Origin: Armatimonadota bacterium
GTDB taxonomy: Bacteria > Armatimonadota > UBA5829
Direction: 5' to 3'
NCBI GenBank assembly: GCA_050948905.1
Contig: JBMNES010000001.1
Location: 2,592,083-2,656,082 of the forward strand
Length of the DNA stretch: 64,000 nucleotides
Each line of letters starts with the position of its first letter. Positions within the stretch are counted from its first letter, which is position 1. The translations under genes and the position numbers were made by a program. Positions 1-64,000 of this stretch are shown in pieces. The notes under the pieces were generated by a model, which worked only from the letters and a program-made list of their open reading frames with translations, did not search any database and had not been told where the DNA came from.

Positions 1-471
1 AGCGACAAACGACCTCAAAATTGGGATTTTCTGTATTCTCTCGGACTTGCCCATATTCAAGTTGGCCTCATAAAGCCATCTGCGGGGTTCCGGCAGATAA
101 AGGGCGCTGGGTGTCTTCAAATAGCGGCCAATCTGGCTCACTACCATATATGCGCACGCGTTGACCAGCACAACATCAAATGTGCCGTCGTCGATCTCTC
201 TTGCGCATTCTCTGCAGTGTGCATCAATAGCGCTGGCCCTGCGCTTCATTTCTATCCGATAAGACAACTTGCCAAGCGCCGAGCTCCAGTCTTTAACCGG
301 AATGACGTGTTCACGCACCCCCACATCACTCAAAGGCAGATACCCGTCCTGAGAAAACGGCGTACACCACGATTCCACGTGATGCCCTCGCTCCACCAGG
401 CCCTTGACCTGGTGATACAAGGCTCGTTTAGCGCCCCCGCTTGCGACGTTATACCATACAGCGATTCGCAT
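1..471 (-). CDS. glycosyltransferase family 4, N-terminal part only (gene continues past the window edge)
   Basis: Minus-strand reading frame with ATG at 471..469, 2 nt after the TAA stop of the upstream GT gene; translation MRIAVWYNVASGGAKRALYHQVKGLVERGHHVESWC... fits the GT4 N-terminal domain pattern; absent from ORF track because it has no stop inside the window. Confidence 0.55.
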   Translation of the reverse strand, partial: MRIAVWYNVASGGAKRALYHQVKGLVERGHHVESWCTPFSQDGYLPLSDVGVREHVIPVKDWSSALGKLSYRIEMKRRASAIDAHCRECAREIDDGTFDVVLVNACAYMVVSQIGRYLKTPSALYLPEPRRWLYEANLNMGKSERIQKIPILRSFVA

Positions 472-473
472 CT

Positions 474-1658
474 TTACTCTTCCCTTGCAAGCTGTATAGC
501 CAGGTTGACAAGGGTGCGTCCAGGGTTGGGGTCGATTCTCTTTGCAGCAAACTCGTGTGCCGCAAGTCCCATAGCCTCCCAGTTATCTTTAGCCTGCCAG
601 GCCCGTTCCATAGCAGCGCCTATTGAAGAAGTAGTCGTCGCATCCGCCACAAACGCCGTCTCCGGCTCAATCGCCCACTCTATCACGCCCCCAACATCCG
701 TCACAACAGCCGGCCGGCCACACAGCATGGCTTCGACTAATGCCAGAGGCGCGCTCTCACTTCTGGAGGGTAACACCAGCACATGGGCTTTCTCCCATAC
801 TTTGCGAATGTTGTTTGTGTAACCGGCGAAGATAACTTTATCAGCGATCTGATAGTAATCTGCCAATTCTTTTAGATATTGCTCATCAAAACCGTCACCA
901 TACAACGACAACTCCCATCGTCTCTGCCGCCATTGCTCAGCTCCCAGTGCCTCAAATAAAATATCTAATCCTTTACTAGTACAATCAAGACGTCCACTAA
1001 ATGCAAATTTGGCCACGTCACAAGGAGGTAGAGGGAGCGACGAAAAATCATTAATGTTTACTGGGTTTCTGACAATAGCGGGATTGGGCATTGCGCACGC
1101 AAGATGTCTTTCAACTATGCGTTGTGTTCCTTTTGAAACAAACAAAGCTGCCTTGGCATTTGATTGTATCTGTCTGGTCACTTTTCGAGCTTCATCACTC
1201 GGCAGTTGAAAGTCAAGAGCTGCGTGGACTATCGTAACATACGTTGTATTATATTTGCTTAGTTCTTCGGCAAGATTAGGCAGATAATAACAGTCATAAA
1301 CCACGCTCAAATTGACAATAATGACATCAGGCTTCCACTCAAACAATGGCCTCAGCTCCGATGACGCGCTTCTCCACATCTCCGCTACGGCTCTAAACGG
1401 AGAAAAGCCGGAGTTTTTGAGGCGTTTTATCAACCAGTTTCTTAGTCGCCAGTAGAAGTTTCTTTGCTGCCTGCGCCAGAACAGCTTTGCTCCAGCTTTG
1501 GCCGCGTGCTCTGTGCGATTAACCGTCGCAGGCCCTCTCGACAGGCATATACCGACCTCATGACCATCCTCCAGGGCATCTTCCGCCGCTGCCAACCACA
1601 GCGGATCACATCCACCCCAAATTCCTTGCTCCAATGTCGATATTATGCCGATTTTCAA
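474..1658 (-). CDS. glycosyltransferase family 4 (GT1-fold, retaining)
   Basis: 394-aa ORF; C-terminal half has the GT4 donor-binding signature (...SRSESAPLALVEAMLCGRPAVVTDVGG...); sits in GT array. Confidence 0.8.
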   Translation of the reverse strand: MKIGIISTLEQGIWGGCDPLWLAAAEDALEDGHEVGICLSRGPATVNRTEHAAKAGAKLFWRRQQRNFYWRLRNWLIKRLKNSGFSPFRAVAEMWRSASSELRPLFEWKPDVIIVNLSVVYDCYYLPNLAEELSKYNTTYVTIVHAALDFQLPSDEARKVTRQIQSNAKAALFVSKGTQRIVERHLACAMPNPAIVRNPVNINDFSSLPLPPCDVAKFAFSGRLDCTSKGLDILFEALGAEQWRQRRWELSLYGDGFDEQYLKELADYYQIADKVIFAGYTNNIRKVWEKAHVLVLPSRSESAPLALVEAMLCGRPAVVTDVGGVIEWAIEPETAFVADATTTSSIGAAMERAWQAKDNWEAMGLAAHEFAAKRIDPNPGRTLVNLAIQLAREE

Positions 1659-1671
1659 AGACTCACTTCTC

Positions 1672-2880
1672 CTATTTTAACAGTGCCTGTAGATAATCAG
1701 ATATCTCACGCTCTCTTTTCGCTGGCGCATCGTCTTTAGAGAACCCTACAGCCGCCAGCAACGAACGTATTGCCGTGCTAAGCATTCCACGATTCAGCCC
1801 CCGCAGTCCGCCACATCTTACCGCCCTAAATGCCGCGTTCGCAGCCTGCAAATGCCGCTGCCGGGCGCGAAGTGCGTGTGCCGCCAACTGCCAAAATGCA
1901 GTCAGCCAATCACCGGTAGACTCTCTGCCGCCCAAAGAATTGATCTGAGCGACTCTTTTCCTAAGTTCCTTCGCACGAATACTATATTCAACAAATGAGT
2001 AGTCCCCTGCTAATGCCGCGCCTACAAAAGCATCCCTGAGCGCTGTTTTATCGCCAAGCGATGTCGCCAAATCAAGAGCCGCCACAGTCCAATCCTCGGC
2101 TTCAAATATGTTTTGAGCAGCAGCTTTTGCCGCGTGAGTTGCATAAGAGTACATCTCGGCTTGCTGCCTCCTGATGGGAGTCATTGAACCACAGTGTTTT
2201 TCAATTATCTTCATATCACCAGCGAGAGTGCTGACAGGGTTGCTCGTTCTGCACCCGGGGTGGACTCTATATATCCCCACAGGCTCGTTCACCAGGCAAA
2301 ATGAGGTCAGTGCGCTGAGCCTTATCCACAAGTCCCAGTCTTCGCCGTGCGGAAGCGCTGGGTCGAAGCCGCCAGTTTTCTCTACGAGTGACCTGTGAAC
2401 AACAACCCCTTGAGATGCGAAAATATTTCTGGTCAGCAATGTGTCACGCACATCGCAGCATCGCACTTCTTTGTCAGAAACCAGCAATTCCTGAGGGTGC
2501 AAAAACTCTAAATTCGGCCCCATTCTAAGACATCGTCCGTGCGAAGCGCCTGCCTCAGGGTGTTGCTCTATAGCTGCCAGTTGAAGTTCCAGCTTTTTCG
2601 GCAGCCACAAGTCGTCTGAATCCAGAAATGCTAAATACTCACCCTCTGCCGCAGCAATTCCAGTGTTGCGAGCAACACACCGCTGCTGATTGGTCTGCCA
2701 GATATATTTAATCCGCACATCGCCTATGCTTTCGATAACAGATTTAGTGTCATCTGTCGAGCCATCATCGACGATGATCAATTCAAAGTCTTCATAAGTC
2801 TGAGCAAGCACGCTGGCAATGGCCTGCTTAAGCAACTCCGCCCGGTTATAGGTTGGTACAATGACGCTTACTTTTGGCAT
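1672..2880 (-). CDS. glycosyltransferase family 2 with C-terminal extension
   Basis: ORF 1672..2934; likely start at internal Met giving MPKVSVIVPTYNRAELLKQAIASVLAQTYEDFELIIVDDGSTDDT (classic GT2 N-terminus, DxD region); start 2880 leaves a 2-nt gap to the upstream stop. Confidence 0.8.
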   Translation of the reverse strand: MPKVSVIVPTYNRAELLKQAIASVLAQTYEDFELIIVDDGSTDDTKSVIESIGDVRIKYIWQTNQQRCVARNTGIAAAEGEYLAFLDSDDLWLPKKLELQLAAIEQHPEAGASHGRCLRMGPNLEFLHPQELLVSDKEVRCCDVRDTLLTRNIFASQGVVVHRSLVEKTGGFDPALPHGEDWDLWIRLSALTSFCLVNEPVGIYRVHPGCRTSNPVSTLAGDMKIIEKHCGSMTPIRRQQAEMYSYATHAAKAAAQNIFEAEDWTVAALDLATSLGDKTALRDAFVGAALAGDYSFVEYSIRAKELRKRVAQINSLGGRESTGDWLTAFWQLAAHALRARQRHLQAANAAFRAVRCGGLRGLNRGMLSTAIRSLLAAVGFSKDDAPAKREREISDYLQALLK

Positions 2881-2882
2881 AG

Positions 2883-4016
2883 CTAATTGTATTTCCGCCG
2901 GGAAAGCGCACTTCTGCAAGAGCAAGCCAAACATATTGCTCTTTTGTAAACAGTATCGATAAGACTGGATTGGAGGCTCTTGGAGTTTAATAATTCACTA
3001 TACAGCGCAAGATAAGTTTCGGCCATAATATCCGCTGAGTACCGAGCTTGCACGCGAGTAATTCCGTTTTGCGACAACTGCGCGTGATATTCGCCATCTG
3101 TTATTACAGACCTTACCAAGTTTGCAACCTCATCCACACCTGCTCGACGATCAAAAAGAACACCATTCACCCCGATATCAATCATCTCCGGGATTCCGCC
3201 GACAGATGATGCCACGCTAGGACAGCCGCAAGCCATCGCCTCAAGGATACTCATGGGAAATCCTTCCGAGTAGGATGTAGAAAGAAGACAACCTCCTGAG
3301 TTTGCGACTGTGCTATACAATTCTGGCATTTGCCTAGGCGGCACATGATCAAGTATTTTAACTCGACCTTTGAGCCAGTCTCTTATTGTAAGGGATCTCG
3401 CGTCAATAGATGCACTTGCCACCCACAAATCAATTGGGTCATCGCGAAGCGCCATTGCGCACGCGACTAAACCGTAAAAATCTTTCATAGGATCGTGGGT
3501 TCTGCCAACCCACAGGACAATAGGCTTATCGTGACCCTGTGGATTACAGGGCTTAAACTTGGTTGTATCAATGCCATTATAGATGACGCGAATAGGAACA
3601 TCGACTTTGTCTTCTATTCGTTTTGCCACTGCAGATGATACTGCAGTATAGGCGTCAACACTTTTGAATGTCGGCTCGGCTTGAAATGCGCCGTGACAAG
3701 TCAAAACTAAAGCGCCTTTGAACCTAGCCTTGGCGGCTGATCTCAGCAGTCCACAGTTTGTAGTCAAAGTCACAGCATGCAATACATCGAAATTTTGGCG
3801 ACACAACAGCTCTGCCAATCCAATGTCTCTGTTGAAGTACAACCTGTCTTCTGGAAAATCGCCAAATAATTCCGCCGATCCGCCATCGTAATACGAGTAA
3901 ATACTTGTATCAAAACCACGCGCAAGATACTGATCGGCGAGCAAACGCTGAACCATCTCAGCCCCACCCATAGCTACTGTCGGCGTGACTAATAATATTG
4001 AAAGATTCCTCTTCAA
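2883..4016 (-). CDS. glycosyltransferase family 4
   Basis: ORF 2883..4046 (GTG at 4046 would overlap the upstream gene by 34 nt and has no SD); in-frame TTG at 4016 is preceded by AAGAGG-6nt and forms a TTGA start/stop overlap with the upstream gene; product ...LSILLVTPTVAMGGAEM... and C-terminal EGFPMSILEAMACGCPSVASSVGG GT4 motif. Confidence 0.75.
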   Translation of the reverse strand: MKRNLSILLVTPTVAMGGAEMVQRLLADQYLARGFDTSIYSYYDGGSAELFGDFPEDRLYFNRDIGLAELLCRQNFDVLHAVTLTTNCGLLRSAAKARFKGALVLTCHGAFQAEPTFKSVDAYTAVSSAVAKRIEDKVDVPIRVIYNGIDTTKFKPCNPQGHDKPIVLWVGRTHDPMKDFYGLVACAMALRDDPIDLWVASASIDARSLTIRDWLKGRVKILDHVPPRQMPELYSTVANSGGCLLSTSYSEGFPMSILEAMACGCPSVASSVGGIPEMIDIGVNGVLFDRRAGVDEVANLVRSVITDGEYHAQLSQNGITRVQARYSADIMAETYLALYSELLNSKSLQSSLIDTVYKRAICLACSCRSALSRRKYN

Positions 4017-5104
4017 AGTGAACCTCTTTTGCACAAACCCAGGCACTTGGCGGTTTTAAAAAAGAAATATCGCAACGCAGGTGCATAGTGTTTGCGCTTC
4101 TGTTTTGTCGAAAGCGCAATCTCGTATACGCGCTTATAGTTATCCCACATACGCGAAGCAGAAAAATGTTCTTTTATATGTTTAATAGCATTTTCCGAGA
4201 TGAGGTCATAATTCTCTGGTTTTCGAATCCAATTCAGTGCTTCTATGAGGCCTGCTGTTCCGCGCGATCTCTCGTATAAATAGCCAGTGTTTTTATGTTG
4301 CACGACTTCTCCGATGCCACCTACTTTAGGAGCCACCACAGGGCATCCGCAGGCGCCCGCCTCTATCAGACTGAGTCCAAACGATTCGAGTCTCGACGTA
4401 GATAAGACTATTCCCCGACTGCTCCGAACGTCTCTGTAAAACTTTGGCATTTCTCGCCAAGGCTTACGTCGCAATACCACTGCTTCTTTCGGCAGCCAAT
4501 TAGCATACTCGTATTCCTCTGGTGCTCCGTCAACTACGATAAAGTTATAGTTGCCTGCTTCTGGAGTGTTCGCCAACGCAATCACGCCATCAAAGTCCTT
4601 AAGCACGTCGGTGTATCTGCCGATCCATGCAATTATGGGCTTACTAGCAGTGATCTCAGCCTCCTTAGGACTGAAAGTATTGACGTCAATGCCATTTGGT
4701 ATTACCTCAACAGGTTGTGAGACCTTAGGCTGTATGCTTGACGCCGTATATTTCGATACTGCTGTTATACAGTCACTGACTAGGCCACCAGTAAATGTCC
4801 CGTGGCACGACTCGATAACTGCTCCATTAAAACCTGCTCTCTTCAAACATATTTGTGTATTTTTTGCAGCCCCTGATATCACGTGAACCAGGTCATACCC
4901 GTTGGACATCAACAACTCTGTCAATGAATGATGATTTGCAAAATACACCGGGCAAATGCCTTTAAAGTGCTCAGATCCTCCGCAGTCTGCAAAGAAGAAC
5001 GCGTCCGCCTCAACGCCATCTTGGCGTTGTAGTTGAATAAGGGTTGCCATTACGGTTTCAGTGCCGCCATGACCACAGACTGAACCGATATGCAGAATTT
5101 TCAT
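4013..5104 (-). CDS. glycosyltransferase family 4
   Basis: 363 aa; MKILHIGSVCGHGGTETVMATL N-terminus and ESFGLSLIEAGACGCPVVAPKVGG motif; ATGA overlap with downstream start at 5101..5104. Confidence 0.8.
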   Translation of the reverse strand: MKILHIGSVCGHGGTETVMATLIQLQRQDGVEADAFFFADCGGSEHFKGICPVYFANHHSLTELLMSNGYDLVHVISGAAKNTQICLKRAGFNGAVIESCHGTFTGGLVSDCITAVSKYTASSIQPKVSQPVEVIPNGIDVNTFSPKEAEITASKPIIAWIGRYTDVLKDFDGVIALANTPEAGNYNFIVVDGAPEEYEYANWLPKEAVVLRRKPWREMPKFYRDVRSSRGIVLSTSRLESFGLSLIEAGACGCPVVAPKVGGIGEVVQHKNTGYLYERSRGTAGLIEALNWIRKPENYDLISENAIKHIKEHFSASRMWDNYKRVYEIALSTKQKRKHYAPALRYFFFKTAKCLGLCKRGSL

Positions 5105-6609
5105 TGACTCGTTTCCTCAGTAAGTATCGACTGGGGTTGTTTGCGTAGCGATATACAGACTATAGCAACGATATACGGGATTAACGTTATGGCATAACGT
5201 TGTGCACACTCGAACAGTAGACTGGCGAACAAAACTAATGCTAAGCACCAATACAACCAGTGAATGGATCGACGCCCGACAAACACATGCCTTAGCACGT
5301 CCAAACGAGGTTTGATCAACAATAGGAGCATCCATCCACCAAACAGATTTATAACAGAAATCGACATTCTAATTTGCGGATAGGAAAGCTTGGCTGCTCC
5401 TGGTATAGATAAATACTTGACAGGCCAAACGAGCAGGCCACCCAGCATCTTCCCTGTGCGATAAGGAAAAGATTCTACAAACACCCACGGGTGACGAAAT
5501 ATTGCAGACAGCCCTCGTCGAAACCCAATTTTATTCCTAACCAGCGGGTCCGCAACATCTTTTCTCAGTTGTGAATAATGCGATACTGTATAACTTCCCT
5601 GCTGCTCAAACGCTGAACTGGAATTGGCTGAGTAGAAGACCTCACCGCCATTATAAGATATCGGCAATAATTCACCGAGAACTATATAGTTTCTAATCGT
5701 CCAGGGCAAGACTACTATTGTAAAACCAAGCGACAATACTACTACGACCACACTAGCAGCTTTCACACGTCTTGCAAAAGTGAGGTCAAGCCCGACGTTT
5801 AGCACTGCTGCGCTGAAAAAACCTAATAGTTGAATCACAAGCACGGGTCGAAACAAAGCAGCAAGCGCTGTACAACAGCCGGCGGCAAACCACTTCCATA
5901 ATCCCAAGCGGCCGGAAGCCTTAGTATCCGAAAGCAACAGAGCCAATGCCACTAATTGTAGGGCGCAGGCGGGTAATTCAGACAAGCCGACCATCATAAA
6001 CATCGCAATAAGAGGCACTAAGCATAGAATAGTCGCTACCCCTACAATTCTTGAAATTGTGATTCCATTGCAGATTGTTGCCAAAGCAGTTACGAATATC
6101 ACGAGTGATAAGGTATTAACGAATAGAACTGCGCCATTTGCTGATAATCCAAACCTGAGCGGCAAAGCTAGTGCAAACGCCATACCTGGCGGCCGCCACG
6201 CGTCCAAAGTCATCAATCCAGATATGCCGTGTTTGGCAAGATATGTTCCCAGCTTCACATAAGCATGATAGTCGCTGATCTGCTTGAGAAGTAGAAACCT
6301 CTGTAAAAAACCTGCGATTGGAACCGCCACCAAAAGGCCAATAACGGGCTTGATCAATGCAATTGCCGAGTTTAGCGAGCTCCATCGAGCTATTGCTTTT
6401 TTAATCAATGCGTAAACGAATAACACAGCAAGAGCCGCGAACAAAGTGTCATATGGCCCACAATAATAATCCCAGTGAAACGGTAGCAAGCGGGGCAAGA
6501 ATGGCCCTATCGCAAAAAGAATGAGAGTTGATACAAATATGAGCCACAAAACACGCTCGACAATAGTCATCTGCAGTTTTTCTTCTCTGCTCATATCATC
6601 ACTCATCAC
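5101..6609 (-). CDS. polytopic (about 12 TM) membrane protein, putative O-antigen polymerase/ligase-like or GT-C glycosyltransferase
   Basis: 502 aa, almost entirely hydrophobic helices with short loops; located between GT4 genes and pyruvyltransferase in a polysaccharide cluster; no soluble catalytic domain recognisable by eye. Confidence 0.45.
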   Translation of the reverse strand: MMSDDMSREEKLQMTIVERVLWLIFVSTLILFAIGPFLPRLLPFHWDYYCGPYDTLFAALAVLFVYALIKKAIARWSSLNSAIALIKPVIGLLVAVPIAGFLQRFLLLKQISDYHAYVKLGTYLAKHGISGLMTLDAWRPPGMAFALALPLRFGLSANGAVLFVNTLSLVIFVTALATICNGITISRIVGVATILCLVPLIAMFMMVGLSELPACALQLVALALLLSDTKASGRLGLWKWFAAGCCTALAALFRPVLVIQLLGFFSAAVLNVGLDLTFARRVKAASVVVVVLSLGFTIVVLPWTIRNYIVLGELLPISYNGGEVFYSANSSSAFEQQGSYTVSHYSQLRKDVADPLVRNKIGFRRGLSAIFRHPWVFVESFPYRTGKMLGGLLVWPVKYLSIPGAAKLSYPQIRMSISVINLFGGWMLLLLIKPRLDVLRHVFVGRRSIHWLYWCLALVLFASLLFECAQRYAITLIPYIVAIVCISLRKQPQSILTEETSQ

Positions 6610-6617
6610 TGGTGCGT

Positions 6618-7838
6618 TTACAGAACCTCTATTAAATGATCCGCTGCTTTCTGGGCACGCTGTTGCGATTGGCGGACAGGTTCTTCAAGGTCGCGTCTTA
6701 TCTGGTGGCGCATAGCACTCATTAACTTCACTTTTTCTACAAGCATCTCGGGTGTAAGTTGATGGATGGGAATGCACCAATCAGTATGGCCATATATATC
6801 CTGGTTTATACCTGCAGATTTTATGCTGTAGCCAATAGATATTGTCGGCACCAAAGATGATATTGCGGCTATGGTACTGTGGGTTCGCGCGCCGACAAAC
6901 AATGGCAGTTTTGATATGACCCATTTGTATTCTGCGGCATTCATATCATAGGGCAGTATATTAACTCTGCTGCCCCATTGTGGCAAATCGCGACCGACTT
7001 GCAGCATAAATTCGTAGTCGTTGCCGCCATCTACTGTCACGTGTGGCACGAGCAGTATTCTTTCTACGCCTGAATCTAGCAATGCTTTGATGCACTCTGT
7101 GGCCGTCTCTTTCCAGGGATCTGCTCTGAAACGACCGACTATAGGGCTAAGATTGAGGCCGATTGGCGAATTTGCCCAAAATTCCTTCATCTCTGGGGCC
7201 ACGCTCGGCTCAACCGGCTTGAGGAAAAATGCGGGGTCAGCAACTAATTTAACGTTTTCGGTGATACCGAAAGACGCCAGATATTCGACCGTCTTGCTTT
7301 CGCGGGCGAGAATAATGTCGAACTGCCTTAAGTGGCGCATCATTTTGTGCTCGTAAACTGCATCGCCATCTACCGGTGGCCCGATGCTTGCCCCCCACAG
7401 AACTAACGGCTTGCCAGTCTCTTTTAACATTCCATCTAGCAACATATGCTCACGAGGCATGCCGTGGTCCATAGAATAATTATCACCGCCGATTTGCAGC
7501 GCGCAGACGGACTGTTTGATGCCCTCGTACTGGGCGCGAAAGTGGAAATGACGATAATCCGTCGATCTTCTATGCAAAACCCGATAATTCCACCAGGCCA
7601 GGCTGTACTTCGCTGCTGGCATAGAACCGTGCGGACAGTGGACAATTCTATCATCTGTCTCGCGATGCGCGTCTCCAGCAGCATCATCTCCACCAAAGCT
7701 GCTCAATATAAATCTGGAATCATCAAAACGCTGGGACAGTATATGTGCAGTGCCGCGAACAATTGCCTCGCACCCGCGGTTGGAGTAAGGCCCATTGCCG
7801 ACTAAGAGAAATGACTGACTAGAAAACTTACACTTCAT
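6618..7838 (-). CDS. polysaccharide pyruvyl transferase (CsaB/WcaK family)
   Basis: 406 aa; N-terminal FLLVGNGPYSNRGCEAIVRGT matches the PS_pyruv_trans family start motif (ilLvGyyGsnNlGDEail.g). Confidence 0.7.
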   Translation of the reverse strand: MKCKFSSQSFLLVGNGPYSNRGCEAIVRGTAHILSQRFDDSRFILSSFGGDDAAGDAHRETDDRIVHCPHGSMPAAKYSLAWWNYRVLHRRSTDYRHFHFRAQYEGIKQSVCALQIGGDNYSMDHGMPREHMLLDGMLKETGKPLVLWGASIGPPVDGDAVYEHKMMRHLRQFDIILARESKTVEYLASFGITENVKLVADPAFFLKPVEPSVAPEMKEFWANSPIGLNLSPIVGRFRADPWKETATECIKALLDSGVERILLVPHVTVDGGNDYEFMLQVGRDLPQWGSRVNILPYDMNAAEYKWVISKLPLFVGARTHSTIAAISSLVPTISIGYSIKSAGINQDIYGHTDWCIPIHQLTPEMLVEKVKLMSAMRHQIRRDLEEPVRQSQQRAQKAADHLIEVL

Positions 7839-7891
7839 TTATTGAACACCAGTAGCGATCAATGAACAATATTATTGATATTTTATAACTA

Positions 7892-9103
7892 TCAACGATA
7901 AGTCCAATCGGCATTAAGCCACACGACACCAAACCTGGGAGCGCCGACGTCTTCTGCAGTTTTCGGAGGCACTACAGTAAGCTCTTCGGAAGTAAACCCG
8001 CTGTCATACATCATAACTCCATAGGCGTCTGCTATTCTCGCTACCAAAGTATATACATCTGGAACCAATGGTAAAGAACTTATCTTAACATCGTAGGAAC
8101 CAGCTCCCGATATATCTCGTCGGTCTCCTTCGAGAATGTTGCTGGTGTGTGCTAGTATTTTCCCCATTCCATCGGTCACAAATATCCCTATCCTCGGCGT
8201 AGCTATAAACTCGGTGGCTTCAAAGTGAATTCTGATATCCATAGGCTCGCCGGCTTCCGCCACCCACTCCACACCGTCCGTCAGATGCTCAAGCTTGGTC
8301 ACCCGGAGTGGTGTAATTGGTATTTCAGTTACATCTTCTCCCGGCCGGGTTTGCCGTATCAATGAGCGCTTGTGCTCGGCTATCAACTCGCGATAAGCTT
8401 TTACAGCACATTCGCCGTCAGATATTGTCTTAATTGAGCCGTGGTCGAGAACAGCCACCCTATCGCAAATGCTAGTCACAGCGCCCATATTATGCGAGAC
8501 GAACACAATGGTTTTCTCAGATGACCTCAGCTCACGCATGCGCTTTGTGCATCTCTCCTGAAACGCGGCATCTCCAACGCTGAGAACCTCATCGACAATC
8601 AAAACCTCAGGGTCTACGTGAGCAGCAACGGCAAACCCCAGGCGAGCATACATCCCGCTGCTATAACGCTTTACAGGGGTGTCTATAAACTTCTCAAGCT
8701 CTGCAAATGCCACGATCTCATCAAACTTGGAGGCTATCTCGCGCTGGGTCATGCCGAGAATTGATCCGTTGAGATATATATTTTCCCTGCCGGTCATCTC
8801 CGGATGAAATCCTGCTCCGACCTCTATAAGAGCCGATACACGCCCCCTGGTGCGGATGCGGCCTTTGGTGGGGTTCATAATCCGGGTCAGCAGCTTCAAC
8901 ATCGTGCTTTTGCCTGCGCCGTTGTGCCCGATGATGCCGATGGCCTCGCCTTGCTTTACCTCAAATGATATGTCCTTGAGCGCCCAGAAGTCCTCTCGTA
9001 CGCGACGTCGCAGCATTCCGCGAGTCAGGTCCGCCAAGTTTTTTGGCCTGTCGTGAGCCAGTATAAACTTTTTCGATACGTTCTCCACCGAAATGGCATT
9101 CAT
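7892..9103 (-). CDS. wzt: ABC transporter ATP-binding protein Wzt/TagH type with C-terminal carbohydrate-binding extension
   Basis: 403 aa; Walker A GHNGAGKST, signature YSSGMYARLGFA, Walker B LIVDEVLSVGD; about 160-aa C-terminal beta-rich domain typical of Wzt O-polysaccharide-binding domains. Confidence 0.85.
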   Translation of the reverse strand: MNAISVENVSKKFILAHDRPKNLADLTRGMLRRRVREDFWALKDISFEVKQGEAIGIIGHNGAGKSTMLKLLTRIMNPTKGRIRTRGRVSALIEVGAGFHPEMTGRENIYLNGSILGMTQREIASKFDEIVAFAELEKFIDTPVKRYSSGMYARLGFAVAAHVDPEVLIVDEVLSVGDAAFQERCTKRMRELRSSEKTIVFVSHNMGAVTSICDRVAVLDHGSIKTISDGECAVKAYRELIAEHKRSLIRQTRPGEDVTEIPITPLRVTKLEHLTDGVEWVAEAGEPMDIRIHFEATEFIATPRIGIFVTDGMGKILAHTSNILEGDRRDISGAGSYDVKISSLPLVPDVYTLVARIADAYGVMMYDSGFTSEELTVVPPKTAEDVGAPRFGVVWLNADWTYR

Positions 9104-9127
9104 TATCTCAACACAACCCCACTACAA

Positions 9128-11569
9128 CTATAGTGATGCGGCCAACTCGCCGCCTTTTTTCCTCTTCAACATTCTGGCAGATATTATAAAATAGCACAGC
9201 AATATAATCGCCGATATGCCGGATACGATAGCACCCAGCTTCAGGCCTGGCGGGAAATAGCGGAACTCGATGTTATGCTGTCCCGCAGGTAGCATCAGGC
9301 CGAGGAACCCTATGTTCACTTTCTCTATTTGTGCCGGCTGGCCGTCGACGAAGGCGCTCCAACCTGCGCCATAAGGTATGCTGAAAAAGACCATACGGGG
9401 CGCATCCAACTCTATTTTTGCCGCAAACCCCGTGCTGTCCGCCGTGTAGTCGGTGCAGGCGTGCTTTTTCATCTCTAAAGCATCGGTCATCCAATCGAAA
9501 TCGTTGCATTTAGCCGGGCCAGATGCGAACTTGTGCATATCACCGCCATATTTCTCTATCTGCTCGTCAGACAAAACAACAGCCTTCAGCATCAGCTTCT
9601 CTATGCAGTCCTTATATTGCGCCATCTGATTTTCGCTGATGTAGGTATCATACGAAAGCCCCATCGGCACATAATATTGATTTTCGTAGATATGCGTATC
9701 TGTTTTTTTTACAAGTTTGTAACCCGGCATCGTAAGAACAAAATCTTCTGGATCAAAATTCACGAAATACTTAACCGAGAGCAGTGAGCGCAGGGCGGGG
9801 CGGTTGAAGGGCATAATTGACGTTACTGCGCCTACTTCGCTGCAGTTGGTTAGATCCTCAAATACAGCGATGTGTTTTGTTCGAATGCTGGTAAACACAT
9901 TAGGCGAACTGACGTTTATAAAAGTGCTGTAATTTCGTATCTCGTGAGGATGGTCTATCCTGAAATAATGTGATTTTCCGGTATCGAGCATATTTTTTTT
10001 ATTTACCACTCTGTTGATTAGGTAATCCACATTTGTAGCTTTGGCACTCTCAACTCCAGTGTTAATTACGTCTCGATTATTCAGCTCAACAAAAAAAGCC
10101 AGGTTTGCGCAGGCTGCTATGGCTACGCAAGTCATTATGAAGCGATGACTAGAATTTTTGAGCAAAATCAAAAACAGCAGAAAATAATTGAGAAAGCAGA
10201 GCGCCCAAGCAGTAACAATGAGATTACGTCCACCCAAATAAGGATCGCCTGTAACAATATCAAACCACCATTGTATCAGCTCAAATTTAAGGAGACTGTG
10301 AAGCTTGGCTAAGACATTTGGGTACAAAGTTACTATCCCAAAAGGGATTGACAATACCCCACAAATTGACAGTGAAATCAGAGCATAGCCACGTAAAACG
10401 CTGTCCTTTAGGGAATCTCGTTGCTCCAAGACCTTTGTTGTGGCAAGTGTTAGAATAAATGCCAAACCAAACCACCATCGAGTATACATCCAGTTGGTAA
10501 ACCCGCTAAAAGCCGCATTCGAAACAGGTATGAAAGATAAGATTAAGCAGGTAAGTATTAAACGAGAGAGCCAGTTTTTGAACCTCGTCAAGTAGACAAA
10601 TACGAAAGCAAATCCAAACAAGGGCAGAAAAATGCCGGTAGAGGTCCAACTGTTCGTTAATGGAATAAAAGCGTGTCGGACTAGGCCTTCCGACGGCATA
10701 AAGAAAACCCGGATTAGCTCGAAGTAGCGCAGAGGCTCGTGAAATATCCATTGCTTTATACTTGCAGCTTGCTCCGTAGTTGCACGAGCACAGTCAAACA
10801 CCATATATATCTTCGGAAATACAACAAAGCTTGATAGAGCAACGCCAAGCAAATAACCTGTTATTATGGCGATTGGCATCCGTCCAAGTTTTTCGGATTT
10901 TGTATTGGTGTAGAAAACTCTAAACACGATATATAGGAAAAGAAACAAGCTGCTGGCCGCGAACATATAGAAACTTGCCAATGTATTGATACAAACTGCA
11001 AACGCAAATAAGGTAAAACCATATCTATGCTGGCGCAGTATCAATTCGATACCAATGATAAGCAGTGGAAACACAGCAACAACATCAGTAAACACGAGGA
11101 ACTGCGTGTTGATTATCGTGTAACCCGAAAAAGTATATAGTAATGCGCCAATAGCGGAATTACGACTTGATACGAACATATTCAGGGCTAGATAAGAAAG
11201 GCAAGCCGCAACCGCAAATTTCAAAATGTTTGTGTAGCCAATAGCCCAAGGCAACCATTTTTCCGGAAATAACATCGTCAGCCAAAAGAATGGGCTGCCA
11301 GATACTAAAGCACCCCCACCCGTACCCAGCCCTACTTTTTGGCTCCACCACGGCGTTCCAGTCATCAGCAGTCGCTTATATTCGAGTATCATAGGAATAA
11401 ATTGTTCGCTGAAGTCGCCACGGATGACATATAGCCCCTTAAACTTCAAAATAGTCGGCAGCATAGCCAGAAGCGCGATTCCGGCAGCCCATAGAGCTAC
11501 AGTCCAGCAGCGGATCGGTTTGGTCCCTTGCTCTATTTCCTGAGGTGTTTGTGTCTCCTGAGTGATCAT
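9128..11569 (-). CDS. YfhO-family integral membrane glycosyltransferase (GT-C like)
   Basis: 813 aa; about 13 N-terminal TM helices, large extracytoplasmic C-terminal domain and terminal TM anchor, the characteristic YfhO topology and size; start ATG abuts stop of wecE-like gene (11569/11570). Confidence 0.6.
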   Translation of the reverse strand: MITQETQTPQEIEQGTKPIRCWTVALWAAGIALLAMLPTILKFKGLYVIRGDFSEQFIPMILEYKRLLMTGTPWWSQKVGLGTGGGALVSGSPFFWLTMLFPEKWLPWAIGYTNILKFAVAACLSYLALNMFVSSRNSAIGALLYTFSGYTIINTQFLVFTDVVAVFPLLIIGIELILRQHRYGFTLFAFAVCINTLASFYMFAASSLFLFLYIVFRVFYTNTKSEKLGRMPIAIITGYLLGVALSSFVVFPKIYMVFDCARATTEQAASIKQWIFHEPLRYFELIRVFFMPSEGLVRHAFIPLTNSWTSTGIFLPLFGFAFVFVYLTRFKNWLSRLILTCLILSFIPVSNAAFSGFTNWMYTRWWFGLAFILTLATTKVLEQRDSLKDSVLRGYALISLSICGVLSIPFGIVTLYPNVLAKLHSLLKFELIQWWFDIVTGDPYLGGRNLIVTAWALCFLNYFLLFLILLKNSSHRFIMTCVAIAACANLAFFVELNNRDVINTGVESAKATNVDYLINRVVNKKNMLDTGKSHYFRIDHPHEIRNYSTFINVSSPNVFTSIRTKHIAVFEDLTNCSEVGAVTSIMPFNRPALRSLLSVKYFVNFDPEDFVLTMPGYKLVKKTDTHIYENQYYVPMGLSYDTYISENQMAQYKDCIEKLMLKAVVLSDEQIEKYGGDMHKFASGPAKCNDFDWMTDALEMKKHACTDYTADSTGFAAKIELDAPRMVFFSIPYGAGWSAFVDGQPAQIEKVNIGFLGLMLPAGQHNIEFRYFPPGLKLGAIVSGISAIILLCYFIISARMLKRKKGGELAASL

Positions 11570-12703
11570 CTAGGCGTCAAAGCTCCTTATGCACTCGATA
11601 ACACGGTTCTGGTCGTCAACGCGCAGATCGTTATAGAAAGGCAGCCTGACGAGTTGATCGCTGACTCTTTCTGTTACCGGGCAATCGTACTGCTCCCCGC
11701 CCATTTCCTTGCCCTGGTCCGAAAGGTGCAGCGGCAGGTAGTGGAACACGCTTTGAATGTTGTTGGAGGCAAGATATTGTATGAATCGCTGGCGCACTTC
11801 GAGTGACGGCATCAGCAGATAGAACATATGATACGGCTGCTCGCAGTGGTCAGGCACTACCGGCAACCGCACTCCATTTTGCTCCGCCCAGTCCGCTAGC
11901 CCCTCGTTATACATCTCCCAGACACGCCTGCGTTTGGCTTGAATGGCCTCAGCCACCTCAAATTGTGCATACAAAAACGCGGCCAGTATGTCGGATGACA
12001 AATAGCTCGAGCCTACATCCACCCAGGTGTATTTATCGACCTGGCCCCTGAAGAACCTGCTTCTGTTGGTCCCTTTTTCCCTGATTATCTCCGCTCGCTC
12101 TACCAGTGCAGGGTCGTTAATCAGCAGTGCCCCACCCTCGCCACAGGTGAAGTTCTTGGTCTCGTGGAAACTCTGAGTAGCCAGACAACCGAACGTGCCA
12201 AGCTGCTGGCCTTTATATTTGCCGAACAAGCCGTGAGCGTTATCCTCGACGACGCCGATTTTGTGCTTATTTGCAATATCCATCACGGCGTCCATCTCGC
12301 AACCAACTCCGGCGTAATGCACAGGAACGATCGCCTTAGTCTTGGATGTTATCAGCCCTTCCAGAAGAGATTCATCGAGATTCAGCGTATCTTCCCTAAC
12401 ATCTATAAACACCGGTTTTGCGCCGCGGAGCACAAAAGCGTTAACTGTCGAGACGAATGTAAACGACGGTACGATAACTTCGTCGCCCTCTTTTATATCC
12501 AGAAGCAGCGCAGACATCTCCAGGGCATGGGTGCAGGAAGTAGTCAACAAAACAGCCTGGCTGCCTGTTCGCTCTTTCAAAAAAGCGTGGCATTTTTTAG
12601 TAAACGGCCCGTCGCCGGAGATATGGCCGTTTGCGATGGCCTCTGCGATGTAAGCCAGTTCTTTTCCCTCAAAACAAGCCCTGTTAAATGGCACTCTCTG
12701 CAT
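11570..12703 (-). CDS. wecE: dTDP-4-amino-4,6-dideoxyhexose aminotransferase (DegT/DnrJ/EryC1 family, WecE/ArnB-like)
   Basis: 377 aa; long collinear similarity to E. coli WecE as recalled (SCTHALEMSALLLDIKEGDEVIVPSFTFVSTVNAFVLRGAKPVFIDVREDTLNLDE..., HETKNFTCGEGGALLIND, REKGTNRSRFFRGQVDKYTWVDVGSSY). Confidence 0.85.
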   Translation of the reverse strand: MQRVPFNRACFEGKELAYIAEAIANGHISGDGPFTKKCHAFLKERTGSQAVLLTTSCTHALEMSALLLDIKEGDEVIVPSFTFVSTVNAFVLRGAKPVFIDVREDTLNLDESLLEGLITSKTKAIVPVHYAGVGCEMDAVMDIANKHKIGVVEDNAHGLFGKYKGQQLGTFGCLATQSFHETKNFTCGEGGALLINDPALVERAEIIREKGTNRSRFFRGQVDKYTWVDVGSSYLSSDILAAFLYAQFEVAEAIQAKRRRVWEMYNEGLADWAEQNGVRLPVVPDHCEQPYHMFYLLMPSLEVRQRFIQYLASNNIQSVFHYLPLHLSDQGKEMGGEQYDCPVTERVSDQLVRLPFYNDLRVDDQNRVIECIRSFDA

Positions 12704-12718
12704 ATAACCTACCCCTGG

Positions 12719-13783
12719 TTAAATATCTATCACATCGACGTATATAGGATTATCGGACAATATAGCGTCACCGTCCAGCGTTTTAACATATAATAATAAA
12801 TGGACATCATTTTGGAACACATTTCGCAGCGCTTGAGTTACAGGTCCACCGATTTCCGAAGCCCCACAAATCGCATAGACTCCGGCGTCTAAGGCACGAT
12901 TGTTTACAGCGTTTACAAGCGTTCGCAGATCGTCAGCCTCGCGATATCCCGCCAGCATCAACCTGTATTGCTCCATTACCTGTCCCGGTTTGAGCACTTT
13001 CGGCACCGGAGTGAAAAGCCGGGCAGCGTCCAAAACGAATGAGGCAACGCGCATCCTGGCGTCTAAAGACCGAACCGTGGTCCTCACCACTTTGCCCCTG
13101 TCCCAATATCCCAAACAGGCCGCTATCTGCCCGTCCTCTTCCAACACCAGCACGTTTTCATAAGAAAACCCCGGCACTCTCTCAATGAACTCAGCAAGGC
13201 TATCTGCCGTATACGGCGAATACAAATCGTGCCCCTGCCAGGTGGCGTTTATCAACCCTGCTACTACTTCCAAATCATCACTCTTAAGGCACCGAACGGA
13301 CGATTCTCTGGCATTGACACTGTTTTTATACACCAGTTTGTACCTGGCACGCAAAGTCTTTTTCAAGCCATAGCCAGCCCTTTCGAACAAGGCTTTAGAA
13401 GGGTCGTTGGAATCCATTATGTAAACATATGATATGGCGGTTCCGTGCTGGCGGAAATAATCCTCCACATGCTCAATCAACGCACCTGCTACACCCTTCC
13501 GGCGATGATTCGGCGAGGTATAATAATTCCAGGAATAACCCACAATAGTCGATTTTCCGGCGACATCCACAGCCCTGACAGCACAACTCGCTGCGCCCAT
13601 TGGTTCGTTTTCTTCGTTGTGGGCTACGAATACTTTGCTCTCGGGATAGACGTCTGTTCGCCAGAAGTAATCAGGTGAATTGACTGAAGATATTGAACCA
13701 CCTTCTCCAAAGCTGGCCTGACCTTGTATAGTCTGCAATATTTGATTATCCGCCGGCGCAGCTTCACGAATCTTAATCTTCAA
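12719..13783 (-). CDS. tandem GNAT-fold acyltransferase
   Basis: 354 aa; N-terminal half has canonical GNAT motif A (HRRKGVAGALIEHVEDYFRQHG), C-terminal half is a second, degenerate GNAT-like domain; 11-nt overlap with upstream flippase-like gene. Confidence 0.6.
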   Translation of the reverse strand: MKIKIREAAPADNQILQTIQGQASFGEGGSISSVNSPDYFWRTDVYPESKVFVAHNEENEPMGAASCAVRAVDVAGKSTIVGYSWNYYTSPNHRRKGVAGALIEHVEDYFRQHGTAISYVYIMDSNDPSKALFERAGYGLKKTLRARYKLVYKNSVNARESSVRCLKSDDLEVVAGLINATWQGHDLYSPYTADSLAEFIERVPGFSYENVLVLEEDGQIAACLGYWDRGKVVRTTVRSLDARMRVASFVLDAARLFTPVPKVLKPGQVMEQYRLMLAGYREADDLRTLVNAVNNRALDAGVYAICGASEIGGPVTQALRNVFQNDVHLLLYVKTLDGDAILSDNPIYVDVIDI

Positions 13784-14714
13784 GCCTCGCTTTCGTCTCC
13801 TTCACAACGCATTTCCATACAGATAAATGAACCAGCGACAAAAGCACTGTCAAAAGCCCATAAGCCCTTAAAACCAACGCCCCCGCCTGGGCTTGAGGGG
13901 CCGTATTGCCGAAGTGCATAAGAAACTCCGTGACACCGACCTCGCTGACTCCCAGGCTGCCGGGTATGCAAGACAGCAGGCCTATGATGGTTATCACAGA
14001 CACAATCGCTGTCATTTTCTCAAACCCCGGATCAAGGGATAAGCTGGCCAGAGCAATTTGCCAGCCAAGGATCACTACAGCCCACGATATCGCGCTTACA
14101 AGAAAAACTACCGTGATTGTGGCGGCATCCCCGGCGCACGATTTCATCGCATCCATACACTCGCCGATTTTGCCTCTAACACCAGCCTTGTTTATGACCA
14201 GCAATGCGATTATCGCCGCGCCCACAATCCCCGCAGCGGCAGTATAAACCACCACCGGGTTCATCGATATACTAAGTCCACGAAACACGCTAAAGGCAGC
14301 CAGACCCGCCACTATAACCATATCGATTATCCGCTCTATTATAAAAGAGCCGTAACCCGGCGCACGATCCAGCAGGCCATATCGCTTAAGGAACTCTGTG
14401 CGCAATATCTCTCCGGACCTCAACGGCGTCAGAGTCGCAAGGCCTACGGTAATGGCGGTGCACATATACAAAGAGACCAGGCTGATCTTTACGCCCATCT
14501 TCCGCAGCAGTATATACCACCTCAGAGCACGCAAAACCCAATAGACCAGTATCGATACACCGCAACCGCATATCAAAAGCCAGAGGTTTGTCTGCAGCAG
14601 TATCCTGCCGATTGCCGCCCATTGGAAACTTCGTGCCACATACCACACGCACGCGGCAAATAACACCCCTCCGACTATCCAGACAATAGCGCGTTTTGCA
14701 GACAGATTGGACAT
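13773..14714 (-). CDS. flippase-like membrane protein (lysylphosphatidylglycerol synthase TM-region family, UPF0104)
   Basis: 313 aa, 8 predicted TM helices; N-terminal AKRAIVWIVGGVLFAACVWYVARSFQW...LRALRWYILLRKMGVKISL pattern typical of the MprF flippase-domain family. Confidence 0.6.
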   Translation of the reverse strand: MSNLSAKRAIVWIVGGVLFAACVWYVARSFQWAAIGRILLQTNLWLLICGCGVSILVYWVLRALRWYILLRKMGVKISLVSLYMCTAITVGLATLTPLRSGEILRTEFLKRYGLLDRAPGYGSFIIERIIDMVIVAGLAAFSVFRGLSISMNPVVVYTAAAGIVGAAIIALLVINKAGVRGKIGECMDAMKSCAGDAATITVVFLVSAISWAVVILGWQIALASLSLDPGFEKMTAIVSVITIIGLLSCIPGSLGVSEVGVTEFLMHFGNTAPQAQAGALVLRAYGLLTVLLSLVHLSVWKCVVKETKARLED

Positions 14715-14720
14715 ACCGTT

Positions 14721-15920
14721 CTATCCCGCCTTCACTGCCAGGCGAGATTTAAGCTCGTCTACTCGCTCGTCCAGTTCGCCTCTGTAATCGGCATAAATCA
14801 GCGCCTCGCCGACGCGATGCCTGCCGTTTATAAATGCCTCTACTGGTGCGCCAATCGGCAAGTCAATCGATATGTAGTCGACCCCGTTCTCATCTCTCAA
14901 CAAATCAAGTTGTTGGGCATCATAGTGCAGTTTGCCAGAACTGTGTGTGCCCAATAAGATTAAAGCGACCACTTTCGGCTCACCCAACTTAGGAAGCGCC
15001 GGTGCATCTCCGCACGCAGCCTTGACGCTGTATTCGACTATATCGAAATCGTAGCACTTTTTCCACAGTGTATTGAGCGAATTGCCACCCATACGGGGCG
15101 TCATCTCGATGATGTATATATCATCTCCATCAGCTACAAAATCGCAGTCAAACGGCCCATTCTTAATTCCGAGCATATCCCAAATGCGGCCCAACAGATC
15201 GAGTAATTTCGCTTTCTGAGCGCCCGATAGGGTTGATGGCACGTTGTGGCCACTGGTGGCAACATACGGCAACCCGACCGTCTGCCTGTCCGTTATAAGC
15301 GTAACGGCCAATCTTCCGTCTACCAGAATGCCCTCGCACGTCCCCTGCTGCCCATCGATATACTCTTCAATTACGCTCTGTCCGGTAGGGCTGAAACTAA
15401 CAGACTCTAGCAGCCTTGCATAATAATCATCAGGCGATTGCAATACAAAGATTCCCTTGCTGCCGGAAGACTTGTCGGGCTTGATGATCCATTTGCGCTC
15501 AGTAGATATCTCAACGGGCAACTCGGAGCCGACAGAGACTCTGTGCGATTGCGGGGATGGTAAGTCTTTGGTAATCAAAAAATCGCGAAACGCACCCTTG
15601 TCGCAGAGTATTTTAGCGCTTTCGTAAGGCGGGCCTGCCAGTCCCATCTTATCTGCAATATATGCGGCGGTAGGAACTGAGACGTCGGTGCAAGGGGAAA
15701 TAACCCCGTCTATCTTTTCCCGTTGTGCTATCTCAAGAACACCCTGCAAATCCGTAGTATCGACGTTATAACAGGCATCAGCCAGCGCATGGCCGGGGTT
15801 CGTTGGCACATTATCAGTGGTTACAACTCTGTAGCCCAGCCGCCTGGCGGTATTAATGGTCTCCAATTGATACAGCGACGCGGCAAGCACAAGAAGCGTT
15901 TTGTCAGTCATATAATTCAC
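14721..15920 (-). CDS. ATP-grasp domain ligase
   Basis: 399 aa; ATP-grasp motifs KWIIKPDKSSGSKGIFV, VIEEYIDGQQGTCEGIL, IIEMTPRMGGN; start overlaps stop of upstream GT2 by 17 nt. Confidence 0.7.
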   Translation of the reverse strand: MNYMTDKTLLVLAASLYQLETINTARRLGYRVVTTDNVPTNPGHALADACYNVDTTDLQGVLEIAQREKIDGVISPCTDVSVPTAAYIADKMGLAGPPYESAKILCDKGAFRDFLITKDLPSPQSHRVSVGSELPVEISTERKWIIKPDKSSGSKGIFVLQSPDDYYARLLESVSFSPTGQSVIEEYIDGQQGTCEGILVDGRLAVTLITDRQTVGLPYVATSGHNVPSTLSGAQKAKLLDLLGRIWDMLGIKNGPFDCDFVADGDDIYIIEMTPRMGGNSLNTLWKKCYDFDIVEYSVKAACGDAPALPKLGEPKVVALILLGTHSSGKLHYDAQQLDLLRDENGVDYISIDLPIGAPVEAFINGRHRVGEALIYADYRGELDERVDELKSRLAVKAG

Positions 15921-16842
15921 TCACCGTGTAGCCTACCCGCACACCTGTAAGCTGCTGGTTAAAGCGAGAAAGATATAAGCTGAATATCAGCAGGCAAAAC
16001 AGCGTAATGGCGTTGAAAAACGACGTAATGACCACCAGACTCGCCCAACCCGGCACAGCAGCACCCAATATCAAGACTCTATATATCACGACCAAAGATA
16101 GCAAAATCGCAAACGAAAACGCGGCAGCGCAAGCAATGGCGACAAGATAGACCGGATAGACCGAATAGCTGAACATAAGGTTCGCCGCCAAAAGCATGCT
16201 GCGTCTGATGTTATATCGAGATTTTCCGAATCGACGGGGCTCGTGAGCAACTTCAACGTTCGTATAAGAGGCAGCATGGGATAAGAGCATAGACGTAATA
16301 TAAGGGAACACGCCACCCATTTTGACCACGTTCTCGACGATAATTCGCTTCACAGCGCGGAAACTGGTCAACTGGAAATCCTTCGGCAAACCAAACATCC
16401 TGCGCTGGAGCATATCGATCATTCCACCGGCGGCGTTGCGAATCCCGCTGTGCTTTTTAGAGTCATAAGAGGCTATGGCCAGGTCAAAGCCTCGATCAAT
16501 AGCGGCGATTAGTTTCGGAATCTCCGATGGTGGGTTTTGGAGATCGTCATCCATCGTCACGATTATCTCACCCGTAACGAGAGAAAACCCGCACAGTATA
16601 GCGTTGTGCTGTCCGCTGTTTTTCAGAAGATGGACTATCTTCAGTCGATCCTCAAACCTGGATTTCAGGTCTCTCATCACAGCCCAACTGTTATCTGGAC
16701 TACAATCGTCGACCAGCACTATCTCAAAGTCCCGTCCCATCGTCTCAAGCACGGTTACAATCTCCGGGACAAGAATCGGCAGAGACTCCTCAGATCGATA
16801 CACCGGAATGACGACACTGATTTTGCCACTGGTTTTAGGCAA
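15904..16842 (-). CDS. polyprenol-phosphate glycosyltransferase (GT2; DPM1/GtrB/ArnC-like)
   Basis: 312 aa; ISVVIPVYRSEESLP...EIVLVDDCSPDNS...VTMDDDLQNPPSEIPKL plus two C-terminal TM helices, the architecture of undecaprenyl-phosphate sugar synthases. Confidence 0.8.
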   Translation of the reverse strand: MPKTSGKISVVIPVYRSEESLPILVPEIVTVLETMGRDFEIVLVDDCSPDNSWAVMRDLKSRFEDRLKIVHLLKNSGQHNAILCGFSLVTGEIIVTMDDDLQNPPSEIPKLIAAIDRGFDLAIASYDSKKHSGIRNAAGGMIDMLQRRMFGLPKDFQLTSFRAVKRIIVENVVKMGGVFPYITSMLLSHAASYTNVEVAHEPRRFGKSRYNIRRSMLLAANLMFSYSVYPVYLVAIACAAAFSFAILLSLVVIYRVLILGAAVPGWASLVVITSFFNAITLFCLLIFSLYLSRFNQQLTGVRVGYTVSELYD

Positions 16843-16854
16843 CTGTTACTCTCC

Positions 16855-17703
16855 CTAGATCGTTTCTGCGAATGCCGGTTCCAGGCGTTTGAAGTTGCGA
16901 TAGCCTATTATCAAAATCGTAACCGACGCCACCGCCGCTATTCCCACATAGTTCCACATTGGCGCCTGCCCTTCCAAAACACACTTCCTGACCCCATCGA
17001 TCAGCGGAGACATCGGATTGAGCATATACAAACCGAGATACTTCTTAGGTATCAGCGTGACAGGATACACAATCGGAGAAGCATACATCCAAACCTGCAA
17101 GAGCAGCGGCATCACGTGCCGGATATCCCTGTAAAACAGGTTCCAACTGGACAATATAAACGACACGCCCAGCATCAGACACATCTGAATCATCAACAGC
17201 GGAATCGCCAAAAGCGCCATCGGGCTGAGGTGAACTTTATAGTATATAATCAGCGGCAGCAATACTATGAGGCCCAGCGCCAGGTCCACCACCTTGCCTA
17301 AAATAGCAGATATCGGGAAGACCTCGCGTGGGAAATATATCTTGGTGATAAGGTTGAAGTTGGCTACCAGGCACTCAGAGCCTGCAGACATCCCGCCGGA
17401 GAAGAAAGTCCAGGGCAGCATAGCAATGTACGCGAAGATGGGATAAGGTATGTTGCCGGTGTCTATTCTAACAATGAACGACATCACGACCGTAAAAACA
17501 ATCGTCATCGCCATCGGCTGCAGTAGCGCCCACATAATGCCGAGCACCGACTGTTTATATCGCCCTCTGATGTCGCGGCGAGTCAGGCTTGCCACCAACT
17601 CCCTGTGCTGCCACAGGGCTCTTAACGCGCCACGCTTTTCTTCCTCCGGCCACTCCTCCTGAACTAATTCGGAAACTACACTATCCTCTACAACCTGCTC
17701 CAA
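16855..17703 (-). CDS. wzm: ABC-2 type polysaccharide export permease
   Basis: 282 aa; LWQHRELVASLTRRDIRGRYKQSVLGIMWALLQPMAMTIVF is the conserved Wzm N-terminal motif; 6 TM helices. Confidence 0.8.
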   Translation of the reverse strand: MEQVVEDSVVSELVQEEWPEEEKRGALRALWQHRELVASLTRRDIRGRYKQSVLGIMWALLQPMAMTIVFTVVMSFIVRIDTGNIPYPIFAYIAMLPWTFFSGGMSAGSECLVANFNLITKIYFPREVFPISAILGKVVDLALGLIVLLPLIIYYKVHLSPMALLAIPLLMIQMCLMLGVSFILSSWNLFYRDIRHVMPLLLQVWMYASPIVYPVTLIPKKYLGLYMLNPMSPLIDGVRKCVLEGQAPMWNYVGIAAVASVTILIIGYRNFKRLEPAFAETI

Positions 17704-17737
17704 ACTTCAGCCACCCCTACTTCCTGTACGAATCATC

Positions 17738-20044
17738 CTATTCGCTTACTTTGCTGTCAACACCACCGCTGCCGATCGGCTTGCCGTCAGTTGCCGACCC
17801 ATCAATAGAACCACCGCTGCCAGGTAGTGCGAAATCTGCATAATATCTTGAATAAAAGTGACAGCTATCGACAGTATCCGACGGCATTCTATTCACTGCA
17901 ACACCGATAATATTCGCCCGCGCTTTCCTCAGCAGGTCGCGAGTGTGGACCTCGGTTCCCCGTGGCACCTGGTTTGCTGAGACGACCATAAGCACCGCAT
18001 CCACCCAATTGGCCAACATAGGGCTATCGCTAAATACAATCGTGCTGGGCGTATCGAACAGCACCAGATCACACTTATCCTGCAGCGAACTCACTAACTC
18101 GTGCATCGCCTCCGATCCTAACAGCTCAGAAGGGTTCATAGGCTGCGGCCCCGCTGGGATTACGATCAGGTTTTCCACCTCAGTCGTATGACAGGCATCA
18201 ACCAGAGTCCCTTTGCCCTGCAGCAACGTACTCAACCCGGCAGCGTTCGGTATATCGAAAAACCGATGCAAACTGGGCTTACGCATATCCGCATCTATAA
18301 GGATCACTCGTTTGCCGATCTGCGCCAACGCTATGGCTAAATTGCACACCGTCGTAGTAGCGCCCTGACCAGGTCTCCCAGTGGCGATCATCAACGTACG
18401 GAAGGGATTGTCTCTAAGCGCAAACAACACATTGGTGCGCAATATTTTATATGATTCGGCCATTGGTGAAAGAGGATAAAGATGAGTCAGCCTCGGAAGC
18501 ATCCCATCCCTCACCACCAACTGCGGCGTCACGCCGAGCACAGGTAGTTCCAGCATTTTTTCAACATCGGACGCGTGGCGCATTCGGTTGTCGATGGAAT
18601 CCAGCCAGACTGCCGCCAACACACCAACGATCAACGATAGCACAAAGCCATAGACCAGCAAGGATTTTCGCGACGGCCCCTGCACTATAGGCCCCTGTGA
18701 ATAGTGAGCCCACCCGTAAGGTACTATGGATCCTGTGCGAGTAAACTCCTTTTCGGCGATAACGGCCTGGTCGTGTTTCTCCGACAGCATTTTGTAAGTC
18801 GCCTCGGCTTGCGCATATTCCGTCATCAACTCAACATACTGTGGCTGTGAATCGGAGAGTTTCCTGACCCTTTCCTCGGCCTCCGCAAGGCTATTATCTA
18901 CTGCCTGGAGCCTGGCTTGTGCTGTAGCTAAGGAATATTGAGCGTCGGATTTCTTTCGGAGAAGGGCCTGGTGAATCTCGTTAAGCACAGGCGATGAGTA
19001 CGATGGGCCCTCTTCGGCAATCTTATCCTTGAGTATCTCGATTCGCTTCTCCGCCGCCTGATAGAGTTCGTGTTTTGGTTTATAGCGCTGGGCGATCATT
19101 CGCAAATCGACTTCTGCCTGCATCAGTTGTTCTTCGAGCTTAACCGCGCGCGGGTTCATCTCCGCCGGCAGCAGTTGATCGGAGACAAGAGGTTGAGTAA
19201 CCATCTGTAAATCAACGTTAGCAGATGCGGCCTGAGCCTCTTTAACTGCAGCTTCAGCCTCAGACTTCGCTGCCCTCAAGCCAGCGATAGAACTAATGGC
19301 CGTCCCGGTCTCCGCATCAATAGAGACCACCTTATGATTGTCCTTATATTGAGCGATCTCTTCACGCAAGACATCAAGCTTGACCTTGGCTTCCTGTTTG
19401 CTGGTTTTAAGGAAGTGCTCGTATGTGCGAGTATCCGCCCGGCTCTTATCCTGATAGCTCTCAGCAAAGGCCACCGCCACCGCATTGGCAAGGAAAGGGG
19501 AATCGTGCCCGTTTGGCATCTTAATTGTCAATCGTATGATATCTGTCGTAGTACCCTTTTCTCCGACAGTCTCACTTCGTACAGGAGTTACTTCAAGCAC
19601 GCTGCTCCAGTCTTGATGTCGCAGCGGCTTGCCCGGCTCTATCATTATTGTAGTCAAAGGTCTATTTGGTCGCGGAGGCAGTTCCGAATCCGGCACATCC
19701 GGCCCCACCAGGGCCCGCAGTTGCTTCTTCTGCTGGTCGGGGGTCTTTTCAAGAAATGCGCGCGCTCTATCGTAGACTTCACCCTGCTGCGCTAGAATGA
19801 TGAGGTTGCTTAGAATAACAGTTCTGTCAGGACCCGTGCCGCGGCGAGTGCTGGCCGTTGTAACTCCGCCCTGCATTACCTGCATACTTGGCGATACATA
19901 AGCTGAAGCCTCGTAGACAATTCTAGGCTTAGGTGCAGCGATTATAATGACCAAAAGGGTAATAGCCACGACCCCAAGAATCATCCATCTTCTCTGCCTG
20001 ATCACTCTTATGGTATGCCAAAAGTTCATAACAGAAATGACCAA
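17738..20044 (-). CDS. Wzc/GumC-like polysaccharide co-polymerase with C-terminal CpsD/BY-kinase-like P-loop domain (Walker A lysine replaced)
   Basis: 768 aa; N-terminal TM, long coiled-coil periplasmic region, second TM, then ATGRPGQGATTTVCNLAIALAQIGKRVILIDADMRKPS (Walker A-like without Lys; Walker A' ILIDADMR; Walker B DLVLFDTPS). Confidence 0.75.
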   Translation of the reverse strand: MVISVMNFWHTIRVIRQRRWMILGVVAITLLVIIIAAPKPRIVYEASAYVSPSMQVMQGGVTTASTRRGTGPDRTVILSNLIILAQQGEVYDRARAFLEKTPDQQKKQLRALVGPDVPDSELPPRPNRPLTTIMIEPGKPLRHQDWSSVLEVTPVRSETVGEKGTTTDIIRLTIKMPNGHDSPFLANAVAVAFAESYQDKSRADTRTYEHFLKTSKQEAKVKLDVLREEIAQYKDNHKVVSIDAETGTAISSIAGLRAAKSEAEAAVKEAQAASANVDLQMVTQPLVSDQLLPAEMNPRAVKLEEQLMQAEVDLRMIAQRYKPKHELYQAAEKRIEILKDKIAEEGPSYSSPVLNEIHQALLRKKSDAQYSLATAQARLQAVDNSLAEAEERVRKLSDSQPQYVELMTEYAQAEATYKMLSEKHDQAVIAEKEFTRTGSIVPYGWAHYSQGPIVQGPSRKSLLVYGFVLSLIVGVLAAVWLDSIDNRMRHASDVEKMLELPVLGVTPQLVVRDGMLPRLTHLYPLSPMAESYKILRTNVLFALRDNPFRTLMIATGRPGQGATTTVCNLAIALAQIGKRVILIDADMRKPSLHRFFDIPNAAGLSTLLQGKGTLVDACHTTEVENLIVIPAGPQPMNPSELLGSEAMHELVSSLQDKCDLVLFDTPSTIVFSDSPMLANWVDAVLMVVSANQVPRGTEVHTRDLLRKARANIIGVAVNRMPSDTVDSCHFYSRYYADFALPGSGGSIDGSATDGKPIGSGGVDSKVSE

Positions 20045-20256
20045 TGACCATCATTTATAACGGAGGTCTGTAATGGCCGTAAGTCAACTCCTTCAAGTCT
20101 GCAATCTACCTCTTCATTATACCACGTCAAGGGAATTTCTCCCCACAATGACTTGGCGGCCAGCCAGTATTTATACGTGGCACTCACACCGACAAATACG
20201 CAACGGATCACGGAAGAGGTTCCAGGTAGGCGGCCAAAATTTGGAGGAAGTGAAAA

Positions 20257-21066
20257 TTAGCAGGCGCCGCGTTTGAGCAAGACCGCAGGGATAGTGGAGA
20301 GCAAAATCCACACGTCCAGCAACACGCTCCGCTGTTCGATATAGAGCATATCCATTTTTACTCGCTCTTCATAGGATGTGTTGCTGCGGCCCCTTGTCTG
20401 CCATAAGCCGGTGAGGCCAGGAGTTACTGTCTTGAACTGTTCGATGCACGGGCCATAAATATCGACCTCATCGGCATGAATCGGCCTTGGGCCTACAAAT
20501 GCCATGTCGCCAAGGATGACGTTAATTAACTGCGGCAGTTCGTCGAGGCTGGATTTCCTTAAAAAACTGCCGACTCTGGTGACCCGTGGATCGGATTTGA
20601 GTTTGCAACAGACGTAATAATTGCGCTTCAACTCTTCGTCTCTAGCCAGAATGCCCTCAGCATCGTCGACCATCGAACGGAACTTTAACATATCGAAGCT
20701 CTTTCCGTTTTTGCCGATCACCCGTCTTTTGAAAAGTATAGGGCCAGGGCCAGAAGCTCTTACGAGAACAGCGGCAATCAGGAAGACCGGAGCCGACACC
20801 AGCAGCAGCGAAGCGGCCATAGTCACATCAATCGTGCGCTTGATGACATGATAACATGCGCCTACTCGCCGTTCCAACTCGGCCAGTCGCCGCTGGCGTC
20901 GCTTTATGACGACAATTGCGCCAAATCCTATAGGGGCCAAAACTGCAGCAGATACTTCTGGAACAGTCGCAATGTTGTTATCAGCATACACAATGTGTAC
21001 ACCGATTAACAGCAATAGCGCCGACAGTATCAAAATTGACGACAGATGTCGCAAAGCTTCCCTCAT
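20257..21066 (-). CDS. polyprenyl-phosphate sugar phosphotransferase (bacterial sugar transferase, small PglC/WbaP C-domain type)
   Basis: 269 aa; KRTIDVTMAASLLLVSAPVFLIAAVLV re-entrant helix, DELPQL, FVGPRP and PGLTG motifs diagnostic of initiating phosphoglycosyltransferases; about 70-aa N-terminal extension with two hydrophobic segments. Confidence 0.85.
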   Translation of the reverse strand: MREALRHLSSILILSALLLLIGVHIVYADNNIATVPEVSAAVLAPIGFGAIVVIKRRQRRLAELERRVGACYHVIKRTIDVTMAASLLLVSAPVFLIAAVLVRASGPGPILFKRRVIGKNGKSFDMLKFRSMVDDAEGILARDEELKRNYYVCCKLKSDPRVTRVGSFLRKSSLDELPQLINVILGDMAFVGPRPIHADEVDIYGPCIEQFKTVTPGLTGLWQTRGRSNTSYEERVKMDMLYIEQRSVLLDVWILLSTIPAVLLKRGAC

Positions 21067-21342
21067 AATCCGCTGTGAGCGTAATAATAGGCGTGGCCCC
21101 TTAATATTGCGTGGGGTCTACTGGCCCGTCCGTGGGATAACGATGCACTCGCACTTCCGTGATGCGAGCTACCATTTGCAGCACCTTTTTTATAGCACAC
21201 CTGGCAAAACAAGTCAACACTAACCGCTACAGAATGCTACAAAACAGGTATAATTACTAGCAATTGCACTTGGGATACATTAAACAGTCATAATAATGAC
21301 ATCATCTATCGTTCAAGTGCTCTCCAAAAAGCTCTGTTTTTC

Positions 21343-22350
21343 CTATTGCCTGTCGGCGTACCACTCTTCGCTGAAACGCCGGTGCTCCGCGCTGTCTTTG
21401 ATCGTGCGCCACCATTGTTGGTTTTCCATATACCAGCGAATAGTATCACGCATTCCTTGCTGGAAATCGTGTGTCCGCTGCCATCCTAAAGCCAGGAGCT
21501 TGCTGGAATCTAGCGCGTAGCGGCGGTCGTGTCCCGGCCGATCCTCTACGTGCTTTATAAGGCGCTCGTCCTTGCCGGTAACCTCAAGAATCATCTTGAC
21601 AATCTCGACGTTGGGTCTTTGATTGTCGCCGCCGATATTGTATATCTCCCCGGCAACACCCTTGTCCATCACGGTTTCGATGCCAGTGCAGTGGTCGAGC
21701 ACATGCAGCCAGTCCCGAATCTGCATTCCGTCGCCATATACAGGCAGAGATATGTCGTCTATGGCGTTGCTGACGAACAGCGGCACGAGCTTTTCAGGCT
21801 GTTGGTATGGGCCGTAGGTGTTGGAACCGCGGGTGACCATAACAGGCACGCCATAGGTGCGCCAGTATGCCCTCGCAAGCAACTCCCCGCCGGTTTTGCT
21901 CGCCGAATATGGACTGTTAGGGGAAACTGGATCGGTTTCTTTTGAGAAGCCCTCCTCGACGTCGCCGTATACTTCGTCTGTTGAGATTTGTATGAATTTC
22001 TCGAGCCCGTATTCTCTGGCGGCCTCCATTAAAGTGTAGACGCCCATCACATCGGTCGTGATAAACGCCTCCGGATCATAAATTGACCGGTCCACGTGGC
22101 TTTCAGCTGCGAAGTTTATGACAATATCAGCGTCAGCGACTGGCTTTGCGACATCTTCCCTGCAGCGAATATCCCCTTTGATAAAACTAAAACGACTGTC
22201 GTCTCTGACATCTTCCAGGTTCTCAAGATGCCCCGCGTAAGTGAGCGCGTCAAGAACGACGATCTCGCAGTCGTCACGCGTGTTGAGAATATGCCTGACA
22301 AAATTGCTTCCAATAAACCCGGCCCCGCCGGTCACAAGTAGCTTCTTCAA
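21343..22350 (-). CDS. rfbB: dTDP-glucose 4,6-dehydratase
   Basis: 335 aa; MKKLLVTGGAGFIGSNFVRHIL..., extended SDR with YSASK catalytic motif (PYSASKTGGELL). Confidence 0.9.
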   Translation of the reverse strand: MKKLLVTGGAGFIGSNFVRHILNTRDDCEIVVLDALTYAGHLENLEDVRDDSRFSFIKGDIRCREDVAKPVADADIVINFAAESHVDRSIYDPEAFITTDVMGVYTLMEAAREYGLEKFIQISTDEVYGDVEEGFSKETDPVSPNSPYSASKTGGELLARAYWRTYGVPVMVTRGSNTYGPYQQPEKLVPLFVSNAIDDISLPVYGDGMQIRDWLHVLDHCTGIETVMDKGVAGEIYNIGGDNQRPNVEIVKMILEVTGKDERLIKHVEDRPGHDRRYALDSSKLLALGWQRTHDFQQGMRDTIRWYMENQQWWRTIKDSAEHRRFSEEWYADRQ

Positions 22351-22389
22351 ATCTAAATCCCCATATACCTGATAATCCGATGATATTCT

Positions 22390-22845
22390 CTAGACAAACT
22401 TGATGTCCCAGTTGTACGGAATCTTATCGCTGTTCCACACCTCGCGATACTCGTCCGGGTCCTTCGAATCGTACGGTCGGGTGGGATAATTAATCAGCAG
22501 CGAGGGCTCCGTGCCAATGGTTTTGTAGCCGTGCATAGTGCCGACGGGGATCTTCAGCAGAATCGGGTTATTTTCGCCGAGAAAGAACTCGTTTACCTCG
22601 CCGTAAGTGGCGGAATCCTCGCGGCAATCATATACAACCGCCTTCACCATCCCTTTTACTACAACCCAAAGATCGTGCTGTTTTCTATGATAATGCCACG
22701 CACGAATGACCCCCGGATAGTTGAGAGATACATAACACTGCCCAAAATGCTCGAATATTTCGTCGTCCTCGCGCAGCATCTCCATAAGATAGCCGCGCTC
22801 ATCTGCGTGAGGCTTGAGCTGTTTGATCTCGATTCCATCTATCAT
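22390..22845 (-). CDS. RmlC-like cupin (dTDP-4-keto-6-deoxyhexose 3,5-epimerase family or related ketoisomerase), short form
   Basis: 151 aa; DERGYLMEMLRE...AWHYHRKQ resembles RmlC DERGFF...GLHYQ block but protein is 30-40 aa shorter than canonical RmlC; ATGA overlap with rmlA. Confidence 0.55.
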   Translation of the reverse strand: MIDGIEIKQLKPHADERGYLMEMLREDDEIFEHFGQCYVSLNYPGVIRAWHYHRKQHDLWVVVKGMVKAVVYDCREDSATYGEVNEFFLGENNPILLKIPVGTMHGYKTIGTEPSLLINYPTRPYDSKDPDEYREVWNSDKIPYNWDIKFV

Positions 22846-23909
22846 CAGATTACACTGACCTCGCTGTTATCCCCCAGCATCATTCGATAAGCCTTTGGGG
22901 TTTTGTTATTGCGTGAAATGTGAACGTTCTTGCCAATCAGGCTATCAGCCATTCTGCTGCCAATATCCAGCACCTGGGAGTCCTCCAGAATTATGCTGTG
23001 CTCTATCTCGCTGCCACGGATTATTGAACGATCGTTAATAGAGGTATATGGGCCGATAAAGGCGTTCTCAACAACGCAGTCCTCGCCGATTATCGCAGGG
23101 CCGCGAATGCAACTGTTGACTATCCTGCTGCCCTTACTGGCGACTACCCTGCCCTCGATAGTGGACGATTCGTCGATTTCACCGTCGAGCTGAGTCTTAA
23201 GCCCGTCTAGGATCATTCGATTGGCCTCGAGCATATCTTCCAGCTTGCCGGTGTCTTTCCACCAGCCCGTAATGATATGGCTTTCGACCCGATAACCTTT
23301 GTCAATTAAATACTGAATTGCGTCGGTAATCTCAAGTTCGCCTCGCGCGGATGGCTTGATAGCGTTTACGGCCTCAAAGACGTGATGATCGAACATATAA
23401 ACGCCGACCAAGGCCAGGTCCGAGGGTGGGTTTTCAGGTTTTTCGACCAGCCGCACCACCCTGCCCTGTTCAATCTCCGCTACCCCGAACTCACGCGCAT
23501 TGGGCACGTGAGCAAGCAGGATCTGTGAGTTGGCCTCGGTTTGGGTGTATTCATCGACAAACGGCTTGACACCATCTTTTATTAAATTGTCTCCGAGAAA
23601 CATAACAAACGGCTCGCCCGCCATAAAATCCTCGGATATCTTCACCGCATGCGCCAAACCCAATGGAGCGTCCTGTTGAATGTAGGTTACTTTTACGCCA
23701 AAGCGGGAGCCGTCGCCGACCGCTGCTCGAATCTCCTCGTGAGTATCTCCGACGATAATGCCGATATCATCGATCCCAGCGTCACGAATGGCTTCTATCG
23801 CATAAAACAGAATAGGCTTATTCGCCACAGGCACAAGCTGTTTGGCGCTCGTATGGGTGATAGGACGAAGTCTGGTGCCTTTGCCGCCGCTGAGAATAAG
23901 GGCCTTCAT
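22845..23909 (-). CDS. rmlA: glucose-1-phosphate thymidylyltransferase, long form with C-terminal left-handed beta-helix
   Basis: MKALILSGGKGTRLRPITHTSAKQLVPVANKPILFYAIE...; ATG at 23909 preceded by GGAGGAG; the longer MEEQ start at 23921 lies inside that SD. Confidence 0.9.
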   Translation of the reverse strand: MKALILSGGKGTRLRPITHTSAKQLVPVANKPILFYAIEAIRDAGIDDIGIIVGDTHEEIRAAVGDGSRFGVKVTYIQQDAPLGLAHAVKISEDFMAGEPFVMFLGDNLIKDGVKPFVDEYTQTEANSQILLAHVPNAREFGVAEIEQGRVVRLVEKPENPPSDLALVGVYMFDHHVFEAVNAIKPSARGELEITDAIQYLIDKGYRVESHIITGWWKDTGKLEDMLEANRMILDGLKTQLDGEIDESSTIEGRVVASKGSRIVNSCIRGPAIIGEDCVVENAFIGPYTSINDRSIIRGSEIEHSIILEDSQVLDIGSRMADSLIGKNVHISRNNKTPKAYRMMLGDNSEVSVI

Positions 23910-23932
23910 TTGCTCCTCCACTTATTACCTAA

Positions 23933-23961
23933 AGCATAGACTCTACCGGGCGTCGCGTCAA
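23933..23961 (-). promoter_or_regulatory. candidate sigma70-type promoter for the rml operon
   Basis: Minus strand reads TTGACG-17nt-TATGCT about 20 nt upstream of the SD/ATG of rmlA. Confidence 0.35.
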
Positions 23962-24041
23962 CTCAATGAAGCAAACCTGATGCAGCGGTAGATGAGCACA
24001 ATAATGCCGTGCTGCCTGTTTAATAGTTGGCAATCTCAGTA

Positions 24042-24914
24042 CTATAGCTTAGGGTCGGTTTGGGCAGCGGCGTGATAGGAACTTCTCACCAGCGGGCCTG
24101 ATTCCACAAACCCGAATCCCATTTCAAGGCCAATTCGCTTGAGATCGGCGAACTCATCAGGAGTATAATATCGTGCGATGGGATGATGGGCTGCGCTAGG
24201 TGCGAGATACTGGCCTATTGTGAGAATATCACAACCCACCGAACGGAGATCCTCCATAGCCTGCAACAACTCTTCCCAGGATTCCCCAACCCCTACCATT
24301 ATGCCGGATTTTGTGCGTATTTGGGAGTCAAGCTCCTTTGCTTTGCGCAGCAGCTCAATTGACCTGGCATAAACGGCCTGAGGTCGGACGTGGGGGTAAC
24401 AGCGCTCGATGGTCTCGATATTATGGTTAAGGATTTCCGGCTTCTGCTCGACTACGGTTTGCAAAGCACGCGGATCTCCCTGGAAGTCGGGGATTAACAC
24501 TTCTACAGAGCATCCGGGGACTGTATCGTGTATGAGCTTAATTATCTCCGCGAAGATCGACGCGCCGCCGTCTTCGAGGTCGTCGCGAGTTACGCTGGTG
24601 ATAACTGCATGTCTGAGGCCGAGATATTTAACGGCATCAGCCACCCGTCGCGGTTCATCTTTATCAAGTGGCAGTCTTTTAATGGCACGCTCGGCGGCCC
24701 AGCAACTGGAAACGGCGCAAAACTGGCAGTCCCGCGTGCAGACGTTGCCCAGTATCATGAAAGTGGCGGTTCGTTCTCGCCAGCACTCCCCTATGTTAGG
24801 ACAACACGCGCTTTGACAGACCGTATGCAACCGGGCGGACTCGACAAGCTCTTTAAGCTCTTCGTATTCCTCACCAGCCGGCGCCTTTGCCTTAATCCAG
24901 GAGGGTCGATTCAT
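24042..24914 (-). CDS. lipA: lipoyl synthase
   Basis: 290 aa; CQSACCPNIGEC and CTRDCQFC radical-SAM/auxiliary cluster cysteine motifs. Confidence 0.9.
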   Translation of the reverse strand: MNRPSWIKAKAPAGEEYEELKELVESARLHTVCQSACCPNIGECWRERTATFMILGNVCTRDCQFCAVSSCWAAERAIKRLPLDKDEPRRVADAVKYLGLRHAVITSVTRDDLEDGGASIFAEIIKLIHDTVPGCSVEVLIPDFQGDPRALQTVVEQKPEILNHNIETIERCYPHVRPQAVYARSIELLRKAKELDSQIRTKSGIMVGVGESWEELLQAMEDLRSVGCDILTIGQYLAPSAAHHPIARYYTPDEFADLKRIGLEMGFGFVESGPLVRSSYHAAAQTDPKL

Positions 24915-25738
24915 CGTTTCGCTCTCGATTCCTGTTTGACATCATCCTCTAAGTCTAACAAGAAGTATTTTGATTCATTTAGCGCATTCAAAGGGTCCGA
25001 CGGCCAGGCGATCTCCAGGCATATTACGGCATCTTCGCGAAGTTTGACCATCTCCTCAACAACCGGTTGCCAATTGATTGAACCGTGCCCAGGCGGCAAA
25101 TGCAGGTCCCTGGTGCCGAAATTGTCGTCGACGTGGACCTCGTAGATCAAGTCCCTTAATTCAGATAAAAAGACCTCAGGCCGGATGCCGTCGTTTGTAC
25201 AACTTCTATTTGCATGGCCGACGTCAACGCATATCCCCAATCCGGTCTTTTCGGGATCGTGGCCGACCATATCGATAGCCGCTCGCAGGACAGGCAAACC
25301 CAGCCCGCCGAGATTCTCAAGCACCAGTAATACCCCGCTATCCAGGGCGTATTTGCAAAGGTTTCTGGCATCCTCTGGACACGGCTGATGACCGTCTATA
25401 CCTAAACCCAGAATGTAAGGATGTATTACCATCTGGCCGATACCCATTCGGCGCGTGATGTCAATTTCCTGCCGAATTATATCCGGGGCCCAGGTGTTGA
25501 CGGATGCGTGAGTTGTGATAAGGCCAGCCGATTCAGCGATTGCTGCCATTTGGTCTATTAGCTTCTCATCCGGCAACCTGCGGTCGTCCCAGCCCTGCGC
25601 GACAAGAATCTCTACCCCGAACCCTGCATCTACAATCCGCTGGGCGGCCTCGGTAATCGGCATGTCACAGACCGATGTATTGCGAACACCATAAAACACC
25701 TCCACCGAGGCGCATATATTGGAAGCTATGCTCAGCAC
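24911..25738 (-). CDS. sugar phosphate isomerase/epimerase (xylose isomerase-like TIM barrel)
   Basis: 275 aa; overall pattern of AP-endonuclease 2/xylose-isomerase-like TIM barrel (VLENLGG..., ICVDVGHAN); ATGA overlap with lipA. Confidence 0.55.
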   Translation of the reverse strand: MLSIASNICASVEVFYGVRNTSVCDMPITEAAQRIVDAGFGVEILVAQGWDDRRLPDEKLIDQMAAIAESAGLITTHASVNTWAPDIIRQEIDITRRMGIGQMVIHPYILGLGIDGHQPCPEDARNLCKYALDSGVLLVLENLGGLGLPVLRAAIDMVGHDPEKTGLGICVDVGHANRSCTNDGIRPEVFLSELRDLIYEVHVDDNFGTRDLHLPPGHGSINWQPVVEEMVKLREDAVICLEIAWPSDPLNALNESKYFLLDLEDDVKQESRAKR

Positions 25739-25754
25739 GTTATCACCTTTGAGA

Positions 25755-27566
25755 CTACAGATCGTCTCCTATTTTCAGGACGCTCATAAAGGCCTCCTGT
25801 GGGACCTCTACGCTGCCTATGCTCTTCATCCGTTGCTTGCCCTCTTTTTGCTTTTCGAGAAGCTTGCGTTTGCGGGTAATGTCGCCGCCGTAGCATTTGG
25901 CAGTGACGTTCTTTCTGTACGGCCGAACCGATGCCGCAGCAATTACTTTGTGGCCAAGCGATGCCTGTATTCTTACTTCAAACTGCTGCCTGGGAATGAC
26001 ATCCTTCAGCCGCTCGACCAATACTTTGGCGCGAGAGTAGGCCCGGTCGCGATGAGTTATAAACGACAGCGCGTCGACAGGGTCGCCGTTTAACAATATA
26101 TTGAGCTTGCTGAGCTGGCTGACCTCATAACCGCAGAACTCGTAATCGAAACTGGCATATCCGCGCGTGCGGCTCTTCAGCGAGTCGAAGAAGTCCATCA
26201 CGATCTCAGCCAACGGCAGTTTATAGTGTATCATCACGCGATCCGGCGCCGGATACTCCATTCCGACGTATATGCCCCTTCGTTCGCGACACAGCTCTAT
26301 GACCACGCCGGTATACTCAGCCGGAACCAGAATAGTCGCGTTGACGTAAGGCTCCTCGACTTCCTCGGTTTCCGTAGAGGGCGGGAGGTTGTTTGGATTA
26401 TCTACGTCGATTATATCCCCGCTGGTCTTTAACACCCTGTACACAACACTGGGGGCAGTGGCTATCAAGGTCAGGCCGAACTCGCGCTCCAGTCGTTCCT
26501 GCACGATATCCATATGAAGCAGCCCGAGAAAACCACATCTGAAACCAAATCCCAGGGCCGCTGAGCTTTCCGGCTCAAATGTTAAGGCCGCGTCGTTGAG
26601 TTGCAGTTTAGTGAGAGCCTCCCGCATAGTGGTGTATTGATTGGAATTGGTCGGAAACAATCCGCAGAAGACCATAGGTTTGACTTCACGATAGCCAGGC
26701 AGCGGAGAAGTGGCTGGGCGCTCGGCCTGGGTTACCGTGTCCCCTACCCGACTATCGCCTACGTTTTTCATTCCAGCCACGAAATACCCGACCTCACCTG
26801 CCTGCAGAGCTTTAGTCGGTGACATCTCCGGCTTGAACACCCCGACGTTGCTTACCTCAAACTCCTTGCCGCTGGACATCATACGAACCCGCATGCCAGG
26901 AGTAATGGCGCCGTCGACCACTCGCACGTACGCGACCACGCCAAGATACTGGTCGAAATGCGAGTCGAAGATAAGTGCGCGTAGCGGCTTAGCAGGATCA
27001 CCCGAAGGCGGAGGTATTCTTTTGACTATGGCTTCGAGAACCTCTTCGGTGCCTATGCCCTGTCGTGCGCTGGCCAGAATCGCATCTGAGGCATCGACCG
27101 CAACGGTATTCTCGATCTCCTCGCGCACACGTTCCGGATCGGCCATTTCGAGGTCGATTTTGTTTATCACCGGCACGATTTCGAGATTTGCAGACATAGC
27201 TAGATTAGTATTGGCCAGAGTCTGCGCCTCAACGCCCTGACTGGCATCGACCACGAGGACCGCGCCCTCACAGGCCTGAAGCGACCGTGATACCTCATAG
27301 TTGAAGTCCACGTGTCCAGGGGTGTCGATTAGATTCAGCTCATAGGTCTCACCATCGTGAGCCTTATATGCAAGATGCACGGCTGTCATCTTGATAGTGA
27401 TACCGCGCTCACGCTCTAAATCCATCCCGTCAAGGACCTGGTCCTTCATCTGCCGGTCGTCGATGGCGCCGGTGTGTTGAAGAATACGGTCAGCGAGGGT
27501 GGACTTGCCGTGATCTATATGTGCAATAATGCAGAAATTGCGGATATTCGACTGCGAAGTGTTCAT
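25755..27566 (-). CDS. lepA: elongation factor 4
   Basis: 603 aa; [30 protein letters not shown], and LepA-specific C-terminal domain ([25 protein letters not shown]). Confidence 0.95.
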
Positions 27567-27616
27567 CGCCTATATTTTACCAGAGCAGACGAGAACCGGC
27601 AAACTGAATAGCATTT

Positions 27617-28765
27617 TTAGCCTACAGCCTGCCATTTCCCGGACTCTGATGAGGCAACGGCCGCGTCGCATATTCTCTGCACCGCAAGACCATCTTCAAA
27701 CGACGGATAGCCGGGCTTGCCGCTTGCTACATTAGAGACGAACGAATGCAGACTTTCGATGTGAAAGCGCATCCAACCGACTGGCGCCTTTGCTCCCGGC
27801 AGCATCGCAGGTGCAGGGTAGCCTTGTATACACTCGATGCGCTGCCAGCCGCGATCCCCTCCATAAGCCCCGCCGGATTTTGAATCGTCATAGACCGAAA
27901 GCCAGTTCGCGTCCATTAAATTAAACGCTATGGAGCCTTTTGTACCCTCGATTTCAAAGCGCAGATCGTCAGTGGAGCCGGTCGCCATTCGGGAGACTTC
28001 GATAGATCCCAAAGCACCGTTAGGCAATTCGATAAGCATATTGGCAATATCATCGACTGTGACGTCTTCGAGTTCGGAACTGCCTGCGGACTTCGGTCGT
28101 TGTTTAATCAGAGTGCGAAGTCGGGCGTTAATTTTGCTGAAATCCCCAACCAGCCAGCGCATCATATCAATAACGTGGGTTCCGAGATCGAGTAACGCGC
28201 CCGCGCCACTGGTCTCTTTCCTCATTTTCCAACTCATCGGGCGCTGTGGATCGTTGTATCCAGTATGCAAATACACTGCTCTAAATGAAATAACTTCGCC
28301 GAGGAAACCATCTTCCACCAGTTGCCGGGCGCGTAAGACTGCGGGGCAGAATCTGTTGTGAAAAGTCACCTGACAAGTAAGGCCCGACTCCTTCGCAATC
28401 GCAACCATCTCCTCAGCCTCAGCAGCGGTCAATGCGAGCGGCTTGTCACAATAGACGTGCTTGCCAGCCTTGATAGCGGCTATGGCTTGCTCCTTATGAA
28501 GGTAGTTTGGAGTGCATATATTGACCAGAGAAATATCGTCACGCGCCAGCAGTTCGTTGTAGTCCGAAGTAGTAAACTCGTAACCACCACTCTGCATGGC
28601 AAGCTCTCGACTACCATCACTCAAAGCACACGCCCCAACCAGCCTGATCCGAGGCTGAGGGGGGCTGTAAATATAAGGCAAAGATGCATAAGCATAACTA
28701 TGCATTTTGCCCATAAATCCATAACCGATCATCCCGACGCCGAGGGTAGGTTGTTGTTTGGTCAT
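27617..28765 (-). CDS. Gfo/Idh/MocA family NAD(P)-dependent oxidoreductase
   Basis: 382 aa; GVGMIGYGFMGKMH Rossmann start, KHVYCDKPLALT consensus (EKP motif variant). Confidence 0.8.
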   Translation of the reverse strand: MTKQQPTLGVGMIGYGFMGKMHSYAYASLPYIYSPPQPRIRLVGACALSDGSRELAMQSGGYEFTTSDYNELLARDDISLVNICTPNYLHKEQAIAAIKAGKHVYCDKPLALTAAEAEEMVAIAKESGLTCQVTFHNRFCPAVLRARQLVEDGFLGEVISFRAVYLHTGYNDPQRPMSWKMRKETSGAGALLDLGTHVIDMMRWLVGDFSKINARLRTLIKQRPKSAGSSELEDVTVDDIANMLIELPNGALGSIEVSRMATGSTDDLRFEIEGTKGSIAFNLMDANWLSVYDDSKSGGAYGGDRGWQRIECIQGYPAPAMLPGAKAPVGWMRFHIESLHSFVSNVASGKPGYPSFEDGLAVQRICDAAVASSESGKWQAVG

Positions 28766-28767
28766 AT

Positions 28768-31617
28768 TTACTCCTCCGCAGTCAACGCCAAAAGGAATGG
28801 CGATGCTTCGGGGTGATTTGTTATGAAGTCTATGCTTTTGACTTTAAGATCTGGATTTGGATTTTTCCAGGTGAACTCTACTACACCTATCGCTCGATCG
28901 TCCCTGGCTTTGTTGCGCCACGCAAATCCGTAAGTCAGGGCGGTGGATTGGTCGTCCCAGGCTGATATGTCTCTGGGATAGGACAGCCCGACGGTTTCTG
29001 TCTTGCCATCCTCATAGTGGATGATATAACTGGCCGCTTTGGAGTAACGTTCTGCGCCGTGTGCGCATCCGTGCAGGAAATGCAGCGCTGTGACTTTTTG
29101 GTCGACTTCTATGCCTTCAACACGCTTCGGAAACGATTTTGGCATAGCTCTGCCGCCCAGCATCACAACCGAGGCCGTGTCCGTCTTTGCCGGCAGTATC
29201 AGATACGGAACGCCCTCCATCCATACTGTGCCTTCCGGAATCTGCCGCAGATCGATGCTGTGGCCATAACCCAGCCACCCGACTGATCGACCTGAATCCG
29301 CACGAGATATATTGCAGTGCTTGTCGAGTCTGATAACGCTATAATCCGGCTGGCGCATCGGCTGGTCGCCGAACCACATCTTGTTAAATATCGTGTCCGG
29401 TCTGTAAGGCAGTGAGTCCAGAGTCGGCCGGCTCGGATTCCAGGCCCAGGCTGCAGCTAATATGTAAGCATAAAGCTGATGCGGGTCGTTTTTCAAAGTC
29501 GTCTGTTCATCAGCCCAGCCAGTCCAGGTGGTGTGCAACATCCCCAGTATCCTGCGATTGTCAGCATACTTGGAAAGCAGCGTTATATTTCGCGGGTCAT
29601 ACCACGTGCAACCGACGACCGTAAATCCATAAGATTGATAGAGATCAATCGATGGATATTCAGGCTCTGGAGAATAGCGCCAATCGTTGATGAGTATGTC
29701 TTTAGGCACATCGTCCAGCAGTTCACGGTAGTCGTTGCGCGACAGCATATCCCCCCAAATCATCATCTTGCAGCCCTTTGACTTCAGATGGTCGTAGATC
29801 TTCCGGATATGGTCGACATATAGCCTCTGCTTGCCAATCGCCTTGCACTTTTCGTCATAGGGGATGACCCCGCGCATATCGAACTCATCATGCCCGGCAT
29901 GCACGTATTCAGGATGGCCGAAAAGCTCAATCGCCTCGTCCATCAGTTCATAAACGAGCTTATACGACTCCGGGTTTGACATACAATAGCAGTAAGGATC
30001 GTTGGGGTCCTCGGCCAAATGGCGGTTTTCAGGCGCATTCAGCGCATAGGTGAAATGTCCAGGACACTGCACCAGCGGAGTGACCGTTATGTGATGACGA
30101 CGCGCAATTTCGAGCAGTTTCGGGATATCCTCACGCGGCATACATGTCTTGGGATTTACTATCTCCGGATGACTCTTCCATTCGATATTGTCGATTTGCA
30201 GCACGATGTGATTGACCTTAAGCGGAGCCAGCACATTCGTGATCAGCTTGCCCAGATACGAAAGCCCGTCGCGCGTGGCGAGCAGATGAACGCCTCTGAA
30301 TTGGAACTTTGGAGCGTCACGCACGGTAACGGCGGGCACGCAGATCGTGCCGTCATCATTCTTTTTTAGCAACTGCTTGAGTGATTGCACACCGTAGAAC
30401 GTGTTGACTACGGACGTCCCGCAAATCGCCGCGTATTCCGGCACGACATTCATCGCATAGGCGCCGTTTTCCTTGCCTATTCGTGGCAGAAAGAGATAGT
30501 CTTTTCTACAGATATCCTCAAGCAATTGGTTACGGTCGCCTTCGCCGATTATAATGGCGTTGCGCACGCGCGAGGGGTCTTGCTCCGCCACAGATGACCG
30601 TACCACGCTCAGACGCCTGCCACCCAGTTGTTCGATGGCATCGTTGATCTGATCCGCAGCCCACAAATCTGCCTCTTCGGCATCTGAGTTCACGATTATT
30701 CTGGTGTCGGGTTTGATTATAAACGCATTTGAACGGTGATATCTGAACTCAACCGGTTCGGGTATTATGTGCATACCCTTTGGCACAGGAGCAGCTTCAG
30801 TCACTGCCTCAGCACCTACCGGGGCAGAAGAGTCTGACTCCAGTAGCAGAGGATCCCCACGAAACAGAGTGAACCTGGCTCTCTGCCCATCCGAAGGCGC
30901 CAGTTTTCCAAACGAAGAATAGGTGGCATATTTGGCCGGCACCGCCGACCAACTGCTCAGTTCACCTAACCGAATCTCGTTTCGGCACAGATTGATTCGC
31001 CAGAAAGCATCGTTTCTTCCTGCGGGCCGCAGCATCTTGAACGGTATCGCCATCTCCGCGATCCACCGGTCATCCATTTTGGAGACTGCTGCGTTCCAGA
31101 CATCATTCCTCATCTCCCAACCGGGCTGCACGTAGGTTTTTGCGCCGGCCACATTGATCGAGAAATGATGACAGTTGCCTGCATCAGCGACTGTGTTCGG
31201 GGAAATGTAAACCTCGATAGAGTCGTCCTGCCAAACAGGCTCATTGTCAATGCTGTACTCCGCTTTGACCTTATCCATCTGATCCTCAAAACATTCAAAG
31301 GCCAGATAGAGAGTATTCTTATCGTAGCAGAGCCGCACCCTGGTCTGCTGGCTTGCCATCTCACCCGACTGCACGAGCTTGAAATCGCCGACGGTCGCTG
31401 CGTTTCTCCAAGCCAGTTCGCCAATTTTCCCATCTACTTTTAGTGATTGGTCGATATATGCCGGCGTCACGACCAGCATTCCAGATTCATCAGTTCCTAT
31501 TGAGACTTCCATTGTGCCTCCAATCGCATGAGAACTAAATCCGACAATCAACACAAACGCGGCCATTACCGCACTGGTTGCAGTAACAATATTGAATTTA
31601 TGTGCAATCCATGTCAA
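28768..31617 (-). CDS. secreted glycoside hydrolase family 20-like (beta-N-acetylhexosaminidase-type) protein with N-terminal CBM9/DOMON-like module
   Basis: 949 aa; signal peptide-like N-terminus; VRDAPKFQFRGVHLLATRDG is the GH20 catalytic-domain entry motif; TIM-barrel region with HAGHDEF; N-terminal carbohydrate-binding-like domain. Confidence 0.55.
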   Translation of the reverse strand: MTWIAHKFNIVTATSAVMAAFVLIVGFSSHAIGGTMEVSIGTDESGMLVVTPAYIDQSLKVDGKIGELAWRNAATVGDFKLVQSGEMASQQTRVRLCYDKNTLYLAFECFEDQMDKVKAEYSIDNEPVWQDDSIEVYISPNTVADAGNCHHFSINVAGAKTYVQPGWEMRNDVWNAAVSKMDDRWIAEMAIPFKMLRPAGRNDAFWRINLCRNEIRLGELSSWSAVPAKYATYSSFGKLAPSDGQRARFTLFRGDPLLLESDSSAPVGAEAVTEAAPVPKGMHIIPEPVEFRYHRSNAFIIKPDTRIIVNSDAEEADLWAADQINDAIEQLGGRRLSVVRSSVAEQDPSRVRNAIIIGEGDRNQLLEDICRKDYLFLPRIGKENGAYAMNVVPEYAAICGTSVVNTFYGVQSLKQLLKKNDDGTICVPAVTVRDAPKFQFRGVHLLATRDGLSYLGKLITNVLAPLKVNHIVLQIDNIEWKSHPEIVNPKTCMPREDIPKLLEIARRHHITVTPLVQCPGHFTYALNAPENRHLAEDPNDPYCYCMSNPESYKLVYELMDEAIELFGHPEYVHAGHDEFDMRGVIPYDEKCKAIGKQRLYVDHIRKIYDHLKSKGCKMMIWGDMLSRNDYRELLDDVPKDILINDWRYSPEPEYPSIDLYQSYGFTVVGCTWYDPRNITLLSKYADNRRILGMLHTTWTGWADEQTTLKNDPHQLYAYILAAAWAWNPSRPTLDSLPYRPDTIFNKMWFGDQPMRQPDYSVIRLDKHCNISRADSGRSVGWLGYGHSIDLRQIPEGTVWMEGVPYLILPAKTDTASVVMLGGRAMPKSFPKRVEGIEVDQKVTALHFLHGCAHGAERYSKAASYIIHYEDGKTETVGLSYPRDISAWDDQSTALTYGFAWRNKARDDRAIGVVEFTWKNPNPDLKVKSIDFITNHPEASPFLLALTAEE

Positions 31618-31629
31618 CCCACGCCTCTA

Positions 31630-34284
31630 TCAGCCGCCCAGTGCCTGCTTTCGTTCGATCAACTTCAGCTTCTTTTCATTCAACTCGGCAACGATTCTGC
31701 GTTCTTTGTCGATAATAGCAGCAGGGGCTTTCGACACGAACTGCTCGTTGGACAACTTGGCCTCGTGCGGTGCAAGCTCCTTCACGATAGCTTCAAGCTC
31801 CGCAGTAACACGAGATAGTTCTCTATCAACGTCGATGACTCCTGCTACTTCCACATATAAATCAATGCCAGGTAGATGGGCAGACAGGCATTTGCTCTTC
31901 TCCACATCGGTGAGCGACTCAACGAACGTGATGTCGCCAATTCTGGACAGCGACTTGACAGACGAAGAGTTCCGCTCTATCAGGCTTCTTGTCAGCGTAT
32001 CGGCAACTACCGTTATATCGACCTGTTTACCAGGGTTGACACCAAGTTCGGCGCGCAGGTTACGTACCGAACGGACTATATCCATAACAACGCCCATCTC
32101 CCGTTCAGCTTCGTCATCAATTGCAGGCAGGTCGGCTTCGGGATAAGCCGCCAGCATTATGCTCTCCCCTTCGTGCGGCAAGGCCTGCCAAATCTGTTCT
32201 GTGATAAACGGAGTAATGGGATGCAGCAGGCGCATCGTCGTCTCGAGAACGTGATACAGGGTATTGCGCGCTTCATTCTTCTCCTGGTCAGCTCCACGGA
32301 GCCGGGGCTTGGCCAGCTCAATGTACCAATCGCAGAACTCGCTCCAGATGAACTCATAAAGAGCGTTTGAGGCGTCGTCGATGTCGTATGTGGCCAGCGA
32401 CTCGTTCACCGTGTGAATAGTGCGGTTCAGGCGAGAGAGAATCCATTTATCCGCCAGTTCTGATCCGAGTTGATCCCTGTCCGGAGTAAAGCCCTCCAAG
32501 TGCATCATAACGAACCGGGAGGCGTTCCACACCTTGTTACCAAAGTTGCGGACGTTTTCTACTCGTTTGTCGGAGAATCGAATGTCCTGATTTTTCCCAG
32601 CCTGTTGCATAAGCGCGAATCTAAGGGCGTCTGCACCGAATTTGTCGATCAGATCGAGAGGATCAACCCCCGTGCCCAAGGATTTGCTCATACGCTTGCC
32701 CTCTTCGTTGAGGACCGTGGCGTAGATGTAGACATCCTTAAAGGGGATCTGCTCGAGATATTCCAGGCTGGAGAATATCATTCTGGCTACCCAAAGGTAT
32801 ATGATCTCTCGCGCGGTGACCAGCACATCGGTGGGGTAGAAATAGTCGAGTTCCGGTGTGTTCTGAGGCCAACCGAGGGTGGCGAACGGCCATAGCGCGG
32901 ATGAGAACCACGTGTCAAGGACGTCGGGGTCCTGAGTTACGTTCGAACTGCCGCACTTCGAGCAGGCTTCCAGGCTGGTTTTGGCTGCAGTATACTGCCC
33001 ACAGTCCTCGCATTTCCACACAGGAATGCGATGACCCCACCAGAGTTGCCGTGAGATACACCAGTCGCGGATGTTCTCCATCCAGTCGATGTAGATGGAT
33101 GCGTAACGCTCTGGATAAAACTTGACCTTGCCCTGTTTAACGACGTCTATGGCCGGCCCAGCCAGTTCCTTCATTTTGCAGAACCACTGCTCGGATAACA
33201 GAGGCTCAATGGTGGTATGGCATCGCTCGCATGTGCCGACGGAGTGGGAGTAGTCCTCGATTTTCTCCATTAGGCCCTGTGCTTCGAGGTTTTCGACAAC
33301 CTTTTCGCGAGCAACAAATCGATCCAGCCCTTCGTAGTCGACGCCGGCTTCCTGAGTCATTGCTCCATCCGGGCCGATGACCACGACCTGCGGCAAGTTG
33401 TGCCTGAGCCCTATCTCAAAGTCGTTGGGATCATGGGCCGGAGTGACCTTCACGGCGCCGGTTCCAAACTCCATATCTACAAATTCGTCTGCGACAATCG
33501 GGATTACCCGGTCGGTAAGTGGTAACTTTACTTTCTTGCCGATTTTGTCCTCATATCGAGCGTCAGCAGGGTTCACTGCGACTGCGGTATCGCCAAGCAT
33601 CGTCTCCGGACGTGTTGTTGCTACTACAACGTAGCCGGACCCATCCTCGTACGGATAGCGCAGATGCCACAGGTGACTGTGCTGCTCGACGTATTCGACT
33701 TCGATATCGGAAATCGCGGTGTGGCATCGTGGGCACCAGTTGATTACTCTCGCCCCGCGATAGATCAGTCCCTTATTAAATAACCTTACGAACGATTCCA
33801 GCACGGCGTCGACATAGCCTTCGTCCATCGTAAAGCGCTCTCGCGACCAGTCGAACGAGAATCCCATAGTCTTGAACTGGTGCAGAATCTGGCCGCCGTA
33901 TTCTTCCTTCCATGCCCATACTCGCTTTAGAAACTCGTCTCTGCCCAGGTCGTGACGGGAAAGCCCCTGCTCGGCGATTTGCTGCTCGACCTTGTTTTGA
34001 GTCGCTATCCCTGCGTGATCAGTACCGGGGAGGCATAGAGTTTCGTAGCCCTGCATACGCTTCCATCGTGTCAATACATCCTGAATCGTATAGCACAAAG
34101 CATGGCCGATATGAAGGGAGCCGGTGACGTTAGGAGGAGGGATGGTGATGCAATATTCGGGTTTACCTTCTCTAACTTCAGCGTGAAAATAGTTGTTATC
34201 CAGCCAGTATTCGTACCATTTTTTCTCCACTTGCGCAGGGTCGTATACTGTTGGCAGTTGTTGGGTATTGTTGGTCATATTCAC
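31630..34284 (-). CDS. valS: valine--tRNA ligase
   Basis: 884 aa; PPPNVTGSLHIGHA (HIGH), KMSKSLGT (KMSKS), C-terminal coiled coil. Confidence 0.95.
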   Translation of the reverse strand: MNMTNNTQQLPTVYDPAQVEKKWYEYWLDNNYFHAEVREGKPEYCITIPPPNVTGSLHIGHALCYTIQDVLTRWKRMQGYETLCLPGTDHAGIATQNKVEQQIAEQGLSRHDLGRDEFLKRVWAWKEEYGGQILHQFKTMGFSFDWSRERFTMDEGYVDAVLESFVRLFNKGLIYRGARVINWCPRCHTAISDIEVEYVEQHSHLWHLRYPYEDGSGYVVVATTRPETMLGDTAVAVNPADARYEDKIGKKVKLPLTDRVIPIVADEFVDMEFGTGAVKVTPAHDPNDFEIGLRHNLPQVVVIGPDGAMTQEAGVDYEGLDRFVAREKVVENLEAQGLMEKIEDYSHSVGTCERCHTTIEPLLSEQWFCKMKELAGPAIDVVKQGKVKFYPERYASIYIDWMENIRDWCISRQLWWGHRIPVWKCEDCGQYTAAKTSLEACSKCGSSNVTQDPDVLDTWFSSALWPFATLGWPQNTPELDYFYPTDVLVTAREIIYLWVARMIFSSLEYLEQIPFKDVYIYATVLNEEGKRMSKSLGTGVDPLDLIDKFGADALRFALMQQAGKNQDIRFSDKRVENVRNFGNKVWNASRFVMMHLEGFTPDRDQLGSELADKWILSRLNRTIHTVNESLATYDIDDASNALYEFIWSEFCDWYIELAKPRLRGADQEKNEARNTLYHVLETTMRLLHPITPFITEQIWQALPHEGESIMLAAYPEADLPAIDDEAEREMGVVMDIVRSVRNLRAELGVNPGKQVDITVVADTLTRSLIERNSSSVKSLSRIGDITFVESLTDVEKSKCLSAHLPGIDLYVEVAGVIDVDRELSRVTAELEAIVKELAPHEAKLSNEQFVSKAPAAIIDKERRIVAELNEKKLKLIERKQALGG

Positions 34285-34319
34285 TCTCCAGGCCCCGAGC
34301 GGGGAGCCGGCTCATCCTC

Positions 34320-34874
34320 CTATATCTGTTCGACGAAATATTTATCCCGGCGCAGCGCGAACCAGCTACCGAGAGTAAATCCCCAGAAGCCAGCCAGCGC
34401 TATCGCAAATATCATAACTTCATAAGCGGTTGCTATTATCTCTTGGGAGGGGTAGTTCTCGATGTTGTCCCTCATAACGCTCAGGATAATTCCACACAGC
34501 AACACTGCTCCCAATACAGCCATCCCGGTGCTCAATACGGCATTTAGCAGCCAGGCGCGTTTTTTGCCTAATCGCATCCACGGAAACTGTGTCGACAGAG
34601 CCGCAGCAATCAAACCAAATACGACACTACCTACCCCGGCAATAATCGAATAGAGAATCCGCCCCTGAGCTAGATCGACTACCGGTTCGTAATAGGCAAA
34701 ACTCACGATTACGGACACTATTATGGCCGGCACGCACCATAAAGCCGTGCGAACCCAGAACCATTCTCGCGCCTCCGCATAGCTGACTTTTTCCAAACGA
34801 TTATCCCCTATAACTAAGCCCCCGTCGCCTGTATCAAGGACGACAGGGGCTGTAATCCCGCTGCGTGGTACCAC
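34320..34874 (-). CDS. hypothetical membrane protein (GTG start)
   Basis: 184 aa, 4-5 TM helices; first in-frame start is GTG at 34874 preceded by GGGTGGGGGA; in-frame TAG four codons upstream. Confidence 0.45.
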   Translation of the reverse strand: MVPRSGITAPVVLDTGDGGLVIGDNRLEKVSYAEAREWFWVRTALWCVPAIIVSVIVSFAYYEPVVDLAQGRILYSIIAGVGSVVFGLIAAALSTQFPWMRLGKKRAWLLNAVLSTGMAVLGAVLLCGIILSVMRDNIENYPSQEIIATAYEVMIFAIALAGFWGFTLGSWFALRRDKYFVEQI

Positions 34875-35153
34875 CTTGTTTCCCCCACCCTACAGGCGAG
34901 GCTCAAACAGCTATCACGGGCTTACCCGGCGGGTTCTACTGAGCTTAATAACCGTTCTTCCCGCGGCTGCAGGACGACGTTCGGAGGAGACCCACCAGAA
35001 GCTCGCACCATAAGTCATCTCAGACTCCGCTTCCTCTCTGAGGCAGTCTACAACCTACTCTTTCCTGCAATAGCCTTGACAATATTTTACCTGCTTATTC
35101 TAACTGAACGACTTCAGTTTGTAAAGCCGACCTCAGGCAGGGTTGACTGTTGA

Positions 35154-35846
35154 TTATCTAAACTGCAGGCCGTTTTCTAATTTATCAAAAGCCGCCGAAT
35201 ACGCGCCCAGCGACCCACTTTTTGCGCGTTCCAGGATCACGATCCTAATCGGAGCGTCTACGCCCACGATTTTCATTGCGCTGCCGCCTATTGAGACTGA
35301 GTATTTATAAGCGCTGTGTCCAGCGATCGTCGCATCACCCTGGCTTGTCACTTTGCCGTTATTAGCAAAAGTCTCGAGGGCAGCATCGGCTATCTCCCTT
35401 GCAGTAGTGGCCGAAGGGTTTGGCGGATGCACCTCGAATCGTCCATTGCCGTCGGTTATCACAGCAGATGAGCCTGAAGAACGCAGATCGATACCCCACT
35501 TTTCGGGATAGGTGATTACTACGCCGCCGAAGACCGTAATCGACTTAGCTCCGCCTGCAGAGCTCTGTGCGGCTGGCTGAGTTGGCGCAGTCGGCGCGGG
35601 AGCGGCGGGCGCGGGAGGCGGAGGAGCTTCTGACGAGACGTCGGCCGGAGGCATTTGATCCGGGGGCATCATTGCTGGATCGGTCGCCGTTTGATCCTGT
35701 TGGGGAATCGGCGCCTCGGTGCCGCGGTTAGCGAAGAAATTGCTGTAAACCATCCAGCCAACAGCAATGACGATCACCACCACTAATACAACTGCCACCA
35801 GCGTCTGTTTGTCTTTCATCGGTCCACTACTAATATCAAGCTTCAT
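35154..35846 (-). CDS. hypothetical membrane-anchored protein with proline-rich linker
   Basis: 230 aa; N-terminal TM (LVAVVLVVVIVIAVGWMVY), PPPPAPAAPAPTAPTQP linker, about 130-aa C-terminal domain; probable start at internal MKDKQT (35819). Confidence 0.45.
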   Translation of the reverse strand: MKLDISSGPMKDKQTLVAVVLVVVIVIAVGWMVYSNFFANRGTEAPIPQQDQTATDPAMMPPDQMPPADVSSEAPPPPAPAAPAPTAPTQPAAQSSAGGAKSITVFGGVVITYPEKWGIDLRSSGSSAVITDGNGRFEVHPPNPSATTAREIADAALETFANNGKVTSQGDATIAGHSAYKYSVSIGGSAMKIVGVDAPIRIVILERAKSGSLGAYSAAFDKLENGLQFR

Positions 35847-35919
35847 TTGCTGCGTGTATCCTCACAATATTATCCAGAACATGCTATCAGGCCGAGGCCA
35901 TCTCCGCAATAGCCCGTTG

Positions 35920-37227
35920 TCAACAGCCTTCAGACAACCTCTCGATTTGTTTCTTCGTGCGATTCGCGAGTTCTTCAATCGGTGTCTGCATAAAGCCCTG
36001 CACTCCGCTGTCCAGTTTCCCACCAAGAGGCGCGATCCATTTATCAGGCAGGTTCTTAGCCCCTAACGCCGCTCCGATGATGCTGCCTGCTGTAGCCCCG
36101 TTGCAGTCGGTATCCATACCCTGCATCACCGAAATACACGCGACCTTTTCGTAATCCGGCCAGCCATACAGCAGCGCGATGAGGACGATTGCGAGGTTAT
36201 TATTCGTATGCACCCAGCTGTATTTGCCGTAGTAGGTTTGCAGCATTTTATCGAACGCCTCTTCCCATCCAGCACATTCTTCGTGCCATTTCAGGCAATC
36301 GGCGACCGTTTCGGCCAGGCGACAATGGGACGGAATCTGGCCCAGGCCTGCCTCGATTATCTGCGACAGATTGTCGGTGGCTAAAGCCGCGCTTATCATT
36401 GCCGCACACATCATCTCCCCGTATATTCCGTTTTTGATATGTGACAAAGCGGCATCACGCCACGCGAACTCGGCGGCTTTTTCCGGGTTTCCTGGAGCAC
36501 AATAACCCCAAAAGTCCGCGCGAATCTGAGCGCCGATCCATTCGCGATACGGATTGAGATACATAGCCGCTTCATAAATCGGAAGACAATTTACCAGATT
36601 CATATACGCCTGCTTCTCAGCAGTGCATACGTGGTGATACGGCAGATTGCTCAGCCACCAGTGTCCTACGTCGGCGGTGGTGAACTCCGGGCCTTTCTCC
36701 TCCATTATCTTCAGGCCCATTATGGTATAGTTGGTGTCGTCATCGGACAGAGCGTGATCCCACAATCCTCGCACGGAATTTCCGCGAATGTGAGCCTTTA
36801 ATTCGTCTGACATATTAGCGGTAGGCTGAGGAACATAATTCGACATCGGATACTCCCCTGCTGCCTCCAGATATTCGCGAATTAACTCCTTCGACCAGCC
36901 CTCCACCGGCTTGCCCAGCATACAGCCGGCGATTCGACCGAGCCACGCACCATGTACTCTGTCCAGCAAATCTGCATTGACTTTTATATCCCAGCGCCTG
37001 TCCAAACTCGGCCGTGCGCTGCGAATTCCTGCCAGATGAGAAGGCTCCACATACGGAAAATCCGGCGTTATCGGGAGATGCCGCAGGTCCCAATATATCT
37101 GCATCAGGTCCTGCTCGCTCTGGGATTTCTGCCATCTCTCATCGTAGCCAGATACATCGCAGCCCTCTTCTGAGCGCTGTGTGATTTCTTCTTTTATCAA
37201 GTTGCGTAAATTTGTCCAGCCCGGCAT
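35920..37227 (-). CDS. ADP-ribosylglycohydrolase family protein with N-terminal extension
   Basis: 435 aa; RVHGAWLGRIAGCMLGKPVEGW and MQGMDTDCNGATAGSIIGAALG are ARH/DraG family blocks including the metal-binding D-T-D. Confidence 0.75.
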   Translation of the reverse strand: MPGWTNLRNLIKEEITQRSEEGCDVSGYDERWQKSQSEQDLMQIYWDLRHLPITPDFPYVEPSHLAGIRSARPSLDRRWDIKVNADLLDRVHGAWLGRIAGCMLGKPVEGWSKELIREYLEAAGEYPMSNYVPQPTANMSDELKAHIRGNSVRGLWDHALSDDDTNYTIMGLKIMEEKGPEFTTADVGHWWLSNLPYHHVCTAEKQAYMNLVNCLPIYEAAMYLNPYREWIGAQIRADFWGYCAPGNPEKAAEFAWRDAALSHIKNGIYGEMMCAAMISAALATDNLSQIIEAGLGQIPSHCRLAETVADCLKWHEECAGWEEAFDKMLQTYYGKYSWVHTNNNLAIVLIALLYGWPDYEKVACISVMQGMDTDCNGATAGSIIGAALGAKNLPDKWIAPLGGKLDSGVQGFMQTPIEELANRTKKQIERLSEGC

Positions 37228-37370
37228 CTTATCACCTCTCCAATATAAGCCATTCCACCGATATGAACACTACGGCCGTAGCTTTTCGGCCCAACAATAC
37301 CGACATTATGCCAGATATCTGCAACGTCGATCAATAGACGTGGAACACATTGTAGCTGGTATACGTATTT

Positions 37371-38021
37371 TTGACTATGAGCTGGGTTTCTACTATAAAA
37401 TGGGTGTCGTGGAATGCTATGCTTGCCGTAATACCAGTGGCTGCAGGGTACGCGATCAGGGCTGTTTACAAGAGCAAGACTACTGCCGCCTTGCGATACG
37501 GTGTCCTGGCCGTTCTGGCAGTGCTATGGTTCGTGTTTCTGCCCAACACATGTTATTTGCTGACTGAGTGGCGGCATTTTTTGGTGACAGTGGACGGAAA
37601 GAACCTATTCTTGCGAGCCAGGGTCGATAATGCATATCTAATTGAGTTAATATCGTTGTCGTTGTTTTATTTTTTATACAGCTCGTTTGGCATGCTGATG
37701 TTTGCGCTGGCGATTCGTCCTGTGGAAAAAGCCGTGGTGAAAGGCGGATTGGCGCTTCGGCTGTGGGCGTTTCCGTTCTTTGCCGCTGTGTCTGTCGGAG
37801 TATATCTCGGATTAATTTTGCGCTTTAACAGTTGGGATTTGCTCACCAGGCCTGCGACCGTCTGGAGCGCAGTCATAGAACTTACCGCCCGCCCTGTACT
37901 TTCTATGTTCATAATTGGATTCGGTGTGTTCCTTTGGATCGCTTATGAACTCTTGGATATATGGATAGATGGGTTCCATTATCGGCTTGCTTTGCTGAAA
38001 AATACAAATCAGGAGAATTAG
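37371..38021 (+). CDS. membrane protein, DUF1361-like
   Basis: 216 aa, about 6 TM; LRFNSWDLL motif; stop TAG immediately followed by GTG start of the histidine kinase. Confidence 0.45.
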   Translation: MTMSWVSTIKWVSWNAMLAVIPVAAGYAIRAVYKSKTTAALRYGVLAVLAVLWFVFLPNTCYLLTEWRHFLVTVDGKNLFLRARVDNAYLIELISLSLFYFLYSSFGMLMFALAIRPVEKAVVKGGLALRLWAFPFFAAVSVGVYLGLILRFNSWDLLTRPATVWSAVIELTARPVLSMFIIGFGVFLWIAYELLDIWIDGFHYRLALLKNTNQEN

Positions 38022-40247
38022 GTGCCTCAAAATTCAGGTTCTACAGACATAAACTGCGAAAAAATCCTCTCTGTTCTACCGGTCGGATTGCTTCTCGCGG
38101 ATGCTAATGGCGTTAACGTCCGTGTCAATGACGAGGCCGTGCGCATGACTGGATATTCTAAGGAAGAGTTGCTGGCTGGGGTGTGGATGATCGACCCGGA
38201 GGATTCCAAGGCCCGGCGTTTGTGGCAGGAGTCGATAGAGGGAAAAGCTGGCACCAACTATGAAACTCGACTGATTCGTAAAGACGGCAGCGCTATTTGG
38301 GTCTCCATTTCCTGGCGACCAATGTATGATGACGATGGGGTCCACAGCGGCGCCTGTATTATGTTGTTGGACATAACCGAGAAAAAGAACACCGAAGAGC
38401 ATCTCAATCTGGTCGGAAAGCGGCTGGAAGACCTATCCGAAAGAGCTTCGGATATACTCTGGGAGATGACTCCTGACGGGCGGTTTACCTATGTATCGAA
38501 CGGGGTTCATTCTCTTGGTTTCGAGCCTTCCGATTGCCTGGGTCATTCACTTATCGAGTTCCTACCGGAAGCTGGGCAGGCCGAATTAAAAAGATTGCTG
38601 GCTGATGGGTCCAGAGAACCAGGGCCGCGTCATTACGAGATGCCTCTGATAAAGAAAGATGGCTCGCTTATCTGGATGGATATACTGTCAGACGCTATAG
38701 TGACTGACGGCAAAATAATCGGCTTTCACGGCGTCTCTCGTGACATTAGTGAGCGGAAGCAGGCTGAAAATGCTCTGCGCGAAAGTGAAGAACGATATAA
38801 GAGTATAGTAGAGAACTCCCAGGATATGATCCTGCTCACTACCCCCGCCGGCCAGATTATATACGTCAGCCCAGCCTGTTATGACGTAACTGGATATACA
38901 CCCCAACAGATAATGCAGCAACAACTATGGCTGATTCATCCGGATGACACGGAAAGGATGCGCAAGGAGTATCTTCGTGCTCGCACAGGTGAGTCTGAGA
39001 CCGGGATTGAATTCCGCTGCATCACAAAACAGGGCGAAATACGCTGGCAGTCGCAGTCGTGGTCGCCGATAATGGACGGCGACAAAGTGCGCCTGGTAGT
39101 CAGCATCATCCGTGACATAACCGATCGAGTCCGCAGCGAGGCAGCACTGTGTGAAAGCGAGGCGCGCTATAAGGGCATAGTCGAACACTCCAGCGATCTC
39201 ATTGTGCTTTGCCAGCCTGATGGAGTCTGGACTTATGCCAGCCCGGCTTGTAAGGAAATCCTGGGTTATGAACCAGAGGAAGTCGTCGGCTCTATGCCAA
39301 TTATCTCGCTGCCACAGGATCAGGAGTGGCTGATGCCGATCTTCCACAAGGCGATGGCTGGAGAAACTGGCTCAAACTTGCAGTACCGAGTGCGTACTAA
39401 GACTGGTGAAATCAGATGGATCTCGCATGCGTGGACGCCGATTCTGGAAGATGGCCGGGTGACCCAGGTGCTGAACGTCGTGCGAGATATTACTGACCAG
39501 AAACAATCAGAACAAGCTTTGCTTGCAGCTCATACCGAACTAAAACGGGCATATAAGCTCCAGCAGGAATTCATCAATAATATAACCCACGAAGTGCGCA
39601 CACCTCTTACCGCTGTAAAGGGTTATGCCGAGATGCTGTTGGAAGAACTCGCAGGGCCGGTCAGCGAGGAGCAATCAAGCATGCTAAATAAAGTCCTGAC
39701 CAGTTCGGATCATCTTTTGCAAATCGTCAACGGCGTGCTGGAGGTTGCGCGTCTTAGAAGCGGCAAGATCGCTGTAAATCAACGTATCAGCAATCCCAGA
39801 AAAGCTGTCGATAGAGCTATTTCGGCAGTGTTGCCACAGGCGACCAAAAAAAACCTGGAAATTAAAGTGCTGCCCTACTCAACAGGCTGCCCCGCAATGT
39901 ATGACGCAGATAAGGTGCAGATGATTGTCACTAACCTGCTCTCAAATGCGGTCAAGTTTACCGAGTCAGGAACGATCAGTGTTGAGGTAGAATGCACACA
40001 AGATGGCGCGGAGATTGTGGTCGCGGACACAGGGATAGGAATTGCCACGCGCGATCTCACCAGTATCTATGATGAATTCAGCCAGCTGGATTTCCCCGGC
40101 AAGCACAAACCATCCGGCTTTGGCATCGGTCTCGCACTTGTGGCTACAATGGTGGACATAATAGGCGCCAGCCTGACGGTATCAAGCGCAAAGGGCGTCG
40201 GCACGGCATTTCTACTCAAGCTGCCAACATTAAATGAAAGCTCTTGA
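38022..40247 (+). CDS. cytoplasmic multi-PAS sensor histidine kinase
   Basis: 741 aa; four PAS/PAC repeats, HisKA H-box ITHEVRTPLTAVKGYAEML, HATPase_c N/G1/G2 boxes (LLSNAVKFT, DTGIGI, GFGIGLALV); GTG start with AGGAGA 9 nt upstream. Confidence 0.85.
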   Translation: MPQNSGSTDINCEKILSVLPVGLLLADANGVNVRVNDEAVRMTGYSKEELLAGVWMIDPEDSKARRLWQESIEGKAGTNYETRLIRKDGSAIWVSISWRPMYDDDGVHSGACIMLLDITEKKNTEEHLNLVGKRLEDLSERASDILWEMTPDGRFTYVSNGVHSLGFEPSDCLGHSLIEFLPEAGQAELKRLLADGSREPGPRHYEMPLIKKDGSLIWMDILSDAIVTDGKIIGFHGVSRDISERKQAENALRESEERYKSIVENSQDMILLTTPAGQIIYVSPACYDVTGYTPQQIMQQQLWLIHPDDTERMRKEYLRARTGESETGIEFRCITKQGEIRWQSQSWSPIMDGDKVRLVVSIIRDITDRVRSEAALCESEARYKGIVEHSSDLIVLCQPDGVWTYASPACKEILGYEPEEVVGSMPIISLPQDQEWLMPIFHKAMAGETGSNLQYRVRTKTGEIRWISHAWTPILEDGRVTQVLNVVRDITDQKQSEQALLAAHTELKRAYKLQQEFINNITHEVRTPLTAVKGYAEMLLEELAGPVSEEQSSMLNKVLTSSDHLLQIVNGVLEVARLRSGKIAVNQRISNPRKAVDRAISAVLPQATKKNLEIKVLPYSTGCPAMYDADKVQMIVTNLLSNAVKFTESGTISVEVECTQDGAEIVVADTGIGIATRDLTSIYDEFSQLDFPGKHKPSGFGIGLALVATMVDIIGASLTVSSAKGVGTAFLLKLPTLNESS

Positions 40248-40252
40248 GCTAT

Positions 40253-40277
40253 GGGCGGCGACATAGCATCGCCACCC
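40253..40277. terminator. candidate hairpin between convergent genes
   Basis: GGGCGGCGA-CATAGCA-TCGCCACCC, 9-bp stem with one mismatch, between HK stop (40247) and nucleotidase stop (40307); weak U-tract. Confidence 0.3.
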
Positions 40278-40306
40278 ATACGATTTGTAGAGAATGCGAG
40301 CACCGC

Positions 40307-41356
40307 CTATTTGGCAGTGGCTGCGGCAGGTGTAAGCGCCGGGGCGGCTTTTGAAGCCTCGAGTTTCGCGAGATACCGGTCGACTATCGCTGCAATTGTC
40401 GGGTCCTCCGGTATCTTACTGTCAATCCACAGCAGTTCCCCGTGGCAGCTCATTAGGGAATATTTTCCGGATTCAGGATCGCGACGGAAGACCACTCGGG
40501 TTTTGCCCATCTCCGAACCCCACTGATACGCCTGCACCACCGGCACAGCGCCGAGCGAGTAGGCAGTAGGCTCCGCCACTTTGACCATAGTTGGAGTAGC
40601 CAGACGAGTATGCGTATGCCCGCCCAGGATTACATCAATCCCCGGCACCGACTTGGCCAGTTCCTGATCAAGAGCGTAACCGAGATGGCTGAGAACGATT
40701 ACGATATCGGCCTTCTGCCTGATCTCCGGCACCATCTTTTTGGCGACTTCGATTGGGTCGATTTGTATGAGACCGAGCTCTTTTCTGCCCTTATAGTTGT
40801 CTTTGTTGACCAGTGAGGTTATGAGGCCAAGCAAGCCTACTCGGACCCCGCCATATTCGCGGATCGTATATGGCTCCAGGAACGGTTTTCGGGTTTTCTC
40901 GTTGACCAAATTGGCGCATATCCAGGGAAAGTTCGATGCCCTAAGATTTCGCAGAGTGATTTTTGAGGGATGCTCAAATTCATGATTGCCTGGTTCCATG
41001 GCGATGAGCCCTAAGGCGTTCATAATCTCGATGTCCGGCTCGCCTCGAAAAGCTTTTGCCAGGGGGCTCGCTCCAAGCGTCAGATCGCCTGAATCGAACA
41101 GAAGCACATAGCCCTGGTTCGGGTTCGCCCTCTCTCGATTTATGAGAGTCGCACGCCTGGCCGCACCGCCGACGTTTTCGAGGCTCGGCAAGTCTTTCTC
41201 ATATTTGGTCCCCTGTTTAAACGGGACGACGTTGGCGTGTAAGTCATTTGTGGATAGAAGGGTGAACTCAATATACGATGGCTGCTGCGCATAAGCAGCA
41301 AACGGCACCATAATCGCGAGAAGAAGTGCTAGTGGGATTAAAAATCTGCGTAACAT
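40307..41356 (-). CDS. secreted metallophosphoesterase, 5'-nucleotidase/UshA N-domain type
   Basis: 349 aa; signal peptide MLRRFLIPLALLLAIMVPFAAYAQ; calcineurin-like motifs LSTNDLH, GNHEF, GGHTH. Confidence 0.7.
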   Translation of the reverse strand: MLRRFLIPLALLLAIMVPFAAYAQQPSYIEFTLLSTNDLHANVVPFKQGTKYEKDLPSLENVGGAARRATLINRERANPNQGYVLLFDSGDLTLGASPLAKAFRGEPDIEIMNALGLIAMEPGNHEFEHPSKITLRNLRASNFPWICANLVNEKTRKPFLEPYTIREYGGVRVGLLGLITSLVNKDNYKGRKELGLIQIDPIEVAKKMVPEIRQKADIVIVLSHLGYALDQELAKSVPGIDVILGGHTHTRLATPTMVKVAEPTAYSLGAVPVVQAYQWGSEMGKTRVVFRRDPESGKYSLMSCHGELLWIDSKIPEDPTIAAIVDRYLAKLEASKAAPALTPAAATAK

Positions 41357-41522
41357 GTTTCCTCCTGGCTGAATGCATTATTTGAGAACGATAGCGCAGA
41401 CGTTTCACTCCGGGGAAAATCGGAGCATCCATCTGCGGGATATATGCTACTTCTCGGCCCTTCTTCGAACCTCCTTCTGAAGGAAAACACAATTTCTTAA
41501 TCGAAAGAGTCTTTATCGAGGA

Positions 41523-42653
41523 TTGTCTGTGGTGCGAATGCTGCTTAAAATCATGTGTTGGGGAATGTTACTGATGGCAACATGGAACATATCTGCTTCT
41601 GATGTTCGAATCACTGCGGTAGCCTTGCCGGAGTATGATGCAAGGTTTCAGAGAACCGACGGGTGGATCGGTGCTGATGGGGATTACTCTGCCGCTCTGG
41701 ATGATAACACGGTGGTCTGGTTATTCAGTGACACGTTTATCGGCTCTGTCCGGGACAACCGCCGCGTCAATGCGACCCTGATTAACAATTCGGTCGGCAT
41801 TCAACACTTGAAATCTTCGAAACCAATCGAATTTTACTATGGCACGAACGCCGATGGTCAGCCCGCTGCATTCGTAACGCCGGACGATGGAAAAGGCTAT
41901 TTCTGGCTCTTTTCTGGCGTGTCCACCAGCAATGGTTTATCGATATTTCTGACCAGAGTCAGACAAAGCGACGCAAACCCAGCTTTTCCATTTAAAACCT
42001 TTGGTATGGCGCTGGGCCACATTTCAAACCCGTTAGATCCTCCGTCAAAATGGCGTATCACACAACAGCAGGTCCCATTCTGCAGGTTCACAGACAGCGG
42101 GTCGTTATTATTAGGTTCCGCCACTCTGAAGGTCGGCTCGTATGTCTATGTCTATGGCTCAGATTCACTGCGCAAAGATAAAGACGGCAAGCGTCTCAAC
42201 TCTATGATTGCGGCGCGTGTGCCTGAGGATAAGCTCGGTGATTTCAGCAAATGGAGGTTCCTCAGCGGCGGTAAGTGGATCACCAACGCGACCCGCTGCG
42301 ATACTCTTTTTGCCGGCCCTCCCACCGAGTTCAGCGTCTCATATGTTCCAGGAATTAAGCAATACGCGGCCGTGTATATGCACCACGGGATATTTGGAAA
42401 AATCATGGTTCGTCTCTCACCGACTCCGGAAGGTCCCTGGGGAGAGGAGAAGATGGTCTTTGATTGCCCCGATCAGAATTGGCATAAAGCCGCCTACAGC
42501 TACGCTGCGAAAGCTCACCCGGAGCTATCGACTAACCCCAACGAGCTTATCGTAACCTATGCTACCAATTCGATGGAATTCGCAGACCTATTCGAGGATG
42601 CCCGGCTCTATTGGCCAAGGTTTATCAGGCTCACCTTCGATTCACCAAAGTAG
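41523..42653 (+). CDS. secreted hypothetical protein, DUF4185-like (sialidase/beta-propeller-like)
   Basis: 376 aa; signal peptide; GWIGADGDYSAALDDNTVVWLFSDTFIG block recalled as DUF4185 core. Confidence 0.45.
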   Translation: MSVVRMLLKIMCWGMLLMATWNISASDVRITAVALPEYDARFQRTDGWIGADGDYSAALDDNTVVWLFSDTFIGSVRDNRRVNATLINNSVGIQHLKSSKPIEFYYGTNADGQPAAFVTPDDGKGYFWLFSGVSTSNGLSIFLTRVRQSDANPAFPFKTFGMALGHISNPLDPPSKWRITQQQVPFCRFTDSGSLLLGSATLKVGSYVYVYGSDSLRKDKDGKRLNSMIAARVPEDKLGDFSKWRFLSGGKWITNATRCDTLFAGPPTEFSVSYVPGIKQYAAVYMHHGIFGKIMVRLSPTPEGPWGEEKMVFDCPDQNWHKAAYSYAAKAHPELSTNPNELIVTYATNSMEFADLFEDARLYWPRFIRLTFDSPK

Positions 42654-42923
42654 CTTAACCGAGGCATACCAAAGCACTCCGCTGATGATGAGAGTGGGAA
42701 ACAAATAGGCGAGATCGCGAGTTGCGGCCTTGCGATCGCTTTTGTTGCCAAAATAGAGGACCAGCTCAGTAAGGATCAGCAGTAAAGTACCCAGCATCAC
42801 CAGACCCGGAGCCATCGGCACTATGCACAGTAGCAGCTTGGTCATGCCCTCCGCAACGAACCAAATCAGCGCCAGTGCGAGTATCAATATGACCCCTGCA
42901 ATAAGAACAAACCCAGCTACCAT
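42642..42923 (-). CDS. small membrane protein (3 TM)
   Basis: 93 aa, hydrophobic; starts 3 nt after stop of GTPase gene; 12-nt convergent overlap with 41523..42653. Confidence 0.35.
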   Translation of the reverse strand: MVAGFVLIAGVILILALALIWFVAEGMTKLLLCIVPMAPGLVMLGTLLLILTELVLYFGNKSDRKAATRDLAYLFPTLIISGVLWYASVKLLW

Positions 42924-42925
42924 AT

Positions 42926-43939
42926 CTAATCGTGCATCTCCACTATATCGCCATCTTCGAGAACGTGGTCACGGCCAATTTGTGCGCCGTCGAGGTGATT
43001 TTTGCCCCAGGCGCGAGCAAATCTCAGACTCTTTACGAAATCCTTGTGTACTGTCGCGGCGAAATCCATCAACGTGCTGCCCTTTTTCAAAGTAAACGGA
43101 CGTTTGGTGTCCGCAGGCTTGCCTGGCAGTTTTGTATAGACACGCACAACGTTTAGGGAGTTAAAGATTCCCTGCCTCAGCTCCTCCAAGCCCTCCCCGG
43201 TCGCTGCAGATACCCGATATATTTCATATTCATCCGAGTAGAACTCTTCCAGGACATCTGCATTATCCTCCGCACCTGGTCGATCCATCTTATTGGCAAC
43301 GATCAGGGCGGGCATAACGATGTTATCGGCTTTAGCATCCGATGCCGAGGCGTATGTTCCTGCTAAAATCAGCCTTGATTTTGCGGTAAGAGCTTTGATC
43401 TCCTCTATATGATCCAACAGCGCATTGTCCTGCGCGTCGAGCACAATCCCCACCGCATCGGCAATACGCGTCATACTAATTAAAGCCCCGTCCGTATGAT
43501 CGTTAAAAAGCCCCGGAGTGTCCACAAGCTGGACGGTCACGTCCTCATATTCCATCATACCAGGTTGTGGCGCGCGGGTGGTATATGGATAATCCGCAAT
43601 TTCTGGTTCTGCTGAGGTCAGTTTGTCAAACAGAGTCGATCTTCCCGCATTTGGAGGTCCGATCAGCACAACTTGACCCGCGCCCTGTTTTTCAATATGA
43701 AACTCGTTAAATCTTTTGGTCTTTTTGCCGGACTGCTTCTCTTTATCATGCAGTTTTGATATGCGGCGTTTTATGTCAGCCCGAAGCTTTTCGGTGCCTT
43801 TATGCTTCGGTATCGTCGCATACATCTCGTCGAGTGCAGCGAGCTTGTCTTCGGTTGTCACCGCCGCTCGAAATCTCGCTTCGGCAGCGAGATAATCCGG
43901 TGTGAGATTCGCCGGCATGGCTCGTATTCTCCAACGCAA
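42926..43939 (-). CDS. OBG-family GTPase of DRG/Rbg1 type with C-terminal TGS domain
   Basis: 337 aa; about 90-aa N-terminal helical region, G1 GPPNAGRST, G3 DTPGL, C-terminal TGS-like VRVYTKLPGK...GDIVEM. Confidence 0.7.
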   Translation of the reverse strand: MRWRIRAMPANLTPDYLAAEARFRAAVTTEDKLAALDEMYATIPKHKGTEKLRADIKRRISKLHDKEKQSGKKTKRFNEFHIEKQGAGQVVLIGPPNAGRSTLFDKLTSAEPEIADYPYTTRAPQPGMMEYEDVTVQLVDTPGLFNDHTDGALISMTRIADAVGIVLDAQDNALLDHIEEIKALTAKSRLILAGTYASASDAKADNIVMPALIVANKMDRPGAEDNADVLEEFYSDEYEIYRVSAATGEGLEELRQGIFNSLNVVRVYTKLPGKPADTKRPFTLKKGSTLMDFAATVHKDFVKSLRFARAWGKNHLDGAQIGRDHVLEDGDIVEMHD

Positions 43940-43982
43940 ATGATGTGATGAAGCCTTCTACAAACCCACCGTACATGCCTGC

Positions 43983-44474
43983 TTACGGGCGTTTTTTCAT
44001 AGAATCAATGGTCTGGGTTGTGGAGTATTGGTGTGTATTGGTAGTTTCATAAGGGATAATCTCCACGCGGCCGCCGAACGCTTTCATAATCTCCGCTTCG
44101 GGCATTTTTTCTATGCTGTAGTCCCCACCCTTGACGTCGACATCCGGCTTGATCGTTTCAATCAGCTCTACTGGCGTATCCTCGTCGAAAAGCACGACAT
44201 AATCTACGCAGCCCAACGCGGCGAGAACTTCTGCGCGGTCGGTCTCCGTGTTGACCGGCCTGCCGATGCCTTTTAACCTGCGCACGGATTGATCGGTGTT
44301 GACTCCCACCACGAGCACATCCCCCATCTCCCGGGCGCGCTGCAGATAGCGCACATGCCCCACGTGGAGAATATCGAAGCAGCCGTTGGTGAAGACCACC
44401 GTCTTTCCAGCAGTTTTAGCCTCGGAAATTTTAACGGCTGCCTGCTCACGTGAGATTATTTTGTTACACTTCAA
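43983..44474 (-). CDS. D-glycero-beta-D-manno-heptose-1-phosphate adenylyltransferase-like (RfaE domain II, standalone)
   Basis: 163 aa; TVVFTNGCFDILHVGHVRYLQRAREMGDVLVVGVNTDQSVRRLKG...RPVN matches HldE C-terminal domain. Confidence 0.75.
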   Translation of the reverse strand: MKCNKIISREQAAVKISEAKTAGKTVVFTNGCFDILHVGHVRYLQRAREMGDVLVVGVNTDQSVRRLKGIGRPVNTETDRAEVLAALGCVDYVVLFDEDTPVELIETIKPDVDVKGGDYSIEKMPEAEIMKAFGGRVEIIPYETTNTHQYSTTQTIDSMKKRP

Positions 44475-45105
44475 CCTCGCCCAGCACCTTTCTAACCTGT
44501 TCTACATCGACGGAGCCTTGTCGAACGATTTTAGGCGGCGTGACAGTCATATCCACAACCGTCGACGCCACTCCCAGCCGGCTGCGGCCGCCGTCGAGCA
44601 CCACTGCAACATTTTCTCCCACCTCGCCGATAGCCTCAGCAGCGGTAGCCGGAGCCGGCTGCCCGGTTACGTTTGCGCTTGTCGCAACGATAGGCCCACC
44701 GAACTCAGTCAGAAGCGCCAGGGCTACAGGGTGATCGGGAATGCGCACTCCAACCGTCGTCCCGCCTCCAGTTACAAGGGTGGGCAATCCGGCAGCTTTA
44801 GGTAAAATAACTGTCAACTGCCCCGGCCAGAAAAGCTCTGCGAGTCGCTCGGCCTCTGGTGATAGATACTCCACCACCTTGAATATTTCCTTTACACTCC
44901 CCACCTGTACCGGCAGCGGCTGACGCTCAATTCGGCCTTTTGCCTCAAAGACTGCCTTTACCGCAGCGTTATTAAATGCATCTGCGGCAAGTCCATATAC
45001 CGTCTCAGTCGGAAAAACGACAAGCTCACCGCGCTTCAGTGCGTCGACTGCTGTTCGAATGGTGAGGATATTGGGGTTAATAGGATCGATTTTAAGCGTA
45101 ATCAT
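44464..45105 (-). CDS. tsaC: L-threonylcarbamoyladenylate synthase (YrdC/TsaC type)
   Basis: 213 aa; LKRGELVVFPTETVYGLAADA and IVATSAN motifs. Confidence 0.85.
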   Translation of the reverse strand: MITLKIDPINPNILTIRTAVDALKRGELVVFPTETVYGLAADAFNNAAVKAVFEAKGRIERQPLPVQVGSVKEIFKVVEYLSPEAERLAELFWPGQLTVILPKAAGLPTLVTGGGTTVGVRIPDHPVALALLTEFGGPIVATSANVTGQPAPATAAEAIGEVGENVAVVLDGGRSRLGVASTVVDMTVTPPKIVRQGSVDVEQVRKVLGEVEV

Positions 45106-45938
45106 CGGTATGCTATGGCAACCCTTTCGATTCCTGCAAGATCGCGGACGAATTCGATTTCATTCCATCCTGCTCCCCTGGCGATTTTGGCGACGTCCTC
45201 GGCTTGGCCTATGCCGATTTCAATCAATAGCAGTCTAGTCACTTCGCGTGCCTGATTAAACAGCAGTCTGATAATTTCCAAACCATCCGCACTGTCGGTT
45301 AATGCCTGCATCGGCTCACATCTCACTTCCGGATCAAGGGACTCAATCACCCTTCTGGCGATATAAGGCGGGTTGGAAACCACCGCGTCGAAGGTCAAAT
45401 TCAAAGCCAGTATCGGCGCAAGCAAATCGCCCTGCACCATATTTACCCGCTCCGCAACGGAATGCTTGCGCGCATTTGATCTCGCGACAGCCAACGCGTC
45501 CTCGCTGATATCAGTCGCCCATATTCTCGCATTCGGACTGTTCACAGCCAGTGAGACGGCTATCGCGCCGCTGCCTGTGCCGATATCGGCAATTAAAGGA
45601 GCATCTCCTACGCGTTTCAAGCACTCCTCGACCAGTATCTCGGTCTCGGGCCGGGGGATTAATACAGCAGGGGAGACTTCGAAGCTCAAACCAAAGAACT
45701 CTTTTGAGCCCGTAATATATGCCAGAGGGTATCGCTGGGTGCGCTTTTCGACATATTCACGGAAAATGCGCCACTGAGGTTCGGAGAGTTCACGTTCCGG
45801 ATGCGTGATAACATCCAGCCGGGTGCAATTAAGGGCATGCGCCAAAAGCAACTGCGCGTCTAACTGCGGTGAGTCTATCCCAGTTTCTCTTAGCCGCGCA
45901 GTCGCCTTGAAAATTTCGTCGCCGACGGTGCGATCCAC
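45102..45938 (-). CDS. prmC: release factor glutamine N5-methyltransferase
   Basis: 278 aa; DIGTGSGAIAV SAM motif and VVSNPPYI catalytic NPPY. Confidence 0.85.
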   Translation of the reverse strand: MDRTVGDEIFKATARLRETGIDSPQLDAQLLLAHALNCTRLDVITHPERELSEPQWRIFREYVEKRTQRYPLAYITGSKEFFGLSFEVSPAVLIPRPETEILVEECLKRVGDAPLIADIGTGSGAIAVSLAVNSPNARIWATDISEDALAVARSNARKHSVAERVNMVQGDLLAPILALNLTFDAVVSNPPYIARRVIESLDPEVRCEPMQALTDSADGLEIIRLLFNQAREVTRLLLIEIGIGQAEDVAKIARGAGWNEIEFVRDLAGIERVAIAYR

Positions 45939-45939
45939 T

Positions 45940-47007
45940 TCAGGCTTCCACTTGAAGTTTTTCGGCCTGATCCGCCGCGTTGAGGCGATCGATCATATCG
46001 TCAAGCTCCCCGTCCATAAATGCGGGCAGGTTGTAAATCGTATAATCGATTCTATGGTCGGTGATGCGGTTCTGTGGGAAGTTGTAGGTGCGGCTCTTCT
46101 CGCTCCTGTCGCCAGAACCTACCATCGAACGCCGCTTGGCGACGACATCCTGCTGCTGGGCCTGCATCTCTCGTTCGTAAAGTTGGGTTCGCAGCATTCT
46201 CATGGCCCGAAGTTTATTCTGCAACTGCGACCTTTCATCCTGACAGGTAACCACTATGCCGGTTGGTTTGTGAGTGATACGAATAGCGGTCTCGTTTTTT
46301 TGCACGTTCTGCCCGCCCGCGCTGGAGGAGCGATAGGTATCGATTTCCAGATCATCGTTGTTGATGTGAACATCAATCTCGTCGGCTTCCGGCAGCACGC
46401 TGACGGTCACGGCAGATGTGTGAATACGGCCGCTTGATTCCGTCGCCGGGACCCTTTGTACTCGATGCACCCCGCCTTCAAACTTCAACCTGCTGTAAGC
46501 GCCGTTGCCCTTGATGGCCAGGACCGCTTTGCTGAAGCCGCCTATGCCGGATTCGACTGAGCTCATAAGCTCGGTTCCCCACCCTTTTCGCTCGGCGTAT
46601 CGGGTGTACATCCTTAGCAAGTCCCCGGCAAACAAACCGGATTCCTCACCACCAGTGCCGGCGCGGATTTCTACGATTACATCCTTCTCGTCGTTGGGGT
46701 CTTTGGGAATCAGCATAACGCGCAGCTCGTCTTCGTAGCCGGCGATTTTGTCTTTAAGCTCATCAAGTTCAATCTGTGCGAGTTCTCGCATCTCGTCGTC
46801 GAGCTTTCCGTTCAGCATCTCTTCCGTGTCAGTGAGTTGCTGCCGGGCTTGTTTATACTGACGCCATTTGCCCACCAGATCCGCCAGGTCTGAATGGGCC
46901 TTTGCGATCTGCTGGTATGCCTTGAGGTCTTTTATTAACTCAGGGTCGCCGAGTTTGACTTCCAGCGACTCGTATTTTTCTTCTACGTCAGCCAGTTTTT
47001 CAAACAT
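45940..47007 (-). CDS. prfA: peptide chain release factor 1
   Basis: 355 aa; GGQ motif (SSSAGGQNVQKNETAIRITH), PAT tripeptide (RVQRVPATESSGR) indicating RF1. Confidence 0.95.
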   Translation of the reverse strand: MFEKLADVEEKYESLEVKLGDPELIKDLKAYQQIAKAHSDLADLVGKWRQYKQARQQLTDTEEMLNGKLDDEMRELAQIELDELKDKIAGYEDELRVMLIPKDPNDEKDVIVEIRAGTGGEESGLFAGDLLRMYTRYAERKGWGTELMSSVESGIGGFSKAVLAIKGNGAYSRLKFEGGVHRVQRVPATESSGRIHTSAVTVSVLPEADEIDVHINNDDLEIDTYRSSSAGGQNVQKNETAIRITHKPTGIVVTCQDERSQLQNKLRAMRMLRTQLYEREMQAQQQDVVAKRRSMVGSGDRSEKSRTYNFPQNRITDHRIDYTIYNLPAFMDGELDDMIDRLNAADQAEKLQVEA

Positions 47008-47008
47008 A

Positions 47009-48013
47009 TTAACTTTCGGTATTCAGTGCCGGCTGTTGTGTCTGCTCTTCTTTAGCCAGCACGCCTTTTAGTGAGGCTATCGCAACCTCAATCATCTCGT
47101 CGTCAGGTTCGCGGGTTGTGATTTTCTGCATCAACAATCCAGGCAGCAGGGTCAGCTTTGTAAAGAGAGATTCCTTGCAGTTGCCGGCCATCCGAATTAT
47201 CTCATACGATATCCCAGCCACAAACGGCAGCAGCGCCAGTTTGTAACCCCAGCGAATAAACGAACTCAATATTCTCATCGAGCCCTGGTGCTGGGTCAGG
47301 CTGCCATAAGGCAAATGATCCGCCACCAGCATAAATACGATTATCCCGGTAATCAGCACAACGAGTATGAAACTCGTGCCGCAACGTACATGGGCTTTAG
47401 TATATCGCCGCACGTTTTCCACGGTCAAATCGACGCCCGCTTCATAGGCGTTTATCGTCTTATGCTCTGCACCGTGATATTGAAATACCCTTCGGACATC
47501 TTTCAGAGCAGAGATAGCTGCCACATACGCCACAAATAGTGCAACTTTTATGACACCCTCAATCGCGGTTAGTTGCCACGCGACGCCAATGTGCCGGTTG
47601 AGCAGCTTTGTGAGAAGAATCGGGACAAAGAAGAACAACGCGACTCCTCCCAACAGCCCAAGAACCATCATAGCGCCAACGGTGACATCGTTGACCGCCT
47701 TGGGTTGGTCGGAACTCGCCTCGCCTCTTTTTTCCTGCTCTTCGGCGGCGATATCTTTCATCGCAATGTCGGTGGCGTATTTAAGTGCTTTTATGCCCAG
47801 CGCCATCGCATCTATCAGAACCAACGTGCCGCGTAGAAAAGGCTTTTTCAGCCACGCGAGCTTGGAGAACATAGATTCCACATTTTCGACCGTAGAGACG
47901 ATCTCTCCGTTTGCCCGCCTCACTGCGACTGCGAAATCGTTTGGCCCGCGCATCATAACGCCTTCGATTACAGCCTGGCCACCATAATGAAACTCCGGTT
48001 TCTTATCTGCCAA
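47009..48013 (-). CDS. DUF1385 (YqhQ-like) membrane protein
   Basis: 334 aa; YGGQAVIEGVMMRGP N-terminal block typical of DUF1385; conserved position next to prfA. Confidence 0.65.
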   Translation of the reverse strand: MADKKPEFHYGGQAVIEGVMMRGPNDFAVAVRRANGEIVSTVENVESMFSKLAWLKKPFLRGTLVLIDAMALGIKALKYATDIAMKDIAAEEQEKRGEASSDQPKAVNDVTVGAMMVLGLLGGVALFFFVPILLTKLLNRHIGVAWQLTAIEGVIKVALFVAYVAAISALKDVRRVFQYHGAEHKTINAYEAGVDLTVENVRRYTKAHVRCGTSFILVVLITGIIVFMLVADHLPYGSLTQHQGSMRILSSFIRWGYKLALLPFVAGISYEIIRMAGNCKESLFTKLTLLPGLLMQKITTREPDDEMIEVAIASLKGVLAKEEQTQQPALNTES

Positions 48014-48060
48014 TTTTAAACCCTCAAACAGGCCGGCGCCTATAACATAATCGAACCCGA

Positions 48061-48112
48061 CAAAAACAAAGGAAGCAGTTCACGACCGCCAAGGCCGCCG
48101 CACCGCTTCCCA
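48061..48112 (-). terminator. candidate rho-independent terminator after rpmE
   Basis: Minus strand GGAAGCGGUGCGGCGGCC...GCUUCC imperfect hairpin followed by UUUGUUUUUGU. Confidence 0.4.
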
Positions 48113-48133
48113 AAAATCGATCAAAACTGCCTG

Positions 48134-48352
48134 CTACTGCTCGTCTTTCTTATCCTTCATACCATATTTAGCCAGGAATTTCTCCACTCGGCCTTCAGTA
48201 TCGAGGATCTTCTGCTTGCCAGTATAAAACGGGTGGCAAGCGGAGCAGATTTCCACGCGGATATCGCTAGCTGTAGATCTGGTCTCGAATGTATTTCCAC
48301 AAGCGCAAGTTACTTGCGTCTTCTCGTATTTCGGATGGATACCTGCCTTCAT
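48134..48352 (-). CDS. rpmE: 50S ribosomal protein L31 (zinc-binding type A)
   Basis: [28 protein letters not shown]...[10 protein letters not shown]; ORF extends to 48427 but conserved N-terminus begins at internal Met. Confidence 0.9.
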
Positions 48353-48598
48353 TAGTTCACCTTTCACGACGCTTTTCTTGAAATTATTATACCATAACCT
48401 GTCACAAGCTCGCAACCACGACTGCACCGTTTTGCCCGGCCGAACTGCCGTTGCTGTAACAGATATACAAAATAACCACTCCAGCTATTCTATCTGTATA
48501 TTATACAAGCTGCGCGCACATATTCCAACCGATGAAGGGATGACTGTATGATGCGTACAATTTCTGTACTGATACCGCTTGCCGGGAGGAAGAATAAT

Positions 48599-50140
48599 AT
48601 GTCGTATCTGAGATTGATTTGCTATTTGATGATAGCAGTCTATGCTACAGGAGGTATTGCAGTGGCAAGTTCGCCAACATATCAACTATGGCCAGCAAGC
48701 TCAATGTCCAAGATCTTGCCTGACCAGACAAAACCCAGGGATGCTTCAGACGAAATTACGCTTTATGCCGCAAAAGGTGAGCGGGAATCCGCACAGTTGA
48801 TAATTGCGGCCGGAAATGAGCCTCTGAAAAACGTGCAGGTAAGTCTAGGCTCGCTGAGCGGCCCAGGTGGCGCCCTGACTCAGATTGAGTTGTGCAGGGT
48901 CGCTTACATAGAGCTGCCGAATCTCAAAAAAATTGCTCCCGATCCGCTCCCTCCGGCGACTCTGTTCGACGTAGAGGCGAATACTAATCAGCCGATTTGG
49001 ATCACTATTACTGTGCCACACAACGCTGAACCTGGTGAATATTCCGGCCATTTGCTGGTAAAGCCAGCCAACGCAGCGGAAAAACGGATGCCGATTCGGC
49101 TTAAGGTATGGAATTTCGCTCTGCCAGATGGTCCAAGCCACGTGACGGCATTTGGGCTTAATCAGCAGTGGATTGCTCAGCAGCACGGGGTGGAAAACGA
49201 CAGCGCAGCCGCTAAGAGGCTTTACGCAAAATACTACGATTTCCTGGTTGATCATTGGGTCAGCCCATATAACCTGCCAGTAGACGTGACCTCAGAGCGG
49301 GCCAGTCGGTATATCAAGGACCCGAAGGTAACGAGTTTCACGATTCCATATAGCGACGATGTTGAGCAGATTCGCAAGTCTGTTGAGTCTCTGCGTTCAC
49401 GAGGCCTGCTCGATAAGGGATATTTCTATCCGATCGACGAGCCGTTCACCGAAGACGCTTATAAGCGGCTCTATGAAGTCTGCGATAAGATACACTCAAT
49501 CGATCCGAAGCTTCGGATTGTAATACCATATTTCAGAGACCCGGACTTTGACGCGGGTGGCAAGACTATTCACGAACTCGCAGATGGCAAACTCAACATC
49601 TGGTGCCCTAATATAGACTATTTCAACAGCAACAAAGAACGCCTGTACGCCAAACTCGCGCTCGGCGAGGAGTTTTGGTGGTATGTATGCTGCGGGCCAG
49701 GCTCGCCGTTCCCCAATTATTTCCTTGACATGGATGGGATTAGCCACAGGGTGCTGCCTTCGATGGGATGGGCCTACAAATGCCAGGGGCTTCTATATTG
49801 GAGCACAACCTGGTGGAGCGACAGCGGACAGGGTACCACCGATCCCTGGACTGATATGGCTACGGTCAAGGATATCAACAAGGACCTCTACGGCGACGGC
49901 TCGTTGCTGTATCCAGGCAAGAAAGTTGGGGTAGATGGGCCGGTCAGCTCGATTCGGCTTGAGCTGCTGCGCGAGGGTCTCGAGGATCACGAATATCTGG
50001 TTCTGCTTGAAAAGAAACTCGGGCGTTCAGCGGTCGAGAAACTGGTCTCCAAGCTCATTACCGCACCCAATGACTTCAATCGAGATGTGAAGGAATGGGA
50101 AAAGGTAAGGATACAGATTGGTGAGGAACTCAGTAAGTAG
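48599..50140 (+). CDS. secreted hypothetical protein, DUF4091-like (glycoside-hydrolase-like)
   Basis: ORF from 48548; signal peptide MSYLRLICYLMIAVYATGGIAVASS from internal Met; C-terminal LLYWSTTWW...GDGSLLYPG block recalled from DUF4091 family. Confidence 0.45.
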   Translation: MSYLRLICYLMIAVYATGGIAVASSPTYQLWPASSMSKILPDQTKPRDASDEITLYAAKGERESAQLIIAAGNEPLKNVQVSLGSLSGPGGALTQIELCRVAYIELPNLKKIAPDPLPPATLFDVEANTNQPIWITITVPHNAEPGEYSGHLLVKPANAAEKRMPIRLKVWNFALPDGPSHVTAFGLNQQWIAQQHGVENDSAAAKRLYAKYYDFLVDHWVSPYNLPVDVTSERASRYIKDPKVTSFTIPYSDDVEQIRKSVESLRSRGLLDKGYFYPIDEPFTEDAYKRLYEVCDKIHSIDPKLRIVIPYFRDPDFDAGGKTIHELADGKLNIWCPNIDYFNSNKERLYAKLALGEEFWWYVCCGPGSPFPNYFLDMDGISHRVLPSMGWAYKCQGLLYWSTTWWSDSGQGTTDPWTDMATVKDINKDLYGDGSLLYPGKKVGVDGPVSSIRLELLREGLEDHEYLVLLEKKLGRSAVEKLVSKLITAPNDFNRDVKEWEKVRIQIGEELSK

Positions 50141-50164
50141 ACTCTGAGACAGCTCTAATGTCAG

Positions 50165-50191
50165 AAACGCCCCGTTTAAGGCGGGGCGTTT
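50165..50191. terminator. bidirectional rho-independent terminator between convergent genes
   Basis: AAACGCCCCG-TTTAAGG-CGGGGCGTTT perfect 10-bp GC-rich stem flanked by A/T runs, between 50140 (plus gene stop) and 50230 (clpC stop). Confidence 0.55.
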
Positions 50192-50229
50192 CCGTTCTAG
50201 TGCTCACTACGCGATGAGTGGGCTGCTTA

Positions 50230-52695
50230 TCATGTCGATTGCGATTCCACCGGCAGGGTTCGCAGATCGGCTTCCTTCGTGAAGAAGACTTTGCCATCCT
50301 CGATTTCTGCACGGATCGTATCGCCAACGGTGAACCTGCCGAGAAGAACCTCCTCGGACAACGGATCCTCTATCAGCCGCTGCACCGCTCTTCGCAGAGG
50401 CCTCGCGCCGAACTGTGGGTCGAAGCCTTCCTGTGCCAGCAGTTCTCTTACCGGCTGCGTTACCTCGAGCTCCATACCCTGAGTCGTCACCTGCTGCCTT
50501 ACTCTATCCAGCATCAGATCAACGATCTGCAGAATCTCATCCCTGGTCAACTGATGGAAGACTATTGTCTCATCCACCCTGTTGAGGAACTCCGGTCTGA
50601 AGGTCCGCTTCATTTCGTCCATTATGCGGTTCTTCATACTCTCGTAGTTCACATTCGCTTCTTCCGTATCAGTGCCCCGGAAACCGATGCCGGCTCCACT
50701 TTGGATAGCCTGCGCACCCAGGTTCGAGGTCATTATGATTACAGAGTTCTTGAAGTCGACTATGCGACCCTGCGAATCAGTCAGCCGACCGTCCTCCATA
50801 ACCTGGAGCAGAATGTTGAACACATCCGGGTGCGCTTTCTCGATCTCGTCGAGCAGGATCACCGAGTACGGTCTCCTGCGCACAGCCTCCGTCAGCTGGC
50901 CGCCTTCGTCATAGCCGACATACCCAGGAGGCGCACCGACCAGTCTCGACACCGCGAAGCGCTCCATATATTCGGACATATCAATGCGTATCAGCGCATC
51001 TTCCGACTCGAACAAGAACGCCGCCAAAGCCCTCGCAAGCTCCGTTTTTCCAACGCCAGTAGGGCCCAGGAATATGAAGCTGCCCATCGGCCTCTTCGGG
51101 TCTTTCAGACCAGACCGCGCTCGTCTCACAGCCTTGGAAATGGCTACAATGGCCTCATGTTGACCGATGACTCTGCCGTGCAGAACATCCTCCATTTTCA
51201 GCAGTTTAGCCGATTCCCCTTCGACCAATCTGGACACCGGAATGCCAGTCCACGAGTAGACTATCTGAGCGATCTCATCCTCTCCGACGATTCTAGGCTC
51301 GTTTTCACGCTCTTCCTGCCAGGTCTTATCCAAAGTGGCGACCTTCTCAGAAAGATCGTGTTCCTTTGCACGGAGTTCCGCCGCCAAGTCGTAGTTAGAG
51401 CCGCTCGGAATAGAGTTCAGCTCGGCCTGTACACGTCCGAGTTCCTGCTTGGCGCTTCTCAGTTCCGCTGGCGGCATCGCCAGCTTTAGCCTCACCCGTG
51501 AAGCCGCTTCGTCTATAAGGTCGATAGCCTTATCCGGCAGCGATCTATCGGTGATGTATCTATCAGAAAGCTGCGCCGCAGATATAAGCGCGCTATCGTC
51601 GATATTCACGCTGTGGTGCTTTTCGTAACGATCCCGCAGGCCCTTGAGGATCTCAATTGTCTCCTCGGTGCTGGGCTGTCGAACCTGCACGGGCTGGAAC
51701 CTGCGCTCAAGTGCCGCGTCGCGTTCGATGTATTTGCGGAACTCGTCCATAGTTGTCGCGCCAATGCACTGCAATTCGCCGCGTGCAAGAGCGGGTTTAA
51801 GTATATTGGACGCATCAATAGCGCCCTCCGCTGCCCCGGCTCCGACCAGCGTGTGCAGCTCGTCTATGAACAATATCACTTCGCCAGCGGCCTTGCGGAC
51901 CTCGTCCATCACCCGCTTCATCCGCTCCTCAAACTCGCCGCGATATTTGGTGCCAGCCACCAATCCCGCCAAATCCAGGGCCACGATGCGCTTTTCCCTC
52001 AGCATCTCCGGTGTATCACCGGATATGATGCGCTGCGCCAACCCTTCGGCGATAGCAGTCTTGCCGACTCCCGGCTCACCTATCAGACAGGGATTGTTTT
52101 TGGTCCTGCGCGACAGAATCTGCATCACCCGTTCGATCTCGTTGTCACGGCCGATGCACGGGTCGAGTTTGTCTTGCCTGGCAAGCTCTGTGTAGTCTCT
52201 GCCAAATTCATCAAGCGTGGGGGTTTTGGAACGCGTGCGGGCGGTCGGAGCAGCAGTGGTCTCCCCATCCTGCAGGCTCGTAACCTCTCGCCGAGTGCGT
52301 TCGAGGTCCACTCCCAGCTTTTGCAGCACTCTGCCCGCCAGCCCCTCACCCTCGCGGATAAGGCCCAACAGCAGGTGTTCGGTGCCGATATAGTTGTTAT
52401 TTAAAGTGCGCGCTTCGTCATAAGCGAGGTCAATCACCCTCTTCGCCCTGGGAGTAAGCTGCATATCCTGGCCGAGACGACCGTCACCACGTGTGACCTG
52501 TCGTTCGATCTCGGATCGGATTCTGCCGAGGCTGACGCCCATGCGATCCAGTATCCTCGCCGCCACACTGTCATTTTCACGAACCAGGCCCAACAGCAGA
52601 TGCTCTGTGGAGACGTAATTCTCCCCCAGACGCCCCGCTTCTTCCTGTGCGAAAAAGACAACTCTTCGCGCACGTTCAGTGAACCTTTGCCACAT
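50230..52695 (-). CDS. clpC: ATP-dependent Clp protease ATP-binding subunit ClpC
   Basis: 821 aa; double Clp_N repeat ([11 protein letters not shown] twice), two AAA+ modules ([16 protein letters not shown]), UVR-like linker. Confidence 0.95.
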
Positions 52696-52781
52696 TCTCA
52701 GTTCCCCCCTTTGCTTGTAGGATAGGTCAATATTAAGACGCCAATAACGGCGATCAGGTTCATTGTTGTGTTATACCCCAG

Positions 52782-53816
52782 CTAACCCGCATTAAAGCCG
52801 GTTAGTTCGTTTCGCAATAATTCCGCACGCTCAATCCCCGCGCGGATTCCATCGCTCACGTTGACCCGCATCCCAACCAATAGCTGGTTCAGCAGTCTCG
52901 GTGAGCAATCCTTTATAAGTCCAGTCGATGCCGCTAATCTGACCGGCGACATCAGTGTTATCGCTTTTTCAGAAGATATCGATCGCGAGTGTCTTAAGAC
53001 TTCAAGAGCTTTGTTCGCCTGATCCACCAGACGATCTCGCTGCTCAGCCACAAGTTCCTCGCGCGCGGTTCTCTCCTCCCTCAGTAGATATTGTGCCACT
53101 GAGTCGACTCTTTGCACTATTTCTCTTTCACTAAAACCAAGCGTAATCTCGTTTGAGACCTGATAAAAGTCTCCCACGGGCAGGCTGGCTTCTCCGAACA
53201 GCCCACGCACCGAGACTCCCAAGTCGTAAGCAGCCCGCAACTGCGAGACTATTCGATTCTTCCAGGCCAATCCTACAAGATGCATCATTGCGCTTATTCT
53301 GAGCCCCGTACCAACATTTGACACGTCAGCAGTCAAATATCCATACTCACTGGAATATCCAAACCGCAAATCAGCAGACAAAACGTCGTCTGCCCAATCG
53401 GCCATCTCCCAAACCTCTTCGGCGACCAATCCGGATTTTATCACCTGAATTCTAAGATGATCCTCCTCATTTACCATTATAGACAGTATTCCCGCTGGCT
53501 CCAGTAAAACCGCGGTTCCCGGCCGATCTTCGGTCTGTTCGTAGCTAATAAGATGCGCATCGAGCAGATAATCCTTGCGATCGGCGTCCATCCTGTCCAT
53601 AGCGATCATCTTCAGACCAGGAAAGCGATTTGTAAGCCCCACCGAGGCTCCTTTCACTTCCTGAACCACCATCTTCGAATCTTCCCCGGACAATCGAGAG
53701 GGAAACGGATATGCCGCCAGACTCCTGGCGAGTCTTGCGCGCGTTGAAATCACTACATCGGATTCGGGGCCTTCTCCCAATATCCATTCGGGGGCGTTTT
53801 TGTTGTAGAGCATCAT
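52782..53816 (-). CDS. mcsB: protein arginine kinase (ATP:guanido phosphotransferase)
   Basis: 344 aa; phosphagen-kinase-like catalytic domain; positioned mcsA-mcsB-clpC. Confidence 0.85.
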   Translation of the reverse strand: MMLYNKNAPEWILGEGPESDVVISTRARLARSLAAYPFPSRLSGEDSKMVVQEVKGASVGLTNRFPGLKMIAMDRMDADRKDYLLDAHLISYEQTEDRPGTAVLLEPAGILSIMVNEEDHLRIQVIKSGLVAEEVWEMADWADDVLSADLRFGYSSEYGYLTADVSNVGTGLRISAMMHLVGLAWKNRIVSQLRAAYDLGVSVRGLFGEASLPVGDFYQVSNEITLGFSEREIVQRVDSVAQYLLREERTAREELVAEQRDRLVDQANKALEVLRHSRSISSEKAITLMSPVRLAASTGLIKDCSPRLLNQLLVGMRVNVSDGIRAGIERAELLRNELTGFNAG

Positions 53817-54175
53817 CTCAATGGCGCCTTACCGAGGTGGCGGGCCTGACCCTGCGCTCTTTTGATAGACCGCCTGATCTCATCTGAGAAGCGCGAGTAG
53901 CACCCACAACAACCCGGCCTGCCGTCAGCGATAATATCCGCTATAGTGCAGCCGCACACCCGGCAGCCATAACCCGGTTTATCAGCGAGAGTTTCCTCTT
54001 CGACTCGCGTCATCACACGCTCGAAATCGAAGCCTGTGCCTGCATACAGCTTTGCCCGCTCACTGGCGCACTCGGAGCACACAAATGTTCGGTCAATGCC
54101 GTCAGGCCGGCGGCGAAGCACGATCATCTCCGCCCTCCGGCTTGAACAGATCTCGCACAAAGAAAGGTCAGTCAT
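53813..54175 (-). CDS. mcsA: McsA-like activator of protein arginine kinase (zinc-finger/UVR motif protein)
   Basis: 120 aa; CEICSS...CSECA and CRVCGCT...CCGCY paired Cys clusters; ATGA overlap with mcsB. Confidence 0.75.
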   Translation of the reverse strand: MTDLSLCEICSSRRAEMIVLRRRPDGIDRTFVCSECASERAKLYAGTGFDFERVMTRVEEETLADKPGYGCRVCGCTIADIIADGRPGCCGCYSRFSDEIRRSIKRAQGQARHLGKAPLR

Positions 54176-54191
54176 CTTACACGGATGCCTG

Positions 54192-55055
54192 TTACTGTTT
54201 TGCTATATAAGCGTGAAACGCCTTAATCAGCTTGTTTGTGATTTCGCCAGGTTTGCCGTCGGCAATTGATCTCGCGTCCAACTCGACCATCGGAATAACC
54301 TCGGCGGCAGTTCCTGTAAGAAACGCCTCGTCGGCGGTATATAAATCGAACCGGGTGAACACCTTCTCGACCACCTCTACTCCCATCTCGCGGAGCAGAT
54401 CCATCACCGTCTGTCTAGTGATGCCTTCGAGGATTCCGAGATACGCCGGCGGAGTATATACCACACCGTCCTTTGCGTAAAAGATGTTGTCTCCCGTGCA
54501 TTCGGCCACATATCCGTCCTCGGTGAGCATCAGGCCTTCGCCCGCACCAACCTGATTAGCCTCGATCTTAGCCTGAATGTTGCACAAATATTTGCCAAGC
54601 GATTTGATCCTGGGCTCCAGCACCTGCGGGTTTGCAACACGAGTCGCCACAGTGACGACCGCCAGCCCCTGCTCGTACATTGACTGCGGGTAAAGGGACA
54701 GCTTATCGGTCGAGATCGCGACAGTCGGGTCTCCCTTAATGTTCTTCGGGTCCAGCCCCAATGTCACCCCGCGGCTGACTGTGACGCGGATATAGCCGTT
54801 GACGACCTCGTTCATCTTCATCAGCTTTTCAATGTTCGCCGCAAACTGCTCTCGCCCATAGGGCAGTTCAATCCACAACGCCTTCAGCGAGTTATACAGT
54901 CTATCGACATGCGCACTCAGCTTAAACGCCTTGCCGTTGTAACTTCGGATTCCTTCGAATGCTCCATCACCGTAGAGAAATCCATGATCGTAGATAGATA
55001 CTTTCGCACTCTCTGACGGCACAAACTCGCCGTTGAGGAATACCCATTTGTCCAT
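54192..55055 (-). CDS. ilvE: branched-chain amino acid aminotransferase (class IV PLP enzyme)
   Basis: MDKWVFLNGEFVPSESAKVSIYDHGFLYGDGAFEGIRSY canonical IlvE N-terminus from internal Met; ORF extends to 55127. Confidence 0.85.
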   Translation of the reverse strand: MDKWVFLNGEFVPSESAKVSIYDHGFLYGDGAFEGIRSYNGKAFKLSAHVDRLYNSLKALWIELPYGREQFAANIEKLMKMNEVVNGYIRVTVSRGVTLGLDPKNIKGDPTVAISTDKLSLYPQSMYEQGLAVVTVATRVANPQVLEPRIKSLGKYLCNIQAKIEANQVGAGEGLMLTEDGYVAECTGDNIFYAKDGVVYTPPAYLGILEGITRQTVMDLLREMGVEVVEKVFTRFDLYTADEAFLTGTAAEVIPMVELDARSIADGKPGEITNKLIKAFHAYIAKQ

Positions 55056-55258
55056 TAAAACAGCTCCCGTGAATAAAGTATAACATAAATCGAACTGCGT
55101 GATCAATCTCAGCAGTCCTTTCGACAAACCGAAGCCAACGGTACTATACGGCAGCGAAGCCGTAACAGATCATCTCCCCTCGCTGCTAACATCGCGTCAG
55201 GGGACAATTCAGCTACGGCAGCTGCCTTTCAATTTGTCAACAGCTTAAAAGGCGTCGA

Positions 55259-56221
55259 TCAGGCCCACCAAATCTCGCCGGCGTTCTCGCTGATGACCAC
55301 ATCTTTCAGGAAGGCCACAGCCTTCTGGAAGCCCTCATTGACCGACATCAGACTGTCCTCGTGCTCAATGGACAGCACGTGGTCGTAGCCCACCAGCTTC
55401 AGCGTGCTAACAATGTCTTTCCACGTCTGCGCGTCATGACCATAGCCAACCGTGCGGAAAATCCAGCTTCGTTTGGACTCTTCGAGATAAGAGGTGGTAT
55501 CGTTGCAGCCGTTTACAGCCGTATTAAGCGTGTCAATCTTGCAGTCCTTGGCATGAACGTGATAGATGGCATCACCCAGCTTGCGAATGGCCGCACAAAC
55601 GTCGACTCCGTTCCAGAACAAATGGCTGGGGTCGAAGTTGCAACCGATAGCATCGCCACAGGCCTCGCGAATTCTGAGCATTGAATCCACGTTATACACA
55701 CAAAAACCAGGATGCATCTCGAAAGCTACCCTGACGCCGTTATCTTTGAGAAACGCAGCCTGCTCTTTCCAGTATGGTATCAGACATTCGTTCCATTGCC
55801 ATTCGAGAATCTCAGCATAATCCGGCGGCCAAGCGCAGGTGACCCAGTTCGGTTTGGTCGCATTCGGGCCGTCTCCCGGACATCCGGAGAAGTTGATAAC
55901 GGTCTTAATGCCGAGCTCTTTTGCGAGTTGGACGGTTTTGCGGAATACTTCGTGATTCGATTTTGCGAACTCTTTGTTCGGATGCACCGGGTTGCCGTGG
56001 CACGACAGTGCGCTTATCTCCAGCCCTCTTGACGCCACCGCGTCGAGCAGTTTCTTCTGGGCGGCCTTGTTTCCCAGCAGTTCATCCGGATTACAATGCG
56101 CAGGGCCGGGATAGTTGCCTGTGCCAAGCTCCACCATTTCCACACCCGCAGCCGCGATATAATCCAGCGCCTCTTCAAGCGGCCTCTGGGCAAAAAGTAC
56201 TGTAAAAACTCCAACTTTCAT
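55259..56221 (-). CDS. sugar phosphate isomerase/epimerase (xylose isomerase-like TIM barrel)
   Basis: MKVGVFTVLF... from internal Met (ORF to 56350); TIM-barrel AP-endonuclease-2 family pattern. Confidence 0.6.
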   Translation of the reverse strand: MKVGVFTVLFAQRPLEEALDYIAAAGVEMVELGTGNYPGPAHCNPDELLGNKAAQKKLLDAVASRGLEISALSCHGNPVHPNKEFAKSNHEVFRKTVQLAKELGIKTVINFSGCPGDGPNATKPNWVTCAWPPDYAEILEWQWNECLIPYWKEQAAFLKDNGVRVAFEMHPGFCVYNVDSMLRIREACGDAIGCNFDPSHLFWNGVDVCAAIRKLGDAIYHVHAKDCKIDTLNTAVNGCNDTTSYLEESKRSWIFRTVGYGHDAQTWKDIVSTLKLVGYDHVLSIEHEDSLMSVNEGFQKAVAFLKDVVISENAGEIWWA

Positions 56222-56358
56222 AGCAGACCCTCCGTGTCCTGGCATGCATGCTCTATCGAACTTACGGGCATTATAGTAGCTTTGCGAAGTCATTTCAAGC
56301 ACCGTTGTGTTGTTAATTTGGCCCGCTGTCATAAAATGCGAACAATTCACTTATGGTC

Positions 56359-56387
56359 TTGTCAGGGTGGCTGCGGAGTGATATAAT
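56359..56387 (+). promoter_or_regulatory. sigma70-type promoter of tRNA-Ala
   Basis: TTGTCA-17nt-TATAAT, -10 ends 13 nt before tRNA 5' end. Confidence 0.5.
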
Positions 56388-56400
56388 TTAGCGGTGATAT

Positions 56401-56476
<76 letters not shown>

Positions 56477-56497
56477 TATTATGGACAATCTCAACGA

Positions 56498-56530
56498 CTC
56501 CCTGCGATATGCAGCGGGGTCTTTTCTTTT
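56498..56530 (+). terminator. candidate terminator after tRNA-Ala
   Basis: Imperfect hairpin CTCCCTGCG-ATAT-GCAGCGGGG followed by TCTTTTCTTTT. Confidence 0.4.
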
Positions 56531-56538
56531 CAGATGTA

Positions 56539-57036
56539 TTATCCCTCGCCGCCAGCGACTCTTATCCGGCGGAGGATTTCACCTAAAAGGGCTACTACCA
56601 GAATCCCGACTGCCAGATCGGCCACGTCTATCCACTTTCTTTGAAACCCGCCCATCGTTATCAGTAGCGTAGTTGCTGCGGCGGGGGCGTGGGCGGCCTT
56701 GAAAATCACCTGGCCTGCCAGAGTCAGTGTGACTGCAATTACCGAGGCCCACATTCTGCCGGGGCTGACGTGATGGATTACAAACACGGAGTCCGCACCG
56801 TTCAGGCCTAAGGCGATTATCGCGAAATATCCTGCTACAATTCCGACAAAATGCCCTACAAGAGTATTGTAGAGCTTGGACATACGAAGCGATGGGGCCT
56901 CTGCCTGTAAAAAAGCAGTCGGCCCCAGACTTGGAAACAACCACACCTGACCAGTAACGATCGCAAGCATCCCAGGCACCAGCATCAGTACCCCCGATAC
57001 CAGCGGTGCCCAGACTACATTGGGCAGGCGTTTCAC
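56539..57036 (-). CDS. HPP-family membrane protein (putative nitrite/anion transporter family)
   Basis: 165 aa, 4 TM; LGPTAFLQAEAP...LVGHFVGIVAG and AHAPAAATTLL resemble the HPP-family core (aHPPaGAT); 4-nt overlap with DUF488 gene. Confidence 0.5.
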   Translation of the reverse strand: MKRLPNVVWAPLVSGVLMLVPGMLAIVTGQVWLFPSLGPTAFLQAEAPSLRMSKLYNTLVGHFVGIVAGYFAIIALGLNGADSVFVIHHVSPGRMWASVIAVTLTLAGQVIFKAAHAPAAATTLLITMGGFQRKWIDVADLAVGILVVALLGEILRRIRVAGGEG

Positions 57037-57389
57037 GCCGCAGTCAGCGCGTGCTCAATGAAATCCTTGAGCACTACCGCGGCGTTGTGCTCCGTGTCAT
57101 GAGCAGAGTAGACAAATGTGACATCACCTTCAGCTACAATCTCCCGCAGCTTCTGCACGGGTTCAGGGTTGTGTTTCAGTTCCTCCCAATATCGACTCCG
57201 AAACTCCTCCCACTTTTCAGGGTCATGTCCAAACCACGTTCGCAGTTCCGGAGTCGGGGCGATGTCCTTGAGCCACAAATCTAAAGCGGCTCGCTCCTTG
57301 CTGATACCCCGGGGCCACAGTCGTTCGACCAGGACCCGTTTTCCATCCGACGGCTCCACCGGATCGTAGACTCGATGCAGTTTGATCAT
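57033..57389 (-). CDS. DUF488 (YeaO-like) protein
   Basis: 118 aa; RVLVERLWPRGISKERAALDLWLKDIAPTPELRTWFGHDPEKWEEF is the DUF488 consensus. Confidence 0.7.
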   Translation of the reverse strand: MIKLHRVYDPVEPSDGKRVLVERLWPRGISKERAALDLWLKDIAPTPELRTWFGHDPEKWEEFRSRYWEELKHNPEPVQKLREIVAEGDVTFVYSAHDTEHNAAVVLKDFIEHALTAA

Positions 57390-57394
57390 CTCGA

Positions 57395-59710
57395 TCAGTT
57401 CCCCTCGTATATTTGCACCAGTTCTTCTGTCTCTTCATCCGGCTCCACGTGACCGTATCTGTTTCTTTCGATCCACATCCGCAGGGCCAGATAGACTATG
57501 GGCAATATACCCGCCACAATGAAAATCGTATCACCGGGCAGCCTCAGCCATTCGAGAATCCTGACCGCGGGCTGCTGGAAGAATGTCGGCTGACGAGCAA
57601 ACCAGTAGCCATTGGTGAAACTGCTGAATAACTGTATCGTACCTATCGGCACCAAATTGACAAAGACCATCCAGGCAAGACCGATATTAAGACCCCAGAA
57701 CGAGGTCGCCATCGCGATCTCGCTTTTTCTGTCCGGCGGAATAAAATATCTGGCCGCAAACATAAAAAACCCAATCGCCAGCATACCATATACGCCCATT
57801 AAAGCAGCATGGGCGTGATTGGCGGTAAATTGTGTGCCGATTTCGTAGTAGCTGACGATAGGCAAATTAATAAGGAATCCGAATATTCCCGCCCCCAGGA
57901 AGTTCCAGAAACCGACCGCTATTAAGAACATAACCGCCCACTTATGCGGAAATTGTCTGGCCGGAGTACACATCGCGCACTCCTCCTGTTTATAGCTGCC
58001 CAGTTGTATAAACCGCCACGCCTCAAACGTGAGAAGCAGAAGAGGTATTACCTCCATAGCGGAGAAAAACGCGCCTAACGACATATGCGCTGCGGGCGCG
58101 CCGCTGAAGTAAAGATGGTGCATGGTGCCGATTACGCCGCCTACTGAATATAGAATAATATCTATATAGACAACCAAAGTGGCGTTTCTCGGCTTGACCA
58201 CACCCAATACTACGAATATGTAAGCCACCATAATCGTGGTGAACAGCTCCAAAAAGTCCTCGACCCAGAGGTGCACGACCCAGAACCTCCAGAAATCCAC
58301 CACCACAAAGTCGCTCATCTTGCCGTAAACCATCCCGACAGAGTAGAACACCGGGATCGATATGGCACTGAACAAGAATAGATACGGCAGATTGCCAGGG
58401 TGTTCTGAGGCAAGCCTGTTGCGCAAACCGCGTATCAGGATGATCACCCAGATCACCATCCCAGCAGTTAACAGCGCTTGCCATAGCCTGCCTAAATCGA
58501 GATACTCCCAGCCCTGCGCGCCTATCCACCACCAGGGCCCGGTTATGCCGAGTAAATTTTTAAGCGCAGCGGCTTCACCCAGCAGACTTCCTACCACAAC
58601 CAACACCACCGCCGCAAATAAGCCTATGGTGAGTTTGTCCTGGTGTTTCGGTTCACGGCGGGCGATAAGGGCGGCAAGGAAGATCCCCATCGCCAGATAT
58701 GCTGTGGCCACAAAGAAGATAGCCACTTGCACGTGCCACATTCGGGAGAGATTGTATGGCAGCAGTTTGGATAAGTTGAGGCCGTAGAAACCTGCTGGCT
58801 CGGCGTGATAGTGAGCATTTACACCTCCCAGCAGCCCCTGCACCAAAAACAAGCCAGCGACGACAAGGAAATACCACGCGGTGGCTCTCTGAGACGGAGT
58901 CAGTTTGACATCCTCCGGCGGTCGGAATTTGGCGACCTGATCCGGCGCTTCTTCGTCGTAGCGCTGCCACCCAAGCTCTGAATATTTGCCGAATATAAAC
59001 AAAACAATGCCTATGCCGCCGAGCAGGGCTATAAGGCTATAGACGCTCCAGATAAACGCGTCCGCTGTCGGAGCGTTACCGACCAGCTTTTCGCCGGGCC
59101 AGTTATTTGTAAACGAATAATTTCTACCGGGTCGATTGGCCGCAGACACCCACGCAGCCCATGAGAAATACGCCGTGAGCTTGTCGACCTCTGCCGGCTT
59201 CAGTTCCGGCCTGCGCAGACCTTCCTGCTCTTTGCCGAAAAACTTCGTATAATAAGTGCGCAGTTGCCCAAAGGCAAATGCCTGACCAGGGGTGTAAACA
59301 AGACTGTGGTTCGCCGGATTATAAGCGTTGTGCTTAAATTCCTTTTTGACACGATCCTCCGCAGAGCCGCGATCTTCACCCTCTTTTGTGTAAAAATCAA
59401 TTGCCGACACTGCAGACCTGTGAAGATACTCCGCCGTGAAATCCGGCCCGAGATAGGCGCCGTGTCCGAACAGGGTTCCGAACTGCATCAATCCGTATTT
59501 TTGAAACAAGTGCTGTCCGGTCATAATATCTGTGCGTGTGAACAACACCTCGCCCTGTTCGTTGAGTACTTTGTCAGGAATTGGTGGCTTTGCGGAATAA
59601 AGGTACGCGGCCAATATTCCCAGCACAGCAAAACCAATAATAAACGTAAGAATTGCAACTTGCGCCCATATGCTGGATACCAACATTGGTTTTCTTTGAG
59701 TGGTTTCCAT
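57395..59710 (-). CDS. norZ: nitric-oxide reductase large subunit, quinol-dependent (qNOR/NorZ type)
   Basis: 771 aa; about 280-aa N-terminal periplasmic extension followed by 12-TM heme-copper oxidase core with His ligands (GTMHHLYFSGAP, HHAHAALMG). Confidence 0.8.
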   Translation of the reverse strand: METTQRKPMLVSSIWAQVAILTFIIGFAVLGILAAYLYSAKPPIPDKVLNEQGEVLFTRTDIMTGQHLFQKYGLMQFGTLFGHGAYLGPDFTAEYLHRSAVSAIDFYTKEGEDRGSAEDRVKKEFKHNAYNPANHSLVYTPGQAFAFGQLRTYYTKFFGKEQEGLRRPELKPAEVDKLTAYFSWAAWVSAANRPGRNYSFTNNWPGEKLVGNAPTADAFIWSVYSLIALLGGIGIVLFIFGKYSELGWQRYDEEAPDQVAKFRPPEDVKLTPSQRATAWYFLVVAGLFLVQGLLGGVNAHYHAEPAGFYGLNLSKLLPYNLSRMWHVQVAIFFVATAYLAMGIFLAALIARREPKHQDKLTIGLFAAVVLVVVGSLLGEAAALKNLLGITGPWWWIGAQGWEYLDLGRLWQALLTAGMVIWVIILIRGLRNRLASEHPGNLPYLFLFSAISIPVFYSVGMVYGKMSDFVVVDFWRFWVVHLWVEDFLELFTTIMVAYIFVVLGVVKPRNATLVVYIDIILYSVGGVIGTMHHLYFSGAPAAHMSLGAFFSAMEVIPLLLLTFEAWRFIQLGSYKQEECAMCTPARQFPHKWAVMFLIAVGFWNFLGAGIFGFLINLPIVSYYEIGTQFTANHAHAALMGVYGMLAIGFFMFAARYFIPPDRKSEIAMATSFWGLNIGLAWMVFVNLVPIGTIQLFSSFTNGYWFARQPTFFQQPAVRILEWLRLPGDTIFIVAGILPIVYLALRMWIERNRYGHVEPDEETEELVQIYEGN

Positions 59711-59860
59711 CCCTGCCTCCTACATATCAGCTTAGCAGCCTGACTTATACTACCCCAATTTCCAACAAATATGCACCTATGGACGAGCTATTTTTGCAGT
59801 TTGTGATTTCTGGGATGCGGGAATATGCCATACAGCTTAAGTAAGTTGGGGGAATGTGAG

Positions 59861-60796
59861 ATGCGCGCTGCGGTATTTGACCCGGATGCGGTTGGACAGG
59901 TTGTGATACGTGACGTGGATATGCCGACTCTTAATCCATACGATGCGCTGGTGAAAGTAGCGGCTAGTTCTTTAACGCCGGCGGAGGAACGATATTCTCA
60001 ATCGAAATGTACGCCTACTCTGTTGGGCTGTGATGTTGCGGGAGTGGTCGAACAGGCTGCTACAGATGGCTCTGGGCCGAAACAAGGCGAGCGGGTGATT
60101 GGCCGAGTCCTGACAGGCTCGTGGGCGGAGTATGTAGCGGTTCCGACGAGGTCGCTTGCAATTTTGCCGGAGAATATCTCGTTTGAGCAGGGAGCTGCCT
60201 TGCCCACGTCAGCTTTGACCGCTCTTTATTTGTTAGAATCTGCGGGCGCGATAATGGGACGCAAGGTTTTGATAACAGCGGCGAATGGCGCGGTCGGGCA
60301 ATTCGCCTGCCAGATCGGTCGCATGATGGATGCGGTGGTTGTGGGGCAGGTGCGACGGCCGGAGCACATTGAACATGTAAGCAAGGCCGGAGCGGACCAC
60401 GTTGTAGTGAGCGCGGACGGCTCAGCCGCGCGTGAACTGGGGCCATATAAATTCATAGCGGAGGCAGTAGGAGGCGATGTGCTGGGTAATTGCCTGAGCG
60501 GAATGATCGCTGCAGATGGATTGTGCGCGGTATATGGCAGCATATCAGGCAAGGATACGACGTTTAACGTCTGGTCATTTATACCTCAAACACGAGCCTG
60601 GGTATATGCCTTTATTATCAGCAACGAGTTCGACCGCAAGCCTGCTGGCGAGGGTCTTGGCCGTGTGATTCAACTGGTTGTCGACGGCCGATTACAGATA
60701 CGCATCGGAATGCGCGAAAGCCTCGACAATATCGGAAGCGCGATTAAAGAACTCAACGAACACGGCGTTCTAGGGAAGGCGATAATTAATATGTAG
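59861..60796 (+). CDS. zinc-type/quinone oxidoreductase (MDR superfamily)
   Basis: MRAAVFDP... from internal Met with GGGGGA SD (ORF from 59825); AANGAVGQFACQIG nucleotide-binding motif. Confidence 0.65.
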   Translation: MRAAVFDPDAVGQVVIRDVDMPTLNPYDALVKVAASSLTPAEERYSQSKCTPTLLGCDVAGVVEQAATDGSGPKQGERVIGRVLTGSWAEYVAVPTRSLAILPENISFEQGAALPTSALTALYLLESAGAIMGRKVLITAANGAVGQFACQIGRMMDAVVVGQVRRPEHIEHVSKAGADHVVVSADGSAARELGPYKFIAEAVGGDVLGNCLSGMIAADGLCAVYGSISGKDTTFNVWSFIPQTRAWVYAFIISNEFDRKPAGEGLGRVIQLVVDGRLQIRIGMRESLDNIGSAIKELNEHGVLGKAIINM

Positions 60797-60852
60797 TGCA
60801 CCACAAGCGGGCGGAGGCGTCGTCCCCCACCCGCATCAAGACGTGCAGCAGC

Positions 60853-61617
60853 CTAAGACGCCAGTTTTTCCGAGGCGATTTGGGCTGCTTTTTTGCCGGA
60901 CAGAAGCATGCCTCCAAAGATCGGCCCCATACGGGGTGTGCCGAAGAATTGTGCTGTTGCCATTCCGGTCACGATGAGTCCGGGATAAATCTCTTTGGTG
61001 CCGTCTATTACCGCCCGCTCGCCCATTAGAGCGTTCATCGGCTCCTCGCCTTTAATGTTCAAAATGCCCCTCTTTGCAAGGCAGTTTGTGACTACAGCAT
61101 CATGCCCGGTGCAGTCCATGACGATCCGACTTTTGAATGTCAGCGGATCGACGTGTAGATTGGCTATCTGATAAGCCGTGTCATTGACCACCACGCCTGC
61201 CATCTCGCGATTGTCGTCAAAATGCACATCCTCAATGGAAAAGAAATTGAATATCTCAGCGCCGCAGTCTATTGCTTTTTTGATAAGCGCCGCCGCAAGA
61301 CCAACAGAGGAGACGACGAGATAACCATCAAGTTCTTTGGCGTGAAGATCGAACTCGTCGAGGATGGGAGAAACAGATTTCTCCAGCACCACCCGGTTGA
61401 AACCCTTGCCGCCGCCCCAAATACCTCCGCCTGGGGACATTCGCTTCTCCATAATTGTCACTTTGTGACCCTGCTGGGCAAGAGTATATCCTGCCACCAA
61501 GCCGCTTGGCCCCGCACCGACGATAATCACGTCGGATTCGAGCGAGTTGTTGAGGGCGGTAAAGTAGTCTGTGACAATGAGACGTGTGACGTCTGAGTCG
61601 TTGATGTTTTCGATCAT
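60853..61617 (-). CDS. thi4: thiazole synthase, Thi4 type
   Basis: 254 aa; VIIVGAGPSGLVAGYTL...IMEKRMSPGGGIWGGG and MDCTGHDA blocks of Thi4 family; preceded by TPP riboswitch. Confidence 0.85.
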   Translation of the reverse strand: MIENINDSDVTRLIVTDYFTALNNSLESDVIIVGAGPSGLVAGYTLAQQGHKVTIMEKRMSPGGGIWGGGKGFNRVVLEKSVSPILDEFDLHAKELDGYLVVSSVGLAAALIKKAIDCGAEIFNFFSIEDVHFDDNREMAGVVVNDTAYQIANLHVDPLTFKSRIVMDCTGHDAVVTNCLAKRGILNIKGEEPMNALMGERAVIDGTKEIYPGLIVTGMATAQFFGTPRMGPIFGGMLLSGKKAAQIASEKLAS

Positions 61618-61679
61618 GAGCTTCTCCTATGCGCTATAGGAGGCGAGGCTGCGGCCGGGGCGTAAATCCCAAACGTATA

Positions 61680-61790
61680 GTTGTCCGCGTTTCCTACGCC
61701 GGTATTAACCGGATCAGGTTCGAAGGGATGAAGCGGTTCTGCCCACTTCTCTCAGCCGTGCTCAGCCAGCACCCCTAGCGGTATTGTAAT
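61680..61790 (-). promoter_or_regulatory. TPP (THI-box) riboswitch
   Basis: Minus strand: ...CUAGGGGUGCUGGCUGAGCACGGCUGAGAGAAGUGGGCAGAACCGCUUCAUCCCUUCGAACCUGAUCCGGUUAAUACCGGCGUAGGAAACGCGG... contains the THI-element CUGAGA and ACCCUUxGAACCUGAUCxGGxUAAUxCCxGCGUAGGxA consensus; followed by an SD-containing hairpin and the thi4 AUG. Confidence 0.8.
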
Positions 61791-61919
61791 CGCTGCTATT
61801 ATAGCACAAACTGGCAGGCAGGGCGTTATATCATGTGACATGCGAGGGGGCTGTTAAGTCATTATGGCAGCGACACCGCATATCGTGGTAGAATTGAATA
61901 ATTCACTGCAGAGGCTGGT

Positions 61920-64000
61920 ATGTTGGCTCGGAGAACTACAACATTCGTGGCACTTCTGCTGCTGGCTTTAATTTGCGCCAGGGCGTCTGTTTTTGGCGCG
62001 ACTACCGAAAAGGCCCGCATCCTTGACGACCTCATTGTAACACCCTCCAAGGCCTCGGCCTATGTTAAAACTAATCGCGCTGATCTTACCGAGTTGGCGC
62101 TTGATCTTGTGATTTATAAATGGGCCGCCGCAACAGTCGATATGCCCGCCGATATTAAAAACGCGGAGGCTGTGATAACAGCAGCATCTAATGTGTTGTC
62201 CGATGGGTTGGTTAACTGGGCGCAGGAGACGTTTTCAACCTCGGAAATCATAGGCCCGGCGGCTATTCCGGCAGATACGGTACGCGTGGCACAGCTTACG
62301 GAACTGCGCAGGCAGATTGGTATGGCGCTGGATTATCGTAACTCGTCGCCGATTCAATCAGTTAACGCGCTGACGAGCGTGTTGGATAAATCCAGAGAAC
62401 TTCATCTCGACTTGACGGAGGCTCTGGTGTGCACGGTCCTGGGGCGGCAGTATCACTATGATATGTCGCGGTACCGGCTGGCTGAGGAGTGTTACGGCCG
62501 CGCGGGGTTGATATTCTCTGCGTATGATTGTGATGAGGCTGCTGCGATTGCTTATGACGAATACGGCAATCTCGGTGCGGAGATGGGCAGATGGCTGGTC
62601 GCAACGCAGAACTATAGCCTGGCTGCTCGATTATGGAATCAGTTGGCGAAGCAATATCCGGCTGAGAGCCGATATCGTCTGATGGCGGGCAGGGAGTTTA
62701 TCCGCGCAAGCGAGGCCCAAAGCGCGGCCGGGGATACGCAGAAATCCTTAGAGCTCGTCAATGCCGGCCTCGATAAACTACGCGAAGCCGCCGCTATGAC
62801 GAAGTCATACAACGAACTCATTAAAAACCTGATCACAGTCTCTAATCTATACCGCAGCCAGAATAATCTTCCTAAAGCCATAGAACTCCTTAACGCGGCG
62901 GCACGAGCGGGGGAGCAGTGCGATGATCCTTTGCTGGTGGCGCAGGTCCACGGCAGCTTATCGGCTGCATACAACGCCTCCAATCTGCCTGCCAGGGCGA
63001 AAGAAGAATCAGATAAACGGGATAAAATCCTGACCGATGCGGGAAAATCCGCTGAATCTGCTTTAGTCAAACTCGGCTCAGATACCCCCGTGCCGAAAGA
63101 TGAACAAGCGAAACTATTCACCATCACAGAACGAGGCGCTGATGCGCTGGTGCAGTTGGGCAAGAGCGATAAGGCTGCTGATATTTTGCTGAAATTGCTG
63201 GATGTATACAAACGAACATCGCTTATAGATGGTCAGATAAGATGCCTCAGATCATTGGCTAACACATACGACACGCAAAAGAAATCGACTGACGCGCTTG
63301 CCAGGCGGATGGAAGCAGCTACACTGGCGCTTAAGACCAACAGAAAAGTGCTCGGCGCGGAGATTATGAGGGAGATGGTGCAGTCGTTTATTGATGTCGG
63401 CGACCTCGATAACGCACTTGATACTCTGGCTGAGTTTTGGAACATAATGGAGCAGTCCGGCAACGTGCGCGGAGCTGCCGATGTGTTGGAAGTCAGGGGG
63501 ACTCTGCTTGCCAGCCACGGCAGATATGAAGCTGCGGTGCAGGACTTCCAAAAGGCACTTGAGAGATATTCCACACAGGTCGGCGACCCCTGGGCGGCGG
63601 CTGGGGTATCCCTTAAACTGGCAAGCGCATTAGACTCTTTGGACAAACCCGACGAGGCGGCCAGGGTGCTGGAAAAGGACCTGAAAGAGATTGAAACTCA
63701 GTATGCCGACGAGAATGTTGACCCAAATATCAGCCCGGAACGCGCCCGTTTAATGATGGGGTTATATCAGGAGTTGACGATAGCCTATATCCGTGATGAC
63801 CGGGCCGACTCTGCGAAAAGCCTGCTATCCAGAGCACGTCATTACACTTGGGTAAGCGAGTTATTGTCCCGGCTTAGAGCTTCAACGGACAAGGCGGTGG
63901 CAGAGTTCGCCAAATCCGTTGATATCGTGGGCAGCGACCCTGCACAGGGATCCTCTACACAGACACTGAACGGCCCGACTTTATTGGCGGATAACTGGTC
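61920..64000 (+). CDS. secreted tetratricopeptide-repeat protein (N-terminal part; runs off the window end)
   Basis: Open frame from ATG 61920 to window end (about 693 aa, no stop so not in ORF track); signal peptide MLARRTTTFVALLLLALICARASVFGA; repeated helical A-x-x-x-Y/L pairs typical of TPR. Confidence 0.65.
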   Translation, partial: MLARRTTTFVALLLLALICARASVFGATTEKARILDDLIVTPSKASAYVKTNRADLTELALDLVIYKWAAATVDMPADIKNAEAVITAASNVLSDGLVNWAQETFSTSEIIGPAAIPADTVRVAQLTELRRQIGMALDYRNSSPIQSVNALTSVLDKSRELHLDLTEALVCTVLGRQYHYDMSRYRLAEECYGRAGLIFSAYDCDEAAAIAYDEYGNLGAEMGRWLVATQNYSLAARLWNQLAKQYPAESRYRLMAGREFIRASEAQSAAGDTQKSLELVNAGLDKLREAAAMTKSYNELIKNLITVSNLYRSQNNLPKAIELLNAAARAGEQCDDPLLVAQVHGSLSAAYNASNLPARAKEESDKRDKILTDAGKSAESALVKLGSDTPVPKDEQAKLFTITERGADALVQLGKSDKAADILLKLLDVYKRTSLIDGQIRCLRSLANTYDTQKKSTDALARRMEAATLALKTNRKVLGAEIMREMVQSFIDVGDLDNALDTLAEFWNIMEQSGNVRGAADVLEVRGTLLASHGRYEAAVQDFQKALERYSTQVGDPWAAAGVSLKLASALDSLDKPDEAARVLEKDLKEIETQYADENVDPNISPERARLMMGLYQELTIAYIRDDRADSAKSLLSRARHYTWVSELLSRLRASTDKAVAEFAKSVDIVGSDPAQGSSTQTLNGPTLLADNW

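Follow-up and report, generated by a model that had tools for sequence, protein, structure and literature searches.

The six genes between wzm and wzt in the window (the whole 64,000-nucleotide stretch of DNA that was analysed) probably, if not firmly, constitute a three-component route of the Arn kind, by which a glycan exported by an ABC transporter would be decorated once outside the cytoplasm. The Arn- and Gtr/YfhO-like reading of the original prediction is supported; we infer the chemistry throughout, as well as the acceptor. The general scheme (Und-P sugar, flipping, GT-C transfer) is known, and what is apparently new is the ATP-grasp step and a gene core that spans phyla.

Gene order and product families

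The predicted layout, in which six co-oriented, abutting or overlapping genes (9128-16842) lie between wzm and wzt, was borne out by an ORF check: all eight ORFs from wzm to wzt are on the minus strand, with matching coordinates. The intergenic gaps from wzm to wzt are at most 24 nt, or the genes overlap; therefore, the set reads as one operon. The host is probably an Armatimonadota-like diderm. The features of the locus are as follows.

22845..23921, minus strand: rmlA (long form), glucose-1-phosphate thymidylyltransferase (TIGR01208, 500 bits, cutoff 320)
21343..22350, minus strand: rmlB, dTDP-glucose 4,6-dehydratase (TIGR01181, 462 bits, cutoff 365)
20257..21066, minus strand: small WbaP-type polyprenyl-phosphate phosphoglycosyltransferase, polymer initiation (Bac_transf)
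17738..20044, minus strand: Wzc-like polysaccharide co-polymerase / tyrosine autokinase (TIGR01007, 161 bits, cutoff 108; two TM segments)
16855..17703, minus strand: wzm, ABC-2 permease of glycan exporter (PF01061, 60 bits; Wzm/RfbD model, E 2.5e-21)
15904..16842, minus strand: ArnC-like polyprenyl-phosphate GT2 with two C-terminal TM helices (PF00535, 102 bits, cutoff 23.3)
14721..15920, minus strand: ATP-grasp carboxylate-amine ligase (PF13535, 48 bits, and PF02655, 38 bits, both above cutoff)
13773..14714, minus strand: MprF-type flippase-like membrane protein, 313 aa (PF03706, 122 bits, cutoff 33.4)
12719..13783, minus strand: two-domain (dupli-GNAT) acyl-CoA N-acyltransferase (PF00583, 62 bits, aa 39-138)
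11570..12703, minus strand: WecE-class dTDP-4-amino-4,6-dideoxygalactose (Fuc4N) transaminase (NF008687, 575 bits, cutoff 375; PF01041, 307 bits)
9128..11569, minus strand: YfhO-family GT-C glycosyltransferase (PF09586, 231.5 bits, cutoff 28.5, aa 33-669)
7892..9103, minus strand: wzt, ABC ATPase with C-terminal extension (PF00005, 84 bits; TagH/Wzt models, E 1e-55 to 1e-62)

The exporter is identified by PF01061 and PF00005, both above cutoff, together with a weak Wzt_C match (28.3 bits, just under the cutoff of 30.4); a pyruvyltransferase gene adjoins wzt (Pfam). The WbaP-type protein matches TIGR03025 and TIGR03022 at E about 1e-76, and falls below their cutoffs because the catalytic domain alone is present. 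The rmlA and rmlB genes lie upstream of the six-gene block in the same locus; rmlA encodes the first step to the dTDP-sugar precursor, and the rmlB product, dTDP-4-keto-6-deoxyglucose, is the WecE substrate.

For the six products, PF00535, an ATP-grasp family, PF03706, PF01041 and PF09586 had been expected, and all were found by Pfam with scores far beyond chance. The sole profile expectation that failed was a double match to PF00583, of which there is a single one.

The assignment of the GT2 to the polyprenol-phosphate enzymes of the DPM1/GtrB/ArnC kind agrees with PF00535 and with the PDB sequence search, in which ArnC comes first among solved structures (E 9e-43), before GtrB (6e-27) and DPMS. 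Its D98-D99-D100-L-Q102-N103 aligns without gaps to 100-DADLQN-105 of ArnC; the DXDLQ(N/D/H) motif provides the catalytic-base Asp and the metal-ligand Asp and Gln (PMC12690121). The C-terminal TM helices appear as hydropathy peaks at aa 235-253 and 269-287, so that the GT-A domain, the motif and the two helices of a Pren-P GT are all present. The UDP/Und-P contact residues R135, R203 and S208 are retained relative to ArnC. The Und-P ligand R128 of ArnC, in contrast, is a tyrosine (Y126), which counts against the main reading; with this substitution and an NF007986 score of 167 bits against a cutoff of 529, the protein is ArnC-like, not ArnC.

The ATP-grasp identity likewise stood, and may be narrowed to the L-amino-acid-ligase/PurT type. 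The ORF overlaps the GT2 stop, and the gene callers place its start at the ATG at 15911, three codons later (396 aa). The AF2 model (pLDDT 94) has the three-domain fold of the ATP-grasp ligases and is nearest to L-amino-acid ligases and PurT (TM 0.73-0.79 to 3vot, 4wd3, 3vmm and PurT 1kjq), all of which are carboxylate-plus-amine ligases. Among the named NCBIfam families every match is far under cutoff, with no characterised close homologue.

The flippase-like protein carries PF03706, as predicted, scores 76 bits with TIGR00374 (cutoff 43), and has about 8 TM segments by hydropathy. It is not MprF itself, since it is TM-only, without the synthase domain (DUF2156), and scores 29.9 with NF033480 against a cutoff of 600.

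As for the predicted tandem GNAT, the first domain is confirmed by PF00583; the second is confirmed by the predicted fold but not by Pfam, which gives no match to the C-terminal half even at E 0.1. The full-length AF2 model (pLDDT 94.2) has N-myristoyltransferase as its best fold match (TM 0.62-0.66 over about 380 columns), and a resemblance to WecD is undetectable. N-myristoyltransferase acylates a peptide alpha-amine, and the match is counted in favour of amine acylation. A CoA motif, R94-x-x-G97-x-A99, may be read off the sequence; in the family alignment R94 is nearly invariant and G97 invariant. Relatives of this GNAT occur in unrelated contexts, and its role here is therefore assigned from its position alone.

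The aminotransferase, predicted to be of the WecE/ArnB class, scores above the curated NCBIfam WecE cutoff, and its best PDB matches are WecE (4piw, 3e-130) and then ArnB (1e-51); this equivalog score is accompanied in the locus by rmlA and rmlB, both above cutoff. The YfhO-family GT-C identity is upheld by PF09586 and by the topology from hydropathy, with ~10-12 TM segments up to aa 496, a soluble region at 497-777 (280 aa) and a TM segment at 778-796. The further family feature looked for was a conserved acidic residue in the first extracytoplasmic loop; D52 and E63, just past TM1, are invariant in four orthologues/paralogues, in an alignment without a reference YfhO; no solved YfhO structure is detectable by sequence search. 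Comparison of strains shows the central part of the protein to be hypervariable.

The predicted pathway and its known counterparts

RmlA and RmlB, identified by their genes, would supply dTDP-4-keto-6-deoxyglucose, from which an enzyme of the WecE family would form dTDP-4-amino-4,6-dideoxy-D-galactose (dTDP-Fuc4N). The ATP-grasp enzyme would then use ATP to join the 4-amino group, as an amide, to a carboxylic acid that is most likely an amino acid, and would thereby be the counterpart of the ArnA formyltransferase in its job for ArnC; its target could be the lipid-linked sugar instead of the nucleotide sugar. The dupli-GNAT would cap the free amine of the appended amino acid by N-acetylation, and in most other lineages methyltransferases may take its place at that step. 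Judging from its family, the GT2 would transfer the N-acylated sugar to undecaprenyl phosphate, giving Und-P-(N-acyl-Fuc4N). The PF03706 protein is the putative flippase for this lipid-linked sugar, and YfhO would attach the sugar to the polymer delivered by Wzm/Wzt. To our knowledge, PF03706 proteins have never been demonstrated to flip polyprenyl-phosphate sugars.

The Arn system (PmrHFIJKLM: ArnB, ArnA-FT, ArnC, ArnD, ArnE/F, ArnT) shares with the block a 4-aminotransferase, N-acylation of the 4-amine, ArnC-type loading of Und-P, flipping and an external GT-C. Fuc4N matches L-Ara4N in ring stereochemistry and has an added C5 methyl; it is the 6-deoxyhexose homomorph of that pentose. The two differ in the sugar (a UDP-pentose in Arn, a dTDP-6-deoxyhexose made by RmlA/RmlB/WecE here), in the N-acylating enzyme (a folate-dependent formyltransferase versus an ATP-grasp ligase), in the flippase and GT-C (ArnE/F and ArnT versus the PF03706 protein and YfhO), and in the acceptor (lipid A versus, likely, an exported polymer). 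Pfam and NCBIfam gave no match in the block to a profile of a formyltransferase, a polysaccharide deacetylase, the SMR type or ArnT/PMT. Therefore, with no counterpart of the ArnD deformylase, the acyl group is probably retained; and with those of the ArnA formyltransferase, ArnE/F and ArnT missing as well, the block is not an Arn operon, although it would work in an Arn-like manner. The N-formylated donor is the sole one accepted by ArnC (PMC12690121), which is a direct precedent for coupling an ArnC-like GT2 to an enzyme that N-acylates its donor.

Gtr (GtrA/B/C) O-antigen glucosylation and GacI-L also decorate a polymer after export with a single Und-P-linked sugar, but they use other GT-C families and simple Glc/GlcNAc donors, without an ATP-grasp, GNAT or aminotransferase. 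The Gac side chain is added to an ABC-exported rhamnan, so that this polymer is also ABC-transporter-dependent. In teichoic-acid glycosylation by CsbB/GtcA/YfhO and GtlA/GtlB (Rismondo et al. 2018, PMC5836110; review PMC8035078), the C55-P-sugar made by a cytoplasmic Pren-P GT2 is flipped, and a YfhO-type GT-C then moves the sugar onto a polymer that is already external. There, the donor is plain UDP-hexose/UDP-GlcNAc, tailoring genes are absent and the flippase is of the GtcA/GtrA type, whereas the block here includes genes dedicated to amino-sugar tailoring, and its flippase-like protein is of the PF03706 family; none of its six products matches the small GtrA/GtcA family (Pfam), each being assigned to another family.

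An archaeal triad of Pren-P GT2, MprF-type flippase and GT-C has been predicted (Makarova et al. 2015, PMC5898192). The archaeal AglD-type systems share the flippase family of the block and have a PMT/STT3-like GT-C among their neighbours; in contrast, their flippase is fused to the GT2, they belong to N-glycosylation without amino-sugar tailoring, and the role of the flippase is predicted only. For the predicted class of product, a 4-amino-4,6-dideoxyhexose with an N-acetylated amino acid, there is chemical precedent: amide-linked N-acetyl-amino acids occur in O antigens, such as the N-acetylglycine of E. coli O121 (PMC7685785). The N-acetylglycine is attached to Qui4N. In these O antigens, however, it is part of a repeat-unit sugar from a cytoplasmic nucleotide donor, not delivered through Und-P and a GT-C, and the sugar is gluco (Qui4N) rather than galacto (Fuc4N) as predicted here.

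Conservation of the donor genes

The six-gene block recurs between wzm and wzt in a near-identical MAG (L006) and in an Armatimonadota MAG (L007 plus L066) in which YfhO is duplicated, and thus the co-conservation in related genomes that had been predicted is observed. More widely, 40 orthologous ATP-grasp loci from about ten phyla were compared, with neighbours counted over 35 or 32 loci. They have a conserved core of the form GT2 → ATP-grasp → (flippase-like) → … → WecE transaminase, kept from Acidobacteriota and Cyanobacteria to Mycobacterium. The GT2 is directly upstream of the ATP-grasp gene in 29/35 loci, and a WecE-type transaminase and a methyltransferase are each present in 24/32. The PF03706 gene is directly downstream in 16 of the 35, an adjacency counted in favour of the pathway, although a share of no more than about half counts against its role as flippase. 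Judged by the co-occurrence of the core over the 40 loci, the donor-making genes travel as a unit, independent of the backbone glycosyltransferases.

As a refinement of the original prediction, it is the ATP-grasp enzyme, not the GNAT, that constantly accompanies the GT2 and the WecE transaminase from phylum to phylum; the GNAT and YfhO are lineage-specific additions. Elsewhere, the GNAT slot is held by SAM methyltransferases (1-3 per module) and the GT-C partner varies, and in three gammaproteobacterial variants an Orn/DAP-type PLP decarboxylase is added. Both the exchange of GNAT for methyltransferase and the decarboxylase are consistent with an appended amino acid whose amine is free. The literature search found no paper on an ATP-grasp enzyme with YfhO or in an ArnC context, and no description of a phylum-spanning GT2/ATP-grasp/WecE module.

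The appended acid is probably an amino acid, and the PurT-like similarity of the ligase equally allows formate or another small acid. As a PurT-like N-acylase, the ligase would be an ATP-driven substitute for the folate-dependent ArnA formyltransferase and yield dTDP-4-formamido (or short-acyl) Fuc4N, and the GNAT would act elsewhere, e.g., on another amine or on the polymer. We give this a low probability. PurN and PurT, which formylate the same amine in a folate- and an ATP-grasp-dependent manner, respectively, are a precedent for it; near-full-length PurT matches (8e-10 and 4e-8, NCBIfam), the PurT fold (TM 0.73) and the strict requirement of ArnC for a formylated donor also point this way. 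L-amino-acid ligases, however, score equal to or above PurT, LAL_C2 matches weakly (Pfam), an ArnD-like deformylase is absent, and a formyl cap would leave the GNAT, the methyltransferases and the PLP decarboxylases without an obvious substrate.

Acceptor, competing functions and significance

Between two strains whose DNA is about 91% identical, identity is 92-98% for the donor genes but 64% for YfhO, 83% for wzt and 71% for the pyruvyltransferase; these three and the backbone GTs diverge, or are replaced, jointly. This co-variation of YfhO with wzt and the backbone genes, and the placement between wzm and wzt, were counted for the locus polymer as acceptor. Along with the retention of the single-operon layout in Armatimonadota relatives, they make it unlikely that the lipid-linked sugar, made as proposed, is passed by YfhO to something else, be it a surface/S-layer protein (Pgf-like O-glycosylation), lipid A/LPS core (an Arn-like charge modification) or another wall polymer. 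The targets of YfhO-family enzymes also include LTA and proteins, and thus the acceptor could differ from the locus polymer; after ArnC, the best named NCBIfam matches of the GT2 and YfhO are PgfS, PgfM2 and PgfM1, of streptococcal protein glycosylation. In other phyla, moreover, the donor module lies outside wzm/wzt loci and is paired with a PMT_2-type or unknown GT-C, and therefore the donor is not bound to one acceptor.

For ECA, dTDP-Fuc4NAc is canonically made by WecE together with a GNAT acetyltransferase, which favours two unrelated, interleaved functions: WecE and the GNAT would make dTDP-Fuc4NAc, with a WecD-like step, for a cytoplasmic main-chain GT, the GT2, flippase and YfhO would add a plain hexose as in Gtr/CsbB, and the ATP-grasp enzyme would amidate elsewhere, e.g., a uronic acid or a pyruvate ketal. 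For the C. jejuni capsule, a glucuronate-amidating ATP-grasp has been described (PMC11800379), and a pyruvyltransferase gene is at hand next to wzt, but the division is very unlikely, since the GT2, ATP-grasp and WecE genes stay together from phylum to phylum without the GNAT or common backbone GTs, so that the WecE product is linked to the GT2/ATP-grasp pair, and since the GT2 is ArnC-like (amino-sugar donor) rather than GtrB-like, the GNAT is NMT-like without detectable WecD likeness, and a UDP-sugar dehydrogenase is not conserved with the module.

Beyond the locus-polymer route preferred above, we tentatively suggest, as a whole reading that is possible rather than probable, that the GT2/ATP-grasp/WecE unit forms the core of an envelope-modification system that spans phyla and is so far undescribed, in effect a tunable surface-charge cassette parallel to Ara4N addition, D-alanylation and MprF. 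The ATP-grasp enzyme might aminoacylate a carrier-bound 4-amino-6-deoxyhexose and so gate entry to the Und-P pathway; the amine might be methylated by the 1-3 methyltransferases, becoming cationic or betaine-like, or acetylated by the dupli-GNAT, becoming neutral; and interchangeable GT-C enzymes (YfhO, PMT_2, DUF6044, unknown families) might serve lineage-specific acceptors.

Phage receptors, serotype and resistance to antimicrobial peptides are governed by extracytoplasmic glycan decoration with Und-P-sugars and GT-C enzymes. Up to now, the donors known to us comprise simple sugars, Ara4N, GalN and GlcN, and the cassette suggests a new donor class, namely an ATP-grasp-acylated, probably aminoacylated, Fuc4N. 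If true, this would bring ATP-grasp ligases into the enzymology of lipid-linked sugar donors, give a function to a large family annotated merely as 'ATP-grasp domain-containing protein' or 'biotin carboxylase', and provide a testable client for the PF03706 flippase-like family.

Gene order and enzyme families of the block

The eight open reading frames named in the original prediction are all present at their predicted positions, on the minus strand:

16855-17703 (-): wzm, ABC exporter gene (PF01061)
15904-16842 (-): GT2 glycosyltransferase (PF00535)
14721-15920 (-): ATP-grasp ligase (PF13535/PF02655)
13773-14714 (-): flippase-like membrane protein (PF03706)
12719-13783 (-): GNAT acyltransferase (PF00583, one match)
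11570-12703 (-): WecE-class transaminase (PF01041)
9128-11569 (-): YfhO-family membrane protein (PF09586)
7892-9103 (-): wzt, ABC exporter gene (PF00005)

From wzm to wzt the genes are separated by at most 24 nt or overlap (GT2 with ATP-grasp, the flippase-like gene with GNAT), and they are therefore regarded as one operon. Gene callers start the ATP-grasp gene at an ATG three codons downstream of the start first proposed. The expected Pfam families were recovered, except that PF00583, predicted to occur twice in the GNAT protein, was matched once. A long-form rmlA and rmlB, both above cutoff, lie a few genes upstream; therefore, the substrate of WecE can be made within the locus.

The closest solved relative of the GT2 is ArnC (E 9e-43, vs 6e-27 for GtrB and 5e-23 for DPMS). 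The two align without gaps, with the DXDLQN motif at D98, D100, Q102 and N103, and, with residue roles taken from the ArnC study (PMC12690121), the equivalents of R137, R205 and S210 are kept while R128 is replaced by Y126. Two hydrophobic helices follow at the C-terminus. Because its score on the ArnC equivalog model is 167 bits against a cutoff of 529, the protein is ArnC-like and not ArnC. The transaminase scores 575 bits on the dTDP-4-amino-4,6-dideoxygalactose transaminase model (curated cutoff 375), and among solved structures it matches WecE at 3e-130, the next family being ArnB (1e-51).

The AlphaFold model of the ATP-grasp protein (pLDDT 94) has as its nearest folds, with TM scores of 0.73-0.79, the L-amino-acid ligases BL00235, RizA and BacD, PurT, and an uncharacterised PurD-like protein, all of which are carboxylate-plus-amine ligases. 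The family is tight (~396 aa, ~50% identity between phyla), with 591 matches at E ≤ 1e-10 among the candidates scored, and is currently labelled only 'ATP-grasp domain-containing protein' or 'biotin carboxylase'.

The GNAT protein (354 aa, model pLDDT 94.2) resembles N-myristoyltransferase over its whole length, with a TM score of 0.62-0.66 over ~380 columns. N-myristoyltransferase is the archetypal two-GNAT-domain acyl-CoA N-acyltransferase. The predicted tandem GNAT architecture is thus upheld by the fold but not by the Pfam profile, which found no match in the C-terminal half scanned alone at E 0.1. The CoA motif R-x-x-G-x-A is read from the sequence of the N-terminal domain as R94, G97 and A99; in the family alignment R94 is nearly invariant and G97 invariant. 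A word-indexed search gave three close clusters of relatives, and an exhaustive search 65 relatives at E < 1e-30. The neighbourhoods of this family give no functional clue, because the single context that could be read is unrelated to glycans.

The PF03706 protein (313 aa) consists of transmembrane segments only and scores above the 'flippase-like domain' cutoff and far under the bifunctional MprF model. A split MprF, in which it would pair with the dupli-GNAT as a tRNA-dependent aminoacyl transferase, is rejected, since the N-terminal GNAT domain is of the standard acetyl-CoA type (PF00583, R-x-x-G-x-A) and a DUF2156 signal is absent. A curated model of PF03706 type, NCBIfam NF053789 ('glucosaminyl phosphatidylglycerol flippase'), means that at least one member of the flippase-like family has already been assigned to flipping an amino-sugar-bearing lipid; its match on another locus of the survey (L015 6470-7426) is weak (28.5 bits; cutoff 320). 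A sequence search of the PDB found no solved structure for the PF03706 protein or for YfhO. The latter (PF09586, 231 bits) has ~10-12 transmembrane segments followed by a 280-aa soluble domain and a terminal transmembrane segment.

Recurrence of the donor genes

An identical YfhO protein with the same surrounding gene order occurs on contigs of sewage and wastewater metagenomes. Among named genomes, an Armatimonadota MAG recovered from an anaerobic digester is closest (62-87% protein identity). Both findings make a wastewater bacterium resembling Armatimonadota the probable source of the window. Co-conservation of the six genes, which had been proposed as a check, was found in a near-identical MAG (L006) and in the Armatimonadota MAG, where the block is split between two contigs, with rmlA to the flippase-like gene on L007, and the flippase-like gene, GNAT, transaminase, two YfhO genes, wzt, GH88 and pyruvyltransferase on L066. 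The GH88 gene (unsaturated glucuronyl hydrolase family; L066 8829-10037), between wzt and the pyruvyltransferase gene, is absent from that position in the window.

A locus pattern scan with one genome per species gave 59 loci, and 40 orthologous loci (at least 37% identity) were used for the core-module counts. Among their taxa are Acidobacteriota, Cyanobacteria, Anaerolineae, Bacteroidota, Verrucomicrobiota, Planctomycetota, Myxococcota, Gamma- and Betaproteobacteria, and Mycobacterium.

Table. Genes accompanying the ATP-grasp gene at orthologous loci
ArnC-like GT2 directly upstream, same strand: 29/35 loci
PF03706 gene directly downstream: 16/35 loci
WecE-type transaminase in the locus: 24/32 loci
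At least one SAM methyltransferase in the locus: 24/32 loci
Large polytopic membrane protein close by: 21/32 loci

The commonest order is GT2, ATP-grasp, flippase-like, (divergent DegT-like protein), methyltransferase, WecE, and the GNAT gene of the window occupies the exact slot of the methyltransferase in other loci. The Bacteroidota transaminase copy scores 574 bits on the WecE model. Four Acidobacteriota-type loci and one of Anaerolineae have a PMT_2 protein as membrane partner, and one Bacteroidota locus has DUF6044; elsewhere the partner is unclassified. A GT2 gene is directly upstream even where the ATP-grasp homologue is remote (25-31% identity; Streptomyces, Kiloniella, Acidimicrobiales). 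By this survey, the donor-synthesis genes travel together as one unit, the GT-C enzyme is exchangeable, and GNAT and YfhO are lineage-specific.

In loci L008-L045 (e.g. L015 4340-10651; L044 8095-16542; L041 6464-14960) the module usually comes with between one and three distinct SAM methyltransferases (clusters c3, c5 and c10). Often there is also a second DegT-like protein, a divergent one of which only the N-terminal half can be aligned to aminotransferase models. Three gammaproteobacterial variants (L016, L023 and L035; e.g. L035 7064-9013) have in addition a DOT1-like methyltransferase and an Orn/DAP-type PLP decarboxylase (FslC/LysA-like), whose best match, at 2e-47, is the rhizoferrin N-citrylornithine decarboxylase FslC. 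These additions hint that an amide-linked amino acid becomes decarboxylated. The Mycobacterium locus adds an AT3-SGNH acyltransferase, a 2OG oxygenase-like protein and three methyltransferases, and no named pathway was recognised from its gene content.

The proposed donor pathway

The block had been read as a route that makes, acylates, lipid-loads, flips and transfers an amino sugar, and this reading is supported at the level reachable by sequence analysis. Beyond gene identity, we infer all of the steps as follows. By analogy with Arn, dTDP-Fuc4N (4-amino-4,6-dideoxygalactose), the product of WecE, would be N-acylated before the ArnC-like GT2 loads it onto undecaprenyl phosphate (Und-P). Among 6-deoxyhexoses, Fuc4N is the homomorph of L-Ara4N, and this agrees with the nearest characterised relatives being ArnC and ArnB. 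ArnC itself accepts only the formylated donor (PMC12690121).

For the N-acylating step, the ATP-grasp protein is the only conserved candidate. An amino acid is favoured as its acid substrate, because L-amino-acid ligases are the best-matching characterised folds, the block contains no deformylase, and the associated methyltransferases, dupli-GNAT (with its NMT-like acceptor domain) and alpha-amino-acid decarboxylases suit an appended residue that offers a free amine or an amino-acid end. Moreover, O antigens are known to contain N-acetyl-amino acids in amide linkage (PMC7685785). The predicted product in the window is Und-P-4-(N-acetyl-aminoacyl)amido-4,6-dideoxygalactose. The PF03706 protein would flip the Und-P-linked sugar, and YfhO would then transfer it. 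That members of the PF03706 family work next to Pren-P GT2s and GT-C enzymes had been predicted before, for archaeal AglD neighbourhoods (PMC5898192).

A 151-aa RmlC-like cupin (22390-22845, minus strand; PF00908 70 bits, weak FdtA match) is encoded between rmlA and rmlB, with no rmlD seen near these genes in the window. It is unlikely to act as a 3,4-ketoisomerase leading to a 3-amino sugar, since the assignment of the transaminase as a WecE equivalog is clear and the cupin, conserved in close relatives only, does not accompany the module. It may serve another polymer sugar as a 3,5-epimerase, 3-epimerase or ketoisomerase.

Acceptor, host locus and known systems

Besides wzm and wzt, the ABC-transporter-dependent glycan locus that hosts the block has genes for a WbaP-type initiating transferase, a Wzc-like co-polymerase and a pyruvyltransferase, as well as six GT4/GT2 genes. 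Between the window and L006, DNA identity is ~91% along the stretch that runs from the housekeeping flank across the donor genes, collapses within YfhO, and is 85% over the 3' end of YfhO and wzt and 76% over the pyruvyltransferase gene. The YfhO genes compared are:

window 9128-11569 (-): YfhO
L006 14352-16796: YfhO orthologue
L066 2709-5126 and 5129-7573: tandem YfhO paralogues

Protein identity between the window and L006 copies is 85% over residues 1-40, 35-72% over 41-600 and 82-100% over 601-813, and GC falls to 0.44-0.45 over the YfhO gene. This pattern resembles serotype-like diversification, or an exchange of the transferase core as a cassette. The tandem paralogues of the Armatimonadota MAG likewise have conserved ends and a hypervariable centre.

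Because YfhO diverges in step with wzt and the neighbouring genes downstream, against a constant set of donor genes, these comparisons suggest, circumstantially, that YfhO recognises the locus polymer as its acceptor. A protein, lipid A or another wall polymer may be the acceptor instead; the GT2 and YfhO have weak matches to the streptococcal Pgf protein-glycosylation enzymes.

Further features of the region were noted. The gene at 5101-6609 (minus strand), between the pyruvyltransferase and GT4 genes, encodes a 502-aa protein with ~12 hydrophobic segments and no Pfam or NCBIfam match, which could be a polymerase, a ligase-like protein or a further GT-C; no counterpart was found in L006, whose flank stops short of the region matching the window GT genes. 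The locus joins a Wzc-like co-polymerase/tyrosine autokinase (17738-20044) to the Wzm/Wzt exporter (within 7892-17703), such co-polymerases being typical of Wzy-dependent pathways. The pyruvyltransferase gene adjoins wzt, whose product has a weak carbohydrate-binding C-terminal domain and may recognise a terminal pyruvate cap. Just upstream of the glycan locus, amid housekeeping genes (valS, lepA, lipA), 28768-31617 (minus strand) encodes a 949-aa protein with CBM9 and GH20 (hexosaminidase) domains.

Functionally, the block is most likely an extracytoplasmic glycosylation system of three components, to which an Arn-like donor branch for an amino sugar is joined. It shares the three-component scheme with Gtr, CsbB/GtcA/YfhO and GacI-L, for which it is established (PMC5836110, PMC8035078). 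It is not, however, canonical Gtr/CsbB, since it has no GtrA-type flippase, nor a member of the Arn operons, since formyltransferase, ArnD, ArnE/F and ArnT are absent. Full-text searches found no paper that names an ATP-grasp enzyme alongside YfhO or in the setting of ArnC/Und-P glycosylation, and no description of the GT2/ATP-grasp/WecE module was found in the literature on ATP-grasp enzymes with Und-P, GT-C, flippases or dTDP/amino sugars. The most interesting outcome is this conserved, uncharacterised module, of which the window holds a GNAT-plus-YfhO variant inside a wzm/wzt locus.

Follow-up and report, generated by a model that had tools for sequence, protein, structure and literature searches.

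Extracytoplasmic glycosylation systems that combine a GT-A glycosyltransferase, a flippase, and a GT-C glycosyltransferase are established (PMC8035078). Among them, CsbB/GtcA/YfhO and GtrB/GtrA/GtrC each pair a membrane-anchored GT2, predicted to produce a C55-P-sugar, with a distinct translocase protein and a GT-C of the YfhO type, encoded with the genes of the target polymer (PMC8035078). The Arn (PmrHFIJKLM) pathway of lipid A aminoarabinose modification proceeds by aminotransfer, N-acylation, ArnC-type transfer to undecaprenyl phosphate (Und-P), flipping, and GT-C transfer. A different kind of translocase is found at the N-terminus of MprF, a bifunctional aminoacyl-phosphatidylglycerol synthase and flippase, and stand-alone proteins with this flippase domain occur in HexSDF of C. 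difficile and GpgSDF of P. aeruginosa, beside a glycosyltransferase and an amine-remodeling enzyme for a lipid-borne amino sugar (PMC10128005, PMC12713373); HexF is dispensable for production of its lipid (PMC10128005), and the flippase activity of GpgF is unverified (PMC12713373). MprF-flippase domains are also frequently fused to glycosyltransferases (bioRxiv 10.1101/2022.03.11.483950), and in archaea, proteins carrying them have been predicted beside GT2 and GT-C from conserved AglD-type neighborhoods, as a trio of arCOG00899 domain, AglD-like GT2, and PMT/STT3-like GT-C (PMC5898192).

Here we compare these systems with a locus of an uncultured Armatimonadota bacterium, contained in a stretch of 64,000 nucleotides (the window), in which a stand-alone MprF-flippase-type protein (F) and a tandem-GNAT protein (G) lie among genes for a GT2 (D), an ATP-grasp ligase (E), an aminotransferase (H), and a YfhO-family GT-C (I). 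Unlike CsbB/GtcA/YfhO and GtrB/GtrA/GtrC, the locus has a PF03706/MprF-type rather than a GtrA/Wzx-type protein in the flippase slot, and it brings amino-sugar tailoring genes of its own (WecE-like aminotransferase, ATP-grasp, GNAT). With Arn the locus would share the logic of its steps, but the precursor would be a dTDP-6-deoxyhexose rather than a UDP-pentose, GNAT and ATP-grasp proteins stand in place of the ArnA formyltransferase with no ArnD-like deacylase, PF03706 and YfhO proteins replace ArnE/F and ArnT respectively, and the acceptor is probably a polysaccharide. HexSDF and GpgSDF employ GT4/MGDG-type transferases acting on glycerolipids together with a deacetylase, whereas the present locus has an ArnC-like GT2, a GT-C, an aminotransferase, an ATP-grasp protein, and a GNAT; the archaeal AglD-type systems are dolichol-based, often have the flippase domain fused to the GT2, and are without ATP-grasp, aminotransferase, and GNAT genes.

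Gene layout and cluster setting

The six genes are tightly packed and more likely form one unit, which is set within an ABC-transporter-dependent surface-polysaccharide cluster (Table 1). Two of the neighboring genes encode the predicted permease and ATPase of the polymer exporter, another a glycosylphosphotransferase predicted to initiate the main polymer, and the RmlA, RmlC-like, and RmlB genes are the predicted precursor supply for the cluster.

Table 1. Genes of the putative decoration unit and of the surrounding polysaccharide cluster (positions in the window)
Feature	Position	Strand	Details
D, membrane-anchored GT2, predicted ArnC/GtrB/PgfS-like polyprenyl-phosphate sugar synthase	15904-16842	minus	312 aa; PF00535
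E, ATP-grasp carboxylate-amine ligase	14721-15920	minus	399 aa; ATP-grasp_4, ATP-grasp_3, weak LAL_C2
F, MprF-flippase-type membrane protein	13773-14714	minus	313 aa; ATG start
G, tandem-GNAT protein	12719-13783	minus	354 aa; TTG start
H, WecE-type dTDP-4-keto-6-deoxyhexose 4-aminotransferase	11570-12703	minus	377 aa; NF008687
I, YfhO-family GT-C glycosyltransferase, candidate extracytoplasmic transferase	9128-11569	minus	813 aa; PF09586
RmlA-long	22845-23921	minus	TIGR01208, 500 bits vs. cut-off 320
RmlC-like short cupin	22390-22845	minus	rmlC model 60 bits, below cut-off
RmlB dTDP-glucose 4,6-dehydratase	21343-22350	minus	TIGR01181, 462 bits vs. cut-off 365
Bac_transf polyprenyl glycosylphosphotransferase, predicted to initiate main polymer	20257-21066	minus	PF02397, E 2e-58
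ABC-2 (Wzm-like) permease of polymer exporter	16855-17703	minus	PF01061; galactan/KpsM permease models
Wzt/TagH-like ABC ATPase of polymer exporter	7892-9103	minus	PF00005, weak Wzt_C; TagH/Wzt models

F and G are real genes, with homologues at E <1e-100 and synteny kept in other assemblies. A preliminary description of this DNA had reported the two open reading frames with an 11-nt overlap, an ATP-grasp gene upstream and a WecE-type aminotransferase gene nearby, all of which we confirm, both frames lying on the minus strand: the stop codon of F (TAA, 13775-13773) lies inside G, whose TTG start (13783-13781) is preceded by GGAG 13 nt upstream, E stops 6 nt ahead of F, and H comes after G. The same description had read the overlap as a sign of translational coupling between F and G. 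We reject such coupling as evidence of a special partnership, since other junctions of the operon are as tight (a 17-nt overlap between D and E, 0 nt between H and I) and the F-G junction itself is variable: in relatives the two genes overlap by as much as 19 nt or stand up to 18 nt apart.

Kinship of F with the MprF translocase domain

The kinship of F with MprF follows from family models combined with a fold match. F matches PF03706 (LPG_synthase_TM; Pfam, E 4e-35, 122 bits vs. cut-off 33) and the PF03706/PplT flippase-like family TIGR00374 (NCBIfam, 76 bits vs. cut-off 43), and the only PDB fold matches of its AlphaFold model (pLDDT 83) are MprF structures (7duw, 7f47, 9j8q, 9j8s, and 9goe, TMq 0.63-0.70), with 7duw best at TMq 0.70 and the next unrelated structure at TM 0.19. 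Searches of PDB chains by sequence, whether with F alone or with a 10-sequence profile, returned no match. Against the full-length MprF model NF033480, F scores 29.9 bits (cut-off 600) and covers only positions 4-284 of 841, without the synthase-proximal TM helices.

F is also the sole flippase-like gene in the cluster: neither its genes nor the small ORFs with several TM segments across the 64-kb window gave a GtrA/Wzx-family match, and a GtrA-type flippase could lie elsewhere in the genome, beyond the window. From its family and setting, we regard F as a candidate translocase for a lipid-linked sugar. To our knowledge, no stand-alone PF03706 protein has demonstrated flippase activity, and we know of none that works on polyprenyl-phosphate sugars; our literature searches on PF03706 and WbqC yielded nothing useful about function.

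Fold and family of G, and the case for a split MprF

The tandem-GNAT architecture attributed to G from sequence is borne out. Residues 39-138 form a PF00583 GNAT domain (Pfam, 62 bits vs. cut-off 21), and the structural model (pLDDT 89, pTM 0.88) contains a second half of GNAT topology at approximately residues 163-335. The CoA-binding motif A (Q/R-x-x-G-x-G/A) is present in the N-half only, as the loop R94-x-x-G97-x-A99, and across the 58 members of the G family (G plus 57 relatives) it is retained at R94 in 55, at G97 in 55, and at position 99 as A or G in 54, with N126 invariant (58/58). The C-half is without this motif and, searched alone against Pfam, matched nothing at E 10 or better. 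The N-half is a canonical, active-looking acyl-CoA GNAT, and the C-half is degenerate.

This arrangement recalls N-myristoyltransferases (NMTs), which are likewise tandem GNATs: their N-half binds CoA, and their C-half is degenerate and binds the acceptor. All of the 50 best Foldseek PDB matches of G are NMTs (E 4e-15, TM 0.60-0.68), but at a low identity of 8-12%, and nothing about G points to a long acyl chain. In Pfam, weak NMT_C matches occur in 9 of the 58 family members (best E 1.4e-3) and not in the window's G itself, which matches no NMT domain of Pfam, while weak PF13480 (Acetyltransf_6) matches occur in 10 of the 58 (best E 1.8e-5). Profile searches of the PDB with G matched acetyl-CoA enzymes. 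The family, which at an E-value limit of 1e-30 amounts to about 76 clusters from bacteria and Methanosarcinales, is an uncharacterized group of tandem GNATs whose closest structural relatives, judging from the model, are eukaryotic N-myristoyltransferases.

These results bear directly on the main proposal of the preliminary description, that F and G are a split MprF. On such a reading, G would be the aminoacyl-transferase half and modify a membrane lipid, F would flip the lipid so modified, and the gene overlap would serve stoichiometric co-translation. The order of the two genes does parallel the domain order of MprF, F has the MprF TM fold, and a tandem GNAT is common to G and the MprF synthase domain. 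However, the F/G pair has no DUF2156 synthase domain: neither DUF2156/LPG_synthase_C (PF09924) nor FemAB (PF02388) was matched by any of the 58 G-family members (Pfam, E 0.1 or better), and the retained acyl-CoA pyrophosphate-binding motif of G argues against an aminoacyl-tRNA donor, G being a GNAT of the acyl-CoA type. The structure search, which the preliminary description had named as a check, favored NMTs over MprF and FemX throughout the best 50 matches, so that any fold match to MprF, FemX, MshD, or WecD would rank below E 7e-14; no MprF chain appeared among the 60 best PDB profile matches of G. Taken with the restriction of F to the part of MprF described above, the unconserved overlap, and the absence of the pairing from distant relatives of both proteins (below), this evidence leaves the split-MprF reading already largely refuted, and we consider it highly improbable.

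The preliminary description had offered as its other option that G is a WecD-like N-acetyltransferase acting on the WecE product. An N-acyltransferase role is the better fit, and N-acylation downstream of WecE, as carried out by WecD/RffC, is the role that we propose for G. The specific assignment fared less well: we reject G as a WecD orthologue because no WecD/RffC model is among its 19 NCBIfam matches with E-values up to 0.01. The leading matches are to AAC(6') models and to GNAT models of a generic kind, all under their cut-offs. The CoA motif of G is confined to one half.

Partner enzymes

The best NCBIfam matches of the GT2 are ArnC (167 bits vs. cut-off 529) and PgfS (106 bits vs. cut-off 500), and a hydropathy scan indicates approximately three hydrophobic segments; homology to ArnC/PgfS-type GT2 enzymes is clear, and the lipid acceptor is predicted from it. 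The best PDB relatives of the ATP-grasp protein are PurD-like proteins and L-amino-acid ligases. The aminotransferase exceeds the cut-offs of NF008687 (575 bits vs. 375) and TIGR02379 (541 bits vs. 435) and matches the NCBIfam ArnB model as well, and the YfhO protein matches PF09586 (231 bits vs. cut-off 28.5) along with the NCBIfam models PgfM2 and PgfM1.

Conservation of the gene neighborhood

The order of all six genes is retained in relatives whose G proteins are as little as 47% identical, and the pairing of F with G is confined to this one Armatimonadota-lineage cluster (G identity at least 47%). Beyond it, the pairing is missing from both sides: we sampled six G relatives with identities of 23-37%, none of which has a PF03706 neighbor, and a G-family gene is present in one and absent from 11 of the 12 non-redundant F-relative loci (F identity 28-43%) with at least 2.5 kb on each side, which we call well-flanked. 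A scan of a genome collection with F found only two loci, both of them close relatives.

In the 12 well-flanked loci, a D-like GT2 is found near F in 11, a WecE-like aminotransferase in 10, an ATP-grasp gene in 8, a methyltransferase gene in 7, and WbqC in 3, replacing the ATP-grasp gene in some loci; the large membrane proteins that follow the aminotransferase are GT-C proteins (PMT_2, PIG-V-like) where annotatable. E is the most conserved neighbor of F, and of a wider sample of 27 non-redundant F loci that include upstream sequence, 16 carry an ATP-grasp gene no more than 4 kb upstream or 5 kb downstream of F, with F identities as low as approximately 28%. F thus travels with an ArnC/GtrB-like GT2, an ATP-grasp protein (or WbqC), and a WecE-like aminotransferase across divergent metagenomic loci, with a GT-C usually next. 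G is by comparison a replaceable tailoring enzyme, methyltransferases standing in its place in related modules, and it is a lineage-specific candidate for capping an amine.

A proposed pathway and its alternatives

From homology and gene context, we consider it moderately probable that the six genes constitute an Arn/Gtr-like multi-component extracytoplasmic glycosylation module that decorates a surface polysaccharide, with F and G acting as pathway neighbors rather than as halves of one enzyme. In this pathway, RmlA and RmlB would provide dTDP-4-keto-6-deoxyglucose, which H would convert to a dTDP-4-amino-4,6-dideoxyhexose. The ATP-grasp ligase would then probably attach an amino acid or other carboxylate as an amide, and G would cap a free amine from acyl-CoA, this being either the sugar's own amine or that of the added residue; the N-acyl groups that occur on Qui4N include acetyl, N-acetylglycyl, and acyl-alanyl (PMC3210612). 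The ArnC/GtrB-like GT2 would load the sugar onto undecaprenyl phosphate, F would flip the sugar-bearing lipid into the outer leaflet through its MprF translocase fold, and YfhO, as the GT-C, would pass the sugar to the ABC-exported polymer. Judging from sequence, the ATP-grasp protein, the GNAT, and the GT2 could also act in another order. The gene context agrees with the idea, put forward in the preliminary description, of a lipid-linked sugar being flipped once it has been modified.

In one variation on this order, it is the lipid-linked sugar that is aminoacylated: the GT2 would first make Und-P-4-amino-sugar, the ATP-grasp protein would aminoacylate it at the membrane using ATP and no tRNA, and F would flip the product, giving an analogue of MprF built from other parts in which G caps the amine or is peripheral. 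No other pair is adjacent as consistently as the ATP-grasp protein and F (the 16 of 27 loci above), but the GT2 is equally adjacent and a plain operon would show the same. PurD and L-amino-acid ligases, which E resembles, do couple an amino-acid carboxylate to an amine, yet these relatives use soluble substrates, and E is without membrane segments. Precedent comes from the Arn pathway, where amine remodeling takes place on the lipid-linked sugar; against this, the N-aminoacyl amino sugars that are known are generally thought to be synthesized at the nucleotide-sugar level, and in some loci WbqC occupies the place of the ATP-grasp gene. On balance, we regard lipid-level aminoacylation as unlikely.

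A further possibility is that F translocates or scrambles a glycolipid or phospholipid of neighboring enzymes, as proposed for HexF, GpgF, and E. coli YbhN/PplT, or that it assists the GT2 as an accessory partner in the membrane. The PF03706 proteins studied so far are all tied to glycerolipids, i.e., MprF, HexSDF (PMC10128005), GpgSDF (PMC12713373), and PplT/ClsB (bioRxiv 10.1101/2022.03.11.483950), and P. aeruginosa MprF is reported to be a promiscuous scramblase (PMC11980842). However, the partner of F is an ArnC/GtrB/PgfS-type GT2 and not a GT4/MGDG-type lipid glycosyltransferase, a GT-C, which uses polyprenyl-phosphate sugar donors, comes next both here and in related loci, and the polysaccharide cluster around the module contains dTDP-sugar genes. 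We therefore find a glycerolipid or accessory role for F distinctly unlikely, and retain decoration of a surface polysaccharide as the preferred reading.

Significance

What is new in the proposed module would be the MprF-type translocase in the flippase slot together with the conserved ATP-grasp protein, a modest novelty as judged from sequence. The flippase role in GT2/GT-C decoration has so far been given to GtrA/Wzx-type proteins, and for archaeal AglD it is only predicted. If the proposed module is real, MprF-type translocase domains are not limited to glycerolipids and also serve as the flippase of bacterial GT2/GT-C surface-glycan decoration. For annotation, the lesson of this locus is that a split MprF should not be called from a flippase-like gene and a GNAT gene lying side by side.

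We found no experimental study in the literature of the trio of GT2, ATP-grasp protein, and translocase, which occurs in numerous metagenomes from soil, peat, and freshwater. A bolder reading, to which we give a small chance, is that this widespread trio of ArnC-like GT2, ATP-grasp protein, and MprF-type translocase, accompanied by a sugar aminotransferase and usually a GT-C, represents an uncharacterized pathway in which aminoacylation of an Und-P amino sugar is driven by ATP rather than aminoacyl-tRNA and the product is flipped by a polyprenyl-specialized MprF-fold translocase, so that surface glycans are tuned in charge or chemistry, with G as the first member to be studied of an NMT-like prokaryotic tandem-GNAT family acting on that cargo. 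With the trio, the search for ATP-dependent N-aminoacylation of amino sugars has a defined set of genes to start from.

The F/G pair within a polysaccharide cluster

F, a 313-aa PF03706 membrane protein of the MprF-flippase type, and G, a 354-aa tandem-GNAT protein, are contained in a long same-strand polysaccharide cluster (approximately 474 to 23921), and all genes under discussion lie on the minus strand. Along the packed run D-E-F-G-H-I, D and E overlap by 17 nt, E and F are 6 nt apart, F and G overlap by 11 nt, G and H are 15 nt apart, and H and I abut (0 nt). The preliminary description of a flippase-type F, a GNAT-type G and an ATP-grasp gene upstream is accurate by Pfam matches and ORF coordinates, as is the 11-nt F/G overlap it claimed: F ends GAA GAT TAA, and counting 11 nt back from the last base of this TAA gives the start of the TTG of G, which has a GGAG 13 nt 5' of it. 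This overlap is ordinary operon packing.

Features of the polysaccharide cluster, in transcription order, and two genes outside it
Feature	Coordinates	Strand	Remarks
RmlA-long	22845-23921	-	first in transcription order
Short RmlC-like cupin	22390-22845	-	between RmlA and RmlB; 151 aa
RmlB	21343-22350	-
Bac_transf initiating phosphotransferase	20257-21066	-
Chain-length/tyrosine-kinase protein	17738-20044	-
ABC-2 permease	16855-17703	-
D, ArnC/GtrB/PgfS-like GT2	15904-16842	-
E, ATP-grasp protein	14721-15920	-	upstream of F
F	13773-14714	-	ATG start
G	12719-13783	-	TTG start
H, aminotransferase	11570-12703	-	WecE equivalog: 575 bits vs. cut-off 375
I, YfhO-family GT-C protein	9128-11569	-
Wzt/TagH-like ABC ATPase	7892-9103	-
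Pyruvyl transferase	6618-7838	-
Polytopic protein, unannotated	5101-6609	-	502 aa
Four more glycosyltransferases	474-5104	-	last in transcription order
GH20 hexosaminidase with CBM9 domain	28768-31617	-	949 aa; outside cluster
NorB-type oxidase, cytochrome c-like domain at N-terminus	57395-59710	-	771 aa; outside cluster

The cluster mixes features of the two classical export routes: its exporter is an ABC transporter of the Wzm/Wzt type, its chain-length/tyrosine-kinase protein is Wzc-like, its initiating transferase is of the WbaP type, and no Wzx or Wzy is recognisable. The 502-aa protein has about 11 hydrophobic segments, no Pfam or NCBIfam match and a position conserved in relatives (496 aa in locus L005); it may serve the cluster as a GT-C, a polymerase or a ligase not recognised as such.

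F resembles the MprF translocase domain, G an acyl-CoA-dependent transferase

PF03706 (LPG_synthase_TM) spans the whole length of F (E 4e-35), TIGR00374 ("flippase-like domain-containing protein") takes it in at 76 bits (cut-off 43), and on the 841-position NCBIfam MprF model F covers 4-284, the N-terminal part only. Sequence searches with F found no match among PDB chains; its AlphaFold model (ten homologues as input; pLDDT 83, pTM 0.80) has five MprF cryo-EM structures as its only matches (7duw, TMq 0.70; 7f47, 0.66), the best match after these having a TM of 0.19. We read F, from these profiles and this model, as a stand-alone MprF-type translocase domain. A 100%-identical protein is on record from an Armatimonadota MAG. 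F is the sole flippase candidate; a search of the cluster and of all small multi-TM ORFs in the 64-kb window brought up no GtrA or Wzx family member.

For G, a word-indexed search returned only three close homologues, and an exhaustive profile search 774 at E <= 1e-3 and 76 at E <= 1e-30, most of them full-length (~350 aa) and many from Methanosarcinales. Pfam GNAT models match residues 39-138 only; the confident structure model (43 sequences; pLDDT 89.4, pTM 0.88) has two successive halves in GNAT secondary-structure order, roughly 1-150 and 163-335, so "tandem GNAT" was correct. The N-half has R94-x-x-G97-x-A99, the motif that binds the acyl-CoA pyrophosphate (R in 55/58 relatives, G in 55/58, A or G in 54/58), and an invariant N126; the corresponding loop of the C-half is without such glycines, and the C-half alone has no Pfam match even at E 10. 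Against the PDB, the family profile matched acetyl-CoA-dependent GNATs, all within the N-half (YpeA at 2e-12, phosphinothricin acetyltransferases, AAC(6'), N-terminal acetyltransferases). A Pfam scan of 58 relatives found Acetyltransf_1 in every one, Acetyltransf_6 in 10 and, weakly, NMT_C in 9, with DUF2156/LPG_synthase_C and FemAB in none.

In a Foldseek search of the PDB, the 50 best matches are without exception N-myristoyltransferases (NMTs; E 4e-15 to 7e-14, TM 0.60-0.68). MprF, FemX, MshD and WecD entries are expected in that library and so rank lower. Together, the N-half motif, the bare C-half and the fold ranking suggest that G is a transferase of the acyl-CoA type whose N-half looks active and whose degenerate C-half probably binds the acceptor, its predicted arrangement being that of NMT and not the aminoacyl-tRNA-dependent MprF/FemX type. 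The prokaryotic G family (alignment A2; ~76 clusters at E <= 1e-30), whose best structural matches are eukaryotic NMTs, yielded no characterised member in the searches made.

F and G travel together within one lineage only

Co-occurrence holds for close G relatives and fails for distant ones. Relatives at 93%, 62%, 62% and 47% identity preserve GT2, ATP-grasp, PF03706, GNAT, WecE and YfhO in that order, with a varying F-G junction (19-nt overlap, 2-nt gap, 18-nt gap), so that F-G is retained at >=47% identity; six sampled distant relatives (23-37%; Methanolobus, Methanosarcina and four bacterial contigs) have unrelated contexts and no PF03706 gene nearby. Distant relatives of F and of G each occur without the other. 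That F and G form a true split MprF, as first proposed from their domain order, is highly improbable given this lineage-bound pairing and the acyl-CoA character of G.

The 62%-identity relative (L001-L004, e.g., L001:2712-7576 and 8796-10040) carries a tandem pair of YfhO paralogues plus a GH88 gene, vs. one YfhO and no GH88 in the window. At L014:3026-6411, DUF3419 (BtaA-like) and LuxE acyl-protein synthetase genes flank a G relative of 35% identity, and two genes for nitrogenase-like oxidoreductases come next; this context, related to lipids or acyl groups, is very unlike that of the window.

Conserved partners of F

F relatives at 31-40% identity occur in two cluster types: GT2, ATP-grasp, PF03706, methyltransferase, DegT and a large membrane protein; or WbqC, GT2, epimerase, PF03706 and methyltransferases. 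We annotated 60 further metagenomic F loci with profiles built from the window's proteins. Twelve non-redundant loci have >=2.5 kb to either side of F; in these, on short contigs and by these profiles, a D-like GT2 lies near F in 11 (about 8 kb away in the twelfth), a WecE-like aminotransferase in 10, ATP-grasp in 8, a SAM methyltransferase in 7, WbqC in 3, and a G-family GNAT in one, a near-identical relative of the window. In 16/27 non-redundant loci with upstream sequence, F has an ATP-grasp gene no more than 4 kb upstream or 5 kb downstream. The large polytopic proteins encoded past the aminotransferase prove, where annotatable, to be GT-C enzymes (PMT_2, PIG-V-like). The conserved partners of F are GT2, ATP-grasp (or WbqC), aminotransferase and GT-C enzyme; the tailoring position that G takes up is variable.

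A module that recurs in metagenomes from soil, peat and freshwater (L038, L047, L049, L052, L063 and others; e.g., L063:6780-16888) comprises a D-like GT2, ATP-grasp, PF03706, a second and divergent protein of the DegT family, SAM methyltransferase, WecE-like aminotransferase and GT-C proteins (PMT_2, PIG-V-like); no description of it turned up in the literature searched. In L018:2168-3004, L023, L034, L062, L064 and L072, a WbqC-family protein (PF08889) adjoins the F relative and GT2, with no ATP-grasp gene near F; WbqC and ATP-grasp may stand in for each other at one and the same step.

A proposed glycosylation pathway

In multi-component transmembrane glycosylation, a GT-A makes C55-P-sugar, a flippase follows, and a GT-C transfers the sugar outside the membrane (PMC8035078). 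The gene set appears to follow this logic in its GT2, flippase and GT-C parts, and that of the Arn pathway in its GT2 (D), best matched by ArnC, and in H, which also matches ArnB (NCBIfam). RmlA and RmlB would yield dTDP-4-keto-6-deoxyglucose, H would aminate C4, the amine would be acylated, D would place the sugar on undecaprenyl phosphate, F would translocate it, and YfhO would join it to a polymer exported by the Wzm/Wzt-type transporter. The cupin matches RmlC at 60 bits, below cut-off, and FdtA weakly, and no RmlD is present; were it an epimerase or ketoisomerase, a different amino sugar would result.

The nearest solved relatives of E are PurD-type proteins and L-amino-acid ligases. Such enzymes couple a carboxylate, typically of an amino acid, to an amine. 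Because of this kinship, and since 4-amino-4,6-dideoxyglucose is known with acetyl, N-acetylglycyl or acyl-alanyl substituents (PMC3210612), it is a fair guess that the sugar amine receives an amino acid through E and that the alpha-amine so introduced is acetylated by G; other lineages would use methyltransferases to modify it instead. Alternatively, G might acylate the sugar amine directly, in a WecD-like role. The strong ATP-grasp/F adjacency is compatible with the earlier secondary idea that the substrate of E is the lipid-linked sugar and the cargo of F an aminoacylated Und-P-sugar, but does not require it, and we think this rather unlikely.

Stand-alone MprF-flippase-domain proteins beside glycosyltransferases are known in HexF (PMC10128005), GpgF (PMC12713373) and PplT; the domain family of F, for which this last name is used, is described as ubiquitous and often fused to GT-A/GT-B glycosyltransferases, O-antigen ligases or methyltransferases (bioRxiv 10.1101/2022.03.11.483950). 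A glycerolipid cargo for F, as proposed for these proteins, is disfavoured by the ArnC-type GT2 and GT-C partner and seems quite improbable. A GT2, translocase-domain and GT-C trio has been predicted for archaeal AglD-type systems (PMC5898192). What is new here would be a bacterial YfhO-type system with an MprF-type domain in the GtrA/Wzx slot, along with a conserved ATP-grasp partner, widespread in environmental metagenomes, and a lineage-specific NMT-like tandem GNAT.
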